Below, piece after piece: positions 1 through 64,000 of a stretch of 64,000 nucleotides of DNA. A program made the translations under genes and the position numbers. The notes beneath the pieces are model-generated. The model made no database searches. It was given only the letters and a program-made list of their open reading frames with translations, and was not told the DNA's origin. The DNA is taken from contig CAYQAW010000005.1 of the NCBI GenBank assembly GCA_964415615.1, positions 1,902-65,901 on the forward strand. The letters are read 5' to 3'. Source of the stretch: an uncultured Gammaproteobacteria bacterium. GTDB taxonomy: Bacteria > Patescibacteriota > Microgenomatia > Daviesbacterales > UBA10151. Numbering within the stretch: the first letter of the stretch is position 1; each line of letters starts with the position of its first letter.

Positions 1-2
1 CA

Positions 3-539
3 AAAGAAGGATACACTGCGCCAAACGGAGAAAAATTGGTTGAGAAACGTGGTATTGAAGTAGGAAATATTTTCCAGCTTGGTTTTCATTACTCATCCAG
101 GATGAAAGGAGCTAATTTTAGAGATGCTGATGGGCAGGAAAAGCCATATTATATGGGCTGTTATGGTATAGGGCTTGCAAGGACACTTGCAGCAATAGTT
201 GAGGTTTACAATGATGAGAAAGGAATTATTTGGCCAGAAAGTATAGCTCCATATATGGTTCATCTGGTGGGATTGGATTTAGAAGGGGAAAGCGTAAAGG
301 GTAAAGCGGAAAGTATATACAAATTATTACAGGCAGAGGGTATAGAAGTCTTATTTGATGATAGGCAAGATATCTCAGCAGGAGCTAAATTTGCTGATGC
401 AGATTTACTGGGAATCCCATACAGGATAGTTATTTCCAAAAAAACTAAGGATCAGCTGGAAGTTAAAAAAAGATCAGAAAAAGAAACCAAGTTTTTGGAA
501 TTTGAAGAACTGCTAAAATTTTTGGGACAAAAACCCTAG
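3..539 (+). CDS. proS: Prolyl-tRNA synthetase, C-terminal part; 5' end lies outside the window
   Basis: Open frame runs from position 3 (KEGYTAPNGEK...) with no stop. Anticodon-binding-domain-like sequence YYMGCYGIGLARTLAAIVE is typical of the ProRS C-terminus. Confidence 0.8.
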   Translation, partial: KEGYTAPNGEKLVEKRGIEVGNIFQLGFHYSSRMKGANFRDADGQEKPYYMGCYGIGLARTLAAIVEVYNDEKGIIWPESIAPYMVHLVGLDLEGESVKGKAESIYKLLQAEGIEVLFDDRQDISAGAKFADADLLGIPYRIVISKKTKDQLEVKKRSEKETKFLEFEELLKFLGQKP

Positions 540-614
540 GTGTAGCTTCACTCCCACCTCGGAGGTGGGATCAGGATTGATTTTAAGGCTCATTTCTGGT
601 ACATTACCTAACTA

Positions 615-1703
615 ATGATAACTAAAAATATTGTAAAGCTTCCAAAATCTATAGTTGAAGTAACAATAACAGCTCCTTGGGTTGATATGGCTCAAAGCTG
701 GGATGCTACTTTGCAGAAAATGGCTCAAGATATAGAGTTGTCTGGTTTTAGAAAAGGTGCAGCGCCTTTGCCTGTGGTAGAGCAGCAACTTGGAACAAGG
801 CTTCAGGATGAAGTCTTAAAAACTGCTATGCCTAATTTTTTAATAGAGGCCTTAAAAGGCAGTGATATTGTCCCAATTGACTATCCCAAGTATGATCTAA
901 TTTCTTTCACAAAAGGGCAGCAAATGCAATTTAAGGCAACTGTTACCAACAGACCAGCAGTCGCTGTCGGAAGCTATAAAACTATAAAAGTTTCAAAACC
1001 TACTCCAAAAGCTGTAACTGAGGAAGAAGTCCAAAAAGTGATAGATGATTTATATAAAAGATGGCAAGGAAGACAGTCATCAGCTGTCAGTCCTCAGCCT
1101 TCAGCCACACAGAATCAAAATACAGCAGGAGGAACAGGTCCTTCTGGATCTATTAGTTTTCAAGCTAATGGACAAACAAGCGGGCCAGATGATACTTTTG
1201 CTAAAGCCATGGGAGCTATGAGTTTAATAGATTTAAAAACTAAAGTCAGGAAAGATTTAGAAGCCAATGTTTCTTATAATAATGAGTTAGATTATGAAGA
1301 AGCCATCCTACAAGAAGTAGAAAAAATTACCACAGTAGAACTACCGGAAATCTTAATTCAGGATGAATTAAATAGAATGTTAGTTTCTTTGCAAAGAAGG
1401 GTTGCAGATATGGGACTGCTTTTAGAGGATTATCTAAAAGGCCAGGGCAAAACTTTAGAACAGCTTAAAAAAGAGTGGACAGTTCAAGCTGAGAAAAATG
1501 TCAGGATGGAGTTAGGGCTTGCTGATATTGCCAGACAAGAAAATGTAGCTATTTCTGATACAGAGCTGCAGGCTGAGATTGATAAAATCCAAGACCAAAA
1601 AGTTAAATCCCAATTTGATGCTCAAGAGCCAAGACTACATTTAAGGCATGCCTTGAGACAAACCAGAACCCTAGATCTTTTAAAGAAATTAGTAGGTGGG
1701 TAA
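615..1703 (+). CDS. tig: Trigger factor (ribosome-associated chaperone / PPIase)
   Basis: N-terminal ribosome-binding signature GFRKGAAP (GFRxGxxP). Size ~360 aa with an acidic C-terminal domain. Confidence 0.8.
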   Translation: MITKNIVKLPKSIVEVTITAPWVDMAQSWDATLQKMAQDIELSGFRKGAAPLPVVEQQLGTRLQDEVLKTAMPNFLIEALKGSDIVPIDYPKYDLISFTKGQQMQFKATVTNRPAVAVGSYKTIKVSKPTPKAVTEEEVQKVIDDLYKRWQGRQSSAVSPQPSATQNQNTAGGTGPSGSISFQANGQTSGPDDTFAKAMGAMSLIDLKTKVRKDLEANVSYNNELDYEEAILQEVEKITTVELPEILIQDELNRMLVSLQRRVADMGLLLEDYLKGQGKTLEQLKKEWTVQAEKNVRMELGLADIARQENVAISDTELQAEIDKIQDQKVKSQFDAQEPRLHLRHALRQTRTLDLLKKLVGG

Positions 1704-2035
1704 TGGATGATTGTATTTTTTGTAAGATAATCAGAAAAGAGATACCTAAAGACTTAGGTTACGAGTCTGAAAACTTAGTAGCTTTTGCAGATATCAATCC
1801 TTCAGCAGATATTCATCTTTTAATTGTGCCAAAGGAGCATATTGCTGGGGTATCTGATTTAGATGAGACATGTGGAAGTTTGCTGACTGAAGTCTATAAA
1901 GTAGCCAATAAGCTCGTAAATGATAATAATTTAACTGATAAAGCTTATAGAGTAGTAGTAAATGGCGGTAAGGCTCAACATGTGCCCCATTTACATTTCC
2001 ATCTATTGGGTGGACAATTAAAAAAACTGGTTTAA
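1703..2035 (+). CDS. HIT-family (histidine triad) nucleotide hydrolase
   Basis: C-terminal HxHxH motif HLHFHLLGG; 110 aa. ATGA start/stop overlap with tig. Confidence 0.8.
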   Translation: MDDCIFCKIIRKEIPKDLGYESENLVAFADINPSADIHLLIVPKEHIAGVSDLDETCGSLLTEVYKVANKLVNDNNLTDKAYRVVVNGGKAQHVPHLHFHLLGGQLKKLV

Positions 2036-2178
2036 ATTTATAACCGCTTTGCCAAAAGCAAAGAAAGGTTACAGTCTTCCGTGGACATTAAATGCAAAGC
2101 GGATGTAAACATACAAAAGAAAAAACCGAGGACTTTCAGTCCGCGGAAGTTTATAAAAGGAGGTGTTTTTAATATTTT
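2036..2178 (+). promoter_or_regulatory. Structured 5' leader upstream of rpsU; possible pseudoknot with alternative pairings, followed by SD AAGGAGGTG
   Basis: ccgctttgc (2045-2053) pairs with gcaaagcgg (2091-2099). cttccgtggac inside that stem is complementary to gtccgcggaag at ~2137-2147. That downstream arm can alternatively pair locally (ggac...gtcc). Confidence 0.35.
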
Positions 2179-2376
2179 ATGTCAATAATAGTTAAAGCAG
2201 GCCCGGGCGATAGCACGGATTCAGTGATTAGAAAATTTCAAAAAAAGGTTGTAATGGAGGGATTAGTTCAAGAAATTAGGGATAGATCTGTTTACAGGAA
2301 GCCATCACAGCTTCGTCAAGAATATCTGGCAGAAAAACGCAGGAAAATTATGCGGGCCAAAAGATATGCTAGATAA
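2179..2376 (+). CDS. rpsU: 30S ribosomal protein S21
   Basis: 65 aa, basic; ...RKPSQLRQEYLAEKRRKIMRAKRYAR is the classic S21 C-terminus. Confidence 0.9.
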   Translation: MSIIVKAGPGDSTDSVIRKFQKKVVMEGLVQEIRDRSVYRKPSQLRQEYLAEKRRKIMRAKRYAR

Positions 2377-2809
2377 AATCCAATCTGATTTAAAACAGGC
2401 ACAGCTGGCAAGGGATGAAATTAAGGTTTCTACCTTGAGGCTTTTGCTTTCAGAAATTAAAAATGCTGAGATTGCAAAGGGCAACTCACTTGCCCAGCAA
2501 GATATAATTTCTGTTATCCAAAAAGAAGTCAAAAAGAGAAAAGAAGCTGCAAATGCTTTTAGGTTTGGTGGCAGAGAAGAGTCTGCAGTCAAAGAAGAAT
2601 CTGAACTTAAAGTTTTAGAGCAGTATCTTCCTGCGCAAATCTCAACTGAGGAATTGACTAAAATAGTGGAAGAGTCTATAAATGAACAGGGGGCAACTTC
2701 TATACAGGACATGGGTAAAGTAATAGGAGCGGTGATGGGTAAGGTAAAAGGTCAGACTGATGGAGGCGCGGTAAGCGCTTTGGTAAAAGAGAAACTTTTG
2801 CAGATGTAA
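2366..2809 (+). CDS. GatB/YqeY domain protein
   Basis: ~147 aa; LRLLLSEIKNAEI... and GAVMGKVKGQ resemble the YqeY family. Often follows rpsU. Confidence 0.7.
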   Translation: MLDKIQSDLKQAQLARDEIKVSTLRLLLSEIKNAEIAKGNSLAQQDIISVIQKEVKKRKEAANAFRFGGREESAVKEESELKVLEQYLPAQISTEELTKIVEESINEQGATSIQDMGKVIGAVMGKVKGQTDGGAVSALVKEKLLQM

Positions 2810-2876
2810 AAGGGTAAAGGGATAAGCGTGAAGGGTAAAGTAATTACTTCCCCCTTTCCGCTTTACGCTAAAAAAT

Positions 2877-3290
2877 ATGGTTAACATCATTGTAAATTCA
2901 GATCCAAGATATAATGTAAATAAAGATAGTATTAGAGAAATTATAGCTGAAACGCTAAGAAAACTTCATGTTTCTGGCAGGGTTGAGATAGGAGTAAATA
3001 TTGTAGGTGATAGGAAAATGCATGAACTAAACAGAAAGTTCAGAGGACTGGATTCTACCACTAATATTCTATCTTTTGCCTTGGAGGATACAACTCCTTC
3101 TAGTTTGCAGCATATTCCTAAAATTGGATTTGTGGCAGCCCCAGATAAATGGTTACGACTTGGGGATATTGTTATTTCCTATCCGCAAGCATTAGAAGAT
3201 GCTTCTATGGATGGAATCTCTGTTGATACAGAAATTAGGAATTTAGTGGAACATGGTTTAAATCACCTGTTAGGAATTCATCACAATTAA
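2877..3290 (+). CDS. ybeY: rRNA maturation endoribonuclease YbeY
   Basis: HGLNHLLGIHH (H-x3-H-x5-H zinc motif) at the C-terminus; 137 aa. Confidence 0.85.
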   Translation: MVNIIVNSDPRYNVNKDSIREIIAETLRKLHVSGRVEIGVNIVGDRKMHELNRKFRGLDSTTNILSFALEDTTPSSLQHIPKIGFVAAPDKWLRLGDIVISYPQALEDASMDGISVDTEIRNLVEHGLNHLLGIHHN

Positions 3291-4876
3291 TGTCTAATAT
3301 AGCCTTTTATTTAAAGTATCGTCCTCAAACTTTGGGAGAATTAGTAGGTCAAGAAGCTGTCAGAAAAACCCTTCTCTCATCTTTTCAAAATAGTAAGCTC
3401 TCACATGCTTATCTATTTGTAGGCCCAAGGGGAACTGGGAAAACCTCAACAGCTCGAATACTGGCCAAAATGGTCAATTGTGAGGGTAAGGGGGAAAGCG
3501 GAAAGGGTGAAGTTCCCTGTAATCAATGTTCAATCTGTGTTTCCATTACTGATGGATCTAATTTAGACCTTATTGAAATTGATGCTGCTTCAAACAGGGG
3601 TATAGAAGATATCAGGTCTTTAAGGGATAAAATCAAGCTTGCTCCCAGCAGTTGCAAAAAGAAGGTCTATATTATTGATGAAGTTCATATGTTAACTCCT
3701 GAGGCTTTTAATGCTTTACTTAAAACTTTGGAAGAACCACCCTCTCATGTTTTATTTATTTTAGCAACCACCGAAGTCACAAAAATCCCTCAGACAATTT
3801 TATCAAGAGCTCAAAAGTTAGATTTTAAACTGGCCACATCTTCAGAATTACTGGAAGCTTTAGAAAGAATTGTTAAAAAAGAAGACATAGATATAGATCA
3901 AGAGGCTTTAAAAGCCTTGGTTAAAAAATCAGATGGATCTTTTAGAGATGGAGTTAAGCTTCTGGATCAAGTAGCTTCTATTGGGGAGAAAATTACCACT
4001 TCCTTTATTGAAGAAAATCTTAAATCCTCACAATTTGAAAGTATTTTGAGTCTGATACAAGCTTTTAAAGATAAAAATGCTGCTGAAGGATTGCTTAATA
4101 TTAGCAAGCAACTGGAGAGTGGAGTTGATGCTAAACAATTAATTTTGTCTCTGATGGATACTTTTAGGAGTTTAGTTTTTATTAAAAATAATGTTGGTGA
4201 GCAGTTGGTAAAAAATGGTTTAATAGAAGATAAATATCAGCAGTTAGTAAAAATTTCTGAAGATTTATCTATATCTGATTTAACTGAAAGTCTAAATGCT
4301 TTGCAAAACGCTTTGGAGAAATTAAAATTTGCTTCAATCCCATCTTTGCCTTTGGAGCTGGCAGTTGTAGAGATTTGCGGAGAACAATTGTCACATAAGA
4401 CGATAGATGATGGAAAATTGAAGATAGTGATAGAAGATAGCAAGATAGAAGATAGAAAAGTAATCAATCTTCAATCATCCATAGTCAAAGATTCATCTTC
4501 TATCATCTATGATCAATCGTCTAGCAATGATATCCAAAAGCTTAAGGAAAAGTGGACCTTTGTCTTAGAAACAATCAGACCATATAATTTTTCCTTAGAA
4601 GCTCTACTTAGGAATGTGATAATTAAAGACTGTACTTCTAATGCTGTAATCATGGAGGTGCCTTATTCTTTTCACCAAAGAATTTTAGAATCTCCTAAAA
4701 ACAGAGATCTTTTGGAGTCAATTTTCTCAGATATTTTAGGAAGAAGTATTAAGGCATCTACAGTATTGGGATTCAGGCCAACCAGAAAAGAAGATATAGC
4801 AAATATAGAAATAGCCCAGGACGATGAAATCATCAGAGCAGCAGCAGAAATCTTCAACTCTGATACAGTCAATTAA
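3290..4876 (+). CDS. dnaX: DNA polymerase III subunit gamma/tau
   Basis: AAA+ Walker A LFVGPRGTGKTS. Zinc module NCE...PCNQCSICV. Followed downstream by ybaB and recR. Confidence 0.9.
   Translation: MSNIAFYLKYRPQTLGELVGQEAVRKTLLSSFQNSKLSHAYLFVGPRGTGKTSTARILAKMVNCEGKGESGKGEVPCNQCSICVSITDGSNLDLIEIDAASNRGIEDIRSLRDKIKLAPSSCKKKVYIIDEVHMLTPEAFNALLKTLEEPPSHVLFILATTEVTKIPQTILSRAQKLDFKLATSSELLEALERIVKKEDIDIDQEALKALVKKSDGSFRDGVKLLDQVASIGEKITTSFIEENLKSSQFESILSLIQAFKDKNAAEGLLNISKQLESGVDAKQLILSLMDTFRSLVFIKNNVGEQLVKNGLIEDKYQQLVKISEDLSISDLTESLNALQNALEKLKFASIPSLPLELAVVEICGEQLSHKTIDDGKLKIVIEDSKIEDRKVINLQSSIVKDSSSIIYDQSSSNDIQKLKEKWTFVLETIRPYNFSLEALLRNVIIKDCTSNAVIMEVPYSFHQRILESPKNRDLLESIFSDILGRSIKASTVLGFRPTRKEDIANIEIAQDDEIIRAAAEIFNSDTVN
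4844..4876 (+). repeat. Left copy of a 33-nt imperfect direct repeat (dnaX 3' end, 29/33 identical to 5579-5611)
   Basis: gcagaaatcttcaactctgatacagtcaattaa versus gcagaaatctttaattctgatacaataaattaa. Confidence 0.85.
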
Positions 4877-4937
4877 TTATAATAATACTATTGTCTTATT
4901 GATAATTAAATAGCAATGAGATACAATTGTTATTGAT

Positions 4938-5174
4938 ATGGAAACTCTGACTACTATTACTCCTAAATTCCAAGTTCATATTCCAGTTGCCATCCGCAAA
5001 AAAATTGGCCTGAAAAAACACGGAAGGGCTATCATCAGGGTAGAAAAGAAAAAAATTATTATTGAACCTATTAAGTCTGATTTTTTATCATTGGGAGGAA
5101 AGTTTAGAGTTAAAAATCCCATCCCTGCAGAGAAAATTAGAGATTACATCGATTATACTGAGGGACGATATTAA
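4938..5174 (+). CDS. AbrB/SpoVT-type antitoxin (VapB-like) of a type II TA pair
   Basis: 78 aa, swapped-hairpin-like N-terminus. Immediately precedes a PIN gene with a 5-nt gap. Confidence 0.6.
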   Translation: METLTTITPKFQVHIPVAIRKKIGLKKHGRAIIRVEKKKIIIEPIKSDFLSLGGKFRVKNPIPAEKIRDYIDYTEGRY

Positions 5175-5179
5175 TTTTT

Positions 5180-5611
5180 GTGGATAAGATATTTATAGAT
5201 ACAAGTATCTTTATCAGATTTTTGACTAAAGATATCCCAGAAAAATATGAGGAGTGTGAAAACCTTTTTAAGATTATCCAGAATGGGGAGGCTAAATCAT
5301 ATATTTCAAATTTTGTGATTTTTGAGATAGTATTTGTACTCACCCGCCAGTATAAATTTCCTAAGAAAAGAGTTTTGCAAATACTCGATCAAATACTCAA
5401 GATCCGTAATATCATAGTAATTGAACAGACTGATGTTACTAAAGCTGTGAAGTTTTACAATAAATACAATATCAAGTACGGAGATTGTGTTATCGCCACA
5501 CAAATTCCTAAAGGAGTTAGTATAGTTACTTATGACGCGGATTTTTCTAAAATACCTTCCTTAAAGTCCATCACACCCGCAGAAATCTTTAATTCTGATA
5601 CAATAAATTAA
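5180..5611 (+). CDS. PIN-domain ribonuclease toxin (VapC-like)
   Basis: N-terminal IFIDTSIFI (conserved PIN Asp); 143 aa. The last 11 codons lie in a direct repeat of the dnaX 3' end. Confidence 0.75.
   Translation: MDKIFIDTSIFIRFLTKDIPEKYEECENLFKIIQNGEAKSYISNFVIFEIVFVLTRQYKFPKKRVLQILDQILKIRNIIVIEQTDVTKAVKFYNKYNIKYGDCVIATQIPKGVSIVTYDADFSKIPSLKSITPAEIFNSDTIN
5579..5611 (+). repeat. Right copy of the 33-nt direct repeat; encodes the VapC C-terminus ...AEIFNSDTIN*
   Basis: Direct sequence comparison. Both copies end in TAA and encode EIFNSDT(V/I)N. Confidence 0.85.
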
Positions 5612-5661
5612 ATTTTCCTCCTTGAAAAGTAAGTAATAGTTTTTATATACTCTTTGCATTA

Positions 5662-6951
5662 ATGGTATCAAAGGTTTTTAAATTAATTGCAGAAGAAGCC
5701 CACAGACAAAAGTATGGCCTGGAGATGATCCCCTCAGAAAATTATGTTTCAGAAGACGTCTTAAAAGCCCTAGGTTCAATTTTGACTAATAAATACTCAG
5801 AAGGTTTTCCTGGCAGAAGATATTATGGTGGTAATGAAGTTATTGATAAAATTGAAAGCTATGCTTGTGAGTTGGCAAATAAACTTTTTGGTACCAAATA
5901 TGCTTTTGTTCAGCCCTATTCTGGTTCTCCTGCAAATCAAGCTGTGACTTTAGCAGTATGTGAACCAGGTGATGTAGTGATGGGATTATCACTTGCATCA
6001 GGTGGTCATTTAACTCATGGAGCAAAGCTGTCTTTTTCCAGCATTTTTTACAAAGCTGTAAATTATGAGGTTGGTAAAGATTGGAAAATAGATTATGAAC
6101 AGCTGGAAGCTTTAGCTAAAAAGCATAAACCAAAATTAATTTGGGCTGGAACTACGGCTTATCCTTTTAAGTTAGATTATAAAAAGTTTAGACAAATTGC
6201 AGATATGGTGGGAGCAACTTTGGTTGCAGACTGTTCTCATATTACAGGGTTGATAATTGGAGGGGTGCATCAATCACCAGTTCCATATGTTGATTTGATA
6301 ATGACTACTACCCATAAAACTTTAAGAGGCCCTAGGGGAGCAATTATTTTAGTTACCCAAAGAGGTTTCAAAAAAGATCCGGAAATAAAAGCCAAAATAG
6401 AAAGAGCAATTATTCCTGGTATTCAGGGGGGTCCACATAATCATCAAACTGCAGCTATTGCAGTGTGTTTGGAAGAAGCCTTAAAGCCATCATTTAAAAA
6501 GTATGCTGAACAAATTGCTAAGAATGCTGAGGTTTTAGCAAAAGAATTAGGAACTGTTTCCCAAACTCATCTAGTGCTTTTAAGTCTAACGGATTATGGA
6601 TATGGAATGGGTTATCAAGCGCAGTTCGCTTTAGAAGAAGCAGGAATTACTGTTAATAAAAATTCTATTCCAGGTGAACCAGCCTCTCCTTTTTATCCCT
6701 CAGGAATAAGATTAGGTACTCCAGCTTTAACTACAAGAGGAATGAAGGAAAAAGATATGGTCAAGATTGCGGGTTGGATTAAGAGGGTTTTAGAAGAAAT
6801 CAGGGGTTTAGACTTACCAAAAGAGCAAGATAGCAGGAAAGACTTTTTGAAGGAAGCAAAGGCAATTTTACGTAAAAATAAAAACTTAAAACAAGTAAGA
6901 ATTGAAGTAGAACAGTTTGCTGGTAAATTTCCAGTTCCAGGGATCAAATAA
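5662..6951 (+). CDS. glyA: Serine hydroxymethyltransferase
   Basis: PLP-lysine region TTTHKTLRGPRGAIIL; 429 aa. Confidence 0.9.
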   Translation: MVSKVFKLIAEEAHRQKYGLEMIPSENYVSEDVLKALGSILTNKYSEGFPGRRYYGGNEVIDKIESYACELANKLFGTKYAFVQPYSGSPANQAVTLAVCEPGDVVMGLSLASGGHLTHGAKLSFSSIFYKAVNYEVGKDWKIDYEQLEALAKKHKPKLIWAGTTAYPFKLDYKKFRQIADMVGATLVADCSHITGLIIGGVHQSPVPYVDLIMTTTHKTLRGPRGAIILVTQRGFKKDPEIKAKIERAIIPGIQGGPHNHQTAAIAVCLEEALKPSFKKYAEQIAKNAEVLAKELGTVSQTHLVLLSLTDYGYGMGYQAQFALEEAGITVNKNSIPGEPASPFYPSGIRLGTPALTTRGMKEKDMVKIAGWIKRVLEEIRGLDLPKEQDSRKDFLKEAKAILRKNKNLKQVRIEVEQFAGKFPVPGIK

Positions 6952-6952
6952 C

Positions 6953-7786
6953 ATGAAAGTATCTGGCAAAAAGGTTGCAGATATTATTGCCAAGAAACTC
7001 CAACAACAAGTACAATATTTAGAAGTTAAACCAGCCCTAGCTATAATTTTAGCAGGTGATAATCCAGCTTCCAGGATTTATGTTAATAATAAAATAATAA
7101 GGGCCCAAGAGGTAGGAGTTGAGGCTAGGCTTCTGGAATTTTCCCAAGACCAATTTGAGGATTGTTTAAAAACAATTGAGGATTTAAATTCTGATAAAAA
7201 TATTCATGGAATAATTATCCAGTATCCTACATATGAGGGTTGGGATTTTGATAAGTTACTTTCTAAAATTGATCCTAAAAAGGATGTTGATGGGTTTTTA
7301 CCAGACTCTCCTTTTTTTGGAGCTACAGCAGTAGGGGTGTGGGAAATGTTGACAGCTTTTGCCTATCAGGAAGGATTTAAAAAAACAGAAGATTTCTTGA
7401 AGGGTAAAAAGATTATTTTACTAGGTAGGGGTAAAACTGCTGGAAGGCCCACAAAGGAACTTTTAGAAAACAAGGGATTTGAGGTTGAAGTAGTTTCCAG
7501 AGAAACAGAAAATCCTGAAGAGGTAATAAAACAAGGAGATGTGGTAATTTCTGCAACAGGGGTAAAAAATATTATTAATAAATCTAACTTAAAAAGAGGA
7601 GTATATGTAATAGGAGTAGGTGTTGGGAAAGAGGTAATTGATGGTCAGTCAAAAATATATGGGGATATAAATGAGCAGGAAGTTGCAGAAGTAGCTAAAT
7701 TATATTGCCCAACCATTGGAGGTATAGGGCCATTAACAATTGTATCTCTTTTGGAAAATGTGATAAAATCAGCAAAAGGAGTTTAA
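6953..7786 (+). CDS. folD: Bifunctional methylene-THF dehydrogenase / methenyl-THF cyclohydrolase
   Basis: GRGKTAGRP and GGIGPLTIVSLLENV motifs. Start chosen at the internal ATG (MKVSGKK) to avoid overlapping glyA. Confidence 0.85.
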   Translation: MKVSGKKVADIIAKKLQQQVQYLEVKPALAIILAGDNPASRIYVNNKIIRAQEVGVEARLLEFSQDQFEDCLKTIEDLNSDKNIHGIIIQYPTYEGWDFDKLLSKIDPKKDVDGFLPDSPFFGATAVGVWEMLTAFAYQEGFKKTEDFLKGKKIILLGRGKTAGRPTKELLENKGFEVEVVSRETENPEEVIKQGDVVISATGVKNIINKSNLKRGVYVIGVGVGKEVIDGQSKIYGDINEQEVAEVAKLYCPTIGGIGPLTIVSLLENVIKSAKGV

Positions 7787-7790
7787 ATAT

Positions 7791-8069
7791 ATGGGGTTAA
7801 TGGATAATTTAAAACAGCTTGGGGATCTCAAGAAGATGAGAGATCAAGCTATGGAAGTACAAAAAAGACTGGCTGGCATTAAAATTACTGTGGAACATAG
7901 AGGTGTAACAGTAGTGATGACTGCTGATCAAAAAGTTGTTTCCATTTCTGGAGATAATGATTTGAATAAAGTTGCTGAAGCAGTTAATGAAGCCTTAAAA
8001 CAATCTCAAAAAGTAGCAGCAGATGAGATGAAACCAATGATGGGTGGCATGGGCATCCCAGGGATGTAA
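7791..8069 (+). CDS. ybaB: Nucleoid-associated protein YbaB/EbfC
   Basis: 92 aa. N-terminus MGLMDNLKQLGDLKKMRDQA...VTVVMTADQKVVSISGD is typical. Sits between dnaX and recR. Confidence 0.85.
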   Translation: MGLMDNLKQLGDLKKMRDQAMEVQKRLAGIKITVEHRGVTVVMTADQKVVSISGDNDLNKVAEAVNEALKQSQKVAADEMKPMMGGMGIPGM

Positions 8070-8092
8070 CTCCCTTATTTTTGTGCTAAAAT

Positions 8093-8698
8093 TTGACCAC
8101 AATGGCACATGTTCCCAAATCAGTTCAAAGTTTAATAGAAGCTTTTGAAAGGCTGCCTGGTATTGGTCCAAAAACAGCTCAAAGGCTAACTTATTATCTT
8201 CTTCATGCTCCTATTGAGGAAGCAAAAGCTTTAGCTGAGGCAGCTGTGGGAATGAAAGAAAAAACCAAGATTTGTTCTATTTGTTTCAATATTGGGGAGG
8301 AAGATCTCTGTCAAATTTGTTCTGATCCTAATAGAGAAAAGGAAGTCCTTGCTGTGGTAGAAAACCCTTTAGATGTTTTAGCTTTAGAAAAAGCAAATTT
8401 TAAGGGTCTTTACCATGTTTTACATGGAGTTATTTCACCTTTGGAAAATATTGGTCCTTCAGAAATTCATATCAGGGAGCTTTTGCCAAGACTTAAGGAT
8501 GGTAGTGTTAAGGAGATAATTTTAGCAACTAATCCAACCATGGAGGGAGAAGCTACTGCTATGTATATTCAGAGATTAATTGCTCCTTTGGGAGTTAAAG
8601 TTACCAGGATTGCGAGAGGTTTGCCAGTTGGATCAGATTTAGAGTATGCTGATGAGACAACATTATCCAGAGCATTGGAGGGTAGGAAAGAATACTAG
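8093..8698 (+). CDS. recR: Recombination protein RecR
   Basis: HhH LPGIGPKTAQRL, C4 zinc finger CSIC...CQIC, Toprim domain. Confidence 0.9.
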   Translation: MTTMAHVPKSVQSLIEAFERLPGIGPKTAQRLTYYLLHAPIEEAKALAEAAVGMKEKTKICSICFNIGEEDLCQICSDPNREKEVLAVVENPLDVLALEKANFKGLYHVLHGVISPLENIGPSEIHIRELLPRLKDGSVKEIILATNPTMEGEATAMYIQRLIAPLGVKVTRIARGLPVGSDLEYADETTLSRALEGRKEY

Positions 8699-8699
8699 T

Positions 8700-9104
8700 A
8701 TGAAAGTTATTGGACAATTTAAAGATGAGATAGAAGATACAGCAGGTGAAGTTGCGCAAGATGTGAAAGACTCAGTAGGAGAGGCTATTGAACAAGGGAT
8801 TCAATCTGTAACTGCACCACAACTTACTCCTCAGCAAATGCAACAAAAACAACAGGAAGATCAAAAAAAAGAAATTGATAGACAAAAACAGATAGCTTAT
8901 ACCAGGAATTGGCTGGGTAATCTACAAATGGTCCAGCAAAAAGTCAGGCAGGAAAATAAACAAAAAGAAGAACAACGGTTACAAGCCCAGCAACAAGAAG
9001 AACAAGTTGCTGAAATGGAAGAAAAACAAGAAAAAGAAAAGCCAATTCATCCTGCTATAGCTTATGCTGGTAAAATAGAGATTAAAAGAGGAGTAGGAGG
9101 ATGA
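8700..9104 (+). CDS. Hypothetical Q/E/K-rich coiled-coil protein
   Basis: ATG at 8700 directly after the recR stop. Low complexity (QQMQQKQQEDQKKE...); no recognisable domain. Confidence 0.4.
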   Translation: MKVIGQFKDEIEDTAGEVAQDVKDSVGEAIEQGIQSVTAPQLTPQQMQQKQQEDQKKEIDRQKQIAYTRNWLGNLQMVQQKVRQENKQKEEQRLQAQQQEEQVAEMEEKQEKEKPIHPAIAYAGKIEIKRGVGG

Positions 9105-10504
9105 GAATTTATAACACACTAACCAAAAAAGTAGAGGACCTTATTCCTTTAAATCCCCCAAAGGTGGGAATGTACGCCTGTGGTCCGACAGTTTATGATT
9201 ACTCCCACATTGGGCATTTAAGAAAATATGTAAGTGATGATATTTTAAGAAGAGTTTTGGAAAACAGTGGTTATGAAGTTAAGCATGTGATGAATATTAC
9301 TGATGTTGGACACTTGGTTTCTGATGAAGACTCTGGTGAGGATAAGATGGAAAAAGGAGCAAGGGAATCTGGGAGGACTGTTTGGGAAGTGGCTAAGTTT
9401 TATGAAGATTATTTTTGGAAATCAGTAGATACTGTAAATACAAAAAGACCAAGTATAGTTGCCAAAGCCACAGATCATATTGAAGAACAAGTTAAGTTAA
9501 TCCAAAAACTAGAAAAAAATGGGTTTATTTATCAAACAGATCAGGCAATTTATTTTGATATTTCCAAATTTCCTAATTACACCAAATTATCTGGACAAAA
9601 ATTAGAAGAAAAAGAAATTGGAGCAAGAGAAGATGTAGTCATAGATAAACAAAAGAAAAGTCCAGTGGACTTTGCCCTGTGGTTTTTTACTGTTGGGCAT
9701 TTTGAGGGCCATAGCATGAGATGGCCTTCTCCTTGGGGTGAAGGATTTCCTGGTTGGCACATAGAGTGTTCTGCTATGAGTATGGAATACTTGGGGGATT
9801 CTTTTGAAGTCCATACAGGAGGAATAGATCATATTCCTGTTCATCATACCAATGAGATTGCCCAATCTGAGGCAGCTACAGGAAAACCCTTTGTTAAATA
9901 TTGGGTTCATCATAATTTCTTAATAGTAGATGGAGAAAAAATGTCCAAGTCCAAGAAGAATTTTTATAGAATTGATGAGATTATAGAGAAAGGTTTTGAT
10001 CCTTTGGCTTTAAGATATTTATTTCTAACAGCTCACTACAGAGATAAATTAAATTTTACCTGGGAATCTTTACAAGCTGCCCAAAATGCTTTGAATAACT
10101 TAAGGGAAACTGTCAGGAATTGGGAGCAGCCAAAGATTGGTTGTGCTCAATTTGAGCAGGATTTTACAGCAGCAATAAACAATGATTTAAATACCCCACA
10201 AGCACTAGCAGTTTTATGGGAACTAGTTAAGAGTGACTATCCAACTTCAGCTAAAGCCAAAACTATTTTAGAAATGGATAAAATTTTAGGGCTAAAATTA
10301 GATGAATATTTAGACAAAAAGATAGAAGTTCCAGAAGAGGTACAAGAGCTTGTTAACCAAAGAGAAAAGGTAAGAAAATCAGGAGACTTTAAAGCCTCAG
10401 ATGAGCTGCGTCATCAAATCAAAAAGCTAGGATATGAAATAGAAGACACTCCAACTGGACCAAAAATTAAAGGTTTAGTTGATATAAGACTCCTTCCGTG
10501 TTAA
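9101..10504 (+). CDS. cysS: Cysteinyl-tRNA synthetase
   Basis: HIGH motif (SHIGHLR), KMSKS, zinc-binding Cys near N-terminus (CGPTVYD); 467 aa. Confidence 0.9.
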   Translation: MRIYNTLTKKVEDLIPLNPPKVGMYACGPTVYDYSHIGHLRKYVSDDILRRVLENSGYEVKHVMNITDVGHLVSDEDSGEDKMEKGARESGRTVWEVAKFYEDYFWKSVDTVNTKRPSIVAKATDHIEEQVKLIQKLEKNGFIYQTDQAIYFDISKFPNYTKLSGQKLEEKEIGAREDVVIDKQKKSPVDFALWFFTVGHFEGHSMRWPSPWGEGFPGWHIECSAMSMEYLGDSFEVHTGGIDHIPVHHTNEIAQSEAATGKPFVKYWVHHNFLIVDGEKMSKSKKNFYRIDEIIEKGFDPLALRYLFLTAHYRDKLNFTWESLQAAQNALNNLRETVRNWEQPKIGCAQFEQDFTAAINNDLNTPQALAVLWELVKSDYPTSAKAKTILEMDKILGLKLDEYLDKKIEVPEEVQELVNQREKVRKSGDFKASDELRHQIKKLGYEIEDTPTGPKIKGLVDIRLLPC

Positions 10505-11001
10505 AATGTACCCCTTATATGTCAAAGGAAGTTGTTGCAAGTTATTCTCTGAAATGTGAAGGTGTTAGCCCAACTGAGGTTGCTCCTTTACTAGATCATC
10601 CTGCAGAGCCAAGTTTAACTATCTTCAAAGATGGGTCTAGATCCGTAGGTTGCCCATATTTATTTTCAGGGGTATGCTATGCTTCAGAATCTTCAAAATC
10701 AATATGTACACAACTTTTTCCTGAAACTAATACAGGCATGCCTCAACAGTTTGGACAACATGATAGGCCATTGAAAAATGATGTAGTAGAAGTAGACGGT
10801 GAAAGATTAGGTAGTTTGAGATTACAACACCATTTAACTTTGAGGATCTTAGGTCGAGCAGCAAGAATTAGTGTATCCACATTATCGCAATTGGAAAATG
10901 GAAAAACGACAAGATTAGGTCATCCTAAAGCTGAACGATTAGCACATGCTCTAGGAGTCGATTTAGAACAATTTAGACAAGTAGCTCAGGAAAATAAATA
11001 A
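10498..11001 (+). CDS. XRE-family helix-turn-helix protein with C-terminal HTH; atypical composition
   Basis: C-terminal LRILGRAARISVSTLSQLENGKTT...LAHALGVDLEQF matches HTH_3/XRE. The N-terminal half has no similarity. GC is visibly higher than neighbours. Confidence 0.45.
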   Translation: MLKCTPYMSKEVVASYSLKCEGVSPTEVAPLLDHPAEPSLTIFKDGSRSVGCPYLFSGVCYASESSKSICTQLFPETNTGMPQQFGQHDRPLKNDVVEVDGERLGSLRLQHHLTLRILGRAARISVSTLSQLENGKTTRLGHPKAERLAHALGVDLEQFRQVAQENK

Positions 11002-11022
11002 GAACCCCATTCCCATATAATC

Positions 11023-11334
11023 TTGGACGTGAACATTTTGGTTAAAAGTTCATTTTGTTTTCGATCGAAAAATTTTGTCACAAAAAACGCCAGTGGTTTT
11101 GGTGGTATAATATTACTTAATATGAAATTAAAGATTGCTCAAATTAAAGAAAAAGTTGTGCCTATTTTAAAAGGAGCAGAGGTAACCCGCTCATCTATTT
11201 TTGGTTTCTATGTCCGTGCTTGCGTGATAGAATCCTGGATGAGCAGGTTCGCATTCTATGATAAAAGACCCACAAATTTTTCTTTCAGATATGAGAAGTA
11301 CGCTTATACGCGGTTATTTTCAAGTAGATCTTGA
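11023..11334 (+). CDS. Hypothetical protein (doubtful)
   Basis: ORF only. Contains a 17-nt exact match to the purL coding sequence. Confidence 0.2.
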   Translation: MDVNILVKSSFCFRSKNFVTKNASGFGGIILLNMKLKIAQIKEKVVPILKGAEVTRSSIFGFYVRACVIESWMSRFAFYDKRPTNFSFRYEKYAYTRLFSSRS

Positions 11335-11419
11335 TATTATTTGGGATATGAGTACAAATGATCTGCCATTATTTAAGAAACAAATTAAAGAACTTCTCGA
11401 AGAAACAAAAAAATAGACC

Positions 11420-12070
11420 ATGGGAACAGAAGTAGTTACAATTGATGGTCCAACCAGCTCCGGCAAGAATAGTGTCGGATTTTTACTCTCTCAAAAGTTA
11501 GGCTACCAATATATTGATTCAGGTTCTATTTACCGCTCTGGCTGTATTTTAATTTTACGCAATAATATATCCTTACAGGATTTAGAAAAAATTGTTGATG
11601 TATTTAGTAATCTTCAGATAGAAACCCGAGACCAAAGATTTCTTGTAAATGGTGAAGATTTTACAGATCATTTACATGATCCAGAAGTTACTAAACTGGT
11701 TCCAATTATTGCTGCAATAAGAGAGGTAAGGGAGGCTGTAAAAGTGATTCAATATAAATTAGTAAGCTCCAAAAGTACAGTGATGACAGGCAGGGATATT
11801 GGTTCAGAAATTTTTCCTCAAGCCCATCATAAATTCTACTTAACAGCAGATGTTAAAATAAGAGCCCAAAGAAGATTCAAACAACTTGTTAAAAAAGATC
11901 CAAGTGTAAAATATGAGGATGTGTTAAAAAATATGGAAGATAGAGACAAACAAGATGAAACAAGAGAAGTATCACCTTTAAGAATTCCAGAAAATGCAAT
12001 AGTTGTTGATAACTCAAATTTAGACGTTGAACAAACAGTGGAGGAAATGCTAAAACATATCAATGTATAA
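11420..12070 (+). CDS. cmk: Cytidylate kinase
   Basis: P-loop VTIDGPTSSGKNS and YIDSGSIYR. Confidence 0.85.
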   Translation: MGTEVVTIDGPTSSGKNSVGFLLSQKLGYQYIDSGSIYRSGCILILRNNISLQDLEKIVDVFSNLQIETRDQRFLVNGEDFTDHLHDPEVTKLVPIIAAIREVREAVKVIQYKLVSSKSTVMTGRDIGSEIFPQAHHKFYLTADVKIRAQRRFKQLVKKDPSVKYEDVLKNMEDRDKQDETREVSPLRIPENAIVVDNSNLDVEQTVEEMLKHINV

Positions 12071-13325
12071 GATAAAGACATTATATAATGGTTTAACTTT
12101 AATAACTGTGGACATGTCACATCTTGACTCAGTTACTACTTTGATAGCAGTTGGTGCTGGTTCAAGGTATGAAACAAGAAAAATAAATGGTATCTCTCAT
12201 TTTTTGGAGCACATGTTTTTTAAAGGCTCTACCAAATATCCTAGCGCTGAGCAAATCTCTACTTTGGTAGATAGTATTGGGGCTGTAAATAATGCTGCCA
12301 CAGACAAAGAGGTAACTTATTACTGGATTAAATCTGCAGCAAAATACCTAGAACTTTCTACAGATATTCTTTCATCCATGGTTAAAGAATCGTTGCTTGC
12401 CAAGGAAGAAATCGAAAGAGAAAAAGGGGTAATTATAGAAGAGTTAAGAATGCTTAGGGATAATCCAGCCAGGCATATTTGGGATTTGTATGAAAGACTG
12501 CAATTTGGAGATCAGCCTTTGGGATGGGACATTGGAGGAGATGAAAAAACAATAATGTCTTTAAACAGAGATGATTTTGTTTCATATATGGATTCATTAT
12601 ATTCACCAAAGAATATGGCTTTAGTATATGCTGGAAAATTGCCAAAAAATATTGAAGAATTAGCCAGTAAATATTTTTCAAACCTATCTAAAAAACCAGT
12701 ATCTGTTTTTAATTCCTACAAAAAATCTAAACAATTAAAACCAAAAGTTGATATATTCTATAAAGCTACTGATCAAGCAAATCTTATTTTAGGGGTGGAA
12801 GGTTTTAGCAGGGATGATGAAAGACGTTTTGTTGCCAGGCTTTTGGGAGTAATTTTGGGTGAGGGAATGTCTTCCAGGTTGTTTATTCAAGTTAGGGAAA
12901 GAAGGGGCCTAGCTTATCATGTTAGCGCCAGTCATAGCAGCTATCAAGACACTGGTTCATTTGCTGTCTATGCTGGTTTGAAACTGGAAAAAGTTTATGA
13001 AGGGTTGGAAGTAATTTTAGCAGAGCTGCAGCTGCTTATAGCAGAAAAAGTTACAGATGATGAACTGAAAAAAGCCAAGCAAATGTTAAGAGGTAGGATT
13101 GCTCTGCAGTCTGAGTCAACAAACTTTCTGGCAGAATATTTTGGGACACAATTTGTTTTAGATAGAAAGGTAGAAACTTTTGATGAAATCTTACAAAAAA
13201 TGGATAAAGTCACCAAAGAGGATTTGCAAAAAATGGCACAAGAATTATTTGTAAAAGAAAACTTTAATTTGCAAGTGATTGGTCCTTTTAAGGAGAAAAG
13301 TAAGTTTGAAAAATTTTTCTCTTAA
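12063..13325 (+). CDS. M16-family zinc peptidase (insulinase-like)
   Basis: Inverted zinc motif HFLEHMFFKGS (HxxEH); 420 aa. Confidence 0.8.
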   Translation: MYKIKTLYNGLTLITVDMSHLDSVTTLIAVGAGSRYETRKINGISHFLEHMFFKGSTKYPSAEQISTLVDSIGAVNNAATDKEVTYYWIKSAAKYLELSTDILSSMVKESLLAKEEIEREKGVIIEELRMLRDNPARHIWDLYERLQFGDQPLGWDIGGDEKTIMSLNRDDFVSYMDSLYSPKNMALVYAGKLPKNIEELASKYFSNLSKKPVSVFNSYKKSKQLKPKVDIFYKATDQANLILGVEGFSRDDERRFVARLLGVILGEGMSSRLFIQVRERRGLAYHVSASHSSYQDTGSFAVYAGLKLEKVYEGLEVILAELQLLIAEKVTDDELKKAKQMLRGRIALQSESTNFLAEYFGTQFVLDRKVETFDEILQKMDKVTKEDLQKMAQELFVKENFNLQVIGPFKEKSKFEKFFS

Positions 13326-13812
13326 GTCTTAAACCAATAAATAAAGCAATTCCTGCAACTGCAAATCCTCCCAGAATATCTTGTGGGTAGTGAACACCAA
13401 CAAATACTCTTGCTATTCCTACCCAAAGCATAATAGGGAGCAAAAGTAGTGCCCATTTTGATTTAAAGTAAGCGAAAGAAAAAGCAATTACAGCAGCAAT
13501 TGTGGCATGCCTTGATGGAAATGAGGCATCCATTTTTTCAGCCACAATAGGTAGAAAATTAAAAGCTACGAAGGGCCTATTCACATAAACAAAAAGATGA
13601 ATTATTTTTACAAGTAAAATTGTTACAGACAAGCCAATTAAAATCAGTAAAACAGCTTTTTTCTCTTTTGCTCCACCTTTGAAAGCCAGTATTAAACATA
13701 GTGCAAATACCAGATAAATTAGAGTTGTAGCTCCAAATATCATTACTTGATCTAAAATTGGGCTTTGTTTATTTAGATTAAATATTAAAAAAAATAGATC
13801 CTGATTGCTCAT
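13288..13812 (-). CDS. PAP2-family phosphatase (undecaprenyl-diphosphatase / phosphatidate phosphatase-like)
   Basis: PAP2 motifs PSRHAT and GVHYPQDILGG; multiple TM segments. Confidence 0.8.
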   Translation of the reverse strand: MSNQDLFFLIFNLNKQSPILDQVMIFGATTLIYLVFALCLILAFKGGAKEKKAVLLILIGLSVTILLVKIIHLFVYVNRPFVAFNFLPIVAEKMDASFPSRHATIAAVIAFSFAYFKSKWALLLLPIMLWVGIARVFVGVHYPQDILGGFAVAGIALFIGLRLKRKIFQTYFSP

Positions 13813-14159
13813 CTGCTAACGTATGGAAGGAAGACTATTATACCAATAACTGCAGAAGTAATAGCAGCTATCAAAACTGCTGCTGCTGAGATATCTTTAG
13901 CTAATTTTGCTCCTAGGTGTTCCTTATCTGTAAAAGCATCAACTACTGCCTCAATTGCAGTATTAGTAAGTTCTACAGAAATTACAAAACCCATCAAAAA
14001 AATAACAGTAATCCAGTCTTGCTTTGAGATTTTTAACAGAATAGAGATAGCAAGGACTACAATTCCAATTAAAAAATGAGTCTTTAAATTTGGTTCTTCT
14101 TTCAAAGCAGTTACAAGTCCTGCAAAAGCATATTTAAAAGAAAGTATCTTTCGGGACAT
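13809..14159 (-). CDS. dgkA: Diacylglycerol / undecaprenol kinase (DgkA family)
   Basis: 116 aa, three TM segments; IEAVVDAFTDKEHLGAKLAKD resembles the DgkA core. Confidence 0.75.
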   Translation of the reverse strand: MSRKILSFKYAFAGLVTALKEEPNLKTHFLIGIVVLAISILLKISKQDWITVIFLMGFVISVELTNTAIEAVVDAFTDKEHLGAKLAKDISAAAVLIAAITSAVIGIIVFLPYVSR

Positions 14160-14222
14160 AAGTTTAGTATACCATGATTTTCAGATTCTTGACTTATAGC
14201 CTGGATTTAGTTATATTAGGCT

Positions 14223-15620
14223 ATGGGAACTCGCATTAAAGAGAAATGTGGGATATTTGGAGTTTACGGGAAAGGTTTTGAGGCAGCCCGTTTAGTTCAT
14301 CCAGGCCTTTGGGCTCTTCAACACAGGGGTCAGGAATCTTCAGGAATTGCTTCCTCTGATGGAAGAAAGATTTATCTACATAAAGGTATGGGATTGGTAG
14401 CCCATGTTTTTGAAGAAAAAGATTTAAAGTATTTAAAAGGGTATTTAGCAATTGGTCATAACCGTTATTCCACCTCAGGGGACTCAAAAGTTTCTCATGC
14501 TCAACCTATTTTAGAAAAGATTTCTACAGGAAAGTATATAGCTTTAGTTCATAATGGTAATCTCCCTTCTGTTAAAAGTTTAGAAGAATTTCTCAAAAGT
14601 AAAAAAATTCCCACAAAAGGATTAAATGATTCAGAAATGATTGCAAAAGCTATTGCTTTTTATGCCAAAGATTTAAGTTTAGAAGAAGCTATTAAAAAAG
14701 CTTACCCACTTTTTACTGGAGTATTTTGTTTACTTATAATGGATGAGAAAAAAGTAATTGCAGTCAGGGACAGTTTTGGTATAAGGCCGCTCTCTTTAGG
14801 TAAGCTAAATGGAGGATTTATTGTTGCCTCAGAAACATGTGCTTTAGATATTGTGGGGGCACAGTTTCTAAGAGAAGTAAAACCTGGAGAGATGGTTGTT
14901 ATAGATGATAAAGGTTTAAAAAGTATTCAAGTAGAAAAAGGAAGTCAAAAATTGGATATTTTTGAATTTGTTTATTTTGCAAGACCAGATAGTATTTTAC
15001 TTGGACAGAGTGTTGATGCTGTAAGGCAAAATTTAGGGAAAGAATTGGCAAAAGAAAATAATCTAAAAGCCGATGTTGTTATACCTGTTCCAGATTCTGC
15101 TATCCCTGCTGCTATTGGATTTTCCAGGCAATCTGGTATTCCCTTTGAAATGGGGCTTATTAAAAACCGTTATATCCATAGAACCTTCATTTCTCCTGAA
15201 TCACATACCAGACAGAAAATAGTTCAACTAAAACTAAATCCAATGAAACATGTGCTCGCTGGTAAAAGGGTGATTGTCATTGATGATTCAATAGTAAGAG
15301 GAACAACTTCCAAACAGATTATTAAAATGATTAGAAATGCGGGAGCAAAAGAAGTTCATTTGCTGGTTTCTTCTCCACCAATGAAGTTTCCAGATTTTTA
15401 TGGTATTGATACTCCAGATCAAAAAGAATTAGTTGCAGCAGTAAAGACAATTGAACAAATTGGCAAAGAGCTGGGAGTAGATTCTATCCATTATTTATCA
15501 TATAAAGGTTTAATCAAAGCAACTGGTTTATCAGAGGATGTGCTATGCACAGCTTGTTTTACTGGAAATTATCCAGTTGATATAGGAGAAAGAAAAAAAG
15601 AAATTAGATATGATGTGTAG
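14223..15620 (+). CDS. purF: Amidophosphoribosyltransferase
   Basis: N-terminal CGIFGV nucleophile Cys and a PRT-type C-terminal domain. Confidence 0.9.
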   Translation: MGTRIKEKCGIFGVYGKGFEAARLVHPGLWALQHRGQESSGIASSDGRKIYLHKGMGLVAHVFEEKDLKYLKGYLAIGHNRYSTSGDSKVSHAQPILEKISTGKYIALVHNGNLPSVKSLEEFLKSKKIPTKGLNDSEMIAKAIAFYAKDLSLEEAIKKAYPLFTGVFCLLIMDEKKVIAVRDSFGIRPLSLGKLNGGFIVASETCALDIVGAQFLREVKPGEMVVIDDKGLKSIQVEKGSQKLDIFEFVYFARPDSILLGQSVDAVRQNLGKELAKENNLKADVVIPVPDSAIPAAIGFSRQSGIPFEMGLIKNRYIHRTFISPESHTRQKIVQLKLNPMKHVLAGKRVIVIDDSIVRGTTSKQIIKMIRNAGAKEVHLLVSSPPMKFPDFYGIDTPDQKELVAAVKTIEQIGKELGVDSIHYLSYKGLIKATGLSEDVLCTACFTGNYPVDIGERKKEIRYDV

Positions 15621-17505
15621 GTTAGCAGTTTTAATATCAAATAAAGGCACAGGTACTAATTTACAAGCAATCATCGATGGGGTAAAAAGCAAAAAAATAC
15701 AAGCAAAAATTGTAGCAGTTGTTAGTGATGCTCCAGATGTTCTAGGTCTGCAAAGAGCAAGAAAACATGAACTTCCTATCAAAATAGTGCCCAAAAAAGA
15801 AGAACTTTCAGGTGTATTAAAAAAATTAGATTTAGACTATATCTGTTTGGCAGGTTGGAAGCAGATTATTTTAGATGAGGCAATAGAGGCTTTTCCAAAT
15901 CGTATTTTAAATATTCACCCAGGACTTATACCAGATGATATAAAAGGAGAAGTGGTAAATCCAGATGGCACAGAGGGATTATGGAATAAGGGGAAATTAA
16001 CAGATTTGGCAATACAGCAATTTATAGAAAGTAAAGCTACTTATGCAGGTTCCACAATTCACTTTTTAACAAAAGAATTTGATTTTGGACCAGTTTTGGG
16101 AAGAGTTTTTGAAAAAGTTAAAAAAGGAGATACAGTTGAATCTTTATACAGCAGGCTTAAAGTTAAAGAAAATAAACTTTATGTAGAAGTGCTATCAAAA
16201 CTATGTAGTCAAAAAACAATATTAATTACTGATGGCGGTGGAAGAGGAGCAGCTTTAGTAGATAAATATGCTCAATTTAGTGATGTGGGCAGAATTTTAG
16301 TAGTACCAGGAAATGATTTAATGCAAATTAATACAAAAAAACCGGTTCTAACTTTTTCTAATTTGAAAACAACCAGTGTTAAAGAAATTTTAGAAATTTG
16401 TAAAAAAGAGAAAGTAGATTTTGTAGATGTTTCTCAGGACAATGCAGTGGAGGTTGGGATAGTGGATAGAGTAAGTAAATTAGGTATTGCTGTATTTGGG
16501 CCAACTAAAAAAGCAGGACAAATAGAATGGGATAAAGCCTGGGCTAGGGATTTTATGGAAAAATATGAAATTCCTTCTCCAAAATTTTATAAATTTACAT
16601 CAGAAAAAGATGGAATTGATTTTGTCAGTAAAAACTCTAATTCTAGATGGTTTGTGAAGGCTTCAGGTTTGGCAGAAGGAAAGGGAGCTATTCCAGCATC
16701 AGATCTAAATGAAGCAATCTCTGCCATCAAAGAGATGAAAAAGTTTGGATCTTCAGGTGAAACTTATTTATTGGAAGAATGGTTAGCTGGAGAAGAGTTT
16801 TCTGCATTTGCGCTGTGTGATGGAAAAGACTTTAAAATAGTTGGTTTTGCTCAAGATCATAAAAGGGTAAATGATAGAGACCTTGGACCAAATACTGGAG
16901 GAATGGGTTGTGTGAGCAATCCTTTAGTAATTTCAAATTACAAATTACAAATTTCAAATATTTTTAGGAAAACAGTTGAAGGATTAAGAAAAGAAAAAAG
17001 ACCTTACAAAGGAGTATTGTACTTAGGGGGAATCGTAGTTGGGGGTACGGTTTATATTATAGAGTTTAATGCCAGATGGGGAGACCCTGAGGCAGAAGTT
17101 TTGTTGCCAAGTATAAAAAATGATTTATATGAAGTAGCTTTAGCAATTATTGAAGGAAAAATAAATAAACTAAATCTGAAAGTTGATAAAAAAGTTAGGG
17201 TAGCAGTAGCAGCTTGCGCTAAAGGTTATCCTGTTGATTACTCTAAAGTAAAAGGTAAAAAAGTACTAGGAATTGAGAAAGCTCTAAATACCGGAGTTAA
17301 AGTTTATGGAGCAGGTGTTAAAAAAGTAGGACAAGATTTTGTAGTAAATGGTGGCAGGGTTTTATATGTAGTTGGTGAAGGAAAAAATATAATTGAGGCA
17401 AGAGAGAAAGCATATCAAGCTATGGAATTAATAAGCATTGAAGGGAATAATTTACATTTTAGAAAAGATATTGGCTGGAGGGATTTGAAGAGAATGGAAA
17501 ATTGA
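15610..17505 (+). CDS. Fusion protein: GAR formyltransferase (PurN) N-terminal ~200 aa plus GAR synthetase (PurD) C-terminal ~430 aa
   Basis: PurN motifs AVLISNKGTGTNLQAI and NIHPGL...HFLTKEFDFGPVL. These are followed by a PurD ATP-grasp (ITDGGGRGAAL..., NARWGDPEAEV). Confidence 0.8.
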   Translation: MMCRLAVLISNKGTGTNLQAIIDGVKSKKIQAKIVAVVSDAPDVLGLQRARKHELPIKIVPKKEELSGVLKKLDLDYICLAGWKQIILDEAIEAFPNRILNIHPGLIPDDIKGEVVNPDGTEGLWNKGKLTDLAIQQFIESKATYAGSTIHFLTKEFDFGPVLGRVFEKVKKGDTVESLYSRLKVKENKLYVEVLSKLCSQKTILITDGGGRGAALVDKYAQFSDVGRILVVPGNDLMQINTKKPVLTFSNLKTTSVKEILEICKKEKVDFVDVSQDNAVEVGIVDRVSKLGIAVFGPTKKAGQIEWDKAWARDFMEKYEIPSPKFYKFTSEKDGIDFVSKNSNSRWFVKASGLAEGKGAIPASDLNEAISAIKEMKKFGSSGETYLLEEWLAGEEFSAFALCDGKDFKIVGFAQDHKRVNDRDLGPNTGGMGCVSNPLVISNYKLQISNIFRKTVEGLRKEKRPYKGVLYLGGIVVGGTVYIIEFNARWGDPEAEVLLPSIKNDLYEVALAIIEGKINKLNLKVDKKVRVAVAACAKGYPVDYSKVKGKKVLGIEKALNTGVKVYGAGVKKVGQDFVVNGGRVLYVVGEGKNIIEAREKAYQAMELISIEGNNLHFRKDIGWRDLKRMEN

Positions 17506-17530
17506 GAATTGAAAATGGAGAATTAATATC

Positions 17531-20356
17531 ATGATACAGAAAGTTAGAGTGCAAACAGTAATTGGTCCTGATTTAAAGGGTGACGGGATATTAAATGATA
17601 TCCAAAATATCTTAGGGATAAAAGAGGTTACCAAAGTTTCGGCAATTAAAGTTTACCGTTTAGAGGGAATTTCCAACAAAGAGGCAAAAATGCTGGCTGA
17701 TAAATTATTATGTGAATCAATCAACCAATCATGTGTTATAAATGAATCAATAGTTAACTCCAAAGCTAAGATGGTCGAAATAGCTTACCAACCAGGAGTA
17801 ATGAATCCCGAGGTTGCATCCATTATAAAAGCTGCTGGGGATTTAAAAATTAAACTTTTAGCCTGTGATAGTTCTTGGGAATATGCTTTTTTTGGTGTTT
17901 CTCAATCTGAAGCGATAGAAATTACTCAAAAACTTAAACTCTACAACCCTCTGATAGAGCACATAGTAAAAGAAGAACCGCTAACTTTAGTTATTAAAGG
18001 TAAGGCAGAAAAAACTCAAATTATTGCAATTAGAAATTGCACTGATGAGCAATTAATGGAATTATCCAAAGATAAACTATTTTTAAATTTGGAAGAAATG
18101 CAAACTATTAAAAAGCATTTTCAAAATATTAAAAGGGATCCTACTGATTTAGAGCTGGAAACTTTAGCTCAAACTTGGAGTGAGCATTCTGGGCATAAAA
18201 CTTTTAAAGCTAAAATTGTAGTAGATGGTAAAGAAAAAGATCCTCTAATAATAAGGCTTAAGAAAGAAGCTTTAAAGCATGATAAAAATATTGTTTCAGC
18301 ATTTTCTGATAACTCTGGGGTGATGGATTTTTACGATGGTTTCGGAATTTGTGGCAAAGTAGAAACCCATAATGCTCCTTCAGCTATAGAACCTTATGGG
18401 GGGGCTATGACTGGATCTGGAGGAGTGTTTAGGGATATTGCTGCAACTGGGAAGGGGGCAAAAAATATAGCCTCTACAGATATTTTCTGTTTTGCACCAC
18501 TTGATCTACCAGCAAAAGATTTACCAGCAGGGTGTTTGCCACCACAGTATTTATTAAAAAGGGTAGTTACTGGTGTTAAAGATTATGGAAATAGAATAGG
18601 AATTCCTACTAATAATGGATCTGTTCATTTCCATAAAGACTTCAGAGCTAAGCCTTCAGTAATTGTGGGAGCATATGGAATTGTTCCTAAAAAATATGCT
18701 TTAAAAGATGATCCCCAAAAAGATGATCTAATTATTACTGTGGGTGGCAGGACTGGCAGGGATGGTATTCATGGAGCTACTTTTTCCTCAGGCATAATGA
18801 GCGAAAAAACGATAGATGTACATTCATCTGCAGTTCAAATCGGAAATGCTATTGAGGAAAAAAGGACACTTGATGCGCTTTTGGAAGCCCGTGATCAAGG
18901 ACTTATAAGACTGGTCCAGGATTGTGGAGGTGGAGGTTTTTCTTCTGCTATTGGAGAGATAGGGGAAAGTTTGGGAGTTTCAATACAACTAGAGAAGGCT
19001 CCTTTGAAATATCCAGGACTTTCTCCTTGGGAAATTTGGGTGTCAGAATCTCAAGAGAGAATGATTGTGGTGCTGTCACAGAATAACTTAAAAGCTTTTG
19101 AAAAAGTTTGCAGAAAATACAATGCGGAAATGGCAGTATTAGGAAAATTTGATGGAAGCAAAAAATTAAAAGTAACTTTTGGTAAAGAGATTGTAGGTGA
19201 TTTGGATATGCAGTTTTTGCATCATGGGTTGCCAAAGAGAGTATTAAAAGCAAGTCATCAGCCATCAGTCATCAGCTATCAGACAAAACAAGTAAAAGAA
19301 CCAAAATCAGAAAAAGAATGGATCGGTGTTTTGAAAAAAGTATTAGCACATGGTAATGTTTGTTCAAAAGAACCAATTATTAGGTTATATGATCATTCGG
19401 TGCAGGGGACTAATGATTTACAGCCCTTTTCAGGAGTAAACCTTGATGGTCCAAATGATTCTCCAGTTTTAAGACCATTTTTGGATAAAAACTATGGCAT
19501 GATAATTTCACATGGCTTAAACCCAATTCTAAATAAAATAGATCCTTACTGGGGAAGTATCTGGGCAGCAACTGAAGCATTGTCTAATTTTGTAGCAGTT
19601 GGAGGAGACTACAAAAATGCATCTTTGATTAACAATTATATTTGGCCATTTCCAGATCCCGAGTCTTTATGGTCTTTGGACAGGTCTGTTGATGCAGTGG
19701 TAGATTTTATGAAAGTTTTTAAAATTCCAGTAATTTCTGGAAAAGATAGTTTGTCTTCAACTTATAGAAAGTCCAGTGGAGAGGTTATTAAAATCCCTCC
19801 AACACTTTGTATTTCTGTATTAGGAAAAATTAAAGATAGTAGAAAAACTGTGACTGCAGATTTTAAAAAAGTTGGATCAACAATAGTCTTAGTTGGGGAG
19901 CTTGACGAGCAATTGGGTGGATCAACCTATTTTGATGTTCAGGGGGTTCTAGGGTCTAATATACCTAGGATTGATTTGAAGATTTTACCAAAAACTTTTA
20001 ATGCTCTTTATAAGGGAATACATACAGGGAAAATCCTATCTTGCCATGATGTTTCAGAAGGTGGGATAATTTCTGCTATCTTTGAGATGTGTGTTGGAGG
20101 AAATTGTGGAGTAAAGATCGACAAAATTTCTCGATCGAAAAATTTTGATGAAACCATTTTTAATGAAACTGCAGGATGTTTTATTGTTGAGGTAGAAAAT
20201 GAAGGAATAGCAGAAAAACTTTTCAAAGATGTTCCTTATAAGATTATTGGAGGAACTAAAACAGAAAAAGAAATAGAAATAAAAAACATTTTTAAAGCAA
20301 ATGTTGATGACTTGAAAAAATCTTGGCAGGAACCAATGAAGGAAATGTTTCCATGA
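17531..20356 (+). CDS. purL: FGAM synthase subunit PurL with a ~215-aa PurS-like N-terminal extension (PurS-PurL fusion)
   Basis: Conserved PurL start DPTDLELETLAQTWSEHSGHKTF appears only at ~aa 215. Tandem AIR-synthase-related domains follow. 941 aa against ~740 for the small PurL. Confidence 0.8.
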   Translation: MIQKVRVQTVIGPDLKGDGILNDIQNILGIKEVTKVSAIKVYRLEGISNKEAKMLADKLLCESINQSCVINESIVNSKAKMVEIAYQPGVMNPEVASIIKAAGDLKIKLLACDSSWEYAFFGVSQSEAIEITQKLKLYNPLIEHIVKEEPLTLVIKGKAEKTQIIAIRNCTDEQLMELSKDKLFLNLEEMQTIKKHFQNIKRDPTDLELETLAQTWSEHSGHKTFKAKIVVDGKEKDPLIIRLKKEALKHDKNIVSAFSDNSGVMDFYDGFGICGKVETHNAPSAIEPYGGAMTGSGGVFRDIAATGKGAKNIASTDIFCFAPLDLPAKDLPAGCLPPQYLLKRVVTGVKDYGNRIGIPTNNGSVHFHKDFRAKPSVIVGAYGIVPKKYALKDDPQKDDLIITVGGRTGRDGIHGATFSSGIMSEKTIDVHSSAVQIGNAIEEKRTLDALLEARDQGLIRLVQDCGGGGFSSAIGEIGESLGVSIQLEKAPLKYPGLSPWEIWVSESQERMIVVLSQNNLKAFEKVCRKYNAEMAVLGKFDGSKKLKVTFGKEIVGDLDMQFLHHGLPKRVLKASHQPSVISYQTKQVKEPKSEKEWIGVLKKVLAHGNVCSKEPIIRLYDHSVQGTNDLQPFSGVNLDGPNDSPVLRPFLDKNYGMIISHGLNPILNKIDPYWGSIWAATEALSNFVAVGGDYKNASLINNYIWPFPDPESLWSLDRSVDAVVDFMKVFKIPVISGKDSLSSTYRKSSGEVIKIPPTLCISVLGKIKDSRKTVTADFKKVGSTIVLVGELDEQLGGSTYFDVQGVLGSNIPRIDLKILPKTFNALYKGIHTGKILSCHDVSEGGIISAIFEMCVGGNCGVKIDKISRSKNFDETIFNETAGCFIVEVENEGIAEKLFKDVPYKIIGGTKTEKEIEIKNIFKANVDDLKKSWQEPMKEMFP

Positions 20357-21105
20357 TAAAACCTAAAGTTCTAGTTTTAAAAGCAGATGGGACAAATAGG
20401 GATGAAGAAATGGCTTTTGCTTTTAAAGTTGCTGGAGCAAATCCACAAATAGTCCATATCAATGAATTAAGAGAAAATAAACAAAGCTTGGAAAATTTTC
20501 AGATACTCGCTCTACCAGGAGGTTTTGCTTATGGGGATGATATTGTCTCAGGAAAGATTTTAGCAATAGAGTTGACTTCATTTTTAGGTAAAGAGATGAA
20601 AAAATTTATAGAAAGGAAAGATACAGCAATTATTGGAGTTTGTAATGGGTTTCAGGTTTTGGTAAGAACAGGGCTTTTACCATTTAGGAAAATAGGAGAG
20701 ATGGATGTAACGCTGACCAATAATGACTCAGGACATTTTGAATGCAGATGGGTAAAAGTAAAAGTTAATAAAAATAATAATTCTAAATTATTAAAAGGAA
20801 TGGATGAAAAGATTTTATGGTTTCCCATAGCTCATGGGGAAGGCAAATTTTTTACAGATCAAAAAACTTTAAAAGAAGTAGAGGATAAAAATTTAGTGGC
20901 ATTTAGGTATATGGATAATCCAAATGGTTCTTTAAATGATATAGTTGGGATAACTGATCCAACAGGTAGAATCCTGGGAATGATGCCGCATCCAGAATGT
21001 TTTATAAGGGCAGAGCAGCATCCAAACTTTAGGCGTGGTAAAGTAGAGATAGATGGTTTACCTATTTTTGAAAATATAGTAAATCTTGTGAAAGGAAAAC
21101 TATGA
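20353..21105 (+). CDS. purQ: FGAM synthase glutamine amidotransferase subunit
   Basis: GVCNGFQVL catalytic Cys; HPE near the C-terminus. ATGA overlap with the purL stop. Confidence 0.85.
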   Translation: MIKPKVLVLKADGTNRDEEMAFAFKVAGANPQIVHINELRENKQSLENFQILALPGGFAYGDDIVSGKILAIELTSFLGKEMKKFIERKDTAIIGVCNGFQVLVRTGLLPFRKIGEMDVTLTNNDSGHFECRWVKVKVNKNNNSKLLKGMDEKILWFPIAHGEGKFFTDQKTLKEVEDKNLVAFRYMDNPNGSLNDIVGITDPTGRILGMMPHPECFIRAEQHPNFRRGKVEIDGLPIFENIVNLVKGKL

Positions 21106-22634
21106 TAATACTTATAGATTTTGGGTCACAAACAACACATTTAATATTAAGAAGAATTAGGGAACTTGGGGTAGAAGTTTTAATTACTATTCCTGAGTTG
21201 GCTCTACAAAAAATTGAAGAAGTAAATCCTAAAGGAATTATATTATCAGGTGGTCCTGCATCAGTCTATGAAAAAGACTCTCCTATAATTGATCCAAAGA
21301 TTTTTAAAATAGGCATTCCGGTTTTAGGAATTTGTTATGGACAACAGTTAATGTGCCACCTATTAGGAGGAGAAGTAAAAGCAGGATATAAAAAGGAATA
21401 TGGACCAGCTGAGCTAAGGATAAAGGGTGAAGGGGAAAGGGGGAAGCTATTGGAGGGTATACCAAGTGGGATTACTGTGTGGATGAGTCATGGAGATGAG
21501 GTGGTAAAGATACCAGAGGGCTTTGAAACTGTTGCAACAACTAAAACAATTCCTCATGCAGCAATAGAAAATAAAAAAGAAAAACTTTATGGAATTCAGT
21601 TTCACCCAGAAGTAGTCCATACTGAGCATGGGGGAGAGCTTTTAGAAAACTTCCTGAAAATTTGTGGGTTAGCTATTACAAAACAAGAAATAAACAAAGA
21701 ATTTGTGGATGGTCTTATCAAAGATATAAAAGATTCTGCTTTAGAGGATAAAGCAATTTGTGCTCTGTCTGGAGGGGTGGATTCTTCTGTGGCAGCACTT
21801 TTAGTCTATAAAGCAATTGGCAAAAATCTAGCATCTTTTTATATAAACTCAGGATTGATGAGAGAAAACGAGACAGAGACTTTGAGGGAAGTTTTTAAAA
21901 ATGATTATGATATGGATATAGAAATTATTGAAGCAAAGCATGAATTTTTAAAAAGCTTAAAAGGAGTTACTGACCCAGAGCAGAAAAGAAAAGCAATTGG
22001 TAAAACTTTTATAGAAAGTTTTGATATTGCTGCTAAAAAAACTGGAGCAAAGTTTTTAGTACAGGGGACAATTTATCCAGATGTGATTGAGTCTGCAGGC
22101 AGTAAGTATTCTCAGGTAATAAAATCTCATCATAATGTTGGAGGGCTGCCTGAAAATATGAATTTGGTATTACTTGAGCCTTTGAGGAATTTTTATAAAG
22201 ATGAGGTAAAAAAGATAGGTAAGATTTTAGGTCTGCCAGATAAAATTTTAAACAGGCAGCCTTTTCCAGGTCCAGGACTTGCTGTCAGAATTATTGGGGA
22301 AGTAACAGAAAATAAGTTAGAAATTTTAAGAAAAGCAGATAAAATTGTTCAAGAGGAAATTCAAAAAACAAAGTTAGAAGGAAGTCTTTGGCAAGTATTT
22401 GCTGTATTTACTGGGATCAAGACAACAGGGGTCAGAGGTGATGAGAGGGCATATGGAGAAACTATTGCCATAAGAGCCATTGAAGCCCAGGATGCTATGT
22501 CTGCCAATTTTGCCAAACTGCCTTATGAGGTTTTAGAAAAAATCAGTTTAAGAATTGTCACAGAAGTACCAGAAGTAAACAGAGTTGTTTATGATATTAC
22601 CAATAAACCCCCAGCCACTATGGAATGGGAATAA
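21102..22634 (+). CDS. guaA: GMP synthase (glutamine-hydrolysing)
   Basis: GATase domain (GICYGQQL), PP-loop SGGVDSSV, C-terminal dimerisation domain ...ATMEWE*. Confidence 0.9.
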   Translation: MIILIDFGSQTTHLILRRIRELGVEVLITIPELALQKIEEVNPKGIILSGGPASVYEKDSPIIDPKIFKIGIPVLGICYGQQLMCHLLGGEVKAGYKKEYGPAELRIKGEGERGKLLEGIPSGITVWMSHGDEVVKIPEGFETVATTKTIPHAAIENKKEKLYGIQFHPEVVHTEHGGELLENFLKICGLAITKQEINKEFVDGLIKDIKDSALEDKAICALSGGVDSSVAALLVYKAIGKNLASFYINSGLMRENETETLREVFKNDYDMDIEIIEAKHEFLKSLKGVTDPEQKRKAIGKTFIESFDIAAKKTGAKFLVQGTIYPDVIESAGSKYSQVIKSHHNVGGLPENMNLVLLEPLRNFYKDEVKKIGKILGLPDKILNRQPFPGPGLAVRIIGEVTENKLEILRKADKIVQEEIQKTKLEGSLWQVFAVFTGIKTTGVRGDERAYGETIAIRAIEAQDAMSANFAKLPYEVLEKISLRIVTEVPEVNRVVYDITNKPPATMEWE

Positions 22635-22636
22635 AA
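22599..22636 (+). repeat. Left copy of a 38-nt direct repeat (guaA 3' end, 35/38 identical to 23190-23227)
   Basis: accaataaacccccagccactatggaatgggaataaaa versus accaacaaacccccagttactatggaatgggaataaaa. Confidence 0.85.
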
Positions 22637-22640
22637 ATAA

Positions 22641-22898
22641 ATGGATACAAAAATCATTCGCGAAAAAATTATTAAAAGTGAATTTGATCTTTCAGAACAT
22701 GCGCATAAGGAACGCCAGATCGAACAAATAACTATCAAAGAGATAGAGCAAACTATTTTAGAAAATGATATAATTGAAAAGTATCCAAAAGATCCAAGAG
22801 GTCCAAGTTGTCTAATTGGAAACGCTAGTTTGCACGTTGTTTGTGGATTCAGAAATGCTAGACTGCTTGTAGTTACAGTCTACCCTACCGACCAGTAA
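22641..22898 (+). CDS. DUF4258-family protein (putative toxin of a DUF4258 / YgiT-zinc-finger type II TA pair)
   Basis: 85 aa. Basic C-terminal ...VVCGFRNARLLVVTVYPTD. Gene pairing with a YgiT-type zinc-finger partner. Confidence 0.55.
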   Translation: MDTKIIREKIIKSEFDLSEHAHKERQIEQITIKEIEQTILENDIIEKYPKDPRGPSCLIGNASLHVVCGFRNARLLVVTVYPTDQ

Positions 22899-22946
22899 CC
22901 CCAACTTGGAAGGATTATAAAACAAGAGTAAAGGAGTTAAAAAGCC

Positions 22947-23183
22947 GTGTCTAAATGTTATTTTTGTGGGGGGAATACTCAAATAAAAAAGATTGATATA
23001 GACTTCAGATGGGGAGATAAACTTTATGTGATTCAAAAAGTTCCCGTAGAAGTTTGTACCAGATGTGGTGAAAGATATTATTCTGCCAAGGTATCTCATA
23101 AGATCGATAAAATAGTTCAAGAAAGCTCTAAGACTAAAAAGCCTAAAAGGATTATTGAAGTTCCTGTTTTTAACTTTGCCTAG
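22947..23183 (+). CDS. YgiT-type zinc-finger protein (MqsA-like N-terminal zinc ribbon; putative antitoxin)
   Basis: CYFCGG...x22...CTRCGERY zinc-ribbon pattern typical of YgiT/MqsA N-domains; 78 aa. Confidence 0.6.
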   Translation: MSKCYFCGGNTQIKKIDIDFRWGDKLYVIQKVPVEVCTRCGERYYSAKVSHKIDKIVQESSKTKKPKRIIEVPVFNFA

Positions 23184-23189
23184 AATTTC

Positions 23190-23227
23190 ACCAACAAACC
23201 CCCAGTTACTATGGAATGGGAATAAAA
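23190..23227 (+). repeat. Right copy of the 38-nt direct repeat; non-coding, abutting the purA stop
   Basis: Direct sequence comparison. Confidence 0.85.
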
Positions 23228-25582
<2,355 letters not shown>

Positions 25583-26674
25583 ATGAATAAACCACAAATA
25601 ACAATAGTAGTATTGGGTAGCCATTCCGCACTGGATGTATGCCGTGGCGCTAAAGATGAAGGTTTTAATACTTTAGTTATTGTTCAAAAGGGTAGAGATA
25701 AAACATATGCAAAGTACTTTAAAACTCAAGGTGAGGTTGGTTGTGTTGATGAGGTTATAGAACTGGAAAAATTTGTTGATATTTTAAAGCCAGAAGTTCA
25801 AGAACAATTATTAAAAAGAAATGCTATATTTGTTCCTCATAGATCTTTTGAAGTTTATATTAACGATTACAATGCAATTGAAAAAAAGTTTAAAGTACAA
25901 ATGTTTGGCAACAGATTTTTACTTAAGTCAGAAGAAAGAGGAGTAAAACCCAATCAATATGATTTATTGGATGAGGCAAAGATCCGTTATCCTAAACAAT
26001 TCAAGGATCCAAAAGAAATAGATAGGCTTTGTATAGTAAAAGTATTGGAAAAGATGAGAGGGTTTGAGAGAGCGTTTTTCTTTGCATCCTCTTTTGAAGA
26101 GTATCAAGCAGGAATAACCCATGGACTGGGTTTAGGGAAGTTTACAGAAGAACAAGTAAAAAATGCAGTGATAGAAGAGTTTATAGTGGGAGTTCAGGTT
26201 AATTTTAATTTCTTTTATTCACCAATTAACAAAAGAGTTGAATTAATAGGTACTGATACTAGAAGACAAACAAATATAGAGGGTTTAACTAAATTACCTT
26301 CCATTTACGAGCAGGAGTTAATGAAGAAAATAGAAGTAAAGTATGAAGAAGCAGGACATATTGCAGTAACAGTTTTAGAATCGTTGCTTGAAGATGCTTA
26401 TGCTTTGGGAGAAAGATTTGTTGAGGCTTCACAAAAATTATATATACCTGGTGTAATAGGCCCATTTGGTTTGCAAACTATGATAACAGCAGGTCCTCCT
26501 AAAAAAGAAATAATTGTTTTTGATGTGTCTCCCAGAATGCCAGGATCCCCTGGAATATTTGCTACTCCTTATAGCGGGTATTTGTATGGTAAAAATATTA
26601 GTATGGGAAAAAGGGTAGCAATGGAAATAAGATATGCTTTAGAAAAAGGAGAAATAGAAAAAGTACTAACATGA
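25583..26674 (+). CDS. PurP-like ATP-grasp protein, copy 2 (tandem paralogue)
   Basis: LGSHSALDVCRGAKDEGF. Collinear similarity to the upstream ORF (for example FFYSP, GPF.L.T.I). Confidence 0.6.
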   Translation: MNKPQITIVVLGSHSALDVCRGAKDEGFNTLVIVQKGRDKTYAKYFKTQGEVGCVDEVIELEKFVDILKPEVQEQLLKRNAIFVPHRSFEVYINDYNAIEKKFKVQMFGNRFLLKSEERGVKPNQYDLLDEAKIRYPKQFKDPKEIDRLCIVKVLEKMRGFERAFFFASSFEEYQAGITHGLGLGKFTEEQVKNAVIEEFIVGVQVNFNFFYSPINKRVELIGTDTRRQTNIEGLTKLPSIYEQELMKKIEVKYEEAGHIAVTVLESLLEDAYALGERFVEASQKLYIPGVIGPFGLQTMITAGPPKKEIIVFDVSPRMPGSPGIFATPYSGYLYGKNISMGKRVAMEIRYALEKGEIEKVLT

Positions 26675-28188
26675 GTGGCAAAAAATATGCATTAGTTAGT
26701 GTTTATGACAAAACCGGAATTGTTGATTTTGCTAGAGTTTTGACAAAATTAGGGTATGAAATTATTTCTACAGGTGGGACATTAGAAGTTTTAACAAAAG
26801 ACGGGATAAAAGTTACACCAATTGAAGAGATAACAGGAAATCCCAGAGATTCTTTTGATGGCAGGATGAAAACGATCAGTTTTCAGATAGAATCAGGTCT
26901 TTTATATGATAGAAAAAATCACCAACATGTTGAGCAAGCTGAAAAATTAAATATTCCTCAAATAGATATAGTAGTTTGTAATTTTTATCCGTTTGAGCAA
27001 AAACCTGGTATTGAAACAATAGATGTAGGCGGGCCTACTATGATTAGGGCAGCTGCTAAAAATTATGAAAACGTACTAGTAATAGTTGACCCTAGTGATT
27101 ACAAAGAAGACTTAAACGTCTTGAATGAACAAAGTCAGCAATTAGCAGCTAAAGCTTTTTACCATCTTTCATTTTATGATAGCCAGATAGGTAAGTTTTT
27201 CTCCAAAGAGAAATTTCCCAAAGAAGTAACTGTGCCACTGCGAAAAACTAATATCTTGAGGTATGGAGAAAATCCTCATCAGGAAGGGGCTTTATATTTA
27301 ATACCCAATACTAATTCACCATTTGCTAAATTAAAACACCTTTGGGGTAGGGAATTATCTGGCACAAATATTGGTGATATTCAAGCGGGTCTGGAAACTG
27401 TCAGACAATTTAGGCAACCTGCTGCTTGTGTAATTAAACATTTAAGCCCTTGTGGGATAGCAACTGGTGCAGATGTTAGAGAGGCTTTATATTATGCTAT
27501 TGAAGCAGACCCTGTTTCCGCTTTTGGAGGAGTGATTGTTTTAAACAAAGTAATGGATTTAGAAGCTGCCAAGAATGTGGCAACGTTTAAAAATGAAAGG
27601 GAAGAAAATATAGATATTGTAGCTGTGCCAGATGTAACTCCTGATGCTTTAGAACTTTTGAAAAAGGTTAGGAAGAGTATGGGAGTTTATACTTTTGGGG
27701 AGATTGAAGATAAAAGAAGTGAAAAGTGGGATCTAAAATATTTTGCAGGAGCAGTGCTTTTGCAGGATTTTGATGATAATGTAGAGGATAGTTTTAAAGA
27801 CTGGAAAGTGGTGACTAAAGAGAAACCCACAGAAAAGCAGCTGCAGCAAATGCAGTTTGGTTTTAAATGCGTAAAAGCTGTGCGTTCTAATGCAGTGATT
27901 GTGATTGATAAAGATATTCCGATGACCCGTGGTATTGGTTCTGGACAAACTTCCAGAGTTGGTGCTACCAAAATTGCTTTAGAGCAAGCTGGGGATCTAG
28001 CAAAAGGTGGAATTTTAATAAGTGATAGCTTTTTCCCATTTGATGACAGTGTAAATTTAGCAGCAAAATATGGAATTGGTGCAATAGTTGAGCAGGGTGG
28101 GTCTATAAATGATAAACTTTCAATAGAGGCAGCTGATCAAGCAGAAATACCAATGGTATTTACAGGAAGGAGAGCATTTAGACACTAA
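26671..28188 (+). CDS. purH: Bifunctional AICAR transformylase / IMP cyclohydrolase
   Basis: MGS-like N-terminus (ALVSVYDKTGIVDFA...ISTGGT) and an AICARFT C-terminal domain; 505 aa. Confidence 0.8.
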   Translation: MSGKKYALVSVYDKTGIVDFARVLTKLGYEIISTGGTLEVLTKDGIKVTPIEEITGNPRDSFDGRMKTISFQIESGLLYDRKNHQHVEQAEKLNIPQIDIVVCNFYPFEQKPGIETIDVGGPTMIRAAAKNYENVLVIVDPSDYKEDLNVLNEQSQQLAAKAFYHLSFYDSQIGKFFSKEKFPKEVTVPLRKTNILRYGENPHQEGALYLIPNTNSPFAKLKHLWGRELSGTNIGDIQAGLETVRQFRQPAACVIKHLSPCGIATGADVREALYYAIEADPVSAFGGVIVLNKVMDLEAAKNVATFKNEREENIDIVAVPDVTPDALELLKKVRKSMGVYTFGEIEDKRSEKWDLKYFAGAVLLQDFDDNVEDSFKDWKVVTKEKPTEKQLQQMQFGFKCVKAVRSNAVIVIDKDIPMTRGIGSGQTSRVGATKIALEQAGDLAKGGILISDSFFPFDDSVNLAAKYGIGAIVEQGGSINDKLSIEAADQAEIPMVFTGRRAFRH

Positions 28189-29573
28189 TGAGAAAAGATT
28201 TTACAACTTATACCTCACCTTTTTCCTGGAGATATGGATCAGTGCAGATGAGAAAAATATTTTCAGAAGAGAAAAAATACAGACTTTGGAGAAAGATTTG
28301 GGTGGAACTTGCTAGGGCTCAAAATAAACTGGGGCTGGTTTCTACTGAAGAACTGAAAGATCTTGAAGATAATCAGGAAAATATTGATATAGATAGAATT
28401 TGGGAGATAGAAAAAGATACCCGTCATGATGTGGTGGCAGCCATTAAAGAGTTCGCCGAGAAAGCCAAAATTGGAGGAGGAAAAATTCACCTCGGGGCTA
28501 CCTCTATGGATATTAATGATAATGCAGAAACTATTAGAATTACCCAAGCCTTAAACTTAATAGAAAAAGAACTATTAAATGTTATTAAAGCTTTTGGTAA
28601 AAAAGTGGAACAATATGCTGATTTTGTATGTATGGGTTATACCCATTTGCAATCAGCAGAACCAACCACTTTAGGTTACAGGTTTGCTTTCTATGCACAA
28701 GATTTATTAATGGATTTAGAGCTTTTAGAATTTGTAAAGAAAAACTTAAAAGGCAAAGGATTAAAAGGAGCTGTAGGAACTTCAGCCAGTTATGCTAAGT
28801 TGGCAGGTATAGAAGAAGCTTCTGAGATGGAAGGATTAGTAATGGAAAAATTAGGAATTGAGATTATCGAGGTTGCCAATCAAACATATCCAAGAAAAAT
28901 TGATTTATTAGTTGCGAATTTACTTTCATCTATTGCCCAATCTTTATACAAATTTGCTTTTGATTTAAGAATTATGCAATCTCCAGGATTTGGAGAGTGG
29001 CAGGAGCCTTTTGGTAAATTTCAAGTAGGCTCATCTGCTATGCCTTTCAAGAAAAATCCAATCAAGTCTGAGCAGATTTGTTCCTTATCTAGGTTAGTAG
29101 TTAGCCTGTCTAGAACCAGTTGGGATAATGCTGCACATATGTTGCTTGAGCGAACTTTGGATGATTCAGCAAACAGAAGAATAGCTATTCCTGAGATGTT
29201 TTTGGGGCTGGATGAAATGTTAACTTCTGCAATAGATATAGTTGAGGGTTTAACGATTAACGATAAACGAATAACGAAGAACATATTAACCTATTGGCCT
29301 TTTTCAGCCAGTGAAGCAATAATTATTGAGTCAGTAAAAAAAGGCGCAGATAGGCAAAAAATGCATGAGGAGTTAAGAGAGATTTCTATGAGAGCATGGG
29401 AGGATATTGCTGAAGGTAGCTCTAATCCCATGGAAGATTTACTGAAAGAGAATTCATATATAGGACAGTTTCTAAAACCAATAGAAATTACTAACTTGCT
29501 GGATGCTCAAAATCATATTGGTAATGCTAATAAAAAAGCTTTAGAATTAGTAGGTAAAATAGCAAAACTATGA
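28188..29573 (+). CDS. purB: Adenylosuccinate lyase
   Basis: Fumarate-lyase signature GSSAMPFKKNP. Confidence 0.85.
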   Translation: MRKDFTTYTSPFSWRYGSVQMRKIFSEEKKYRLWRKIWVELARAQNKLGLVSTEELKDLEDNQENIDIDRIWEIEKDTRHDVVAAIKEFAEKAKIGGGKIHLGATSMDINDNAETIRITQALNLIEKELLNVIKAFGKKVEQYADFVCMGYTHLQSAEPTTLGYRFAFYAQDLLMDLELLEFVKKNLKGKGLKGAVGTSASYAKLAGIEEASEMEGLVMEKLGIEIIEVANQTYPRKIDLLVANLLSSIAQSLYKFAFDLRIMQSPGFGEWQEPFGKFQVGSSAMPFKKNPIKSEQICSLSRLVVSLSRTSWDNAAHMLLERTLDDSANRRIAIPEMFLGLDEMLTSAIDIVEGLTINDKRITKNILTYWPFSASEAIIIESVKKGADRQKMHEELREISMRAWEDIAEGSSNPMEDLLKENSYIGQFLKPIEITNLLDAQNHIGNANKKALELVGKIAKL

Positions 29574-30019
29574 AACAAGTTTTAATAATAGCTGGCTCTG
29601 ATTCTGATGTACATGTAATGAAAGATGCTGCGAAAGTTTTAGAAGAATTTGGAGTAGAGTATGAGCTTACAATTTCTTCCGCTCATAGGTCTCCAGAAAG
29701 AACTAGGGAGTTGGTAGAAGATGCTAAAAGCAGTGGAGTAAAAGTGATTATTGCAGGGGCTGGGATGGCAGCCCACTTAGCAGGTGTTATAGCAGCGCAG
29801 TTTCCTTTGCCAGTTATTGGGGTACCTTTACAAAGTGGAGTATTAGGTGGGGTTGATGCTTTGCTTTCTACTATGCAAATGCCATCAGGTGTTCCTGTTG
29901 CAACTGTTGCTATTAATGGAGCTAAAAATGCAGGAATCTTGGCAGTACAAATTTTGGCAACTTCAGATAAAAATTTAGAAGAAAAATTAATTGAGTTTAA
30001 AAAGAAACTGGCATTTTAA
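29570..30019 (+). CDS. purE: N5-CAIR mutase / AIR carboxylase catalytic subunit
   Basis: VLIIAGSDSD...AHRSPERT...IIAGAGMAAHLAGV. Confidence 0.9.
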   Translation: MKQVLIIAGSDSDVHVMKDAAKVLEEFGVEYELTISSAHRSPERTRELVEDAKSSGVKVIIAGAGMAAHLAGVIAAQFPLPVIGVPLQSGVLGGVDALLSTMQMPSGVPVATVAINGAKNAGILAVQILATSDKNLEEKLIEFKKKLAF

Positions 30020-30020
30020 A

Positions 30021-30983
30021 ATGGTACAGGCAAAAACAATTTTAAAATCCCTGCCCCATATTTTAAAAGAAGTAAATATTCCTAACTTAGGTAAAAGATA
30101 TAATGGTAAGGTTAGAGATTTCTACATAGTAGATGGCAAGAGAATAATTATTACCACAGACAGACAATCTGCTTTTGATGTTATTTTAGGCCATATTCCA
30201 TACAAAGGAGCAGTATTGAACTTACTCTCATCATTTTGGTTTGAAAAAACCAAAGATATAGTCCCAAACCATATTATTTCTATCCCTGACCCAAATGTGT
30301 CTATTACCAAAGATGCCACCTTAATTCCAATTGAGATGGTAGTCAGAGGTTATATTAGTGGAGTTACAAATACATCTATTTGGGGATCTTATGAAAAAGG
30401 GGAAAGAGAAATTTATGGAATTAAATTTCCAGATGGTTTAAAAAAGAATCAAAAGTTGCTTACTCCTGTTATAACTCCTACCACCAAAGCTTCCAAAGGC
30501 CATGATGAAAGGCTAACAGAAAAGGAAATTTTACAAAAAAAGATTGTTAGCCCAAAAATATGGAAACAGATGAAAGAGGTAACTCTAAAACTTTTCGAAA
30601 GAGGAACAAAAATTTGCGCAAAGAAAGGAATAATTTTAGTTGATACGAAATATGAGTTTGGACTTTTGAATGGAAAACTGATTTTAATTGATGAGTTGCA
30701 TACTCCAGATGGATCCAGGTTTTGGATCAAAAAGACATACAAAGAAAGATTTGAAAAAGGCTTGGAGCCAGAAAATTTTGATAAAGAATTCTTAAGGCTT
30801 TGGTATGCCCAAAAAGGTTATAAAGGTAACGGAGTACCCCCTAAAATGAGTAAAGACTTAATAGTAAGTTTATCCCAAAGATATATTTCCATCTATGAAA
30901 AATTAACAGGCAAAAAGTTTAAAGTATTTGAGTATCCAATAGAGGAAAGAATAAAAAATAATTTAAGGAATATATATGCTTGA
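30021..30983 (+). CDS. purC: SAICAR synthetase (long, eukaryote/archaeal-like form)
   Basis: GKVRDFY motif. Start set at MVQAKT immediately after the purE stop. Confidence 0.8.
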   Translation: MVQAKTILKSLPHILKEVNIPNLGKRYNGKVRDFYIVDGKRIIITTDRQSAFDVILGHIPYKGAVLNLLSSFWFEKTKDIVPNHIISIPDPNVSITKDATLIPIEMVVRGYISGVTNTSIWGSYEKGEREIYGIKFPDGLKKNQKLLTPVITPTTKASKGHDERLTEKEILQKKIVSPKIWKQMKEVTLKLFERGTKICAKKGIILVDTKYEFGLLNGKLILIDELHTPDGSRFWIKKTYKERFEKGLEPENFDKEFLRLWYAQKGYKGNGVPPKMSKDLIVSLSQRYISIYEKLTGKKFKVFEYPIEERIKNNLRNIYA

Positions 30984-31656
30984 TGGACCAGCACAAATTG
31001 AAGGTAGCAGAGGAGCTTTTTCTTTTCTTCGGGATCGTTTAAAAAACCATCAATGGACTGAAGAGATTGAAGCAAGGTATAATTCCGTAGTAGAACCAGT
31101 AGGGATTGTTTCAGAGAGACAAGGCTTAGTGTCTGTATTTATAGATAGCCAAGCAATTAATGTGTTTGAAAAACACTGGAGGAGATATGGAGGTAGAGAA
31201 GTTGGAGGTTGGTCAATAGGTGAAGAAGGGATGGTTGGTAATCATCCATTTCAGCATATCACAACAGTAATACCAGATTTAGGCAGTTGATCAATGGGAG
31301 ATTTTAAATTCAACGGTTCTTTGGAAGCTCTAAATTATGTCAGACAAAGAAGGACACAAGGGGCAAGACTAGTAATTATAGGGACAGCGCATACTCACCC
31401 AACTGCCTGGTCAGGAAGAATAACTGGACCTGGGAGAGATTCATCTGTTTTTGCAGCATATGATCCTAGTCTGATAGTTGAAGAAGAATGGTCCAAAGTA
31501 AGAACTCACTTAGTTTTAACGCCACAAGATAATAATGCCTTGGATATTTGGCAAGCAAAATCTACCAAAGAACCTTGGGAAAAAAGATTAGTGAGAAATG
31601 GATATTTTCTTTTGCAGCCTAAGAATACTCCCCGAAGTAGGATAAAATTACTTTAG
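30976..31656 (+). pseudogene. JAB/MPN (JAMM) metalloprotease-like gene interrupted by an in-frame TGA at 31288-31290
   Basis: Part 1 carries E-x2-G-x-S-x-G (REVGGWSIGEEG). Part 2 carries HTHP...S...D about 62 aa downstream, which is the spacing expected of the JAMM E...HxHx7Sx2D signature. TGA is a genuine stop elsewhere in this window. GC is above local background. Confidence 0.45.
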
Positions 31657-31681
31657 TGATATTTAATCTAATAAACTTTAC

Positions 31682-31710
31682 TTAAACTTGACGATCGTTA
31701 CAAATAAGTA
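31682..31710 (+). repeat. Left copy of a ~29-nt direct repeat flanking the PaaX-like cassette
   Basis: ttaaacttgacgatcgttacaaataagta versus ctaaacttaacgatcgttaatatttagta at 32233-32261 (23/29 identical). Confidence 0.6.
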
Positions 31711-31728
31711 TATTCTGAAAATATACCA

Positions 31729-32232
31729 ATGATTAAGAAAAATTCATTGAGCTATTTTTTGCTATTAGGTTTGGAGAAATCAATTCAAAGCGGAGTTTTG
31801 TTGATGGATTTTGCCTATAATTCCCACCTTTATGTTTACCCTGGACGTGACCCAAGAGAAATTAATTATGGTGCTCTTTATCAGGCAGTTAGAGATCTGC
31901 GCGAAAAGGGTTTTATTGAAACAGAAAAAGATGGGAGCAAGCTTTTATTGAAGTTGACAGAGACAGGAAGACAAGAAGCTATCATCAGAAAATTACTTAC
32001 AGAAGAAGTCTTGGATGGTAAATGGAGAGTTGTCATTTTTGATATTCCAGAAAAGCATAAAAAATTAAGGCACGCCTTAAGGTGGAAATTAAGAGAGTGG
32101 GAATTTATTCCCTGGCAAAAGAGTGTTTGGATATCTAAAAAAGATTTAGTAGTTCCATTAAGAAATTTTATAAACGAGATAGATATTTCTCAATGGGTTA
32201 AAGTGTTTACAGCAGAGGATATCAATCTTTAG
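31729..32232 (+). CDS. Small PaaX-family-like regulator (N-terminal winged helix plus PaaX middle-domain-like region)
   Basis: Winged-helix-like N-terminus (GALYQAVRDLREKGFIETEKDGSKLLLKLTETG). The next segment, LDGKWRVVIFDIPEKHKKLRHALRWKLREWEFIPWQKSVWIS, resembles PaaX WDGKWLLLL...LIWQGFG. Confidence 0.45.
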   Translation: MIKKNSLSYFLLLGLEKSIQSGVLLMDFAYNSHLYVYPGRDPREINYGALYQAVRDLREKGFIETEKDGSKLLLKLTETGRQEAIIRKLLTEEVLDGKWRVVIFDIPEKHKKLRHALRWKLREWEFIPWQKSVWISKKDLVVPLRNFINEIDISQWVKVFTAEDINL

Positions 32233-32261
32233 CTAAACTTAACGATCGTTAATATTTAGTA
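32233..32261 (+). repeat. Right copy of the ~29-nt direct repeat
   Basis: Direct sequence comparison. Preceded by the palindromic 10-mer tttagctaaa. Confidence 0.6.
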
Positions 32262-32295
32262 AAGTAACTGAAAGTTATAAAGTCATATTGATCAC

Positions 32296-32817
32296 TTATA
32301 TTTCCTTATACATATAAATGTGATCTACAAATTTTCCTTTGTGAAGGATGCCCTTGGGGAGTCTGCCGTATTCAACAAATCCCCTTTTTTCATACAAACT
32401 TTTTGCTATTGGGTTGTCTCCAAAAACTCCCAGATCAATTATTTTTAGACCTGTTAAATTCTTTTTAGCTTCTTTTAAAACTTTTTCCATCAAAGTTTTA
32501 CCTATACCTTTATTTCTAAAATTCTTTGCCAAAGTAATACCAAAAACTCCAATATGTTTTTCAGCCCTATCTTTCATTGTTATCCCAGAAACACCAATTA
32601 ATTTGTCTCCAGCAAATGCAAAAATTTGGACAGACTTTTTATCAATAATCTTTTTCAACTCTCCCTCAAGCCATTTTGCTTCCATTTCCCAGGTAATCTC
32701 CTCTCCCTGAAAAAGAATAAAAGTTTGCTCTTTGGAGATAGTATTAATATATTCCCAGACAGCTTTTAGGTCATTTTTGGTAGGGTAACGGAAGGTAATA
32801 TTTTTTGTCAGTTTCAT
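32296..32817 (-). CDS. GNAT-family N-acetyltransferase
   Basis: Acetyl-CoA binding motif FRNKGIGKTLMEKVL (Q/RxxGxG/A). Confidence 0.75.
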   Translation of the reverse strand: MKLTKNITFRYPTKNDLKAVWEYINTISKEQTFILFQGEEITWEMEAKWLEGELKKIIDKKSVQIFAFAGDKLIGVSGITMKDRAEKHIGVFGITLAKNFRNKGIGKTLMEKVLKEAKKNLTGLKIIDLGVFGDNPIAKSLYEKRGFVEYGRLPKGILHKGKFVDHIYMYKEI

Positions 32818-32839
32818 GATATAATTATATCAAGGCAAT

Positions 32840-33823
32840 ATGGCAACCAACAATGGGTTTGTACTTTTAACAGGAACTGCAAATTTACCCCTAGCCCGAG
32901 ATATTGCCAAAATTTTAGGAAGAGAAGTTGATGAAACTGTGACTGTTTTTGCAGATGGTGAGAAAAGAATTGTTATCCCCGAGAATTTGAGAAGAAGAGA
33001 TGTTTTTATTATTCAGCCAACTTGTCCTCCTCAAGTTGATGCCAATATCATGGAGCTGCTTTTAATAATAGATGCAGCAAAAAGATCATCTGCTGCAGAG
33101 ATTTCCGCTATAATTCCTTATTTTGGATATTCCAGGCAGGATAGAAAAGACAGACCCAGGGTTCCTATTTCTGCTTCTTTGGTTGCAGGGTTGATAGAGC
33201 ATGCGGGAGCAGATAGGATTGTGACAGTTGATATTCATAGCGAGCAAGAGCCAGGATTTATTAAAAGCCCCTGGGATGTTTTATACAGCAGCTATTCTCT
33301 GCTGCCGAAACTAGAAAAATACTTTGGAAAAAACCTGGTGGTAGCATCACCTGATAAAGGTGGAGTTCCAAAGGCTGCATTTTTTGCAGAACTTTTAGAA
33401 GCAGATGGAGTTGCTATAGTTTTTAAAGAAAGGGATGTAATGCAGAGAAATTCCAGTAAGGTTTTAGATATGATAGGTCATGTTGAAGGCAAAGATGTTT
33501 TAATTGTTGATGATATGATTGATACTGCAGGAACTGTATGTGATGCTGCGCAGTTGTTTGCCCAAAGAGGAGCAAAAAGTATTTCTGTTGCTGCTACTCA
33601 TGGAATCTTTTCTGATCCAGCTCCTGGCAGACTAGAAAAATCTGTTATAGAAAAGATTTTTATTACAGATACTGTGCCAATCAGAAAAGAAATGCTGCAA
33701 AATTCTAAATTAACTGTTATTTCTGTGGCAGAACTTTTGGCAGAGGCTATTAAACGTATTTATAATGGTGATTCACTCTCGGAAGAGCTAATACCTAAAA
33801 CTCACAAAGAAGAGAGAAACTAA
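32840..33823 (+). CDS. prs: Ribose-phosphate pyrophosphokinase
   Basis: PRPP-binding DDMIDTAGT; VDIHS; 327 aa. Confidence 0.85.
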   Translation: MATNNGFVLLTGTANLPLARDIAKILGREVDETVTVFADGEKRIVIPENLRRRDVFIIQPTCPPQVDANIMELLLIIDAAKRSSAAEISAIIPYFGYSRQDRKDRPRVPISASLVAGLIEHAGADRIVTVDIHSEQEPGFIKSPWDVLYSSYSLLPKLEKYFGKNLVVASPDKGGVPKAAFFAELLEADGVAIVFKERDVMQRNSSKVLDMIGHVEGKDVLIVDDMIDTAGTVCDAAQLFAQRGAKSISVAATHGIFSDPAPGRLEKSVIEKIFITDTVPIRKEMLQNSKLTVISVAELLAEAIKRIYNGDSLSEELIPKTHKEERN

Positions 33824-34923
33824 CGCAACCCTAAAGTTTCAGCATTAAAGACAATATTTTTAGGTTTGATAACTATTTGTTTTAGTCCTTTTTTAACGAC
33901 TCCTGCATTCCAGGATTTGAAACCATTTTCTGCAATTTTCTTTTGAGCTTTTTCTGCTTGATCTGTTGGTAAATATATAGCAAAGCCTGCGCCCATGTTA
34001 AAGGTGCCATACATTTCCTTATTACTGCTTCCAGAGTGTTCCTGAATAAAGTTAAAGATTGGAGGAATTGGAGGAATTTGAGCAAGTAGGTAAGTAAAAT
34101 TTCTGTCTGCTCTCATGAGTTTTCTCCAACCATGCCCAGTAATATTGACCATATAATGAATATCTACATTATTTTCAAACAAAGATTTTATTAGCTTTAC
34201 ATAAATATGAGAAGGAATAAGTAGTGTGTCACCAAATGATGTACCATCAGGCAGTTTAGTAGCATATCCATTTGGTAAACTCTCAGCGAGCTTTCTTGCT
34301 AAGGATAAACCATTTGTATGAATACCACTGCTTTCTATCAGTATTATTGTATCTTGATCTTGCAATTTATCTTCCAAAGTGAGTCTACTTTTAGGCTTTA
34401 CTATCCCAATGCATGCTCCTGCCAGGTCTATAGTGTCAGGGTTAATAATACCTGTAAGTCCAGGTGTTTCACCACCACCCCATGTTACTCCTGCCAAATT
34501 ACAAGCCTGTGCCCAGCCATCTATTAAAGATTGAGAGCGGGAGGTATCAGAAAACCAACCTGGTCCACCTGATCCAAAATATGCATTTACAACCTGTGGT
34601 ATGGCTCCAACTGTGAGGATATCATTTACAATTGCAGCTACTGTGTCTTGAGCAATTTGATCATAATAAGTTTTGCCAGTGATTTTTTGCATCTGATCTG
34701 CGACTAAGTTTTTAGTACCCAATCCTTCAACAACAAATGCCCGATAAGAATCTTCCTCTTCCCAAACATAAGCAGACTCACCTCTGCTTTGCTCAACTTC
34801 TTTGGCTCCAAAGTATAATAGGTTTTTGGAAGTTTGCTTACCTGCTTGTTGAGCAGATTTTTTTAGAGGATCTATTACTGAATAGTCAACACCAGTTTGA
34901 GCATAATTAATTTTAGATTTCAT
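33820..34923 (-). CDS. purM: Phosphoribosylformylglycinamidine cyclo-ligase (AIR synthetase), somewhat divergent
   Basis: Collinear matches to E. coli PurM: YAQTGVD, EGLGTKN, VNDILTVGAIP, GGGETPG, SSGIHTNGLSLARK, MYGTFNMGAGF. Start chosen at MKSKINY. Confidence 0.65.
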   Translation of the reverse strand: MKSKINYAQTGVDYSVIDPLKKSAQQAGKQTSKNLLYFGAKEVEQSRGESAYVWEEEDSYRAFVVEGLGTKNLVADQMQKITGKTYYDQIAQDTVAAIVNDILTVGAIPQVVNAYFGSGGPGWFSDTSRSQSLIDGWAQACNLAGVTWGGGETPGLTGIINPDTIDLAGACIGIVKPKSRLTLEDKLQDQDTIILIESSGIHTNGLSLARKLAESLPNGYATKLPDGTSFGDTLLIPSHIYVKLIKSLFENNVDIHYMVNITGHGWRKLMRADRNFTYLLAQIPPIPPIFNFIQEHSGSSNKEMYGTFNMGAGFAIYLPTDQAEKAQKKIAENGFKSWNAGVVKKGLKQIVIKPKNIVFNAETLGLR

Positions 34924-34954
34924 GAACTTATGATACCATATAGTTTCCAATCTC

Positions 34955-35815
34955 ATGAAAAAAGCACGTACCCCTAATCATAAATCTTCTAAAAAATTAA
35001 TTTCATCATTGACCTTAATTCTGATATTTCTAAGTGTTTGTGTAATTTACCAATCATTTTATTTTAGAAAATCTATCCCTGATATGACAGAGTTACCTAA
35101 AGATGTAAAACAATCAATTAAAGATGTAAAACCCCAAAAAAACCTAGAGGTGCCAATACTTTTATATCATTATGTAGAGTATGTCAAAGATCCTGGAGAC
35201 ACTATCAGAAAATCTTTGAATATTTTACCTCCTACTTTTGAAGTTGAAATAAAAACCTTAAAAGACGCAGGCTACTCTTTTGTTACGATGGCTGATTTAG
35301 CAAATGCTTTAGATGATAGAGTAACTTTATCTCCTAAATCTGTAATCTTAACTTTTGATGATGGTTACAGGGATTTTTATACGGATGTATTTCCTATTCT
35401 AAAAAGACAACAGGTAAAAGCTACTGTTTTTATTGTGCCAAATTTTTTAGATAAACCAAATAATATGGATACATGGATGATTAAAGAAATTGCCCAAAGT
35501 GGTTTAGTAGAAATAGGAGCCCATACAATGAATCATACATATTTGACTAGTTTACCTTTGAAAAGAGTAGAGTATGAAGTGATACAAAGTAAGAAATATT
35601 TAGAGAAGCTTTTGGGGTATAGAATTGTTTCCTTTGCTTATCCTTATGGAGCTTTTGATAATACTACTATTGATGTAGTGAAAAAGGCAGGTTTTAGATC
35701 TGCTGTGACGACTATTTCTGGTTTTTTCACTCAAGATTTAAACAGGTTTTTCCTTTATAGAATAAGGCCAGGGGGTAGGGTAGGAGAATCACTTTTAGAG
35801 CTGCTTAAATTCTAA
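34955..35815 (+). CDS. Polysaccharide deacetylase (NodB-domain), membrane-anchored
   Basis: N-terminal TM segment. LTFDDGY motif and H-x4-H. Confidence 0.75.
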   Translation: MKKARTPNHKSSKKLISSLTLILIFLSVCVIYQSFYFRKSIPDMTELPKDVKQSIKDVKPQKNLEVPILLYHYVEYVKDPGDTIRKSLNILPPTFEVEIKTLKDAGYSFVTMADLANALDDRVTLSPKSVILTFDDGYRDFYTDVFPILKRQQVKATVFIVPNFLDKPNNMDTWMIKEIAQSGLVEIGAHTMNHTYLTSLPLKRVEYEVIQSKKYLEKLLGYRIVSFAYPYGAFDNTTIDVVKKAGFRSAVTTISGFFTQDLNRFFLYRIRPGGRVGESLLELLKF

Positions 35816-35819
35816 AGAT

Positions 35820-36083
35820 ATGAGGATTTTTGTAAAAGCTAGACCAAAAAGTAAAAAAGAATATATTAAAAGAGAAGGGGAAGGTAGTTTTATAGTGGCA
35901 GTAAAAGAGGTGTCAGAAAAAGGAAAAGCAAATCAAGCAATTATAAAAGCCCTAGCTGAATTTTTTAATATTCCAATCTCTTCCATAGTTTTGGTTTCTG
36001 GACAAACTTTTAAACAAAAAGTATTTGAAATTCCTTTAAGTTTGAGAGATCTTGAAAAAACTTACGATCTTACATTATTCTAA
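35820..36083 (+). CDS. DUF167 (YggU-like) protein
   Basis: 87 aa; ...KGKANQAIIKALAEFFNIPISSIVLVSGQTFKQKV fits DUF167. Confidence 0.6.
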   Translation: MRIFVKARPKSKKEYIKREGEGSFIVAVKEVSEKGKANQAIIKALAEFFNIPISSIVLVSGQTFKQKVFEIPLSLRDLEKTYDLTLF

Positions 36084-36140
36084 CTATCTTCTTATATATT
36101 TGTGATATTTAAAAGTGTATACTAAAAAAGATTTAGATTA

Positions 36141-36584
36141 ATGAATAATAATAAAATTATTATTGGAATAATAGTTATAGCCTTGGTTGTAGGAATAGTA
36201 TTTATTGTTAGTAGTAATAAAGGTTATACACCCTCAAGTCCTACTTTGACTACTACTCCTCAGGCGACGATCGAGCCAACTTCACAAGCAACTGTTTCTT
36301 CACAAATTATCCAAGAGCAAAATACAATAACATTAGATTCTTCAGGGTTTTCGCCTAACTCTTTAACTGTTAAGGCCGGAGATAAAGTTACCTGGGTTAA
36401 CAAAAGCGGTGCTGATGCATCCGTAAATTCCAGCCCTCATCCTACTCATACAGATTACTTACCACTTAATTTAGATGCTTTTCCTGATAATGGAACACTT
36501 TCTTTAACCTTTGATAAATCAGGTACTTACAAATATCATAATCATTTAAATCCCAGCCAATTTGGCACGATTGTTGTTGAATAA
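36141..36584 (+). CDS. Secreted/anchored cupredoxin-fold-like protein lacking the copper-ligating Cys
   Basis: Signal anchor plus Thr/Ser-rich linker. FSPNSLTVKAGDKVTWVN...GTYKYHNHLNP...GTIVV resembles a plastocyanin-like domain, but with no Cys. Confidence 0.4.
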   Translation: MNNNKIIIGIIVIALVVGIVFIVSSNKGYTPSSPTLTTTPQATIEPTSQATVSSQIIQEQNTITLDSSGFSPNSLTVKAGDKVTWVNKSGADASVNSSPHPTHTDYLPLNLDAFPDNGTLSLTFDKSGTYKYHNHLNPSQFGTIVVE

Positions 36585-36635
36585 TTTCCTCCTTACAATT
36601 GAATTATTCCTTGGTAGTTACTGTATAATTTCTAT

Positions 36636-37523
36636 ATGGGTAGGCATGCTAGAAGAATAACTCTCTTTATACCTATAGCTTATATTATTGTTGTTAGTAT
36701 TTTTCTGTTTTGGCACAGGGTAGGATTTTCTCCTGATCAGTTTTTTGCAGTTGCCCTTCTTATTACTCTTATTATTGGCAGATCAAAACAATTTGTGCTG
36801 GATTGGTCGGTTCCTGTGGTTTTATTTTTGAGTTATGACTATTTGAGAGGACTCCTGCCTAAATTAACTCAGCAAGCCCATATATTCCCAATGATTAATT
36901 TTGACCAAGCAATTTTTGGAAATTTACCTACAAATAGTTTACAAAATGTGTTTTATTCTGACGGAGCAATTCATTGGTACGATTATTTGGCAACTGTTTT
37001 ATATATGTCACATTTTGTAGTCCCTATGGTGGTGGCTTTCTTATTTTGGTTAAAAAGCAGGGAAGATTTTAGGAATTATTCTCTAACTCTTTTAGTTTTA
37101 TCTTATGCTGCCTTTATAACCTTTCTTATATTTCCAGCAATGCCCCCTTGGATGGCTGCCCAAAAGGGTCTTATTCCGGAGATTACTAAAATAATGGATC
37201 AGGTTTTTGCAAATCTGCCTCAACGGGTTGATCTGCCCAGCTTTTATAAATTTGTTGGCGCTAATTTAGTGGCAGCGGTCCCATCCTTACATGCAGCTTA
37301 TCCTGTGATTACTTTTTTGTTTTTAGCGCGAAAATATAGAAAGTGGGGTTTGCTGATTTTACCCTATGTTCTGGGTATATGGTTCTCTATAGTTTATCTT
37401 GGGGAACATTATGTTCTTGATATTGTGGTTGGTGTTGTGTATTCCCTAATTGCATTTAGCTTAGTTATGTATAGCGGAGAAATTTGGCGGCGAAATCCGA
37501 AAATATACAATTTAAATAAATGA
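36636..37523 (+). CDS. Polytopic membrane protein of the PAP2 superfamily (PAP2_3-like)
   Basis: Multiple TM helices; PSLHAAYP motif. Confidence 0.4.
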   Translation: MGRHARRITLFIPIAYIIVVSIFLFWHRVGFSPDQFFAVALLITLIIGRSKQFVLDWSVPVVLFLSYDYLRGLLPKLTQQAHIFPMINFDQAIFGNLPTNSLQNVFYSDGAIHWYDYLATVLYMSHFVVPMVVAFLFWLKSREDFRNYSLTLLVLSYAAFITFLIFPAMPPWMAAQKGLIPEITKIMDQVFANLPQRVDLPSFYKFVGANLVAAVPSLHAAYPVITFLFLARKYRKWGLLILPYVLGIWFSIVYLGEHYVLDIVVGVVYSLIAFSLVMYSGEIWRRNPKIYNLNK

Positions 37524-38911
37524 AAATCATTGATGACTTATTAAATGGTATTACCATGTATCGCTTAATGCTGTATGTTTTGTTATTTCTTGTTTCTGTT
37601 GCCATAATTTTGAGTTTTTTTAGACTCTTACCATTTGATCCTATTAGCTTATTTTTATCTGCAGCTTTTTTAACTTTAGTTTGTTGGGTAACAAACACTA
37701 TTTTTGCTAAACTTTTTAAAGTTCCTACTAATTTTGAGTCAGTCTATATAACAGCACTGATTTTGACTTTAATTTTGACTCCTGCAAGAACCCCTCATAG
37801 TTTTGTCTTTTTTTTCTGGGTAGCAGTCATCTCGCAATCTTCCAAATATATTTTAGCTATCAACAAAAAACACTTTTTTAATCCAGCAGCTTTTGCAGTA
37901 GCTTTAATTGGCGGGGCCAGCTGGTGGGTAGGTACAATCTGGATGACACCATTTGTTTTGGTAGCAGGATTGTTAGTTGTAAGAAAGATTAGAAAGTTTG
38001 TTTTAGTATTCAGTTTTCTTTTTGTCGCATTAACTTTAATGCCAGTTTCTCAGAAATTAATTCTGGATACACCAATACTTTTCTTTGCTTTAGTGATGCT
38101 AATAGAACCATTAACAACTCCTCCAAATAAAAAATTGCAAGTAATTTATGGGGGTTTAGTAGGAATAGGATTTTCCCAGGTGACACCAGAAATTGCCCTT
38201 TTAGTTGGTAATATTTTTTCCTATATTGTTAGTCCTAAAGAAAAATTGTTACTTATCTTAAAAGAAAAAATACAACTTACTACGGATATTTATGATTTCG
38301 TATTTGGTTTGGATAAAAAATTGAGATTTTTACCAGGACAATATATGGAGTGGACATTGAATAATAAGCCTGATAGTAGGGGAAACAGAAGATATTTCAC
38401 TATTGCTTCATCACCTACAGAAAAGAATCTGCATATTGGTGTAAAATTTTACCCCGATTCTTCCAGTTTTAAGAGGACATTAATATCTTTAAGCCCCGGA
38501 GATGAAATAATAGCTGGACAACTTTCTGGAGAATTTATCCTGCCAGAAGATGTAAGCAAGAAGCTTTGTTTTATCGCAGGAGGAATTGGGATAACTCCTT
38601 ACAGAAGTATTATCAAATATTTACAGGATATTAGTCAAAGAAGAGATATAATTTTACTTTATTCGAGTAAAAAAGAATCAGACTTTGTTTATAAGGATAT
38701 TTTAAACTATGTAAAAACTATTTATATAGTAACAGAAAAAGGACAATTTATTGATGAAACAATGATAAAAATGCAAATTCCTGATTTCAAAGACAGGATT
38801 TTTTATATCTCAGGCCCACACAGTATGGTGGATGCTTTTGAAAAAACTCTGAAAGAGATGGGGATATCTAATAACCAAATTAAGGTAGATTTCTTTCCTG
38901 GATATGCCTAA
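37520..38911 (+). CDS. Membrane-anchored oxidoreductase: N-terminal multi-TM domain fused to a ferredoxin-reductase-type FAD/NAD(P)-binding domain
   Basis: RYFTIASSP (RxYS FAD motif), GGIGITP (NAD-binding), C-terminal FFPGY-like end. Six or more predicted N-terminal TM helices. Confidence 0.6.
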   Translation: MKIIDDLLNGITMYRLMLYVLLFLVSVAIILSFFRLLPFDPISLFLSAAFLTLVCWVTNTIFAKLFKVPTNFESVYITALILTLILTPARTPHSFVFFFWVAVISQSSKYILAINKKHFFNPAAFAVALIGGASWWVGTIWMTPFVLVAGLLVVRKIRKFVLVFSFLFVALTLMPVSQKLILDTPILFFALVMLIEPLTTPPNKKLQVIYGGLVGIGFSQVTPEIALLVGNIFSYIVSPKEKLLLILKEKIQLTTDIYDFVFGLDKKLRFLPGQYMEWTLNNKPDSRGNRRYFTIASSPTEKNLHIGVKFYPDSSSFKRTLISLSPGDEIIAGQLSGEFILPEDVSKKLCFIAGGIGITPYRSIIKYLQDISQRRDIILLYSSKKESDFVYKDILNYVKTIYIVTEKGQFIDETMIKMQIPDFKDRIFYISGPHSMVDAFEKTLKEMGISNNQIKVDFFPGYA

Positions 38912-39027
38912 CTTTGCTGTTGCATGTATTACTCTGATGTATTAAATGCTCCTTTCTGAGCCTGTATTTGATACTGCCATGCAAAGGACTATAGACTTTT
39001 TAAAGAAGTATCTGAAATAATGTAAAT

Positions 39028-41391
39028 ATGCCCCAAAAGTACACTTTACTTTTTGAAGAAGTAAATATTGATGATGTTACTGAAGTAGGTGGTAAAAATG
39101 CTTCTTTAGGGGAGATGATCCAGCAGTTAAAGGATATTAGAATTCCTAGCGGATTCGTAGTGACTGCTACTGCGTATAAACAGTTCCTTGCAGAAACAGG
39201 ACTTGATAAGTATATTAGCGAACAGCTAAAAGATCTAAATACTAGAAATTTAAAAGACTTACAAATAAAGGGTAAAAACATTAGAGAAAAGATTATTAGT
39301 ACTTCTTTTCCTGATGAGTTAAATCAAGCAATCCAATCTGCTTTCGAGGCAACTGAAAAAAGATATGGCAAAGGAGCAGATTTTGCAGTCAGGTCTTCTG
39401 CTACAGCTGAAGATTTGCCAGAAGCTTCATTTGCAGGAGAGCATGAAACTTATTTAAACATTAGAGGGTTGGAAAATATTTTGAGAGCCATTAAAGCAGC
39501 AATGGCTTCACTTTTTACCAATAGGGCTATATCTTACAGGGTAGATAAAGGATTTAATCATTTGAAGGTTTATCTATCTGTGGGAGTACAAAAAATGGCC
39601 AGATCAGATTTAGGTTGTTCTGGAGTAATGTTTTCTCTGGATACTGAAACAGGTTTTTCTAATGTGGTATTAATCAATTCTTCCTGGGGTTTAGGAGAGA
39701 TGATAGTTCAGGGTGAGGTTACTCCTGATGAGTTTTTAGTCTTTAAAAAAACTGCTACCATTATTGATAAAAAATTAGGAGTTAAGAATAAGAAAATGAT
39801 TTATGGAAGTGATGCTCCTACAAAAATTGTGCAAACTTCAGAAAAAGAAAAACAAACACTTACTCTTTCAGATAAAGAAATTCTAACACTTGCCAGATGG
39901 GCTATGAAAATTGAAGATCATTACAGCAAGAAAAAAGGCAAATGGACACCTATGGATATGGAGTGGGCAAAGGATGGTATTGATAATAGACTCTATATTA
40001 TCCAAGCCAGGCCTGAAACTATTCATGCAGTCAGGGATTTATCTAAGCTTAAAGAATATATATTAGAAGAAACTGGAGAAAAAATAGTAAGTGGCGCATC
40101 AGTGGGAAGCAAGATTGCAACAGGTAGGGCAAGAATTATCTTTGATCCCAAAGATATTGAGGAATTCAAAGAAGGGGAAGTTTTAATTACTAAAATGACA
40201 GATCCTGATTGGGAGCCAATTATGAAGATTGCTTCAGCAATTGTTACTGATCAAGGAGGAAGGACTTCACATGCAGCAATAGTTTCAAGGGAACTGGGGA
40301 TTCCAGCAATTGTTGGTTGTATTGATGCCACAACTAAAATTAAAAACGGACAGGATTTAACTGTTGATTGCTCCCAGGATTTAGGTACAGTTTATAAAGG
40401 CAAATTAAAGTTTAAAATTGTCGAGCACGATACTAAAAATATTCCTCAAACAAAAACTCATATTATGATGAATATTGCAACACCTCAGACAGCTTTTGAA
40501 AAATCTTTTTTACCAAATGAAGGGGTAGGACTTGCCAGGGAAGAATTTATTATTACCTCAGAAATTGGGATTCATCCTCTGGCTTTAATAAATTATGAAA
40601 AATTACCAAAACTGCTACAGAAAAAAATTGATAAAGTTACTGTTGGGTATTCTGATAAAAAGCAATTTTATGTTGATAGATTAGCTTACGGTGTTGCTAA
40701 AATCTCAGCTGCTTTTTTCCCAAATCCAGTTATTGTCCGTTTTTCTGATTTTAAAACTAATGAATACAGATCACTTTTAGGAGGATATTTATTTGAGCCA
40801 AATGAAGAAAATCCTATGATTGGTTGGAGAGGGGCCTCTAGATATTATTCTCCAGATTTTGCTCCTGCTTTTGTATTAGAGCTTGAAGCTATTAAAAAGG
40901 TAATTGGAGAAATGAGTTTAACAAATACTGTAGTGATGGTGCCTTTTTGCAGGACTCCAGAAGAAGGTAAAAAAGTTTTAGATTTGATGGAAAAAAATGG
41001 AGTTTCAAAAAAAGAGTTTAAAGATTTAAAAGTTTATGTGATGTGTGAAATTCCTGCTAATGTAATAATTGCTGATGAGTTTTTGCAAGTGTTTGATGGG
41101 ATGAGTATTGGCAGCAATGATTTAACACAGCTTACTTTAGGTATTGATAGGGATGGAAATGAAAAAATAAAAGGCATCTCTAATGAAAATGATCCAGCTG
41201 TTAAAGAATTAATCAGGCAGGTAATCAAGAAATGTAAAGCAAAAGGAAAATATATAGGTATCTGTGGTCAAGCCCCTTCTGATTATCCAGACTTTGTAAA
41301 GTTTTTGGTAGAAGAAGGTATAGATAGTATGTCTTTAAATCCTGACTCCATCATTAAAACTATACTTGCTGTGCATAAATTGGAATCTTGA
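39028..41391 (+). CDS. ppsA: Phosphoenolpyruvate synthase (pyruvate, water dikinase)
   Basis: Phospho-His domain GGRTSHAAIVSRELGIPAIVG, PEP-utilising C-terminal domain; 787 aa. Confidence 0.9.
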   Translation: MPQKYTLLFEEVNIDDVTEVGGKNASLGEMIQQLKDIRIPSGFVVTATAYKQFLAETGLDKYISEQLKDLNTRNLKDLQIKGKNIREKIISTSFPDELNQAIQSAFEATEKRYGKGADFAVRSSATAEDLPEASFAGEHETYLNIRGLENILRAIKAAMASLFTNRAISYRVDKGFNHLKVYLSVGVQKMARSDLGCSGVMFSLDTETGFSNVVLINSSWGLGEMIVQGEVTPDEFLVFKKTATIIDKKLGVKNKKMIYGSDAPTKIVQTSEKEKQTLTLSDKEILTLARWAMKIEDHYSKKKGKWTPMDMEWAKDGIDNRLYIIQARPETIHAVRDLSKLKEYILEETGEKIVSGASVGSKIATGRARIIFDPKDIEEFKEGEVLITKMTDPDWEPIMKIASAIVTDQGGRTSHAAIVSRELGIPAIVGCIDATTKIKNGQDLTVDCSQDLGTVYKGKLKFKIVEHDTKNIPQTKTHIMMNIATPQTAFEKSFLPNEGVGLAREEFIITSEIGIHPLALINYEKLPKLLQKKIDKVTVGYSDKKQFYVDRLAYGVAKISAAFFPNPVIVRFSDFKTNEYRSLLGGYLFEPNEENPMIGWRGASRYYSPDFAPAFVLELEAIKKVIGEMSLTNTVVMVPFCRTPEEGKKVLDLMEKNGVSKKEFKDLKVYVMCEIPANVIIADEFLQVFDGMSIGSNDLTQLTLGIDRDGNEKIKGISNENDPAVKELIRQVIKKCKAKGKYIGICGQAPSDYPDFVKFLVEEGIDSMSLNPDSIIKTILAVHKLES

Positions 41392-41417
41392 CAATGTAAT
41401 ACAAATGTAATACAATA
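41392..41417 (+). repeat. Tandem 12-mer (aatgtaatacaa x2) in the brnT promoter region; putative operator
   Basis: caATGTAATACAAATGTAATACAAtatt, seen directly in the sequence. Confidence 0.5.
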
Positions 41418-41696
41418 TTGACCAGAATAGTAATTAGAAAATTGATTTGGGATGATTGGAATGTTGAACATATTAAGAAGCATAATGTTATACAGTCTGA
41501 AGTCGAGGAAGTAGCTAAAAATATTGTAACTCATCGGAAATCTAAGCTAGGTAGATATCTAATAATTGGGAGAAGTGGTTCAAGAATAATATCTGTAGCT
41601 ATTAGTAGAAAAGAAATTGGAGTTTACTATCCAGTTACAGCAAGAGATTCAGCCAGAAAAGAAAGGAGGCTAGTGTATGAAAAAGAAAAAATTTAA
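41418..41696 (+). CDS. brnT: BrnT-like (DUF497) ribonuclease toxin
   Basis: LIWDDWNVEHIKKHNV matches the BrnT F-x-WD-x-x-N-x-x-H-I-x-x-H-G-V signature; 92 aa. Confidence 0.7.
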   Translation: MTRIVIRKLIWDDWNVEHIKKHNVIQSEVEEVAKNIVTHRKSKLGRYLIIGRSGSRIISVAISRKEIGVYYPVTARDSARKERRLVYEKEKI

Positions 41697-41952
41697 ATTT
41701 CCTGATTTTAATAAAATGACTTATGAAGAAGAAGCAAATTGGTGGGATACCCATGATTGGGGAGAGTTTTGGGATGAACTTGAGGAAGTTGATATAGTAG
41801 TGGATCTCCACAAGCCTAAAGATGAAACTATCATAGTGAGGTTGCAAAAACAATTTAAGGATAAACTGGCAAAAGTTGCTAAATCAAAGGGTTTAAATAT
41901 GTCTGCCTTGGCGCGTCTGTGGTTAATGGAAAAACTCCAATCCAGCCACTAA
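41677..41952 (+). CDS. brnA: BrnA-like antitoxin
   Basis: Overlaps brnT by 20 nt. C-terminal RHH-like ...VRLQKQFKDKLAKVAKSKGLNMSALARLWLME. Confidence 0.65.
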   Translation: MKKKKFKFPDFNKMTYEEEANWWDTHDWGEFWDELEEVDIVVDLHKPKDETIIVRLQKQFKDKLAKVAKSKGLNMSALARLWLMEKLQSSH

Positions 41953-41957
41953 GACTT

Positions 41958-41982
41958 TACCAATTTGTAACGATCGGTCAAT
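41958..41982 (-). repeat. Inverted third copy of the TTGAC(C)GATCGTTACAAAT motif, adjacent to the palindromic tttagctaaa
   Basis: Reverse complement attgaccgatcgttacaaattggta versus cttgacgatcgttacaaataagta at 31688-31711. Confidence 0.55.
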
Positions 41983-42039
41983 TTAGCTAAAGTTCAATCT
42001 GTTCAAGAATATATATCCTATTCTACATACCATTGACTT

Positions 42040-42366
42040 TTGTACGAAAGTGTACTAATATGTACATATATGACACAAGTAATGAAAGCATCTGAAGCCA
42101 GGCAACAATGGTCTCAGTTGCTAAATAACGTATTCCGTAATCAGGCTAGGGTAGTAGTTGAAAAGAGCGGTATTCCCATCGCAGCTGTAATTTCAACTGG
42201 AGAGTTAAAGCGTTTTATTCAGTTAGAAGAACAGAGAAAAAAGCATTTCAAAGCTTTGGATAGAATGAGAGCAGCGTTTAAAGATGTTCCTGCCAAAAAG
42301 TTAGAGCAAGAGATTAGTAAAGCTTTAGCTGAAGTTAGATTGGAAAAACGAAAACAACTAAAGTGA
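42040..42366 (+). CDS. Phd/YefM-family antitoxin
   Basis: MKASEARQQWSQLLNNV...ARVVVEKSGIPIAAVIS matches the Phd/YefM N-terminus. The true start is probably an internal Met. Confidence 0.65.
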   Translation: MYESVLICTYMTQVMKASEARQQWSQLLNNVFRNQARVVVEKSGIPIAAVISTGELKRFIQLEEQRKKHFKALDRMRAAFKDVPAKKLEQEISKALAEVRLEKRKQLK

Positions 42367-42608
42367 TTTCAGCAGTTTTGGATACTAATGTTTTGGCATC
42401 AGGTACTATAAGTTATTCAACTCCTCCAGGACAAATACTAAATGCTTGGCGCAATGGTAAGTTTGAACTATTAAGCGCCAAAGCAAGTTATTTCATAACA
42501 GGGGATGGGTCGTTGCTCCGTAGAGTTGGCCCAATTTATAAAGGAGTGACTTTTCTTAGTCCTGGGGATTTTGTTAAGATACTCAAAGGAAGGATTAATG
42601 AAAATTGA
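42363..42608 (+). pseudogene. PIN-domain toxin with an in-frame internal deletion (81 aa against ~135 aa); probably inactive
   Basis: N-terminal VLDTNVL...RNGKFELL and C-terminal YFITGDGSLL...GVTFLSPGDFVKIL match the two ends of TIGR00305-type PIN toxins. The ~55-aa middle is missing. Confidence 0.5.
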
Positions 42609-43773
42609 GGATATAAAGCTTAAGGTTATTTCTGATTCCAGAGGACAAGATACGCTAGAGGCTACATTAAAATCTGGAGGTTTTGCGTCTATTGCTTCTG
42701 TTCCTGCTGGAAAGAGTAAAGGAAAATTTGAAACAACTTCTATTGAGCCAAGTTTGGCCATCAGTAAATTTGAAGAGATAAAACAAGAAATCTTAAGCAA
42801 AGATTTTTCCTCAGTTTCAGATCTTGATGACCTCTTAATAGAGTTAGATGGAACTGATGATAAATCTAATCTCGGAGGGAATTTAATTTTAGTTTTATCA
42901 ATTGCTTTTACCAAACTTTTAGCAAAGATAAATAATCTGCAAACATATCAGCTAATTGGGCAAATATTAGGGAAGGATAATAAAAAGTTTCCTTATCTTT
43001 ACTTTAATTTAATAGGAGGAGGGTTACATGCCCAGAATAGCTTGCCTTTTCAGGAATATATCCTGGTTACAAAATTTGATTCCCCTGCGAAAGGGTTACG
43101 ATTTGCTCAGGATATGGTAGGAAAATTAGGAGAAGATATAGCAAAAAATTTTGGAGAAATAAGAAGAGGAGATGAGGGAGCCTATACTATAAGAAGTGAT
43201 GATCCAGAGTTAGGTCTTAAGGTATTGCAAGGAAATCTAGAAGAGACAGAGGTAAGTTTAGCTCTGGACGTCGCAGCCTCAACTTTTTTCCAGAATGGCT
43301 CTTATAACATAGGAGATAAAATCATGAGTAGAGTTGATTTACTTTCCTACTATGAACTACTTACTACCAACTATAAACTCTTATCTATAGAAGATCCTTT
43401 TTCTGAAAATGATATAGAAGGATTTATTGAAATTTGTCAAAAATTTAAAGGGTCTTTGTGGGTTATTGCAGATGATTTAACAGTTACCAATCCAAAGTTA
43501 ATTAAAAAAGCTGGCAAGGAAAAGGCTGCTTCTGGAATTATAATAAAACCGAACCAAATAGGTTCTGTGTCAGAAACTCTTGAGGCTGTAAGGTTGGCGC
43601 AGAGTTTTGGGTGGAAGATAATTGTTTCTCATAGATCGGGAGAAACTATGGATGATTTTATTGCTGACTTGGCTTTTGGAGTAGGAGCAGACGGATTAAA
43701 GAGTGGTGCTCCAACACAACCACAAAGATTGGTAAAATATGAAAGATTGATGGAAATAGAAAGGAGTATCTAA
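42598..43773 (+). CDS. eno: Enolase
   Basis: SHRSGET, IKPNQIGS motifs. Start chosen at MKIEDIKLKVISDSRG. Confidence 0.9.
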   Translation: MKIEDIKLKVISDSRGQDTLEATLKSGGFASIASVPAGKSKGKFETTSIEPSLAISKFEEIKQEILSKDFSSVSDLDDLLIELDGTDDKSNLGGNLILVLSIAFTKLLAKINNLQTYQLIGQILGKDNKKFPYLYFNLIGGGLHAQNSLPFQEYILVTKFDSPAKGLRFAQDMVGKLGEDIAKNFGEIRRGDEGAYTIRSDDPELGLKVLQGNLEETEVSLALDVAASTFFQNGSYNIGDKIMSRVDLLSYYELLTTNYKLLSIEDPFSENDIEGFIEICQKFKGSLWVIADDLTVTNPKLIKKAGKEKAASGIIIKPNQIGSVSETLEAVRLAQSFGWKIIVSHRSGETMDDFIADLAFGVGADGLKSGAPTQPQRLVKYERLMEIERSI

Positions 43774-43774
43774 T

Positions 43775-44389
43775 ATGGCTTATTTAGTCTTAGTTAGACA
43801 TGGGGAGTCAACCTGGAATGCCAAAGGAATTTGGACAGGAATTACGGATATAGAGTTAACTGAAAAAGGCAGGCAAGAGGCTAGAATTGCGGCAAAAGTA
43901 ATTGCTGATATTAATTTCCAAGCTGCATTTGTTTCTCCTTTAAAAAGATCAGAAGAGACTTTGCAAGAAATGGAGAAAATTTGGGGAGTAAAATTGCCTA
44001 GATTAATAAGTGAAGCTATAACTGAAAGAGACTATGGAGATTATACTGGTAAAAATAAATGGCAAGTTAAAAAAGAAATAGGCGATGAAGCTTTTTTGAA
44101 GCTCCGTAGAAGTTGGGATTACCCTGTGCCAAATGGTGAATCCTTAAAACAGGTTTATCAAAGAGCTGTTCCTTACTACCAGGAACAAATTTTACCTAAA
44201 TTAAAGATGGGTAAAAATGTGGTGGTTTCAGCTCATGGTAATTCTTTGAGGGCTTTGGTCAAATTTCTAGATAATATTTCTGATGCAGATATTGCCAACC
44301 TAGAAATCCCCACTGGTCAGGTAATAGTTTATTCAATTGATCAGGAAGGAAAAATTACCTCTAAAGAAATTAGAGGACCTCTTACATAA
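43775..44389 (+). CDS. gpmA: 2,3-bisphosphoglycerate-dependent phosphoglycerate mutase
   Basis: LVRHGESTWN catalytic His motif. Confidence 0.85.
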   Translation: MAYLVLVRHGESTWNAKGIWTGITDIELTEKGRQEARIAAKVIADINFQAAFVSPLKRSEETLQEMEKIWGVKLPRLISEAITERDYGDYTGKNKWQVKKEIGDEAFLKLRRSWDYPVPNGESLKQVYQRAVPYYQEQILPKLKMGKNVVVSAHGNSLRALVKFLDNISDADIANLEIPTGQVIVYSIDQEGKITSKEIRGPLT

Positions 44390-44436
44390 CTCTTCTGAGT
44401 TTTTCATCCAAAACAAGATCAAAAGGAGGTGGGTAT

Positions 44437-44508
44437 ATGCCTAAATTTGGATTTTTATCATATAATACTGCAAGAGATATATGGAGAATGATTTTACTGT
44501 CGGTTTAA
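44437..44508 (+). CDS. 23-codon upstream ORF (MPKFGFLSYNTARDIWRMILLSV) with a perfect SD, overlapping the start of the next gene out of frame
   Basis: AAAGGAGGTGGGTAT-ATG. The main ORF at 44481 has no SD of its own. Confidence 0.3.
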   Translation: MPKFGFLSYNTARDIWRMILLSV

Positions 44509-45413
44509 GATTGAGGCATCAGAGAGATAGAAGAAAAAAACTGATCAGAGCTGGAATATTTATTTTTGTAGGAGTGATCAGCATATATCTGATTTTTAAT
44601 CAGTTTAATAAGACAAATAATTCAACTACTAAAAATACTCAGGTCAAAATTAGCTCTTTGGAAGAAACTGTAGGTAATGCTTTGGAAGGAACAAAAGGAA
44701 CTTATGCAATTGCTGTAAAGAATTTAAAAACAGGTGAAAAATATTATTTAGATGAACATAGAGTTTTTGAGACAGGAAGTCTTTATAAGTTATGGATTAT
44801 GGCAGTAGTTTACCAGCAAATTCAGAATGGGCAGTTAACCGAAGATCAGGTTTTAAGTGAAGACGTAGCTACTTTGAATGATAAATTTAATATTGATTCG
44901 GATTCTGCGGAGCTGACAGAAGGAACAATCACATTTACAGTCCGTGATGCCCTAAATCAAATGATTACTATTTCTCACAATTATGCTGCTTTACTTTTAA
45001 CAGAGCAAATAAAATTATCTTCTGTGGCCACTTTCTTAAAAGATAAAGGTTTTTCCGAGTCAATAGTGGGAACTAATGGCGAGTCTCCAACAGCTACAGC
45101 TTCTGATATAGCCCTTTTTTATGAAAAGTTATACAAAGGTGAACTAGCCAATAAACAATACACAGACGAAATGATCGGTTTGTTAAAAAACCAGCAACTT
45201 AATGATGGCTTACCTAAATATATATCAGATAAGTCAATGGTTGCCAGTAAAACTGGGGATATTGGTTGGTTTAAACATGATGCAGGGATAGTTTTTACAG
45301 ATAGAGGAGATTACATCATAGTAATTATGTCTGAAAGTGATAATCCTCAAGCTGCCCAAGAGAGAATAGCCTTAGTTTCCAAAGCAGTTTTTGATTATTT
45401 TGCAAACAAATAG
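44481..45413 (+). CDS. Membrane-anchored class-A beta-lactamase-like serine hydrolase
   Basis: SxxK (SLYK), SxN (SHN) and KTG triads in the right order and spacing. N-terminal signal anchor. Confidence 0.65.
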   Translation: MENDFTVGLRLRHQRDRRKKLIRAGIFIFVGVISIYLIFNQFNKTNNSTTKNTQVKISSLEETVGNALEGTKGTYAIAVKNLKTGEKYYLDEHRVFETGSLYKLWIMAVVYQQIQNGQLTEDQVLSEDVATLNDKFNIDSDSAELTEGTITFTVRDALNQMITISHNYAALLLTEQIKLSSVATFLKDKGFSESIVGTNGESPTATASDIALFYEKLYKGELANKQYTDEMIGLLKNQQLNDGLPKYISDKSMVASKTGDIGWFKHDAGIVFTDRGDYIIVIMSESDNPQAAQERIALVSKAVFDYFANK

Positions 45414-46441
45414 TCCTGGTAAAAATTAAGACTTCGAGAAACTGCGCCTGCCCAACCATTGGGTTGTAAATTATGATCTGCGCCAGGATATGTAAAATAT
45501 GTTACATCAACCTTATCTTTTTTGAGTGTTTTAACAAGATTATCAGACCACCATACAGGTACTTCCTGGTCTGCTGCACCTTGATTTATTTCTATGGGTG
45601 CTTTGATCCATTGGTAATAATTGATAGGGGAAAATTGCTCAGTATCATAATCCTGCTCGAAATTTGCAAGAGCTTTACGTAATGCTTTACCTTGATCATC
45701 AGATTCGTCTGTGTAATATAAAATAGAATAAGGGAAGGATTTTGAGACCGGTGCCCACAGTACTGTTGGGTATGGCAGCCCGCTTATAGCCAGAGTTGAC
45801 AACGCAATTTGTCCACCATTGCTGTGTCCCCAGATACCAACTTTTTCTATATCAGCTTTAATTTTTCCTGAATAGCTGGCTTCTAAACCAGCATTGAGTG
45901 TTGGCAGTGATGATAAAAGTGTCAAAGCAGTTGTGTAGGTTTGTAATCTATCCTCAAATCCATTAGCAGAGGCATTATCTGACTGCCCATATCCTAAAAA
46001 ATCTGCAGCCAATGTAATAAACCCGTTTTGGGCAAAGACTTTAGCTGAAGGCTGCGTACCAATGCCTGACTTGTAGGTTTCTTTTGGCACAAAACCGCGG
46101 AACATGATAATAACTGGGTATGTGCCAGGTTTTATTGGTAGATTAAGCACTCCGCTCACTTTTTTCATAGTTGTGCTACCAGGAGTTTGGGGAATTGAGA
46201 AATAAAATATCTGTGAAAGAAAATTAGGATTTTCCTGAGTTTCACTGACTTTGTGACCAACTGTTATTTGAGTTTGGGGGAATTTAGTTTGCCTAAGATT
46301 TTCAAAGGTATAAGCCAATAAGGGTTTGGGTTTGGGAGCTGTTTGTATAAGGGGAGACAAGAGGGGTTGTTTTGGATTTAGAAAATAAATAAATATTACT
46401 AAGGCAACTGGGATTAAAATAATAAATATTATTTTTTTCAT
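45395..46441 (-). CDS. Secreted alpha/beta hydrolase (S9 / dienelactone-hydrolase-like)
   Basis: Nucleophile elbow GHSNGG. N-terminal TM/signal. Confidence 0.6.
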   Translation of the reverse strand: MKKIIFIILIPVALVIFIYFLNPKQPLLSPLIQTAPKPKPLLAYTFENLRQTKFPQTQITVGHKVSETQENPNFLSQIFYFSIPQTPGSTTMKKVSGVLNLPIKPGTYPVIIMFRGFVPKETYKSGIGTQPSAKVFAQNGFITLAADFLGYGQSDNASANGFEDRLQTYTTALTLLSSLPTLNAGLEASYSGKIKADIEKVGIWGHSNGGQIALSTLAISGLPYPTVLWAPVSKSFPYSILYYTDESDDQGKALRKALANFEQDYDTEQFSPINYYQWIKAPIEINQGAADQEVPVWWSDNLVKTLKKDKVDVTYFTYPGADHNLQPNGWAGAVSRSLNFYQDYLFAK

Positions 46442-46468
46442 ATAAGTAAGTATTATAATATTTTAGAT

Positions 46469-47596
46469 ATGCAAAAAGTATTGATAGCTTTGGTTGGAAT
46501 AATAATTGGGGTTTTAGGTACTTATCTTATTGCCTCACATATAATTTCCGTACCTCTTATTAGTCCGCAAAAGCAAGTGATTGGATTTTTGCCATATTGG
46601 TTGCTGGACAAAATGGACAAAGATTATTCAAAATTTATTACCACACTTGCTTATTTCAGTTTGACTATTGATACAGATGGAAGCATATTAAAACTAAGCA
46701 GCCCCCAAGAGACAGAACCAGGTTGGAATGCTCTTAAATCAGGAAAGTTAGATGTTATTTTTAGTAATATGACCAAAAATAGAGTTAAGCTATCACTGGT
46801 GGTCTTTGCAGGTGATGAGCAGTCAATATATTCTCTAATAGATGATCCTATACCACATGCTAAAAACTTAGTTGATGCAGTTGCTCCAGTTATGAAGCAA
46901 TATTCTTTTTCTGATCTTAATTTAGATATAGAAAGCTCGAAAGAGGCATCGGAGGAGGCAAGATTGAAGTTTACTCAATTTATTAGAGAGGTCAAAAATG
47001 GTTTGGACAAAAATCAGTTAGGAACACTGACTGTAGATGTAAGTCCAACAATTTTTATTAAGAAATATTTAATTGATCCAAATAGCATTGGTTCTATTGC
47101 TGATTATATATTGATAATGGGTTATGACTATCATTATCCAGGATCACTTGTTACAGGGCCAGTTGCGCCATTATATGGAGCAGGCAGCATTGCAGAATTT
47201 GATACTAATGTTCCGGTGCAACTTGCTTTAAAAATTATTCCCAAACAAAAAATAATATTAGGATTACCTTTGTATGGTTATGAATGGGAAACTATAACTA
47301 ATTTTCCCAGATCAGCTACTATTCCAGCTTCCTCTCTTATTTCCAGTAATAGAAGAGTAGAGCAGTTTTTAAAATCTTGTGCAACCTGCAGCGCTCAGGT
47401 AGATAATGTGGCAAAGGAGCAATATTTGATCTACAGGGATGCTGAAACAGGCACATATCATCAGGTTTTCTATCCAGATAAACAGTCAATGATAGATAAA
47501 GTCAGCTTTACCAAGGAGGTTGATTTAGGTGGTATTGGTCTTTGGGCATTAGGGTATGAGGGATCTACAATCTTGGAAGGGTTATCTCCCTGGTGA
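46469..47596 (+). CDS. Glycoside hydrolase family 18-like protein (variant catalytic motif DLNLDIE)
   Basis: GH18 DxxDxDxE region present with the middle Asp replaced by Asn. MGYDYH motif. N-terminal TM. Confidence 0.6.
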   Translation: MQKVLIALVGIIIGVLGTYLIASHIISVPLISPQKQVIGFLPYWLLDKMDKDYSKFITTLAYFSLTIDTDGSILKLSSPQETEPGWNALKSGKLDVIFSNMTKNRVKLSLVVFAGDEQSIYSLIDDPIPHAKNLVDAVAPVMKQYSFSDLNLDIESSKEASEEARLKFTQFIREVKNGLDKNQLGTLTVDVSPTIFIKKYLIDPNSIGSIADYILIMGYDYHYPGSLVTGPVAPLYGAGSIAEFDTNVPVQLALKIIPKQKIILGLPLYGYEWETITNFPRSATIPASSLISSNRRVEQFLKSCATCSAQVDNVAKEQYLIYRDAETGTYHQVFYPDKQSMIDKVSFTKEVDLGGIGLWALGYEGSTILEGLSPW

Positions 47597-48191
47597 GATC
47601 GTTAAAAATTAGCTGTTTTCCTTCATTTATTGTGACTTCCTGGCTGATATTTTCTGCATCATTGTAAGCTATTGTTGCCTCTCCTTTTTTAATATTAATA
47701 GTAATATGAGGTTTATCTTTGCTTATTGAAACAATCATATCTCCTGAAGTTTGCTGTATTAAAAGATGCAGTACTCTTGCAGATATATTTTCTTTTCCTA
47801 ATTTTTGATATTGTACTGAACCTTTGCTTTGAACAAGGACTATATTTGCAGGTAAAGTTTGGGCAAAGTTGATTTGTGAGTCTGGAGAAATTTTTATCAG
47901 GGAAACACCAGGAAATTCTATGGTTAGCTTACCAGTGTAGTCAGTTTCTATTTGTTCTCCTTGCTGGATAAATGTTGGTAAATTTACCCGGGCAGCCTCA
48001 GTTGCCATTCTTGATTGCCATTTAATAATACCAGAAAAAGTAGCAATTTTCCCCTGCAGTGATTCAGTCGGGGCTTTTTGCAGGCTGAATGAAGTTTGAG
48101 TTGATTTTTGTTTAGTGAGTTTAACAAAAGAAATCATTAATATGCTACCTAAGATAATTGAGAAGATAAATATAATAATGTAGGTCTTCAT
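47565..48191 (-). CDS. Hypothetical membrane-anchored protein (FecR-like beta-rich region)
   Basis: N-terminal TM. No catalytic motifs. Confidence 0.4.
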   Translation of the reverse strand: MKTYIIIFIFSIILGSILMISFVKLTKQKSTQTSFSLQKAPTESLQGKIATFSGIIKWQSRMATEAARVNLPTFIQQGEQIETDYTGKLTIEFPGVSLIKISPDSQINFAQTLPANIVLVQSKGSVQYQKLGKENISARVLHLLIQQTSGDMIVSISKDKPHITINIKKGEATIAYNDAENISQEVTINEGKQLIFNDLTREITLPRL

Positions 48192-48502
48192 CAGTGCCAG
48201 TTTTCCTTATGATATCATTTTTTCTGTTGTTGACTCCTTACTTAATCAAGATATATATTTAATTATAGGGGGTGGTAAAGTATAAAACTTAATAGTTTTC
48301 TTAAAATTTCAGGTTTCATATTTTCAGCAAAGGCTGTTTTCGGAGTACTTTATTTGCTTTTAGGCTGGCAGGCTACTATAGCAGGGTGGGTTATACCAGT
48401 ATGGTTAGTGGCAGTGGCAGTTGTGGCAGATGCGCTTCTAGCCAGCGCAGCATTTAATTTTGTAAAAAAGTAACTTTTTGACTGAAAATATGGTATTCTA
48501 AA

Positions 48503-49042
48503 ATGATGGATGATAAACAGGATATTTGCCCAAAATGTAGTTCTCCTTTATCTGAAGTTACAGAAACTTCAACAGGAAAAAAACTGCAGCGTTGCAGTAA
48601 GGGTTTTTGGAATAAGGAAACACACAAAAATGAAGGTTGCGAGTATGTAAAATGGCTTGCAGTTGAGCCAAAAGAGTTGGATGAAAAGTGCCCCAAGTGT
48701 GGATCTCATTTAATGCTGCAAGTTACCCGTTTTGGTAAAAAGATGAAGAAATGCTCAACTGGAGGTTGGGATAAAGAAGCTAAAAAGGCTACAGGTTGTG
48801 ACTTCGTTGAGTGGATTAATGGAAGCAGTGAGCCTTTAGATTTGGATTGTCCGGATTGTGGAAAGAAATTAGTGCTTTTTACAACTTCTTCCGGTAAAAA
48901 GATGGAAAAATGCTCAACAGCTGGTTGGGATGCTGCAGCAAGACTTGCTACAGGCTGTGCTTATATCAGATGGTTAAAACCAGGAGAAGTGCCAGTCAGC
49001 AGCGCTGGAGAAGAATTTCTTTCTCCAGAACCAAAGATTTAG
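48503..49042 (+). CDS. Topoisomerase-I-type zinc-ribbon protein with three repeats (YrdD-like)
   Basis: Three ~60-aa repeats. Each has CPxCG...L, then GKKMxKCSxGGW, then GC.Y/F..W (four Cys per repeat). Confidence 0.6.
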   Translation: MMDDKQDICPKCSSPLSEVTETSTGKKLQRCSKGFWNKETHKNEGCEYVKWLAVEPKELDEKCPKCGSHLMLQVTRFGKKMKKCSTGGWDKEAKKATGCDFVEWINGSSEPLDLDCPDCGKKLVLFTTSSGKKMEKCSTAGWDAAARLATGCAYIRWLKPGEVPVSSAGEEFLSPEPKI

Positions 49043-49290
49043 AAATTATTAAATAGTACAAAATATTAACTTCCTGATATAATCTCCAAGTATGAGTTTA
49101 AGTGTAGGAATGGACAAGTCCAGAATCAACATTTTGTATTTCCTCAATTGGTAAATAACACAAAAATTCCATATGAGCTTGTAATTAACCTTCCCAAACC
49201 CAGATATGAGAGGAATGTAACTGAAAGGGATAAATTTGGAAGGATTTTGCATTCCCAACCATTAGAATCCTTGGTGTAGAATAAAATCAG

Positions 49291-49911
49291 ATGAAACCAG
49301 TTAAGCAAAAGCTTTCTTTTTCGAAGAAAAATAGTGGTTTTGCGAAGCAAAAACTTTATTGTTATGTTGATGAATCAGGTCAGGATACAAAAGGAGATGT
49401 TTTTGTAGTATCAATTGTAGTTACTGGTAAAGAAAGAGATGAGTTATTAACCCTTTGTGAGGAAATTGAAAAAGAAAGTGGTAAAGGAAAATTTAAGTGG
49501 GGCAAAGCTGAGCATAATCGTAGAATGGAGTATATTAAGAGGATATTCTCAAGTAAGATCTTTAGAGGTAAACTCCGTTATACAGTTTATAAAGAACAAG
49601 TCAATTATGACATGGCAACTATCATGGGAATTGCCAAAGCTGTTCACTTTAAAGAGCCTAAAGAATATACAACTTTAGTCTATGTAGATGGTTTAGCTAA
49701 GACTAAAAGAATGGAATATGGAAGTGAATTAAGAAAACTTGGCGTGCCTACCAGAAAAGTTCAAGGTGTAAGCAGAGATGAGAATAATGCTTTAACCAGA
49801 CTAGCTGATGCTATAGCTGGGTTTGTCAGAGATGTATTGAGAAAAGAGGGTGAGGATATGGAAAAGCTTTTCCAAGAGGCTATTAAGGAAGAAAGTTTAA
49901 TTAAAGTTTAA
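49291..49911 (+). CDS. DUF3800-family protein
   Basis: N-terminal CYVDESGQD (the YIDESG motif of DUF3800). Confidence 0.5.
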   Translation: MKPVKQKLSFSKKNSGFAKQKLYCYVDESGQDTKGDVFVVSIVVTGKERDELLTLCEEIEKESGKGKFKWGKAEHNRRMEYIKRIFSSKIFRGKLRYTVYKEQVNYDMATIMGIAKAVHFKEPKEYTTLVYVDGLAKTKRMEYGSELRKLGVPTRKVQGVSRDENNALTRLADAIAGFVRDVLRKEGEDMEKLFQEAIKEESLIKV

Positions 49912-49914
49912 CCA

Positions 49915-49941
49915 AAAAAAACCACCCACAAGGGGTGGTAG
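49915..49941 (-). terminator. Hairpin plus T8 on the minus strand (A8 plus hairpin on the plus strand)
   Basis: aaaaaaaa-ccaccc-acaa-ggggtgg. The minus-strand reading is a stem followed by TTTTTTTT. Confidence 0.3.
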
Positions 49942-50244
49942 AACCTAGTCTTTCGACAGCTTACCGATACGGCCAGTTTTTGGTTCGATTTGTCTATATA
50001 TTACCATAAAACTCACAAATAGACAAATTTCTGTAAAATCTGATATCTAGATAAATATAAATCCAAGGTTACTCTTACTTTGTTCATACATAGCTTTAAT
50101 TATATCTTAAATGCTTTGAGGTAATCTAAGTCATTAGAAGTTAGTATCAGGAGATAGGCACAGCTTAAAAAAATTAAAGGTTTGAAATTAGGTTCAGAGA
50201 TTGGAGGTTTGCAAAAGAAGCATTTATGAAAGCATTTAAAAAAT

Positions 50245-50715
50245 TTGGAGGAGGTGATAGATAAAATGGCAATCGTTAGATGGAATCCTATTAGAGCTAT
50301 TGATAGATTTTTTGATGATGATTTTGACTTTGACCTTCCTACACTTCCAGGCATATCAAGGCTGGCTGGACAAGGATTAAATCTTTATGAAACTGATAAT
50401 GAAATAGTAGCAGAGGCAGCTGTACCTGGTATTCCTGAAGACAAAGTGGATGTGACTGTTGATAACGGAGTGGTAAGAGTTACTGGCTCCTATGAGGATA
50501 CACAGGAAGATAAAGGTAAGAAAAGGTACTACATGTCATCTATGTCTTCTTCATACAATTATGCCTTTAGATTACCTGAAGGAGCAGTCAAAGACAAAGA
50601 GCCAGCTTGTGAATTAGATAATGGGGTATTAAGAATTAAGTTTGAAAAGGCTCAAAAAGCAGCACCAAAAAGGCTTAAGATTCTAACAAAATCTAAACCA
50701 AAAGAGCTCCAATAG
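50245..50715 (+). CDS. Small heat-shock protein (Hsp20 / alpha-crystallin family)
   Basis: Alpha-crystallin domain pattern (VRVTGSYEDTQ...GVLRIKFEK). Confidence 0.8.
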   Translation: MEEVIDKMAIVRWNPIRAIDRFFDDDFDFDLPTLPGISRLAGQGLNLYETDNEIVAEAAVPGIPEDKVDVTVDNGVVRVTGSYEDTQEDKGKKRYYMSSMSSSYNYAFRLPEGAVKDKEPACELDNGVLRIKFEKAQKAAPKRLKILTKSKPKELQ

Positions 50716-50740
50716 AGTTGCCTAAGGGAGGTAAGAGAGT

Positions 50741-51196
50741 ATGGCAAAAGAATTTGTGACTAAAACAGGTAATACCCTAGCATGGGTGGCGATAGGAATT
50801 TCAATCCTAGCATTGATTATTTCTCTTATGGCTTTAAACCAACCAGCTAGAGTAAGACCAGCTTCAGAAACTGCCTCTCAGGATTTACAAACTCAAATTA
50901 AGTCACTTCAACAACAATTTGATATAAATCAAGCCCGTCAAAAATTAGAGGATGTAAGGCAGAGAGTAGCCACAGGTGGTGCAGATATGACACAAATACA
51001 AAAGGATATAGCACAAATTAGAAATGATTTAAGAGAAAGATTTCAAAATGCAGCAGAGATAACTAAACAATCTTGGCAACAATTAGATGATGAGTTAAAC
51101 CAGGTGGAAATAAGTTTAAAGGAAGGTGGAGCTAATATTTTAGATGCTATAGATAAAGCTATAAATACATTGAAGACAAAAATCAGATATGGATAA
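50741..51196 (+). CDS. Hypothetical membrane-anchored coiled-coil protein
   Basis: One TM segment, then heptad-like Q/L-rich sequence. Confidence 0.4.
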   Translation: MAKEFVTKTGNTLAWVAIGISILALIISLMALNQPARVRPASETASQDLQTQIKSLQQQFDINQARQKLEDVRQRVATGGADMTQIQKDIAQIRNDLRERFQNAAEITKQSWQQLDDELNQVEISLKEGGANILDAIDKAINTLKTKIRYG

Positions 51197-51336
51197 ACAA
51201 AAGACTAGCTATGAAATGTCAAGTATTAAAAATTAATACAGCTAAAAGCTCTTCAAGGAGGTGTACGTTGTACCCAAAACTTTGAGTAATTCGAATATAT
51301 CAAATTACTTAAGTACATTATGAAAGGAAGTGTCAG

Positions 51337-51870
51337 TTGCCTGGGGTAAATGCTGCTATTTTGGATGGAATGGTGTGGAATGAATTAATGAAATTTGTAA
51401 AGAATCCAACACTTCTAAAAAGTAAAGTTGAAGAAGTTTTAAGAGAAAGAAAAGAAAAAGCTGCTGATAAGCTGGAAAACGATAGATTAACCAGTCTTGT
51501 TAGTAAGATCGAGGAAGAAGAGCAAAGATATGCAAAAGCCTATGGATCAGGTTCTTTAGATTTTGAGCAATTTAAAGACTTAATGAGAGATGCCAAGAAA
51601 AGAAAACTGATTTTCCAAACCCAGCTTAATAGTTTAAAATCAACCACTCAGGAGGAAGATTTAGATAAGGTTCAGGTAGATGACATTTGCTATGAGGCAA
51701 ATAAGGTACTAAATGAGATAGAATATACAGATAAGTCTAGATTTATTAAAACATTAGTAGATAAAGTAATTATAAAAGAAGGAGGATGGGTTAACGTATG
51801 CGGACATATACCATTGTTTATCCAAAAGTTGGGAGATGAGCCTACGAGTGGGAATAGTTGGATTGCCTAA
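51337..51870 (+). CDS. Hypothetical coiled-coil protein; possibly a C-terminal remnant of a large serine recombinase
   Basis: Coiled-coil plus terminal ...FIKTLVDKVIIKEGGWVNVCGH resembles the tail of serine integrases. No catalytic domain. Confidence 0.25.
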   Translation: MPGVNAAILDGMVWNELMKFVKNPTLLKSKVEEVLRERKEKAADKLENDRLTSLVSKIEEEEQRYAKAYGSGSLDFEQFKDLMRDAKKRKLIFQTQLNSLKSTTQEEDLDKVQVDDICYEANKVLNEIEYTDKSRFIKTLVDKVIIKEGGWVNVCGHIPLFIQKLGDEPTSGNSWIA

Positions 51871-52867
51871 TGTGGGGAAGTCTACTTTATTTAATGCCCT
51901 GTTGAAAAAGAGGGTAGCCCTTAGTGCAAATTATCCTTTTGCCACCATTGAACCAAATGTTGGGGTAGTTGCTGTACCTGATGAGAGATTAGACAAGTTA
52001 GCAGAATTGGTTAAAAATGAAGAGAAAATGGTTCAATTGCCTCCTATTGTTCCAGCAATTGTGGAATTTGTAGATATTGCAGGTTTAGTTAAAGGTGCTG
52101 CAACTGGAGCAGGACTGGGTAACCAGTTTTTGTCTCACATAAGGGAAGTAGATGCCATAATTCATGTGTTAAGGGATTTTTCTGATTCTAATATTATCAG
52201 AGAGGGAAGTATTGCCCCTGATGAAGATAAATTGATAGTAGAGACAGAATTAGGTCTGGCTGATTTGGAAACTTTAGAGAAATTATTAAAAGATAAAGCT
52301 CTGGAACCAGAAAAAAAAGAGATATTAAATAAAATAAAAGAAGACCTGGATGCAGGCAGAAATCCTGGAATTTATCCTGATTTACCATTACTGTCTACAA
52401 AACCTGTTTTGTTAGTTTTTAATGTTTCAGAGGAGGAATATAAACAAAAAGTTACTGGCCAGAAACAAAATGAAATGGTTATATCAGCCAGACTGGAAGA
52501 AGAATTGGCTGATTTATCTGAGCAAGAGAGGGTGGAGTATCTAAAAGAGCTAGGAATAGAACAGACTGGTTTGGAAAGGCTGATTAAAAAAGCTTACAGC
52601 CTGCTTGGTTTGATCTCCTTTTTAACAGCAGGCAAAAAGGAAGTTAGGGCTTGGACTATTCAAAAAGGGACCAAGGCTCTACAGGCAGCAGGGGTTATCC
52701 ATACAGATTTTGAAAAAAAGTTTATCAGGGCTCAGATTGTTTCTTATGAGAAACTAATAGAAGCAGGTTCTTTAGCTGCTGCTAAACAAAAGGGTTGGGT
52801 AAGAACTGAAGGAAAAGATTATGAGATGAGAGATGGAGATGTGGTGGAATTTTTAATTGGTTCATAG
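51836..52867 (+). CDS. ychF: Ribosome-binding ATPase YchF (Obg-like)
   Basis: GIVGLPNVGKSTLFNAL G1 motif and a TGS C-terminal domain. Confidence 0.85.
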   Translation: MSLRVGIVGLPNVGKSTLFNALLKKRVALSANYPFATIEPNVGVVAVPDERLDKLAELVKNEEKMVQLPPIVPAIVEFVDIAGLVKGAATGAGLGNQFLSHIREVDAIIHVLRDFSDSNIIREGSIAPDEDKLIVETELGLADLETLEKLLKDKALEPEKKEILNKIKEDLDAGRNPGIYPDLPLLSTKPVLLVFNVSEEEYKQKVTGQKQNEMVISARLEEELADLSEQERVEYLKELGIEQTGLERLIKKAYSLLGLISFLTAGKKEVRAWTIQKGTKALQAAGVIHTDFEKKFIRAQIVSYEKLIEAGSLAAAKQKGWVRTEGKDYEMRDGDVVEFLIGS

Positions 52868-53835
52868 TAAACCCCTTTGGTTGTCCCTCTTTTTCTGATT
52901 AAACCTTGATCTGCTAGTTTTTTTAGATCATAACGTAGTGTCCTTTCGTTTATAGACATAAATCTTCTTTTGATAGTATCAAAGTTTATAAGCGCGTGGT
53001 CTTTTATAATATTTAAAATCTCTGCCCTTCTAGGAAGCAATAGGTCTTCCATACTCACTTTTTGTTTTTCCAGAATTTGTTGTTTAGCCTTTTCTGATGC
53101 AGAGGATATAGCCTCTAACATAAATTGTAAAAAATCTGTGACATCATTTTCTGATGATTCCAGTGTTTGATAATAAGCAGAGCGGTGGTTATCTAAATAT
53201 TCCTCAATTACTGCCAGTCCCTTCATACCATAATCTCCTTTATTCAAAACTGCTTGTAGAAATAATCGGCCTATTCTGCCATTTCCATCTAAAAAGGGAT
53301 GAATTTTTTCAAAGGTATAATGAGTTAAACAAGCTTTAATGGGAGTAAATTGTTCTTTAGAACTATTTACAAACTTTAATAGTTTGGTAATTAGTGAGGA
53401 TATCTTACCAGGTGATGGAGGCATATAAATGGCAATACCAGCAGAATTAAAAATAGCGCTAACTTCAACTCTGAATCTTCCCAGATCTGATTTTTCTATT
53501 AAGTTACCCATAACCATTTGATGTAGAGTTAGCAAATCCTTAGTATTAAAATCCCGCGCGCTTCTTTGAATAATCCATTCTAAAGCTTTTAAAATATTAA
53601 AAATTTCACGGCGTTTTTGGTCTTTGGAAGAAAGTTGAGAGAGGGTATCTTCTGTTGTATTGTTGCCTTCAATACGGGCAGAAAAAAGAGAGCTTTTTAA
53701 AATTGATTTTCTTCTAATATTAATTTCTATCTCTAAAGGTGTGAAAATAGAATTAATTACTTCTTTGTTGGCCTCGATAGTTTGAAGAAGCTGAGATATT
53801 TTTGGAGTTAAAAAGTATTTAGGAGGAATTTGCAT
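52819..53835 (-). CDS. Fic-family protein (Fido domain plus C-terminal winged helix)
   Basis: Canonical Fic motif HPFLDGNGRIGR. Its 3' end overlaps the ychF 3' end convergently by ~49 nt. Confidence 0.85.
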   Translation of the reverse strand: MQIPPKYFLTPKISQLLQTIEANKEVINSIFTPLEIEINIRRKSILKSSLFSARIEGNNTTEDTLSQLSSKDQKRREIFNILKALEWIIQRSARDFNTKDLLTLHQMVMGNLIEKSDLGRFRVEVSAIFNSAGIAIYMPPSPGKISSLITKLLKFVNSSKEQFTPIKACLTHYTFEKIHPFLDGNGRIGRLFLQAVLNKGDYGMKGLAVIEEYLDNHRSAYYQTLESSENDVTDFLQFMLEAISSASEKAKQQILEKQKVSMEDLLLPRRAEILNIIKDHALINFDTIKRRFMSINERTLRYDLKKLADQGLIRKRGTTKGVYYEPIKNSTTSPSLIS

Positions 53836-53900
53836 GGTAATTTCCTAATATTACCAGATATTTCCTAATCTTGCCAGATATTGCCTAATCTGTCCAAAAA
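53836..53900. repeat. Three tandem ~20-bp direct repeats (TTTCCTAATATTACCAGATA-like) directly upstream of fic; putative operator
   Basis: tttcctaatattaccagata / tttcctaatcttgccagata / ttgcctaatctgtccaaaaa. Confidence 0.6.
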
Positions 53901-53950
53901 AAATTTGCTATTGAATCTTAATGGATTATCCTGTAAAATTGCTTAAGTTT

Positions 53951-54220
53951 ATGAACAATTATAATTTAACACTAGTTTTAAAACCTAATTTGGAAGAGAA
54001 AGCCCGCCAAGCGCTTTTGGAATCTTTAAAAAAGAAATTTGCCAAGGTAGAAAAAGAAGATCTCTGGGGACAGCGTTCTTTGGCTTACCCGATTAAAAAA
54101 CAAACTTCTGGGTTTTATGCTCATTTTGTAATTGAAGCTGAGCCTAAAATTGCCAAAGAGCTTGACAAAACTTTGAGATCAGAGGAAGATGTATTGCGGT
54201 ATTTGTTTGTAAGGGTTTAA
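53951..54220 (+). CDS. rpsF: 30S ribosomal protein S6
   Basis: MNNYNLTLVLKPNLEE... Sits in the rpsF-ssb-rpsR arrangement. Confidence 0.8.
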   Translation: MNNYNLTLVLKPNLEEKARQALLESLKKKFAKVEKEDLWGQRSLAYPIKKQTSGFYAHFVIEAEPKIAKELDKTLRSEEDVLRYLFVRV

Positions 54221-54226
54221 TAATTT

Positions 54227-54709
54227 ATGGCTTCAAGATCGTGGAATAGGATTGAGCTGATAGGTAATTTAACAAGGGATCCAGAACTCCGTTATACTCC
54301 TTCTGGCAGCGCAGTAGTCACTTTTGGCATTGCCACAAACCGTTATTACACCACCTCTGATGGTGAGAAAAAAGAAGAAACAGATTTTCACAGATTAGTT
54401 GCCTGGAATAAATTAGCAGAAATTTGTAACCAATTCCTCAAAAAAGGCATGAAAGTATTTGTTTCGGGGCGTTTGCAATACAGGGAATGGGAAGGCCAGG
54501 ATGGTCAAAAAAGAAGAGATGCAGAAATTACTATAGAAGATATGATAATCCTTTCTCCAAAAGGAACAGGGGAGCCAATGACTGTCAGAGAAGAAGAATC
54601 CAAGATAGAAGAGAAAAAGACAGAAGAAATAAAAGAAGCAGAACCTGAAGCACCTGCAGTTGTAGAGAAAGCCCCTCAAGAAGAGGTTAAAGACGATCTG
54701 CCATTTTAA
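54227..54709 (+). CDS. ssb: Single-stranded DNA-binding protein
   Basis: OB-fold N-terminus NRIELIGNLTRDPELRYTPSG; acidic tail ending DDLPF. Confidence 0.9.
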   Translation: MASRSWNRIELIGNLTRDPELRYTPSGSAVVTFGIATNRYYTTSDGEKKEETDFHRLVAWNKLAEICNQFLKKGMKVFVSGRLQYREWEGQDGQKRRDAEITIEDMIILSPKGTGEPMTVREEESKIEEKKTEEIKEAEPEAPAVVEKAPQEEVKDDLPF

Positions 54710-54752
54710 GGCACTCTTGTTCCTAAGTTAGATTTAAGATATAATCCCACAT

Positions 54753-55055
54753 ATGGCTGAGAAGAAAATAACCAGAAAAATTACTAAAGTCTCAAAAGAG
54801 GCAAACGAACCTGTTGAGAAACCAGTTGAAGCAGAAGCAGAAAAAGTAGTCAGAAAAAAAGTCTGCTTTTTTTGCCAAAGCAAAACCACTCCTTCTTATA
54901 CTGATACATCAGTTTTACGTCACTATCTTTCTGATAGGGTAAAAATTGTCTCAAAACTTAAGAGCAATGTTTGTAGCAGACATCAAAGAGCAGTTACTAA
55001 ACAGATCAAGTATGCCAGGCATTTAGGCTTACTTCCTTTTGTCCCCAAAGTTTAA
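54753..55055 (+). CDS. rpsR: 30S ribosomal protein S18
   Basis: CFFC...YTDTSVLRHYLSDRVKI...RHQRAVTKQIKYARHLGLLPF. Confidence 0.85.
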   Translation: MAEKKITRKITKVSKEANEPVEKPVEAEAEKVVRKKVCFFCQSKTTPSYTDTSVLRHYLSDRVKIVSKLKSNVCSRHQRAVTKQIKYARHLGLLPFVPKV

Positions 55056-55057
55056 TT

Positions 55058-55140
55058 CAGTTCATAGTTATTAGTTCATAGTTCATAGAAAAAAACTACC
55101 AACTACTAACTACAAACTAAAAACTATCTAGTGTAAACTA
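55058..55140. repeat. AT-rich simple repeats (gttcatag x3; actaactacaaactaaaaacta)
   Basis: Seen directly in the sequence. Low complexity, intergenic. Confidence 0.5.
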
Positions 55141-55145
55141 GATCT

Positions 55146-55814
55146 ATGCCCAAGTTATCCGGCTTGTTTGATAGCTTTGATAATTTAGATCAAATTCTTC
55201 CTGAAGATATAGCTTCCTTTCTAAAACCTGTTCCTCAGCTTGCTACTCTGGAAGATTATTTGGCAAATAGAATTTTATATCCTCAAGCCATACCGCAAAC
55301 AGCCTTTGATATGCAGATAGATCTGGGTATTCTCAGGGAGGCTTTAAAAATGAATGGACCTAAGCCCGGTATAGATAAAAATAATGCTCTGCTTGGTAGT
55401 AATCCATTTTTAAATATTACTTTAAGGAAGTTACTGGTACCTGCAAAATTTCTTAATTTTGTGCCAAATCTTGCTCAATTAACACAGGTTTTTATAGACG
55501 CCCTACTTTTGGATAGAAAAAAAGAAGATTGGTTTGAAGATTTGTGGACTATTGTTTTAACAGATGATACTGATGAGATAGTGGGTTCTATAATTTTAAC
55601 CCAGTTTGATGGCAGTGGCGGAGTGATGGAACTAAGCGTACTTAATAAGAATTACCAGATTAGGCAAGGCAGCATGATGGTGATATCTTGTCCTAAAGAC
55701 AGGTGTGAGATATCGTATAAGCTCAAAGGGGGTCATGTTTTAGGTAAGACTGAGAGCGCAATTGAAGTTTATGGTGGAAAACTGGGTGTAATGGTTGATG
55801 GGAGGGGGCCATGA
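55146..55814 (+). CDS. Hypothetical protein
   Basis: ORF with an ATGA overlap to the next ORF. No recognisable motifs. Confidence 0.4.
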   Translation: MPKLSGLFDSFDNLDQILPEDIASFLKPVPQLATLEDYLANRILYPQAIPQTAFDMQIDLGILREALKMNGPKPGIDKNNALLGSNPFLNITLRKLLVPAKFLNFVPNLAQLTQVFIDALLLDRKKEDWFEDLWTIVLTDDTDEIVGSIILTQFDGSGGVMELSVLNKNYQIRQGSMMVISCPKDRCEISYKLKGGHVLGKTESAIEVYGGKLGVMVDGRGP

Positions 55815-56956
55815 AGTATTTTGCCCCTGTTAGAATCAGAATAGAAAAAGATGTGGTAACGCTGGTTACCAGAGTTTTAAGAGGGAAAGGAACCTTGAAT
55901 GTTAATGTGGGCCAACAGGTTAGCCCTGAGGAAATAATAGGTACTGGAGAAGTGACTTCAGGATTTAGAACATTAAACTTATCTACGCTGCTTTCTGTTG
56001 CACCTGAGCAGGTGGAAAAATTCCTTATAAAACAAATTGGCCAACGGATTTACCAGGGTGAACTTCTAGCTTACAGAAAAGGAGGATTTTTTACTCCTAA
56101 AAAACAGATCACTTCGCCTACAGATGGGATACTTGATTTTTTCAATAATAAAACTGGGGAATTAAAGATTTCTCTTGCTCCCAGGAAAGCAGATTTGCCA
56201 GCAGGGGTTTATGGAATAATTGATATGGTTGATCAGAGTCGTGGTCAAGTTATGATCCGTACTCAAGTGAGCAGAATTTATGGTATATGTGGTTCTGGCA
56301 GATCCCGCGATGGTATTTTACATATTTTAGGTAAAAAAGATGAGTTAGTCCCTAAAAATATGATCCAAAATAAATTCGATGGGCAGATATTAGTGGGGGG
56401 CAGTTTGTTTTTTAAAGATACTATCTCTGCTTCAATTTCAGCTGGTGTTTCAGGAATTATTATCGGAGGTATCAATGCTACAGATTACAAAGGCATGGCT
56501 GGCGGGCGTTTGAGTTTTCCTAAGAAATTAGATAATGATATAGGTATTTCAATTATAGTTTGTGAGGGGTTTGGATCAATTCCTTTGGGTAATGATATTT
56601 TTGACGAATTAAAAGAATATGAAGGGAGATTTGTTTTTATTGATGGAAATAAAGCAGTAGTCAGCCTGCCTTCACCTGTTTCATCTAGCTTAATTAAAGT
56701 AAAAAACACAGGAATACCTATGCAGCAGACTAATGATTTTGTATCAGGAAATCCTGCGGAGCAGATTTTACAGCTTAGTGTGGGTATGAAAGTTAGAGTG
56801 GTGGGCAATTATTATCTTGCAGCGCAGGGGAAGCTTTTGGCAGTGGACGATTCTCCAACCCTTTTGCCTTCTGGGATTAAAACCTGCCTGGCAACAGTGG
56901 AAACAGCCAGCAAAAAGATTCAGGTGCCAGTTGCTAACTTAGAGGTAATGATGTAA
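55811..56956 (+). CDS. Hypothetical protein (Gly-rich beta-like segments)
   Basis: 381 aa, co-directional, upstream of ctpA/htrA. No recognisable catalytic motif. Confidence 0.4.
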   Translation: MKYFAPVRIRIEKDVVTLVTRVLRGKGTLNVNVGQQVSPEEIIGTGEVTSGFRTLNLSTLLSVAPEQVEKFLIKQIGQRIYQGELLAYRKGGFFTPKKQITSPTDGILDFFNNKTGELKISLAPRKADLPAGVYGIIDMVDQSRGQVMIRTQVSRIYGICGSGRSRDGILHILGKKDELVPKNMIQNKFDGQILVGGSLFFKDTISASISAGVSGIIIGGINATDYKGMAGGRLSFPKKLDNDIGISIIVCEGFGSIPLGNDIFDELKEYEGRFVFIDGNKAVVSLPSPVSSSLIKVKNTGIPMQQTNDFVSGNPAEQILQLSVGMKVRVVGNYYLAAQGKLLAVDDSPTLLPSGIKTCLATVETASKKIQVPVANLEVMM

Positions 56957-56969
56957 AGTTTCCTGTTAT

Positions 56970-58190
56970 ATGAAAGATTTCCTCAAGAATATGAATCCCA
57001 GAATTGTTTTAATAGTAATTTTAGCATTTCTTTTAGGCTGGCAATTGGGTCATAAAGATGTACAGATTAAAGTAGCTGCCTATAGGCCCTCAATTTCCAT
57101 AATAAATAAAGAACCTCCAAAGCAGATTAATGTAGACTTTAAGCTATTTTGGGACACTTGGGATCTTTTATACCGCTCTTATTTAAATAAAAAAACAATA
57201 GATCCTAACAAATTATTTTATGGGGCTATTTCTGGGATGGTTTCTGCTTTAGGTGATCCTTATACAGTCTTTTTACCACCAGATCAGCAAAAATTTACCA
57301 AGGATGAATTAAATGGCAGTTTTGAAGGTGTAGGGATTCAACTTGGTTTTAATAAAGATAAGAGATTGGTGGTTATAGCTCCACTTTCAGGAACACCTGC
57401 TCAGAAGGCAGGAATCAAACCTGGAGATCAGATTATTAAAATTGATGATAGAGATACTACCAATATGGCGCTTCCAGAGGCAGTTAATCTAATCAGAGGC
57501 ACTAAGGGTACCCAGATAACTTTAACTATTTTTAGAGAAGGAGATACAGACACTAAATCTTTTATTTTAAAAAGAGATACGATCATTGTTAAAAGTGTAG
57601 AGGTTTCTTACAAAGAGACAAAGTCCGGTAAAAAAGTGGCAGTTATTAAATTATCACGTTTCGGTGAAAGAACAGAAGACGAGTGGAAGAGTGGTATCTC
57701 TGATTTAATTTCAGCAAATTCTCAGGCAGTTGTGTTAGATTTAAGAAATAATCCAGGTGGATTCCTGGAAGGGGCAGTTTTTATTGGATCAGAGTTTTTA
57801 GATGGAGGGGATGTGGTATTACAAGAGAATAGTGAGGGGGCAAGAACGCCGTTTAAAGTTGTCAGACAAGGAAAATTGACTTCAATACCAATGGTAGCTT
57901 TAATAAATAAAGGATCTGCCTCAGCTTCAGAAATTGTGGCAGGGGCATTGCAGGATCGGAAACGCGGGCAGCTGATAGGTGATCAATCATTTGGTAAGGG
58001 GACGATTCAGGAAGCACAGGAGTTGACGGGAGGGACCGGGATTCATATTACTGTAGCAAAGTGGTTAACACCAAATGGCAAGTGGGTTAATGACACTCAA
58101 GGTCTTGTTCCTGATGTTAAAATAGATATGGATAAAGAAGATACAATCAAGGATCCACAGTTGGATAAAGCATTAGAATTGCTTGATTAG
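56970..58190 (+). CDS. ctpA: Carboxyl-terminal processing protease (S41)
   Basis: PDZ plus S41 catalytic region ...GSASASEIVAGALQD. N-terminal TM. Confidence 0.85.
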   Translation: MKDFLKNMNPRIVLIVILAFLLGWQLGHKDVQIKVAAYRPSISIINKEPPKQINVDFKLFWDTWDLLYRSYLNKKTIDPNKLFYGAISGMVSALGDPYTVFLPPDQQKFTKDELNGSFEGVGIQLGFNKDKRLVVIAPLSGTPAQKAGIKPGDQIIKIDDRDTTNMALPEAVNLIRGTKGTQITLTIFREGDTDTKSFILKRDTIIVKSVEVSYKETKSGKKVAVIKLSRFGERTEDEWKSGISDLISANSQAVVLDLRNNPGGFLEGAVFIGSEFLDGGDVVLQENSEGARTPFKVVRQGKLTSIPMVALINKGSASASEIVAGALQDRKRGQLIGDQSFGKGTIQEAQELTGGTGIHITVAKWLTPNGKWVNDTQGLVPDVKIDMDKEDTIKDPQLDKALELLD

Positions 58191-59319
58191 TATGGATTAT
58201 TCAAAATTACCAAGACCAAGTTTATCTGGAATAGTTATTAGTATAGCTTTAGGAGTGGTGGTAGCTGTTGGGCTATACCAGGCTCAAGTAAGAGGTTTGC
58301 TTCCTGGGTCAATCAGTGAAAAACTGCCCCAGCCGGGTATCTTAGAAACAAGAAAAATAGTTTCAGAAGAGAATGCTGTAATTGATGTAGCTGAAAAAGT
58401 TTCACCATCTGTAGTAGCAATTGGGGCAACACAACGTGTTTTTAATCCTTTTGATCCTTTTTCAGTTCCAAGAAGCCAAAATACCACCATTGGTACAGGC
58501 TTTGTAGTTTCTGATAAAGGGATTATTGTAACTAATAAACATGTTGTTTCAGATACAGATGTTAAATATTCAGTTGTTACCAGGGATGGTAAAAAGTATG
58601 AGATTAGGAAAATTTATAGGGATCCAGTTTTAGATTTGGCGGTAGTGCAGGTAGACGGCAGTGATTTAAAATCTTTAGAACTAGGAGATTCTTCTAAATT
58701 AAAAATAGGCCAAACAGTTATAGCAATAGGAAATGCTTTAGGAAAGTTTACTAATACTGTGACAACAGGAGTAGTTTCTGGGGTTGGCAGAAGAGTGGTA
58801 GCTGGAGATCCTTTTTCAGGTTCATCTGAAGCTTTGGATGATTTAATTCAAACAGATGCTGCTATTAATCCTGGTAATTCAGGGGGGCCACTGTTAAATT
58901 CTGCAGGTCAAGTAATTGGGGTAAATGTGGCTACCACTGAAGGAGCTCAAAATATTGGGTTTGCAGTGCCTATAAATTCGGTTAAAAAAATAACAGATGA
59001 GTTTATTAAAACTGGTTCTGTTTCCAGGCCGGTTTTAGGGATTAGATATAGATTTATCTCCAGGGATGTGGCTATTATGAACGAGGTGCCCCAAGGAGCA
59101 TATATTCAAGAAGTGGTTCCTGATTCCTCAGCAGATCTAGCTGGAATAAAAGAAGGGGATATTATTACTAAAATAGATGGTCAAGCAGTAGATGCTGAGG
59201 CTAAAATCTCTCAGACTATAACTGGCAAAAAAATAGGGGACAAACTTAATTTAACTATCTGGAATGATGGTAAAGAAAGATCAGTAACAGCTACTTTACA
59301 AGAATTACCTAATCAATAA
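58183..59319 (+). CDS. htrA: HtrA/DegP-family serine protease with a C-terminal PDZ
   Basis: GNSGGPLLN serine motif; His and Asp upstream; PDZ domain. Confidence 0.9.
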   Translation: MISMDYSKLPRPSLSGIVISIALGVVVAVGLYQAQVRGLLPGSISEKLPQPGILETRKIVSEENAVIDVAEKVSPSVVAIGATQRVFNPFDPFSVPRSQNTTIGTGFVVSDKGIIVTNKHVVSDTDVKYSVVTRDGKKYEIRKIYRDPVLDLAVVQVDGSDLKSLELGDSSKLKIGQTVIAIGNALGKFTNTVTTGVVSGVGRRVVAGDPFSGSSEALDDLIQTDAAINPGNSGGPLLNSAGQVIGVNVATTEGAQNIGFAVPINSVKKITDEFIKTGSVSRPVLGIRYRFISRDVAIMNEVPQGAYIQEVVPDSSADLAGIKEGDIITKIDGQAVDAEAKISQTITGKKIGDKLNLTIWNDGKERSVTATLQELPNQ

Positions 59320-59958
59320 AATTCTTTGTTTGTGGGAAAGGTCTGTTTTTACATCAGTTTGAGCCTTTGGAAAATATTTTTGGGCTTCGTTTATAGCTAG
59401 TTCTCCATGAGTGTAGTCAACTTCTCCAATTATCAATTTAGGTTTCCAGCCTTTTTCATTAATTTGAGCAAATAATTTTCTATAAAGTTCAAAGCCATCT
59501 TCTCCACCATCTAAAGCTATATGGGGTTCAAAGTCTTTAACAGAAGAATCTAAATAGGGAATTCTTCCAGAAGGAATATAGGGAAGATTGGTTACAATGA
59601 TGCTTACACCCTTGGGGTGTAATCGAAGGTTTGATAACAAATTACTCTGTATAAATTTAATTTTATCTTCAACCCCATGTAGCTTGGCATTTTGCTGGGC
59701 AATTTTTAAAGCTTTTGCTGAAATATCAGTGGCTATAATTTTTACACTTGAATCATTTTTAGCAATAGAAATAGCTATATTTCCAGTTCCTGTTCCAATA
59801 TCTAAAACTAGAGTTTTACCTGTAATATTTCTCAAAACTTCATCTACTAATAGTTCTGTTTCAGGGCGGGGGATTAATACATCAGGAGTTACTTTAAACT
59901 TAAGTTTATAGAATTCAACCCAGCCCTTAATGTACTGAGAGGGCTTCGATGATTTCAC
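59305..59958 (-). CDS. prmC: Release-factor glutamine N5-methyltransferase (PrmC/HemK), short form
   Basis: SAM-binding [13 protein letters not shown] and NLPY (NPPY-class) motif. Directly downstream of prfA. Confidence 0.75.
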
Positions 59959-60853
59959 CTAAATCTCCTTCCAATATCCTATCCAAATTGTGCCAGGATT
60001 TACCAATTCTATGATCTGTAACTCTGTTTTGAGGGAAATTATAGGTTCTAATTTTCTCTGATCTGTCACCACTGCCAATCTGAGAGGACCTTTGTTCTGT
60101 AATGTTTCCTACCAATTTTTTTTGTTCCATTTCCCAGAGTCTGGAACGCAGCAGTGACAGGGCATTTTCCCTGTTTTGCAGCTGCGATCTTTCTGTCTGG
60201 CAGGTAACTATAATACCAGTTGGAATATGGGTTAATCTTACAGCAGTTGAGACTTTATTAACATTTTGTCCTCCAGCTCCACCAGATCTGAAAGCTTCAA
60301 ATTCTATATCAGCAGGATTGATACTAACTTGGGCTTCTGTAACTTGTGGAAGCACTGCTACAGTGGCAGTTGAGGTATGTATCCTGCCTCCGGATTCAGT
60401 AACAGGCACTCTTTGTACTCTGTGAACACCTGACTCAAATTTTAGGGCGTTATATGAATTTTTGCCAACTATTTTGAGAACAATTTCTTTGATTTGTCCC
60501 AGTTTGCCTTCTGATCTATCCAGTTCCTCCATTTTCCAGCCTGAATTTTGAGCAAACCTGGTGTACATCCGTAGTAAATTACCTGCAAAAAGACCTGCTT
60601 CATCACCACCAGCAGCGCTTCTCACTTCCAAAATGGCTATATTAGGATTGACCCCAGCATCTCCTGTCACCTGGGAGGTGGGCCCTGACTCCTCCCAGGT
60701 GTTCTGGCTTGATGCCTCAAGTTCTTTTTTTTGCTTTTCAAGTTCTGCAATTTCTTCTGCAGCCAATTCAGACATTTCTGGATCGGCAAGGAGGAGTTTG
60801 ACTTCTTCAATTCTTTTACTTATTTGATCTATTTGTTCTTTTAGATAATCCAT
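59927..60853 (-). CDS. prfA: Peptide chain release factor 1
   Basis: GGQ motif ([11 protein letters not shown]), RF1-type PVT/PxT tripeptide region, conserved [18 protein letters not shown]. Confidence 0.85.
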
Positions 60854-61201
60854 CTAAGAAGAGATTTGTTTGTCCCGATTAAATCGGGATTTGCGGGCTT
60901 GCATCAGTAGATCTTTTAAGGATGGTCTTTCTTTCTTTTTCTCTGCTACTTTAGAACTGCGGTATTCTAAAATTTTCTTTCTTTCTTCCTGTTTTACTTT
61001 AGAAGTTTCTGTCTTTTTGATAAATCTATCTACTTGTCCTAAGGTATCAACAAACTTTTGCTGTCCTGTAAAAAATGGGTGACACTGGCTGCAAATTTCC
61101 ACGCGGATGGCAGATATTGTTGAGCCTGTTTCAAAGGTAGCACCACAAGCGCAAGTCACTTTTGCATTAGTGTACCAAGTTGGATGTATATTTGCTTTCA
61201 T
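60854..61201 (-). CDS. rpmE: 50S ribosomal protein L31 (Zn-ribbon type) with a ~45-aa basic C-terminal extension
   Basis: [10 protein letters not shown]...CxC...[10 protein letters not shown] core (~70 aa), followed by a K/E/R-rich tail. Confidence 0.75.
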
Positions 61202-61212
61202 GGTAGAAGATA

Positions 61213-62151
61213 TTATACTCTATGAGCTTTGTGGTGTCTATGGTGGGCTTCCTTGGCCAGCGTACCTAAATATGCTCCTATTGCAATTAGAGCTCCTCCT
61301 ACTGCAAATTGATTAGATATTCTCTCACCTAAAATTAATACAGCTAAAACAGTGGCTATAAATGGTTCTATATATTGGAAAAGATCAGCCACAATTACAG
61401 ATGTTTTAGCAAGTCCCCATTCAAAAAGGAAATAAGCAGAAATGGAAGAAAGCAGAGTCATAAAAATAAGGCCTAATATACCTAGAACAGTTACCTGATT
61501 TATCCAGGCAGGATTTTGAATATATTCAATACTGGCTGGGATAAACATTGAAATAGTACCTACTAAAAAAGCTATGGCTGTAACTTCCAAAGAAGAATAT
61601 TTTTTTAGAATTTTTTTAGAAATAGTAGTACCAAAAACCCAAAAAACTGCAGCTAAAATTATTAAAATATTGCCTGTTAAAACCTGGTTTGAAACAGTGC
61701 CAGAGAAGACTTGAGGCAGTCCCACAATAATCAAAGCCCCTCCGAAGCCTAAAGCTATTCCCAAAAGATTAATTAGATAAACTTTTTCTTTTAAAAACCA
61801 CCAGCCTGAAAGTACACTAAGCATAGGGACAATTAAAGATAAAACTGAGGCATCTATAGCGGTGGTTCTTCTGATGCCTTCAAAAAAGAAGGTAATATTT
61901 AAAGTTATTACAAAAACACCAATAGCAATCAGTTTTGGCAAATCTTTTTTATCAATTTTTACTTTTTTTGTTTCTGCCAGGAAAAATGGGGCTAAAAGCA
62001 AGGATGCTAAAGCAAATCTTAGAAAAGCCAAGCTCATTGGGGGAAATTCCTGTAAAGCAATTTTTGCAACAACAAAGTTAGCACCCCAGATCAAGTGAGC
62101 AAGAATTAATGCCAGGTAAGGAATAGGTTTTTTAAGAATCTGAGATGACAC
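61213..62151 (-). CDS. EamA/DMT-superfamily transporter
   Basis: About 10 TM helices in two EamA-like repeats. Confidence 0.7.
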
Positions 62152-62155
62152 TCTA

Positions 62156-63349
62156 TTATGATGTCAGTTTTTGGATAGCTTCGTCAAGTGTGAGAGCTTC
62201 CTGGGTTTTTCCGCCAGCTGGCGGATTAAGGTTTTTGAGCATAACTTTATTTAAAGCAGCTTCTTCTGGGCCAATGATAATTACAAATGGTATTCCTTTT
62301 TGATCAGCATATTTGAGCTGTTTTTCCAGCTTAGTTTTTGGATCTAACCAGAGTTCGGAATTGATACCCCGTAAACGTAGCCGATCGGCTACATCTATGG
62401 CAACTGGGGACAGATCTTTATTAAAAATGGTCACCAGGACTTTGGTGGTAGTTAAATCTTTTGGAAACAAATCCATCTGGTCCATAGCTTCAATAACCCT
62501 GTCAAAGCCAAAAGCTACTCCGACAGCTGGGATTTGTTTATCAGCAAACATGCCAACTAAATTATCATATCTTCCGCCACCAGCCACTGATCCAACACTG
62601 TAACCTTCAATTTCTACTTCAAAAATCATGCCAGTGTAGTAATCAAGTCCCCGGGCTAAGGTAGGGGAAAATTCTACTCTATCTTCTAAAGCCATTAAAA
62701 TAGTTTTGATAGTTTCAGTAGGCTGTGAACTTTCAAATTTTTCTACTAAATTTGCAGGAAAGCCTGCTTCAGCTAACTGGTGAGAGACCTGTTCTTTACC
62801 AATTTTTTTCAGTTTATCAATGATCCTGATTGCCTGAGAAGACATTCCTACGAAAAGCTGACGGTCATTTATTAAGACCTTAAATTTTTTAAACCCTAAT
62901 GATTCTAAACACTTAATACTACAGGCAATTACTTCTGCATCAGAAAGAGGGGAGTCTAGTCCTACAGTATCAATATCACACTGTAAAAACTCCCTGAATC
63001 TGCCTTTTTGAGTATTTTCTGCTCTCCAGACAGGTTGAATCTGGTATCTTTTAAATGGAGTAGGGAGTTTATCACCATATTCTGCTACAACTCTAGCCAA
63101 AGGCACAGTTTGATCATATCTTAAAGCTACTTTTCTGCCACCATTGTCTGTAAAACGGTACATTAATTTATCGCCTTCCGTACCATATTTGCCCAAGAGT
63201 ACATCTTCGTACTCCAAAGCAGGGGTTTCTAAAGGTTCAAAGCCATAAGATTCAAAAACCTTTTTTAAAATATTTATGACATATTGCCTCTTCCTGGCCT
63301 CACCAGGTAAAAAATCCCTAAATCCTTTTAATGTTTGAGCTTTAATCAT
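62156..63349 (-). CDS. hisS: Histidyl-tRNA synthetase
   Basis: N-terminal KGFRDFLPGEA, class II motifs, anticodon-binding C-terminal domain. Confidence 0.9.
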   Translation of the reverse strand: MIKAQTLKGFRDFLPGEARKRQYVINILKKVFESYGFEPLETPALEYEDVLLGKYGTEGDKLMYRFTDNGGRKVALRYDQTVPLARVVAEYGDKLPTPFKRYQIQPVWRAENTQKGRFREFLQCDIDTVGLDSPLSDAEVIACSIKCLESLGFKKFKVLINDRQLFVGMSSQAIRIIDKLKKIGKEQVSHQLAEAGFPANLVEKFESSQPTETIKTILMALEDRVEFSPTLARGLDYYTGMIFEVEIEGYSVGSVAGGGRYDNLVGMFADKQIPAVGVAFGFDRVIEAMDQMDLFPKDLTTTKVLVTIFNKDLSPVAIDVADRLRLRGINSELWLDPKTKLEKQLKYADQKGIPFVIIIGPEEAALNKVMLKNLNPPAGGKTQEALTLDEAIQKLTS

Positions 63350-63524
63350 AGTCTTCTCCTATCTTAACAACTTTAGCAGCAACTGTAAATTTATTACACT
63401 TTTGTTCAACTTCTCCCAAATATCTATTTATTATTTCACTTCTCTGAATTTGAGGACAATTCCAAACTAATAAAGTGGAATTACCTCCAGCAATAGTAAG
63501 CTTTTGTCTTCTCATTCTTCCCAT
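63342..63524 (-). CDS. Small ORF (60 aa) with SD AAGGAG; translationally coupled into hisS; function unknown
   Basis: ATGATTAA overlap with the hisS start. Weak resemblance to the N-terminus of DapF-like epimerases; not reliable. Confidence 0.25.
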   Translation of the reverse strand: MGRMRRQKLTIAGGNSTLLVWNCPQIQRSEIINRYLGEVEQKCNKFTVAAKVVKIGEDYD

Positions 63525-63706
63525 CTCCTTAATAGAATTCTTCCTTCACCTAACGGTAAACCCTCTCCTAAAACATCTCTCACTCTTTGTACATACCTAC
63601 TATCAGCATCTCCTAATATTTGAGCATCCCAATCAGGGGTAGTCTCTTCACTTGCAAGAGCATCAAATATTTCTGACATAGATGGTCTGTTATTAAATTT
63701 TTCCAT
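63512..63706 (-). CDS. Small acidic ORF (64 aa) immediately after the second terminator; may be spurious
   Basis: ATG directly follows the T-run. No similarity recognised. Confidence 0.2.
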   Translation of the reverse strand: MEKFNNRPSMSEIFDALASEETTPDWDAQILGDADSRYVQRVRDVLGEGLPLGEGRILLRRWEE

Positions 63707-63759
63707 AAAAAAACTCCCGTTCTTTGCTCATTACAAATGTAATGAACAAGGAACGAGAG
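63707..63759 (-). terminator. Rho-independent terminator (long imperfect hairpin plus U7) on the minus strand
   Basis: Minus strand reads ctctcgttccttgttcattaca-tttg-taatgagcaaagaacgggag-ttttttt. Confidence 0.6.
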
Positions 63760-63790
63760 GTATCCGACTTCGCTCATACTCATGAGCATT

Positions 63791-63813
63791 AAAAAAGGAC
63801 CTCCCGCGGTCCC
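63791..63813 (-). terminator. T-box terminator hairpin (GGGACC-GCGGGA-GGTCC plus U6)
   Basis: Minus strand reads gggaccgcgggaggtcc-tttttt. The 5' arm overlaps the T-box consensus. Confidence 0.65.
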
Positions 63814-64000
63814 ATCCTGTTTGTCTCGATGATTACTCATCAGACCTCTTGGTGGCGACTTTGGTTTTCCAACATCGTCTGTTTTATTTAACGGTTAAAC
63901 TTCCGTAGAGTATTTGGCTCTCAACTCCTGGATCGTGACTCCAGTACAAACGCTTTTAAACTCCGATTAAATCGGAGCCAATATTCAATTGTGTAATTAG
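63791..64000 (-). ncRNA. T-box riboswitch leader (His-specific) regulating hisS; 5' end may extend past the window edge
   Basis: The minus strand contains AAACAGGAUGGGACCGCGGG, which matches the T-box consensus AAUUAGGGUGGNACCGCGG. UGGG fits discriminator C73 of tRNA-His. An upstream stem has CAC in a loop context (ggagtCACGatcc), with a GAGAG element nearby. There is no ORF across this region. Confidence 0.55.

Follow-up and report, generated by a model that had tools for sequence, protein, structure and literature searches.

Organisation of the dnaX-vapBC-glyA locus

All the features described here lie on the + strand of the window (the whole stretch of DNA that was analysed, 64,000 nt), and gene products were assigned with Pfam. 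The dnaX gene (3290..4876) encodes the tau/gamma clamp-loader subunit of DNA polymerase III (528 aa), with the domains DNA_pol3_delta2 (E=8e-43), DNAX_ATPase_lid, DNA_pol3_gamma3 and DnaX_C, and its product is identical to the DnaX of GCA_016180885.1, the Ca. Daviesbacteria MAG to which the window was assigned. It is followed by a spacer (4877..4937) in which a vapBC promoter/operator was predicted by consensus scan, with a -35/-10-like pair at 4899-4927 (TTGATA-17-TACAAT). Every family member has the pattern ATTGAYA...TAYAAT...TATTG ahead of vapB, irrespective of genomic context, and the predicted promoter/operator would thus belong to the cassette.

The vapB gene (4938..5174) encodes an antitoxin of 78 aa with an AbrB/SpoVT/MazE-type swapped-hairpin DNA-binding domain (MazE_antitoxin, PF04014, E=2.3e-6). 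The toxin gene vapC (5180..5611) encodes a predicted PIN-domain RNase of 143 aa (PIN, PF01850, E=1.8e-14, residues 4-126). The end of vapB and the start of vapC are separated by 5 nt in the same orientation, and this pairing is kept in all the homologous loci; among the dnaX-linked cassettes, VapB identity is 80-94%. The acidic residues D/E7, E49, D102 and D119 of the toxin show little or no variation among 44 homologues, and the AF2 model of VapC (pLDDT 93) was matched by Foldseek to VapC structures. Judged from its sequence, the module is a type II VapBC toxin-antitoxin cassette.

Downstream of vapC, a promoter-like site (5622..5651, TTGAAA-18-TATACT, consensus scan) precedes the right-hand neighbour glyA (5662..6951), which encodes serine hydroxymethyltransferase (SHMT, E=2e-135); a CTCCTTGAC-type -35 is also found downstream of the vapC stop in orthologous loci. 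The genes folD (6953..7786; THF_DHG_CYH and THF_DHG_CYH_C, gene call in L001), ybaB (7791-8069; YbaB_DNA_bd) and recR (8093-8698; RecR domains) follow. The preliminary description of this DNA had taken dnaX-ybaB-recR to be the usual arrangement, and this is broadly supported: of 79 dnaX loci from other phyla, 57 have recR at most 2.5 kb downstream of dnaX and none has glyA there. These comparison loci, which also served for the comparison of DnaX C-termini, were obtained from a scan of genome contigs with DnaX, which was dominated by the universal Walker-B word YIIDEVHM and in which the only near relative was locus L012.

The last 33 nt of dnaX (copy 1, 4844..4876, GCAGAAATCTTCAACTCTGATACAGTCAATTAA) recur at the end of vapC (copy 2, 5579..5611, GCAGAAATCTTTAATTCTGATACAATAAATTAA) in direct orientation, with a start-to-start spacing of 735 nt and with 29 of the 33 nucleotides identical, as read directly from the sequence. 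Copy 1 supplies the final 10 codons and the stop of dnaX (AEIFNSDTVN*), which form the end of the native tau motif, and the dnaX-derived copy 2 supplies the final 10 codons and the stop of vapC (AEIFNSDTIN*). A repeat search ranked the pair first in length among the two-copy direct repeats of the region and extended it to 38 nt at 84% identity (4839-4876 and 5574-5611). With a Poisson-binomial model based on the base composition of the window (35% GC), the number of sites with at least 29 of 33 matches expected by chance in the window, both strands included, was 2.6e-8. The next best match to the 33-mer within the 64 kb was 20/33, and no third copy was found in the window at the DNA or peptide level. 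The duplication of the dnaX end that had been described is real (29/33 identity, chance ~3e-8) and, as was also described, it brackets exactly the vapBC cassette, the AbrB/MazE-type antitoxin gene (4938-5174) and the PIN toxin gene being the sole genes between the copies.

Some classes of mobile element were considered for the repeat and were rejected, as follows: an integron attC site, because the repeat is not palindromic; a transposon target-site duplication, because 33 nt is too long; and mobilisation of the IS200/IS605 type, because the one Y1 transposase seen lay 5 kb away from a cassette (L139) that is unrelated and has no tail.

The VapC tail and its evolution

The PIN domain ends near VapC residue 131 and the dnaX-derived tail spans residues 134-143; in the model it is a C-terminal helix (residues 133-141, pLDDT ~82). 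In about 35 VapBC homologues at other loci, the toxin has the native family C-terminus ..TPAE[IL]L* (also written ..TP-A/S-E-I/L-L/V, then stop) and in no case the tail, which is present on every dnaX-adjacent VapC with an intact end. When a set of 1.84 billion sequences was searched, the alignment ran through the tail in 1 of the best 150 50%-cluster representatives. The similarity might have been ordinary VapC sequence, as the preliminary description had recognised; the tail is missing, however, from the homologues elsewhere and from 149 of these 150 representatives, which argues against this. The homology starts where ..TPAEI/L of VapC meets ..AAEIF of DnaX and stops exactly at the stop codon: the switch from the native VapC end to the dnaX duplicate falls at the common AEI codons, and the duplicate comprises 7-10 codons plus the stop.

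The tail is degenerate or shortened in about 10 of the 31 sequence clusters of the dnaX-linked groups, and it is dispensable in some lineages. In L132 it is deleted and the dnaX-vapBC-glyA synteny is retained, in L133 a 12-nt insertion with a stop is followed by an out-of-frame remnant, and further degenerate or shortened tails were found in P0014/P0019, P0018, P0009 and P0032.

DnaX proteins from many phyla end in ..A..hFGxxhh.., with F as the only invariant column in more than 20 phylum-level sources and E. coli tau. Because the dnaX copy is the end of this near-universal tau C-terminal motif, it is regarded as the original. The DnaX of L012 carries the tail though its locus is without vapBC, and the native motif on DnaX together with the single copy in L012 bears out the derivation of the repeat from dnaX that had been proposed.

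Every sequence compared was a MAG or a metagenome contig. The order dnaX-vapB-vapC-glyA with a tailed VapC was found in L003, L004, L008, L134, L135, L136, L138 and L140; the arrangement occurs in at least nine diverged genomes, and VapC identity across the syntenic genomes is 52-87%. An empty site, which the preliminary description had envisaged for relatives without the cassette, was found once, in the distant relative L012 (DnaX 49% identical), where dnaX directly adjoins glyA, with one copy of the 33-mer and no vapBC. From L012, glyA-folD was already between dnaX and ybaB before vapBC, and had not arrived in the same insertion. The cassette is present in every looked-up member of three lineages. 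It evidently lay between dnaX and glyA before these three Ca. Daviesbacteria lineages diverged, and it appears to be neither recent nor patchy, being fixed at the site in three deeply diverged lineages.

In an NJ bootstrap tree of the PIN domains, the three tail-bearing groups were each supported individually and formed one clade in 1% of the bootstraps, with an unresolved backbone and no other placement supported; a single origin of the tailed VapCs is not proven by this tree. VapC identities were not correlated with those of the DnaX C-terminal domain (r about -0.1 to -0.2). Cassette hopping was rejected as the cause, because VapC identity tracks GlyA (r=0.87) and a 180-nt patch within the dnaX of L132 matches L003 at 92-98% identity. 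The region appears to be mosaic, and the DnaX C-terminal domain a poor marker of inheritance.

The two copies of the repeat were more alike within genomes than between them, for all coding positions (26.0/30 versus 23.0/30, permutation P ~4e-5, nine genomes) and for third codon positions (7.1/10 versus 4.9/10, P ~3e-5). Codon-usage bias was rejected as the cause of the third-position likeness, since codon usage alone predicts just 4.95 versus 4.86. Individual genomes carry the same pattern: 36 nt are identical between the copies of L003, both copies of L135 have FSSDTVN and a TAG stop, both copies of L134 have SDSIN, and GCG..AAC TCC is common to both copies of L140. As the within-genome likeness includes third positions, it indicates that gene conversion between the direct repeats keeps the VapC tail in step with the dnaX tail of the same genome.

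Selection on the tail was assessed from the differences between copies (10 codons, nine genomes, recognisable tails only and hence with ascertainment bias), which comprised 25 synonymous and 11 non-synonymous changes (pN/pS 0.11); a neutral model of the vapC copy expects 66% non-synonymous changes and 31% were seen (P=1.7e-5). The pN/pS was 0.12 among vapC-tail orthologues versus 0.095 for the dnaX tail, and identity among VapCs was 83% in the tail versus 62% in the remainder of the protein. Since the differences are mostly synonymous, the VapC tail appears to be under purifying selection at the amino-acid level, of a strength similar to that acting on the DnaX tail. The right-hand copy, which had been seen as a decaying remnant, is predicted to be translated in frame and is better conserved than the rest of VapC; it would be a working part of the toxin and not a scar.

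Candidate roles and origin of the tail

No match was obtained when the C-terminal 138 aa of DnaX were searched against the PDB with phmmer, and a DnaX C-terminal profile matched DnaA domain I and Taq tau (4IQJ) in the globular part only, not in the tail. As the PDB searches missed the tail, it was placed by motif alignment with the end of E. coli tau, the sequence of which was confirmed in PDB 5fku/8gj0. In this alignment of short, diverged sequences, on which the correspondence with the alpha-binding peptide of E. coli depends, AEIFNSDTVN lies opposite RRFFDAELDE (E. coli tau residues 628-637) and the invariant F of the DnaX tail aligns with F631. Residues 626-643 of E. coli tau are the alpha-binding site, and L635P/D636G is severely defective (PMC11470591). 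The DnaX tail corresponds to the terminal part of the same motif, and the VapC tail reproduces it almost exactly; VapC has the distal half only, without the upstream ..DDEIIRAA.., and carries it on a PIN domain where tau has domain V. The window contains no dnaE.

Since the tail aligns inside the tau peptide that binds Pol III alpha, molecular mimicry at the replisome would be its most likely role, and we propose this tentatively. Through the tail, VapC by itself or as part of the VapBC complex would bind Pol III alpha, the partner of tau. The toxin could in this way be tethered to the replisome or sequestered there, or it could compete with tau when free. The overall account, in which the cassette is ancient, the tail is selected and converted, and mimicry is the likeliest role, is considered probable, if narrowly so. 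Confidence is lowest for its most specific form: that a PIN toxin bearing the tau alpha-binding peptide, matched to the host tau by conversion, wires the module to the replicative polymerase is a somewhat speculative possibility. If true, it would be a replisome-coupled VapBC of an undescribed kind, with the toxin held at the replisome, delivered there, or competing with tau when freed. The duplication may have arisen by a single crossover of a circular DNA on which the tail was present, or by a microhomology-mediated rearrangement at GCNGAAAT.

The preliminary description had read the 33-mers as attL and attR of a site-specific integration into the 3' end of dnaX by an element that brought a replacement copy; this larger element would have decayed, with loss of its integrase, and left the addiction module, the vapC copy being a relic read in frame. 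Direct repeats of the gene 3' end do bracket the insert precisely with dnaX intact, and the empty site of L012 has a single copy; the mosaic recombination of the region, the extra lineage-specific ORFs in or beside the repeats of L134, L136 and L140, and the failure of the VapC groups to form one clade, which could mean repeated insertion at the same site, are also compatible with it. However, no integrase or recombinase was detected with Pfam in or beside the cassette in at least ten dnaX-vapBC loci, so the expected association with integrases was not borne out, and the extra ORFs encode a trypsin-like peptidase, DUF5671, DUF1554 or unannotated products and no recombinases. The tailed cassette was found at no other site and beside no integrase, and viral contigs held no copy in the VapC family scan or by a degenerate tail pattern; nothing indicates a larger decayed element. 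Fixation in deeply diverged lineages is not the patchy distribution that such an element would have, and the bounds of the repeat (the AEI junction and the stop codon) are those expected from coding constraint and not from an att core. Differences of 25 synonymous versus 11 non-synonymous are not what a relic would give, and the group B variants common to both copies (L134, L135) need later gene conversion anyway. What stands of the integration reading is that a dnaX-derived repeat brackets the cassette and that an empty site exists; the missing integrase and the selection on copy 2 weigh against the rest. Recombination into the dnaX 3' end is possible as the origin but insufficient to explain the present state, and decay of an integrated element is, as a full explanation, unlikely.

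If conversion overwrote the vapC copy frequently enough from a selected dnaX tail, the VapC tail could be a neutral by-product. The concerted evolution at the DNA level, down to third positions and stop-codon type, is as this reading would have it, and the repeated loss or shortening of the tail suggests that it is not essential. Conversion, however, removes both classes of change alike and would leave the non-synonymous share at the neutral expectation, not at less than half of it (P=1.7e-5); the copies of L136 differ at 6 of 30 coding positions, 5 of these synonymous, and the synonymous divergence between copies (pS 0.45) means that conversion is too rare to explain the amino-acid conservation. 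We regard a neutral tail as decidedly unlikely. The same evidence of protein-level selection that favours mimicry would equally suit a functional tail that does not mimic tau towards alpha: a common C-terminal signal, for example an AAA+ protease degron or a partner tag, by which the toxin level would be co-regulated with tau. A precedent by analogy comes from Caulobacter, in which a single protease, ClpXP, acts on both kinds of protein: it processes the clamp-loader subunit DnaX, and it degrades SocB, a toxin directed at the replisome (PMC5422525). That work stresses the ClpX N-domain, however, not a C-terminal tag (PMC5422525), and alpha binding is the role best documented for the C-terminal peptide of tau (PMC11470591); a shared signal of this kind is rather unlikely. 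Very improbable is a nucleotide-level element at both 3' ends, such as an RNA or DNA site for a regulator, a site of RNase cleavage or the target of an sRNA. This would require likeness at the DNA level, which the two copies of a genome do retain, but between genomes the synonymous positions are nearly saturated (pS 0.72-0.79) and the peptide is conserved, the conserved block coincides with codons and ends at the stop, and no terminator-like or strong hairpin feature was found there.

Comparison with known systems

Among chromosomal TA systems, VapBC modules rank with the most abundant and with those least understood, and how they are linked to physiology is a long-standing question. To our knowledge, no VapC with a tail from a host replisome protein has been described, and a literature search on VapC and dnaX returned nothing relevant. 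The tailed VapC has apparently kept the peptide of an essential replisome subunit under long selection, which would make a link between toxin and replisome a testable hypothesis. It would also be a clean natural case of a short linear motif passed between neighbouring genes by gene-end duplication, and of gene conversion at work on a repeat of 30-36 nt in reduced CPR genomes.

In E. coli, the prophage element e14 and phage 21 insert themselves at the 3' end of icd and bring a replacement copy. The present locus is similar in that a direct repeat of a 3' end flanks the insert, the frame of the target is intact and a relative has the empty site. It differs in that there is no integrase, the insert is 0.7 kb, ancient and fixed, and the distal repeat is part of another protein, with edges bound to coding sequence and under apparent purifying selection. 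This is a caution for annotation: where the end of a gene is duplicated next to a TA pair, the repeat is not necessarily an att scar.

Like the type II VapBC systems of Shigella/Salmonella, Rickettsia felis (VapBC2, PDB 3ZVK) and M. tuberculosis (VapBC11/15/20), the module is bicistronic, with an upstream antitoxin of AbrB/MazE fold and a PIN toxin of ~130-140 aa with the acidic residues and the predicted fold; a promoter/operator of its own is predicted. Unlike them, it has a conserved, co-evolving C-terminal extension of 7-10 residues copied from dnaX, and throughout the clade the cassette occupies a single, fixed chromosomal site.

SocB of Caulobacter and RipA of S. pneumoniae are TA toxins that act on the beta sliding clamp (PMC5422525, PMC12795458). 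They are possible analogues, in which a TA system is wired to the replisome by protein contact, whereas the link at the present locus is drawn from sequence. Those toxins are not PIN RNases, their target is DnaN and not alpha, and they carry no copied host peptide.

The best Foldseek match of the VapC model was PcrIIC1 (PDB 8WMM chain G, E=5.6e-7, 24% identity), a VapC-like PIN protein that binds Cas9. Its context is unrelated and it has no antitoxin-linked dnaX tail; the likeness lies in that VapC-like PIN proteins can be recruited as partners by other machines.

The dnaX-vapBC locus and the native copy of the repeat

On the sequence comparisons made here, the locus appears to be a VapBC module in which the toxin gained the C-terminal peptide encoded by the clamp-loader gene next to it, with selection retaining the peptide and gene conversion keeping it matched to dnaX. 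In the window, dnaX (3290-4876; 528-aa ORF, Pfam DNA_pol3_delta2, E=8e-43) is followed by vapB (4938-5174), encoding a 78-aa AbrB/MazE-type antitoxin (PF04014, E=2e-6), vapC (5180-5611), encoding a 143-aa PIN toxin (PF01850, E=2e-14, residues 4-126), and glyA, folD, ybaB and recR, in that order (Pfam). The last 33 nt of dnaX (4844-4876, GCAGAAATCTTCAACTCTGATACAGTCAATTAA) recur in direct orientation as the last 10 codons and stop of vapC (5579-5611, GCAGAAATCTTTAATTCTGATACAATAAATTAA). Direct reading of the window gave 29/33 identical positions, and the repeat reported in the preliminary description was thereby borne out to the base. A repeat search ranked it first by length among the region's two-copy direct repeats and extended it to 38 nt at 84%. 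At the window's base composition (35% GC), chance would supply 2.6e-8 sites matching at 29/33 positions or more; the next best match to the 33-mer anywhere in the 64 kb was 20/33, and no third copy was found in the window at the DNA or peptide level.

The window VapC is 100% identical to a protein of Ca. Daviesbacteria MAG GCA_016180885.1 (contig JACPAI010000005.1). When 44 VapC homologues were aligned, many (to 58% identity) terminated in AEIFNSD[TS][VI]N, and the more distant ones carried a native ending, ..TP-x-E-[ILF]-[LIV]. Among the contigs of these homologues, the order (ybeY)-dnaX-vapB-vapC-glyA-folD-ybaB-recR was also found in nine relatives (loci L003, L004, L008, L132, L134, L135, L136, L138 and L140). 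Because this order is shared by relatives with VapCs 52-87% identical and DnaX N-terminal regions 60-72% identical, the cassette appears to be old and fixed between dnaX and glyA in several diverged lineages rather than newly arrived.

Across dozens of phyla, DnaX proteins share a C-terminal motif, ..(D)P-h-h-x-x-A-x-x-h-F-G-x-x-h-h.., in which F is the sole invariant column and AEIFNSDTVN forms the distal half. The empty site sought in relatives was present in L012 (DnaX 49% identical): its DnaX ends in AAEIFSSDAN, glyA follows after ~65 nt, and vapBC and a second tail copy are absent. The similarity also goes beyond ordinary VapC sequence: ~35 VapBC homologues away from dnaX (metagenome contigs, other contexts) all have native ends, e.g. 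TPAELL, TPAEVL, TPSEIIK or TPDEIFKELGLLG before the stop. When 1.84 billion 50%-cluster representatives were scanned without a profile, only 1 of the best 150 matches aligned through the tail; the three tail-bearing VapC groups fall under one representative at 50% clustering. Because the motif ends DnaX widely, L012 has a single copy and VapBC elsewhere has native ends, the tail is taken to belong originally to DnaX and to be the derived state in VapC.

The cassette and glyA-folD had been described as jointly interrupting a dnaX-ybaB-recR arrangement. The underlying arrangement is broadly supported, recR lying within 2.5 kb downstream of dnaX in 57/79 loci of other phyla (glyA in 0/79), but glyA and folD already lay between dnaX and ybaB before vapBC arrived.

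Concerted evolution and selection on the two tails

Within each of nine independent genomes, the dnaX tail and the vapC tail have lineage-specific states in common. The copies are identical over 36 nt in L003; both carry FSSDTVN and a TAG stop in L135, SDSIN in L134 (despite 1.8-kb separation by a peptidase gene) and S at position -3 in L008, and both open with GCG GAA ATT TTC AAC TCC in L140. Tail identity was 26.0/30 within versus 23.0/30 between genomes (permutation P ~4e-5). Third codon positions matched at 7.1/10 versus 4.9/10 (P ~3e-5), whereas genome-specific codon usage predicts only 4.95 versus 4.86. Although L134 and L135 fall in the window's VapC group, each carries its own shared variant; homogenisation must therefore post-date insertion, and gene conversion between the repeats is the simplest explanation.

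Across the nine genomes together, 25 synonymous and 11 non-synonymous changes separate the dnaX tail from the vapC tail (pS 0.45, pN 0.05, ratio 0.11). A neutral vapC tail beside a fully constrained dnaX predicts 66% non-synonymous changes versus the observed 31% (P=1.7e-5), in a test covering 10 codons of genomes with a recognisable tail. Among orthologues, the vapC tail had a pN/pS of 0.12 and the dnaX tail one of 0.095, synonymous sites being nearly saturated, and identity among VapCs was 83% in the tail and 62% in the remainder of the protein. These values argue that the vapC tail is under protein-level selection. The tail is truncated or degenerate in ~10/31 sequence clusters of the dnaX-linked groups, deleted in L132, and reduced in L133, another relative, to an out-of-frame remnant behind a 12-nt insertion with a stop. 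Because the selection signal stands alongside such losses, the tail would be advantageous in most lineages and dispensable in some.

In the AlphaFold2 model of VapC, residues 133-141 form a predicted C-terminal helix (pLDDT ~82; PIN fold mean 93), and the model matches solved VapC toxins (Foldseek). The top Foldseek PDB match, above classical VapC toxins, was PcrIIC1 (8WMM chain G), a Cas9-binding PIN protein.

Origin and possible function of the VapC tail

As one reading, the preliminary description took the repeat for the scar of an integrative element that decayed in the dnaX 3' end until only the addiction module survived. Site-specific or Campbell-type integration would give the geometry found, in which the end of a gene is directly repeated, the target gene is intact and a relative has an empty site, and the reading is partly supported to that extent. 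Against it as an account of the present state, no integrase occurs in any of the examined dnaX-vapBC loci, and the tailed cassette was not found elsewhere, on viral contigs or beside a recombinase, among the loci, other-context homologues and viral contigs searched. The repeat boundaries are, moreover, coding boundaries: the homology sets in at the very point where VapC's native end (..TP-A-E-I/L) and DnaX (..A-A-E-I-F) coincide, a GCNGAAAT microhomology, and its end is precisely the stop codon. A conserved putative promoter/operator that belongs to the cassette itself starts a few nt past the dnaX stop. In all family members, the region upstream of vapB (window 4890-4937) contains repeated TATTG/CAATA around -35 and after -10, probably the VapB operator, and the architecture ATTGACA..N..TAYAAT..TATTG is common to cassettes in unrelated contexts. 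Microhomology-mediated rearrangement at GCNGAAAT would fit equally well, as would integration together with a longer dnaX fragment and a subsequent deletion. In an NJ tree of PIN domains, the three tail-bearing groups (bootstrap 87, 88 and 100) were joined as one in 1%, and their alternative placement had no support either, so the tail may have arisen once or repeatedly.

As to what maintains the tail, a nucleotide-level element is unlikely because synonymous sites change freely. At the protein level, E. coli tau residues 626-643 form the alpha-binding site, and L635P/D636G is severely defective (PMC11470591). The E. coli tau end (..NNIQTLRRFFDAELDEESIRPI) was confirmed in PDB 5fku and 8gj0, and in the motif alignment AEIFNSDTVN lies across from R628-E637 while the invariant F falls on F631. 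The most specific reading, though tentative and rather doubtful, is that the VapC tail mimics tau's alpha-binding peptide; such a mimic might hold the toxin at the replicative polymerase, sequester it there or set it in competition with tau. A degron common to both proteins, or a different partner that they share, is a reasonable alternative. Toxin-antitoxin toxins directed at the replisome have precedents in SocB and RipA, which both act on the beta clamp (PMC5422525, PMC12795458); unlike VapC here, neither is a PIN protein and neither has a copied host peptide. The interest of a VapC-replisome link through a dnaX-derived tail is that it would be directly testable.

Neighbouring genes

The intergenic junctions on both sides of vapBC take up small lineage-specific insertions: a trypsin-like peptidase gene between dnaX and vapB (L134:3645-4706), two unannotated ORFs of unknown function at the vapBC borders (L136:1003-1374 and 2235-2981), DUF5671 and a 282-aa ORF between vapC and glyA (L140:991-2483), and a 777-aa DUF1554 protein at the vapBC junction (L133:738-3071). 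No recombinase was found among these ORFs.

The dnaX-vapBC-glyA-folD region is a mosaic. Identity in VapC follows that in GlyA (r=0.87) but not that in the DnaX C-terminal domain. A ~180-nt patch of that domain (L132:187-367) is 92-98% identical to L003, versus ~75-80% outside it for these two Daviesbacteria lineages, and the vapC and glyA next to it in L132 look instead like those of the window's lineage; the patch points to short-patch homologous recombination between lineages. The folD genes of L008 (6804-7631) and the window (6953-7786) are 35% identical versus 82-83% for the flanking ybaB and recR, and glyA of L003 (5570-6907) also diverges unusually (58%). The stretch from glyA to folD, between dnaX and ybaB, seems prone to xenologous replacement.

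An extra ~143-aa gene, not in the window, lies between ybaB and recR in L012 (10252-10686) and L008 (7917-8348); the L012 protein may resemble the four-helix-bundle proteins that 23S rRNA intervening sequences encode. Further along the window, between an XRE-type HTH gene (10498-11001) and cmk, a 52-aa ORF (11258-11416, + strand) encodes only the C-terminal part of a HepT-like (HEPN) RNase toxin (PF01934, E=1e-7, profile positions 84-119 of 120). A 103-aa ORF without a Pfam match comes before it, and their joint span (11023-11416, + strand) looks like what decay has left of a second toxin-antitoxin module.

Follow-up and report, generated by a model that had tools for sequence, protein, structure and literature searches.

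A toxin-antitoxin-like gene pair between duplicated guaA tails in a Patescibacteria contig, and related cassettes at other gene 3' ends

Background

To our knowledge, the movement of toxin-antitoxin (TA) modules among chromosomes outside plasmids, phages and transposons is poorly understood. Patescibacteria, in turn, are generally considered to contain few mobile elements and defence genes. In the 64-kb stretch of Daviesbacteria (CPR) DNA analysed here (the window), two small genes that resemble a TA pair lie between the convergent genes guaA and purA, with a second copy of the guaA 3' end on their far side. The locus raises the question of how such a pair came to be there and which unit of DNA was moved. 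A first-pass annotation had proposed an insertion at the 3' end of guaA, regarded as a classic genomic island site. Here we present a comparative analysis of this locus and its relatives.

The guaA-purA locus

The features discussed are collected in Table 1. The guaA product ends in ...TNKPPATMEWE* (asterisks denote stops), and the gene terminates in a 38-nt tract that comprises its final 11 codons, the TAA stop at 22632-22634 and two further nucleotides (copy 1, ACCAATAAACCCCCAGCCACTATGGAATGGGAATAAAA). As the first-pass annotation had noticed, this tract recurs downstream with 35 of 38 positions identical (copy 2, ACCAACAAACCCCCAGTTACTATGGAATGGGAATAAAA); the second copy starts 6 nt past the antitoxin stop, and its last base, 23227, abuts the purA stop codon (minus strand, 23228-23230). 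In the repeat search the pair could be extended to 55 nt at 82% identity. The guaA-tail pattern with at most 3 mismatches matched exactly two sites in the window and was absent from 100 dinucleotide-preserving shuffles of it; a chance repeat is ruled out by this result and by the reverse-complement control for gene tails described below (0 of 902). The 553 nt between the copies hold exactly two small open reading frames (ORFs), at 22641-22898 and 22947-23183, both belonging to the TA pair.

Several common types of mobile DNA were considered. A tRNA-linked island is ruled out by the lack of any tRNA gene in the 64-kb window, and a compositional island by GC content and skew that are unremarkable over 22.6-23.2 kb. 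No integrase domain was found in the approximately 50 window ORFs scanned, and the repeats are gene tails, which speaks against an integron. A DNA transposon or IS was rejected since no terminal inverted repeats could be seen at either end of the guaA cassette and the duplications, at 35-80 nt, are not of fixed length; the inverted-repeat search covered the dnaX and 41000-43200 regions, and the guaA cassette ends were judged by eye.

Table 1. Positions of the cassettes, their target genes and the repeat copies in the window
Feature	Position	Strand	Evidence
dnaX (DNA polymerase III gamma/tau; target of the second cassette; tail 4839-4876)	3290..4876	+	Pfam DNA_pol3_delta2 and others; repeat
Second cassette: MazE/AbrB-type antitoxin and PIN toxin	4938..5611	+	Pfam; repeat; sequence
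guaA (GMP synthase, 510 aa; cassette target, intact)	21102..22634	+	Pfam GATase 1.1e-46, GMP_synt_C 1e-38; ORF list
Direct repeat copy 1, functional guaA tail	22599..22636	+	Sequence, repeat search, pattern search
DUF4258 (RelE/MqsR-like) toxin gene, frameshifted	22641..22954	+	Pfam DUF4258 E=1.5e-16; relatives' length; alternative frame
CTACC-CTACC, 5-nt tandem duplication, cause of the toxin frameshift	22880..22889	+	Comparison with intact L090 and L098; protein alignment
Zinc-ribbon antitoxin candidate (78 aa)	22947..23183	+	Pfam MqsA_antitoxin E=1.4e-5; sequence
Direct repeat copy 2, displaced guaA-tail relic (TNKPPVTMEWE*)	23190..23227	+	Sequence, pattern search
purA (adenylosuccinate synthetase, 425 aa; convergent with guaA)	23228..24505	-	Pfam Adenylsucc_synt 5.8e-176

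The toxin and antitoxin genes

The proposed assignment of the first gene to DUF4258, a family whose function is given as 'Unknown' (PMC11980606), is upheld by its Pfam match, with the qualification that the ORF is cut by a frameshift. As it stands, the ORF encodes 85 aa ending in PTDQ*, versus 102 aa for the intact toxin in 47 relatives. The CTACC duplication costs the toxin its conserved final 21 residues, and the conserved C-terminus YRPVTPTWKDYKTRVKELKSRV* is encoded in another frame at 22880-22954. The guaA cassette lacks the intact toxin ORF of a type II TA module, and the loss of these residues indicates that it is decaying, although the frameshift rests on one assembly because no independent assembly is on record for the 85-aa toxin.

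The antitoxin candidate combines a CxxC...CxxC motif with a Lys-rich tail and has no HTH. It matches positions 2-61 of the 131 in the MqsA_antitoxin profile with 25.7 bits, under the 30-bit cut-off. Of the annotated YgiT/MqsA-type identity, the resemblance to the N-terminal zinc-ribbon domain of MqsA holds, and the C-terminal HTH-XRE domain is absent. Read in the intact frame, the toxin gene precedes the antitoxin gene, whose GTG start overlaps the toxin stop (GTGTCTAA); this suggests that the adjacent small gene is translationally coupled to the toxin gene. The toxin/zinc-ribbon pair is present in 63 of 80 related loci. An AlphaFold model of an intact toxin relative (P0002, pLDDT 88) was compared with the PDB by Foldseek and resembled HigB2, MqsR (TM 0.61-0.67, probability 1.0), RelE and YoeB, all with E >0.01, MqsR being the best match by TM-score; the toxin is thus predicted to have a RelE/MqsR-type BECR fold. 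PDB sequence searches with the toxin and the antitoxin gave no meaningful match. The TA-like identity is supported by the Pfam matches, the gene order and overlap, and the predicted fold of the intact relative.

A gap of 6 nt separates the guaA stop from the toxin gene. A promoter scan gave promoter-like matches no more often than shuffles, with none 5' of the toxin gene, and no terminator-like site was found at the cassette, which speaks against a promoter or terminator of its own. Given the short gap, the lack of a promoter and an antitoxin without a DNA-binding domain, the cassette would be transcribed by read-through from guaA; we infer both this co-transcription and toxin activity.

The guaA site in related genomes

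The first-pass annotation had suggested a search for an insert-less guaA-purA junction in relatives, and such an empty site was found in three Daviesbacteria (L002, L004 and L012), which are other species rather than strains of the same one (GuaA 72-77% identical to that of the window). In these genomes guaA and purA are convergent, with stops 0-2 nt apart, and only one tail is present. The pair was thus inserted between the two genes, and the sequence flanking the insert as direct repeats >30 bp (38 nt) is single-copy at the empty site. The alternative set out in advance as the refuting case, in which copy 2 belongs to a conserved purA 3' UTR, is ruled out by the single tail of these relatives.

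Other genomes carry cassettes at the same site. Those of L090, L098, L178 and L180 belong to the window family. In other CPR genomes the cargo differs: L024 has a DUF4258/zinc-ribbon pair with a toxin that is just 39% identical; L019 has AbrB/PIN followed by Phd, and L015 has AbiEi/AbiEii followed by BrnT-like/CopG, each with three tail copies. The guaA relic starts at about -27 to -39 from the stop (mode -33), alike in unrelated TA families. The junctions of the window, L090, L098, L178 and L180 are homologous, which makes a single ancestral guaA event plausible. Under such a scenario the host tail would have been duplicated in a one-off insertion, whether through staggered-break repair, through template switching or in the manner of a transposase. 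The cassette would since have passed down vertically, now and then being lost precisely, and would no longer be mobile. The empty sites could then be precise deletions between the repeats, and the perfect 53-nt repeat core in L091 is also in line with this scenario. However, the window GuaA is closer to those of the empty-site genomes (77%) than to that of L090 (74%), and the comparison of silent sites given below adds further evidence against it.

Cassettes at other gene tails

The annotated second cassette with the same arrangement was confirmed at dnaX. The dnaX tail is repeated at 5574-5611 (84% of 38 nt), and the copies enclose a MazE/AbrB-type gene (4938-5174) and a PIN gene (5180-5611). 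The PIN ORF terminates within the relic, its end PAEIFNSDTIN* corresponding to AAEIFNSDTVN* in dnaX. Two further TA modules of the window (41418-41952 and 42040-42608) have no flanking gene-tail repeats.

In other genomes the DUF4258 cassette family is found at the 3' ends of uvrB, polA, purA, a dinB-like gene and others, so that this one family occupies at least seven unrelated gene tails. The duplicated tails are 35-80 nt long (uvrB, 76 nt; a gene for 264 aa, 78 nt; polA, 45-78 nt; the dinB-like gene, 80 nt; purA, about 48-60 nt). Flanking repeats with a score of at least 39 were detected in 13 of 56 testable loci and in none of 56 controls. When 902 ORF tails from the window and 80 loci were each compared with their own 3-kb downstream region, eight scored at least 38, versus none in the reverse-complement control. 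The flanking repeats of L159, L140, L127, L143, L146 and L149 in the metagenome set, which are repetitive or of low complexity and are not gene tails, were left out of the cases. Most cassettes end 2-14 nt from the repeats, which leaves no space for cis sites; longer one-sided spacers occur in L019, L091, L100, L160 and L179. No integrase was found in any cassette or among the window ORFs tested, and no motif common to the target gene tails was evident by eye.

These results bear on the annotation of the guaA 3' end as an island site, of which the gene-tail direct repeats stand and the classical island does not, because an integrase is lacking. TA modules resist deletion, and the pair could be what persists, through addiction, of a larger island that encoded an integrase and lost all its genes except the TA pair between attL and attR. 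The guaA gene is indeed a known island site (PMC4701971). However, random decay would rarely leave genes 2-14 nt from the repeats in most independent cases, and the 80 GuaA loci examined, in which domain tests were applied to some of the downstream ORFs, showed no integrase-bearing guaA-tail island of larger size. We consider such a remnant very improbable.

The moving unit

Comparison of L090 and L098 delimits the unit that moved. Their third-codon-position identity is 0.74 in the cassette and 0.47 in guaA codons -13 to -111, and their right flanks are unrelated; the comparison draws on 180 codons of cassette sequence from MAGs or contigs. With cassette silent sites far less diverged than the adjacent guaA, and with differing right neighbours, the unit is the cassette together with one copy of the tail. 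The relics are hybrid in composition: their left and middle parts carry AAC/ACT/GTY states common across genomes, whereas the right end (GAR TGG GAR) matches the tail of the host (GAG..GAG in both copies of L178, GAA..GAA in the window). In 12 tail/relic pairs, several of which share ancestry, the differences are distributed as 17/14/62 over codon positions 1/2/3 (P=5e-11 versus a uniform spread, P=5e-5 versus self-duplication and neutral decay). This third-position excess indicates that tail and relic diverged as coding tails in different genomes.

Both the silent sites and the third-position excess are at odds with the one-off insertion outlined above, which predicts neutral decay of the relic. 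Taken together with repeat lengths that vary, unlike transposase duplications, and with the lack of terminal inverted repeats, they make that explanation improbable.

Proposed mechanism of integration

The reading that we favour, to which we give an even chance, is that of a minimal recombinase-less type II TA cassette integrated by recombination within the conserved guaA tail. The mobile unit would consist of two genes plus one copy of the tail of the target gene, and would integrate within roughly the final 36 nt of guaA. Campbell-type recombination inside the tail, as in 'insertion-duplication', would restore an intact guaA beside the cassette, while the opposite side, which here borders purA, would retain a further tail copy of hybrid make-up. 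The GuaA C-terminus (KPPATMEWE*) hardly varies, so the guaA tail would be a portable attachment site in many genomes, and tandem arrays would arise by repeated insertion at the functional tail copy.

For the route and the enzyme of recombination, we infer that the most likely agent would be host recombination, which would act through short homology once DNA has been taken up and need no dedicated enzyme; Patescibacteria have been reported with competence and recombination genes (PMC12455944). Reaching a gene tail for the first time would take a less frequent, illegitimate event in which that tail is duplicated or displaced, and the host-recombination model does not explain how a cassette gains the tail of a new gene. 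Homology-facilitated illegitimate recombination with a long guaA anchor is disfavoured for the guaA clade, since the guaA codons beside the tail are at saturation and the cassette is not; it may account for first arrivals, such as that at purA in L179 (tails only 72% identical).

Two observations count against host recombination: i) perfect identity between the repeat copies, which are 72-92% identical overall, extends over only 11-20 nt, short for RecA-type recombination if the differences predate integration, and ii) the near-constant boundary of the guaA relic, shared by different TA families, looks like a defined att site. Alternatively, the cassettes may be cis-mobilizable and depend on a site-specific (tyrosine) recombinase whose gene lies at another genomic locus or on a co-resident element, the guaA tail being attB and the copies attL and attR. 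Such an enzyme would tolerate repeat mismatches better than RecA; the direct repeats are exactly the 3' end of the target gene, as in streptococcal guaA ICEs (PMC4701971), the make-up of the relics is hybrid and attR-like, and tandem accretion is observed. Yet neither the cassettes nor the tested window ORFs encode an integrase, the tails share no motif evident by eye, and the occurrence at so many unrelated tails, with repeats of such different length, would require many recombinases or very loose specificity. Moreover, viral contigs in IMG/VR contain neither the guaA-tail pattern nor a toxin relative, a result that also led us to reject a phage or plasmid carrier. We regard a recombinase acting in trans as rather unlikely.

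Relation to known systems

Nobusato et al. in 2000 reportedly described 'insertion with long target duplication' for restriction-modification (RM) gene complexes. This process is the closest precedent for the guaA cassette (Furuta, Abe & Kobayashi 2010, PMC2853133): RM systems that lack mobility genes had entered genomes with target duplications that are long and differ in length, for the most part in species with natural competence. In both cases a small addiction-type unit without mobility genes (in the window 553 nt, under the 20-kb criterion) is flanked by direct repeats >30 bp that are single-copy at the empty site and may overlap a gene 3' end. Repeat length varies in both, from 45-47 bp up to about 400 bp for RM insertions and within 35-80 nt for the TA cassettes. 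The differences are the cargo, a TA pair in place of RM genes; the hosts, which are CPR/Patescibacteria; repeats that are consistently gene 3' ends, with copies diverged in a coding-like manner rather than near-identical; and the reuse of the guaA site by several TA families, which builds tandem arrays.

Site-specific integration at guaA offers a second comparison. CIMEs are recombinase-less derivatives of site-specific integrative elements. Streptococcal ICEs integrate at the guaA 3' end with direct repeats of 12-54 bp (PMC4701971). ICEs and CIMEs of this type resemble the TA cassette in that the guaA 3' end is targeted, the direct repeats contain the gene end, the gene stays intact and tandem accretion is possible. 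Unlike the guaA ICEs, the cassette is shorter than 0.6 kb, lacks integrase, relaxase and conjugation genes, and its relatives occupy many unrelated gene tails; with two ORFs only between the repeats, it does not encode the integrase or recombinase by which an ICE, IME or island is recognised.

In Rhs, CDI and T6SS effector-immunity loci (Jackson et al. 2009; Kirchberger et al. 2017, PMC5361080), as here, a new 3' end with one or more downstream genes displaces the old 3' end, and arrays result from successive events. There, however, a functional toxin domain is displaced and the system includes the anchor gene, whereas here a housekeeping tail of 36-80 nt is displaced and the adjacent guaA body is not co-transferred. 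At the protein level the pair resembles E. coli MqsR/MqsA (PDB 3hi2) in having the toxin gene first, a predicted MqsR-like fold and an N-terminal CxxC...CxxC zinc ribbon, and differs in that the toxin belongs to Pfam DUF4258 instead of MqsR and the antitoxin has no C-terminal HTH domain.

Conclusions

This work adds to the initial description of the locus the toxin frameshift, the empty sites, the reuse of guaA by other TA cargo, the cassettes at other gene tails and the bounds of the moving unit. The window and its related loci provide a concrete, testable architecture for the movement of TA modules. For annotation, short 'extra' gene tails beside small gene pairs mark recent insertions in MAGs. 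If host recombination is the sole agent, the little-studied 'insertion with long target duplication' would extend beyond RM to TA genes and reach into a major radiation that is still uncultivated; should a hidden recombinase act instead, the tandem arrays show where to search for it. More broadly, and only tentatively, conserved gene tails may be the attachment sites of an integrase-free system of two-gene TA (possibly also other defence) cassettes in CPR/Patescibacteria, each carrying one housekeeping-gene tail of 35-80 nt, entering by recombination within it, stacking at hot spots such as guaA and spreading across species independently of their flanks. Such a system, if real, would functionally be an integron without an integrase, and would give a general account of how TA modules colonise streamlined genomes.

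Insertion of a toxin-antitoxin cassette between guaA and purA

The first-pass annotation had claimed that the 3' end of guaA is duplicated around a toxin-antitoxin (TA)-like pair, and the duplication is real: a guaA-tail pattern allowing up to three mismatches occurs at only two sites in the window and in none of 100 shuffles, and exactly two ORFs separate the copies. The window belongs to contig JACPAI010000005.1 of GCA_016180885.1, a Candidatus Daviesbacteria MAG (Microgenomates, CPR). In a set of 80 GuaA loci drawn from GTDB species representatives, three Daviesbacteria (L002, L004 and L012) carry a single tail copy, and their guaA and purA stops are separated by 0-2 nt. The insertion reading therefore survives the alternative raised by the annotation itself, that the downstream copy is a conserved purA 3' UTR, and the window cassette is an insertion between the two genes.

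Features of the window discussed in the text
Feature	Position	Strand	Description
Second cassette	4839-5611		MazE/AbrB-type and PIN pair between dnaX-tail copies
guaA	21102-22634	+	convergent with purA
guaA tail copy 1	22599-22636 (38 nt)		last 11 guaA codons, stop and two further bases
DUF4258 ORF	22641-22898		between tail copies; Pfam DUF4258, E=1.5e-16
Zinc-ribbon ORF	22947-23183		between tail copies; CxxC...CxxC; MqsA profile
guaA tail copy 2 (relic)	23190-23227		35/38 identity to copy 1; ends one base before purA stop
purA	23228-24505	-	convergent with guaA
PurP paralogue 1	24566-25582		Pfam
PurP paralogue 2	25583-26674		precomputed annotation
TA module	41418-41952		BrnT-like/CopG-like
TA module	42040-42608		Phd and PIN_3 gene with internal deletion

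The toxin has 47 database relatives, all of them 100-132 aa in length (most commonly 102) and ending in ...YRPKxPxWIDYKTRAKELKSRV. The window toxin ends early, at 85 aa, and its lost C-terminus is found in another frame (22880-22954), with a stop overlapping the antitoxin GTG. The frameshift, seen in a single assembly, is caused by a 5-nt tandem duplication (CTACC-CTACC, 22880-22889) and probably leaves the toxin inactive. In Foldseek, the AlphaFold model for an intact relative (pLDDT 88) matches RelE-superfamily toxins with weak E-values, the best TM-scores (0.61-0.67) being to MqsR; DUF4258 is listed as a putative TA toxin family of the RelE/ParE superfamily, and fusions of DUF4258 with MqsA are also on record (PMC11980606). 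For the antitoxin, the match to the MqsA profile covers just the profile's N-terminal half and scores under the curated cut-off. Since the antitoxin lacks an HTH domain, only 6 nt separate the guaA stop from the toxin start and a promoter scan found no promoter-like site for the toxin, the cassette is probably expressed by read-through from guaA. The window has no tRNA gene, no integrase turned up in the cassettes or among the roughly 50 window ORFs profiled, and reading the ends of the window cassette revealed no terminal inverted repeat. The original reading of the locus stands with three additions: a broken toxin, an antitoxin that is a bare zinc ribbon, and an element without a recombinase.

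Other features of the window

A second cassette with a gene-tail duplication, also reported earlier, is indeed present: a copy of the dnaX tail (4839-4876) lies at 5574-5611 (84%). This relic supplies the C-terminal end of the PIN ORF, to which it is fused in frame, and the joint falls within the toxin gene or at its end. Two further TA modules lie between the gene for a PEP-utilising enzyme (39028-41391) and an ORF whose N-terminal sequence suggests enolase; no gene-tail repeats were detected flanking them. A Fic/DOC-domain gene (338 aa, 52819-53835, minus strand), convergent with ychF, is possibly another toxin-type gene. ORF 48503-49042 contains a 67-nt direct repeat (48734-48800 and 48893-48959, 78% identical, 159 nt apart), which is a repeated protein segment.

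The usual description of CPR bacteria is that they do not synthesise nucleotides de novo, and the large purine-biosynthesis cluster at 14223-34956 is unusual for a member of this group. It comprises purF-like, fused purN/purD, purL, purQ, guaA, purA, purH, purB, purC, prs and purM-like genes, together with two tandem archaeal-type PurP paralogues (DUF1246/DUF1297).

Recurrence at guaA and at other gene ends

In other CPR genomes of the GuaA set, small inserts at guaA are followed by one further guaA tail, or in some cases two. L024 carries a DUF4258/zinc-ribbon pair with two tail copies, its toxin just 39% identical to the window subfamily; three copies accompany AbrB/PIN followed by Phd in L019, and AbiEi/AbiEii followed by BrnT-like/CopG in L015. 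The relic starts at a similar point in all three, about 27-39 nt before the stop (mode 33). A downstream tail copy was found for 8 of 902 scanned ORF tails (control, 0).

Other arrangements were also seen. In L003 (Daviesbacteria, 5724-9341), the place of purA after guaA is taken by genes for an IS-type DDE transposase (rve) and a reverse transcriptase, and a 24-nt repeat occurs at ~7464-7487, in the 3'-terminal part of ORF 6762-7508, and at 7941-7964. In L056 (SAR324 MAG, 4530-5790), a duplication of the guaA tail together with the next ~45 nt downstream surrounds a 1.2-kb insert with an apparent minus-strand coding region, read by eye; the repeat runs beyond the stop codon, and L056 shows the same type of event outside CPR. 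L077 (Acidobacteriaceae MAG, 658-1530) has a 47-nt copy of a 216-aa ORF tail ~180 nt downstream of that ORF, a possible small insertion with tail duplication.

Cassettes with toxins 60-81% identical to the window toxin occur in several settings. They follow guaA at four loci (L090, L098, L178 and L180), with junctions homologous to the window's. They also lie antisense at the ends of uvrB (76-nt repeat) and a 264-aa gene (78 nt), and after polA (45-78 nt), a dinB-like gene (80 nt) and purA (about 48-60 nt, 72% identical). Flanking direct repeats scoring at least 39, some of them not gene tails, occur in 13 of the 56 metagenomic cassette loci for which two flanks were available (control, 0); the cassette-to-repeat distance is 2-14 nt in most cases. 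The 77-nt spacer between the uvrB and antitoxin stops of L091 (4539-4615) holds two GC-rich palindromes (ccccgagactagtctcgggg-like and ccacctaagaggtgg), which may act as bidirectional terminators imported with the cassette. Most target genes of the family belong to nucleotide or DNA metabolism (guaA, purA, uvrB, polA and a dinB-like gene, with L015, L019 and L179 among the loci concerned), as does dnaX, the target of the PIN cassette; this bias may be a real preference or else sampling chance.

The mobile unit and its mode of integration

The cassettes at the guaA site form one clade. In the comparison of L090 with L098, the cassette has a third-position identity of 0.74, against 0.47 for guaA codons -13 to -111, the saturation level of all Daviesbacteria pairs; the DNA right of the relic shows no relatedness, and the window GuaA is nearer to empty-site genomes than to L090. 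These sequence comparisons show that the repeat-bounded unit moved between guaA loci without its flanks. Relics travel with the cassette, since they have the derived states AAC, ACT and GTY in common across genomes, and their right end agrees with the tail of the host itself (GAG..GAG for the two copies in L178, GAA..GAA for the two in the window), the make-up that an attR-like hybrid should have. Pooled over 12 tail/relic pairs, 17, 14 and 62 differences occur at codon positions 1, 2 and 3, respectively (P=5e-11 against a uniform spread), and the third-position excess indicates that the copies diverged mostly as real coding tails in different genomes. A one-off self-duplication, vertically inherited since, is unlikely, as neutral relic decay after such an event fits this distribution poorly (P=5e-5); decay of a larger island, also a poorer fit, is very improbable.

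The best-supported reading is that a cassette with one tail copy would integrate by recombination inside the target gene's tail. As the agent we favour, at about even odds, host recombination on short homology following DNA uptake, because many unrelated tails are used, repeat lengths vary, there is no room for cis sites, and restriction-modification (RM) genes offer a precedent: without mobility genes, they insert with long target duplications of variable length, mainly in bacteria that are competent (PMC2853133). The main rival, an unlinked site-specific recombinase, is possible at lower probability; it would account for the nearly constant relic boundary at guaA, the mismatches between tail copies and the likeness of the duplicated tails to the direct repeats of ICEs in guaA (PMC4701971). 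For the first acquisition of a new gene's tail, homology-facilitated illegitimate recombination is a candidate route; it has been put forward for T6SS effector-immunity arrays (PMC5361080). By itself the guaA-purA locus is a modest case; its value is that it reveals a recurrent, little-described way for TA cassettes to settle at the ends of genes in CPR bacteria.

Follow-up and report, generated by a model that had tools for sequence, protein, structure and literature searches.

The window, that is, the whole 64-kb stretch of DNA analysed here, comes from an uncultivated, Daviesbacteria-like CPR bacterium and carries a gene for a 167-aa protein that is bracketed by two copies of a palindromic sequence (Table 1). 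The first-pass annotation had described these copies as direct repeats of about 29 nt sharing a CGATCG core, and both strings were found, at 31682-31710 and 32233-32261. A repeat search extended them to 38 nt (31673-31710 and 32224-32261, 79% identical and 551 nt apart) and revealed that each copy, termed A upstream and B downstream of the gene, is an imperfect palindrome in itself. Because each is palindromic, A and B are direct and inverted repeats of one another at once, and the label of direct repeats describes one half of their relationship. The core of A lies 37 nt before the ATG of the gene. B overlaps the stop codon (TAG, 32230-32232), with its core starting 11 nt past it, and sits between the gene and a convergent GNAT gene. 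The single ORF that the repeats had been reported to flank is present as described. The 'JAB' gene placed upstream of it is less certain, being a sub-threshold hint (Prok-JAB, E = 0.026) that needs two ORFs to be joined across an in-frame TGA.

Table 1. Positions in the window of the putative regulator gene, the three palindromes and the predicted promoter elements
Feature	Position	Strand	Sequence	Core	Basis
Palindrome A (upstream operator candidate)	31675-31714		ACTTTACTTAAACTTGA-CGATCG-TTACAAATAAGTATATT	31692-31697	
Promoter-like element within A	31688-31716	+			Consensus scan and conservation in orthologs
Predicted -35	31688-31693	+	TTGACG		
Predicted -10, option 1	31709-31714	+	TATATT		
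Predicted -10, option 2	31711-31716	+	TATTCT		
Regulator gene, 167-aa winged-helix + Cas2-like (PaaX_M)	31729-32232	+			Pfam, AF2 model, Foldseek
Palindrome B (downstream operator candidate)	32226-32265		TCTTTAGCTAAACTTAA-CGATCG-TTAATATTTAGTAAAGT	32243-32248	
Palindrome C (candidate third cognate copy)	41954-41993		ACTTTACCAATTTGTAA-CGATCG-GTCAATTTAGCTAAAGT	41971-41976	

The two copies that had been noted are joined by a third one in the window. This candidate, C, begins 2 nt past the stop of a CopG-like antitoxin gene, its core lying 19 nt past that stop, and precedes the -35 of the following Phd-like/PIN-like operon, as located by a promoter scan, by about 40 nt. When the window was scored against an idealised 40-nt palindrome, A, B and C reached 29, 34 and 31 of 40, while all other positions remained at 24 or below and 20 shuffles peaked at 22-25. 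The exact motif TTRACGATCGTTA occurs in the window only twice, at A and B. Allowing up to two mismatches gave nine matches against 1.22 expected, a number reached by none of 100 shuffles, and CGATCG itself is found seven times (0.47 expected). With three sites in 64 kb, the palindrome is not an abundant repeat. The outer half-sites in the query orthogroup read CTTTAG...CTAAAG and are spaced about 27 bp apart. CGATCG palindromes with other types of arm were also seen inside coding DNA, at 20122-20147 (in a purL-like gene) and at 62377-62392. The idea that the site at 20132 marks a cassette lost after carB proved wrong, as the ORF is purL-like and had no match in the carB-linked loci.

Analysis of the protein agreed with the winged-helix N-terminus and PaaX middle domain that had been proposed from the letters. 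PaaX_M (PF20803) matched residues 95-164 with E = 3e-19 (69.3 bits, cut-off 24), and winged-helix families of Pfam matched below threshold only (PadR, 22.6 against 27). The AF2 model (pLDDT 83) consists of a winged helix-turn-helix (wHTH; helices 7-35 and 48-60, beta-hairpin 63-76, helix 78-91) followed by a beta-alpha-beta-beta-alpha-beta domain (strands 99-104, 127-130, 133-136 and 157-162; helices 108-123 and 141-150). The best Foldseek match of this model was PaaX of E. coli W (PDB 8a39; E = 2.3e-4, 135 aligned columns), followed by Rv0674, VapD and Cas2. PaaX is the repressor of phenylacetate catabolism, which binds imperfect palindromes overlapping promoters and is released by phenylacetyl-CoA. 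At its full length of ~280-310 aa it ends in a helical domain, PaaX_C. Both proteins have an N-terminal winged helix and then a Cas2-like PaaX_M domain. In contrast, Pfam found no PaaX_C (PF08223) in the 167-aa protein, this domain being present only in a few longer relatives (P0114, P0116); no paa genes lie nearby in the window or in 60 relatives; the protein stems from a CPR lineage with many paralogs per genome; and the candidate operator has an unrelated sequence and is paired around the gene. The score against the TIGR02277 equivalog model (31.3 bits) is far from the cut-off of 264.55. The name 'PaaX-like regulator' is hence justified for the fold of this wHTH and Cas2-like PaaX_M protein, which is no PaaX equivalog.

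With Cas2 and VapD the protein shares the beta-alpha-beta-beta-alpha-beta fold and an Asp ending strand 1 (D105). In Cas2, the Asp after strand 1 has a catalytic role. D105 is invariant in 76 sequences of the family, a QxSVW strand is likewise invariant, and no His or Tyr is invariant in the alignment, which contains no HUH motif. The differences from Cas2 are that the domain is fused to a wHTH, that its scores stay below the Cas2 thresholds (PF09827, 15.1 against 23.8 bits; TIGR01573, 12.9 against 24.5 bits) and that the window holds no CRISPR array; cas1 and other cas genes were missing among the frequent neighbour families. The Cas2-like domain, compared with the PDB as a single sequence, returned no match, Pfam detected no integrase or transposase in the protein, and defence-system, phage and NCBIfam checks led to no assignment beyond weak wHTH or PaaX matches. 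A homolog with 94% identity exists in Ca. Daviesbacteria, and tblastn found no second copy of the gene within the 64-kb window.

The palindrome pair in relatives of the gene

The comparison covered 80 loci from Daviesbacteria, Curtissbacteria and other Microgenomates, with several paralogs per genome. A usable gene model was available in 72, whose proteins span 35-78% identity. A pair of palindromes centred on CG(A/G)(T/C)CG, one at the promoter and the other at the stop codon, accompanies the gene in 62 of these 72 relatives. The two refuting conditions set by the first-pass annotation, an abundant motif and relatives that have the ORF but no flanking repeats, leave the observation standing. 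In the 62 loci the upstream palindrome lies 12-76 nt before the start, most often at 20-22 nt, and the downstream core falls between -15 and +26 relative to the gene end. The two cores are 521-572 nt apart, with a single outlier locus at 612. This arrangement is not a general property of the loci: among 310 other genes in them, used as a control, the best 24-nt match between the regions of start and stop reached 14 in the median and 17 at the 99th percentile. The regulator family has a median of 19.5, and 55 of 70 members exceed the control 99th percentile. Beyond the flanking pairs few sites were seen, C of the window and a single one of L017, with ~6 kb searched per locus.

The arms of the palindromes are alike within a locus and unlike between paralogs, and the core is nearly invariant across paralogs. 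Over 40 flank positions, copies of the same locus match at 23.6 and copies of different loci at 14.5 (sd 4.2); in 34 of the 62 loci, the downstream copy of the same gene is the best or tied-best partner of the upstream copy. More distant relatives, from Saccharibacteria and Parcubacteria, show the layout too. At 30-39% protein identity it is kept with other cores (CCATGG, CGCGACCGCG, GCTATCGC and GCTATAGC) in Saccharibacteria, Woyke-, Giovannoni-, Staskawicz- and Zambryskibacteria and in P0119. The family is large, as a profile search at E <= 1e-10 gathered 4,381 clusters at 50% identity. No published description of the family or of its palindrome-gene-palindrome layout was found in a full-text literature search.

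The neighbours of the unit are unrelated housekeeping genes, for purine metabolism and other functions, both in the window and in 60 relatives, which leaves the regulator gene as the only constant partner of the sites. A conserved partner gene was considered and rejected, the GNAT gene recurring only in the query orthogroup and beside L069.

Promoter features and a proposed autorepressor with two operators

The upstream copy overlaps a predicted promoter that is conserved across the family. In A, the -35 has 2 nt in common with the core, and either of two -10 hexamers may serve, the first with a 15-nt spacer, the second with one of 17 nt. The position of the first is kept as TATAGT or TATAAG in orthologs. 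Only 12-14 nt separate the promoter-like element from the ATG, before which no Shine-Dalgarno sequence is visible. An A-type element is present 5' of the orthologs in L001, L002 and L006-L010, and its conservation, as TTGACGATCG...GTATAGT, extends even to L006, where the genomic context is another one. Across the family, 34 of 62 upstream copies have a perfect TTGACA at an offset of 9-10 nt from the core, compared with 3 of 61 downstream copies. B gave no promoter-like or terminator-like match in a scan of 30900-33000. Whether downstream copies retain TTGACA bears no relation to the orientation of the next gene (co-directional in 40 loci, convergent in 21). That the downstream copy acts as promoter or operator of the next gene was rejected as a general explanation, because 21 of 61 loci have this gene in convergent orientation and because the -35 is seldom kept and not oftener before co-directional genes.

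The adjacency of palindromes and gene, together with the co-variation of the two copies, suggests that the encoded protein binds these sites. The most probable reading, to which a probability of roughly 60% was given, is that of an autorepressor with two operators that bracket its own gene and that work through looping, as a roadblock or both. The N-terminal winged helix would read the DNA, and the Cas2-like domain would most likely dimerise the repressor. The target would be a three-part palindrome of ~40 bp, made up of two outer half-sites and the central CGATCG. Since A lies on the gene's own promoter, protein bound there should exclude RNA polymerase, which would amount to negative autoregulation. 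B would be a second operator for the same protein, located at the stop codon and devoid of promoter features. Bridging between A and B may stabilise repression in a 551-bp loop that encloses the gene. Alternatively, or in addition, protein on B may act as a roadblock that ends the regulator transcript and insulates it from the convergent GNAT gene. C would be a further target, between two toxin-antitoxin operons. Of three features that such an autorepressor calls for, a cognate site over its own promoter is suggested by the sequence, and a second, distant and co-varying site by 62 of the 72 loci; the third would be binding and bridging of both sites by the protein. The conserved promoter overlap and the co-variation within loci, along with the differences between paralogs, strongly favour one of the two proposals of the first-pass annotation, that the repeats are operator sites for the encoded wHTH protein. 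A repressor is also in keeping with the fold, for which PaaX is the nearest solved structure, with the match of the wHTH profile to AspA, a palindrome-binding protein, and with the regulator gene being the sole constant partner of the sites.

Two-operator repression loops are known from lambda CI (OL-OR), LacI (O1-O2), GalR (OE-OI) and DeoR, and in lambda the repressor gene region has operators to both sides. They offer a working analogy, in that an operator at the promoter would be combined with a second cognate operator hundreds of bp away. The protein families are unrelated, however, and the present pair encloses exactly one gene, has its distal site at the stop codon and characterises an entire protein family, not a single locus. 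In addition, the core-to-core spacing has no helical phasing (nR^2 <3 at all periods of 9.5-12), which speaks against the autorepressor. Three other points do so too: neither a loop nor a roadblock needs the downstream site to be placed at the stop codon; a dimeric operator has no need of the mirrored differences seen in perfect palindromes; and the regulon looks oddly self-centred for a transcription factor, as judged from the ~6 kb searched per locus. Nor did a partial Mantel test on operator divergence lend specific support to recognition of the operator by the protein, given that the partial r was not higher for the wHTH region (0.15) than for the Cas2-like domain (0.42).

Alternative readings of the palindromes

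The other proposal of the first-pass annotation was that the repeats are recombination sites of a mini-cassette. The palindromes would then be cleaved or recombined by the encoded protein or a host recombinase, so that the ~600-bp unit is excised, inverted or moved, and its spread in the past would account for the many paralogs per genome. Several observations are in line with such an element. The unit is minimal and complete in itself, a palindrome marking either boundary of the gene; genomes carry it as several paralogs, and the family runs to thousands of clusters; and the Cas2-like domain retains its invariant D105. In orthologous pur clusters the genes immediately flanking the unit vary, and the GNAT gene is on opposite sides in different genomes. 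The ortholog of L006, with 63% identity, follows a diacylglycerol kinase gene, a 498-bp indel that distinguishes the window from L001 has a boundary exactly at A's outer edge, and C is a solo copy between toxin-antitoxin modules. Contrary to this, orthologs as distant as 62% protein identity still have the unit at its place in the pur cluster, and other paralog groups likewise retain their neighbours. The gap in the window that is syntenic to the L006 locus and 'empty' (14160-14222) contains promoter-like sequence only and no solo palindrome. No near-identical copies of the unit were seen at different sites, and no relatives on viral contigs (IMG/VR). The protein has none of the motifs of an integrase, a transposase or an HUH enzyme, and recombinases and transposases, such as the IntI of integron attC cassettes or HUH-Tyr enzymes, are absent among the 25 commonest neighbour families, upstream or downstream. 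The clear specialisation of the upstream copy, and not of the downstream one, as a promoter also argues against the cassette. With no recombinase inside the unit or among these neighbour families, stable pur synteny and no relative on viral contigs, the reading as recombination sites of a mini-cassette gained no positive support, and a mobile or selfish mini-cassette is unlikely.

The elements that come closest to such a unit are RAYT/REP and IS200/IS605, which also combine a gene of ~0.5 kb with lineage-specific palindromes on both sides and occur as several lineages per genome. The query family differs from them in lacking the HUH and Tyr motifs, in its few palindromes (3 in 64 kb), in a hairpin potential that is weak in most members and in its stable synteny. 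That CPR bacteria have in this unit a so far unrecognised kind of module, minimal and either selfish or mobile, in which the wHTH and Cas2-like protein nicks or recombines the CGATCG sites bounding its own gene, is clearly unlikely. If it were true, a relative of Cas2 would be handling repeats outside CRISPR, and multiple copies per genome would stand for proliferation of an element and not for diversification of a regulator.

A role outside classical gene regulation was also considered, in which the sites, bound by the protein, would serve as a nucleoid or boundary element, for spreading or bridging in the manner of AspA or ParB, or for sequestration of a Cas2/VapD-like toxin domain at its own locus, or in which the core would be read by a host factor shared between loci. 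AspA, a centromere-binding wHTH protein of the Sulfolobus plasmid pNOB8, binds a palindrome that precedes its own operon and spreads from there. AspA (PDB 4rs8, 5k5q) is the best match among solved structures to the wHTH profile, over the recognition helix and wing (E = 4e-5), and in the structural comparison VapD and Cas2 follow directly on the PaaX proteins. The core that stays nearly the same while the arms differ, the CGATCG palindromes with other arms in coding DNA and the small number of non-self targets would also suit a role of this type. AspA differs, however, in being a stand-alone wHTH of 90 aa in a ParA/ParB partition operon, with neither a Cas2-like domain nor a site downstream of its own gene, and no partner ATPase or partition genes adjoin the loci studied here. 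Moreover, the -35 and -10 fall precisely on the upstream copy, as they should if it is an operator, and in distant relatives the core varies with the protein, a pattern easier to reconcile with reading by the encoded protein than by a shared host factor. Taken together, a non-regulatory role is improbable.

Finally, the palindromes might act through structure and not as duplex operators. They would form hairpins or cruciforms, either in RNA, where they would stabilise or terminate the 3' end of the regulator mRNA, or in DNA that is single-stranded or supercoiled, and conversion would keep the two copies alike. In line with this, B and its counterparts are transcribed or located at the 3' end of the gene, and the minus strand of B folds with z = -2.6. 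The palindromes are perfect in the P0119 loci (42 and 38 nt), where the two copies differ in a mirrored fashion, and near-perfect in L082 (36 nt); mirrored differences are also enriched 8-10 positions from the core (17 against 8). Other data point the other way. In the window, the hairpins predicted for the plus strand are weak (-4.4 to -7 kcal/mol, z -1.8 to +0.5; B, -7 kcal/mol and z = -1.8), and across the family folding is no better in downstream copies than in upstream ones, which are not transcribed (means of -9.3 against -8.2 kcal/mol). Symmetry is ~0.9 at 8-13 nt from the core and 0.5-0.65 next to it, where a stem should begin; this peak away from the core is the pattern of separated protein contacts and not of a continuous stem. 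Among mismatches on the sense strand, G-T (54) was not clearly favoured over A-C (42), and single-arm differences between copies outnumber mirrored ones (382 against 48). No intrinsic terminator with a G+C-rich stem and a T-run was detected in 30900-33000 or 41300-42700. Weak folds, the missing T-run, the low symmetry by the core and the lack of G-T bias led to an RNA hairpin or terminator being rated unlikely. A hairpin would also leave the match of the upstream copy, outside the transcript, unexplained. A structure-based element is very unlikely overall.

Relevance for gene regulation in CPR bacteria

To our knowledge, almost nothing is known about gene regulation in CPR/Patescibacteria, because these bacteria cannot be grown alone. 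Under the autorepressor reading, this large regulator family and its layout would give a first testable handle on the subject. As the site occurs twice around the gene, the probable operator of most members can be read straight from the genome. The family would thus provide dozens of natural pairs of protein and site with a common core and differing arms, which are material for a recognition code and for orthogonal repressors. The layout is unusual and conserved, and a candidate second operator at the stop codon, whatever the gene downstream, demands a mechanism, be it a loop, a roadblock or insulator, or recombination. Binding of the palindromes, as proposed here, would also link a Cas2-like domain to sequence-specific palindrome recognition outside CRISPR. 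Recombinant protein and short pieces of DNA would suffice to test all these claims, with no need to culture the organism. Further sites were sought with a metagenome-wide scan for the half-site pattern, in which nearly all matches are due to chance. The two relevant ones are L098, a homolog with 75% identity that has its own B-type site, and L103, where a site is present in a locus with a left flank of just 231 nt.

Paired palindromes and the enclosed regulator

The first-pass annotation had placed a pair of direct repeats of about 29 nt around a single ORF, and both repeat strings were recovered in the window sequence at the positions reported. The pairing and the single enclosed ORF hold, but the repeats are longer (38 nt, 79% identity, spacing 551 nt), and each copy is additionally an imperfect palindrome centred on CGATCG. 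The exact 13-mer has no sites in the window beyond this pair. A relaxed motif gave 9 matches where 1.2 were expected, and CGATCG itself occurs 7 times against 0.47 expected (about 15-fold over-representation; window G+C, 35%). A chance origin of the two repeats is unlikely. When the window was scored against an idealised 40-nt palindrome, with 20 shuffles as control, only the two copies, A and B, and a third, C, stood out; the rest of the window and the shuffles reached 25 at most.

Coordinates of the features, in the window unless a relative's locus is named
Feature	Location	Position (nt)	Description
38-nt repeat, upstream	window	31673-31710
38-nt repeat, downstream	window	32224-32261
Palindrome A	window	31675-31714	29/40 against idealised palindrome
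Regulator ORF (+)	window	31729-32232	167 aa
Palindrome B	window	32226-32265	34/40; overlaps stop codon of enclosed ORF
Palindrome C	window	41954-41993	31/40; CopG-like antitoxin gene just before, Phd-like/PIN-like pair after
purC-to-regulator ORFs	window	30976-31656	104 and 120 aa; TGA at 31288-31290
Segment missing from L001	window	31178-31675	498 bp
GNAT acetyltransferase gene	window	32296-32817
Intergenic CGATCG site	window	11051-11081	minus strand GTGACAAAATTTTTCGATCGAAAACAAAATGAA
26-bp palindrome	window	20122-20147	in 3' part of purL-like ORF 17531-20356
Perfect 16-nt palindrome	window	62377-62392	GTAGCCGATCGGCTAC; within minus-strand ORF 62156-63349
BrnT-like/CopG-like pair	window	41388-41952
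Phd-like/PIN-like pair	window	42033-42608
Extra cognate copy	L017	about 2079-2112	27/28 flank positions identical
Two family members	L076	601-1101, 3598-4089	within 3 kb on one contig
Palindromes, two per gene side	L083 (distant relative)	338-437, 993-1082
CGATCG sites, long-form relative	L207	1935-1968, 2608-2642	second within coding region
P0119 loci, 192-aa distant relative	L208 (also L209)	885-925, 1501-1539	perfect 42-/38-nt palindromes, core GCTATAGC

The enclosed protein had been described as a winged-helix N-terminus followed by a region resembling the PaaX middle domain. Pfam supports the latter (PaaX_M, the 'central Cas2-like domain' of PaaX, E = 3e-19), with winged-helix families below threshold, and an AlphaFold model built on 76 homologs (pLDDT 83) shows a winged helix with a beta-alpha-beta-beta-alpha-beta domain C-terminal to it. 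It is not PaaX proper: the PaaX_C domain is absent from the 167-aa protein, which scored 31 bits with the PaaX equivalog model (cut-off 265), and no paa genes lie near its gene. The likeness lies in the fold, E. coli PaaX (8a39) being the nearest structural neighbour, followed by Rv0674, a Jannaschia PaaX-like protein, VapD and Cas2, and the regulator is a truncated PaaX-like protein. Searched against the PDB, the wHTH sequence profile matched best AspA (E = 4e-5), a centromere protein that binds a palindrome. The regulator also fell outside Cas2 and known mobile-element families, and matched no known defence or phage families. Its nearest homolog (94%), annotated as hypothetical, belongs to Candidatus Daviesbacteria, which assigns the window to a CPR/Microgenomates genome. 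The gene is present once in the window.

Conservation of the bracket among relatives

Species-representative genomes encode more than 554 relatives, and one genome may carry several paralogs. The 80 best loci were retrieved, and a usable gene model was available for 72. The upstream element reads, in orthologs, CTTGACGATCG...GTATAGT, about 30-37 nt 5' of the start codon, and it is kept in the relative's locus L006 despite a different genomic context. The 110 nt before the start contain, in nearly all 72 loci, TTGACA, a CG(A/G)(T/C)CG core 9-10 nt on and an A+T-rich -10-like hexamer. Because the ATG follows the core by 20-22 nt, the mRNA would be close to leaderless. The comparison with relatives also upheld the flanking repeats, since a second core is located at the stop codon in 62 of the 72 loci, starting at -15 to +26 relative to the gene end; the two cores are 521-572 nt apart, except in one locus (612 nt).

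The two copies co-vary: their arms agree at 23.6 of 40 positions within a locus and at 14.5 (sd 4.2) between loci, and arms are unlike among paralogs of one genome. Start and stop regions of 310 other genes from the same loci, used as control, gave a best 24-nt match of median 14 and 99th percentile 17, against a median of 19.5 for the regulator family, in which 55 of 70 exceeded that percentile. The bracket is also present, with other cores (CCATGG, CGCGACCGCG, GCTATCGC and GCTATAGC), in relatives at 30-39% identity from Saccharibacteria and a number of Parcubacteria lineages. When 1.84 billion cluster representatives were searched with a profile, 4,381 clusters passed E <= 1e-10, most of them 160-190 aa long. 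Given its presence in distant relatives and the size of the family, the bracket is an old, selected family property and not a quirk of the window. The neighbours across loci are unrelated housekeeping genes (carB, penicillin-binding proteins, glycosidase, sortase, prs and others), and the enclosed regulator gene is the sole constant partner of the two sites.

Among the 80 best loci, JACPDA01, JACOYE01, JACPKP01 and JACPKL01 contribute 3-4 paralogs each. In the long-form relative at L207 (272 aa, with PaaX_C), some 660 bp separate the second site from the promoter copy, which places the second site near the point where the short-form proteins would end.

A putative autorepressor and the alternatives

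The two copies differ in their promoter features. A perfect TTGACA is found in 34 of 62 upstream copies and in 3 of 61 downstream ones, where its retention is independent of the orientation of the next gene (co-directional in 40 loci, convergent in 21). In the window, a promoter-like element has a -35 (TTGACG) that overlaps the core by two bases and a -10 within the right arm of A; the same scan of the window found no promoter-like match at B and no terminator-like site around the regulator gene. The upstream copy is predicted to double as a promoter.

The first-pass annotation had offered two readings of the repeats, operators bound by the encoded wHTH protein or recombination sites. The first is favoured here as a prediction from sequence: with a probability of about 0.6, the regulator represses its own gene through operators placed on both sides of it. 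Bound A would occlude the regulator promoter, and B would be a second, promoter-less operator that bridges to A, so that the gene would lie in a loop of about 550 bp, and/or blocks the elongating polymerase at the gene end. B could in this way insulate a low-level regulator gene set among strongly expressed housekeeping operons, and the Cas2-like domain would dimerise the regulator. Neither helical phasing of the A-B core spacing nor a specific tracking of operator divergence with the wHTH region was found, and these comparisons lend the mechanism no support. Palindrome C and the third copy at L017 suggest a few further targets; the latter, about 100 nt upstream of a 221-aa gene preceding the regulator, would be one such non-self target.

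That the palindrome-gene-palindrome unit is instead a mobile cassette is improbable on the evidence of the retrieved loci. In favour of a cassette, the unit is minimal, with its downstream site right at the stop codon, and the Cas2-like domain has an invariant Asp, D105; the genes directly beside it vary among five orthologous purine-gene clusters, with GNAT on opposite sides, an indel relative to the L001 genome has one end precisely at the outer border of A, and a 63%-identical ortholog is located elsewhere in another genome. Against it, the protein has no recombinase or HUH motif and the 25 most frequent neighbour families include no recombinase, the units keep their position down to 62% identity, the viral contigs of IMG/VR hold no relatives, and the syntenic empty site in the window has no scar.

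A continuous hairpin stem does not fit the palindromes, as symmetry is about 0.9 at 8-13 nt from the core edge and lowest (0.5-0.65) beside the core, G-T does not clearly exceed A-C at non-complementary positions (54 vs 42), window hairpins are weak, and transcribed downstream copies fold no better than untranscribed upstream ones (family means -9.3 vs -8.2 kcal/mol). This symmetry pattern fits a protein that would contact the central hexamer and two outer half-sites whose centres are about 27 bp apart. Two observations point the other way. Differences between the two copies that are mirrored on both arms show some enrichment at positions 8-10 of the main set, though they are few overall (48, against 382 on a single arm); and the perfect palindromes of the P0119 loci differ by two such changes, so that at L208 symmetry itself seems to be maintained.

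The two-operator function proposed for the autorepressor resembles that of lambda CI (OL-OR), LacI, GalR and DeoR, and the layout resembles RAYT/REP or IS200 units, whose enzyme the regulator unit lacks. A full-text literature search found no description of the family or the bracket. The proposed autoregulated winged-helix repressor is of a known type, whereas a family-wide, gene-bracketing pair of cognate palindromes is, as far as found, undescribed.

Neighbouring genes and other CGATCG sites

Between purC and the regulator lie two ORFs in one frame, split by a single TGA; their joined product matches Prok-JAB below threshold (E = 0.026). The 94%-related genome of L001 lacks 498 bp of this region. 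In the window and L001 the GNAT gene follows the regulator in convergent orientation; in L007, L009 and L010 it precedes the regulator and is divergent, and L002 lacks it. A 56%-identical GNAT adjoins an unrelated paralog in L069. This arrangement could reflect a functional link (perhaps acyl-CoA sensing) or mark the palindromes as a rearrangement hotspot.

The 26-bp palindrome in the purL-like ORF, CAAAATTTCT-CGATCG-AAAAATTTTG, has one mismatched pair. Its form, GACAAAAT...CGATCG...ATTTTG, matches the generic operator of other paralog groups, and the window holds no such paralog gene. The intergenic site at 11051 has 16 nt (CGATCGAAAAATTTTG) in common with the site at 20132, and its right arm is identical to that of the downstream copy of L049 and differs by one base from L033 and L034. 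This site is probably either targeted by a paralog whose gene lies beyond the window or a relic of one. Palindrome C lies between two adjoining toxin-antitoxin-like pairs. The promoter of the BrnT-like/CopG-like pair (TTGACA-17-TACAAT) ends 1 nt before the start codon and looks leaderless, and the tandem ATGTAATACAA x2 within it is probably the pair's own operator.
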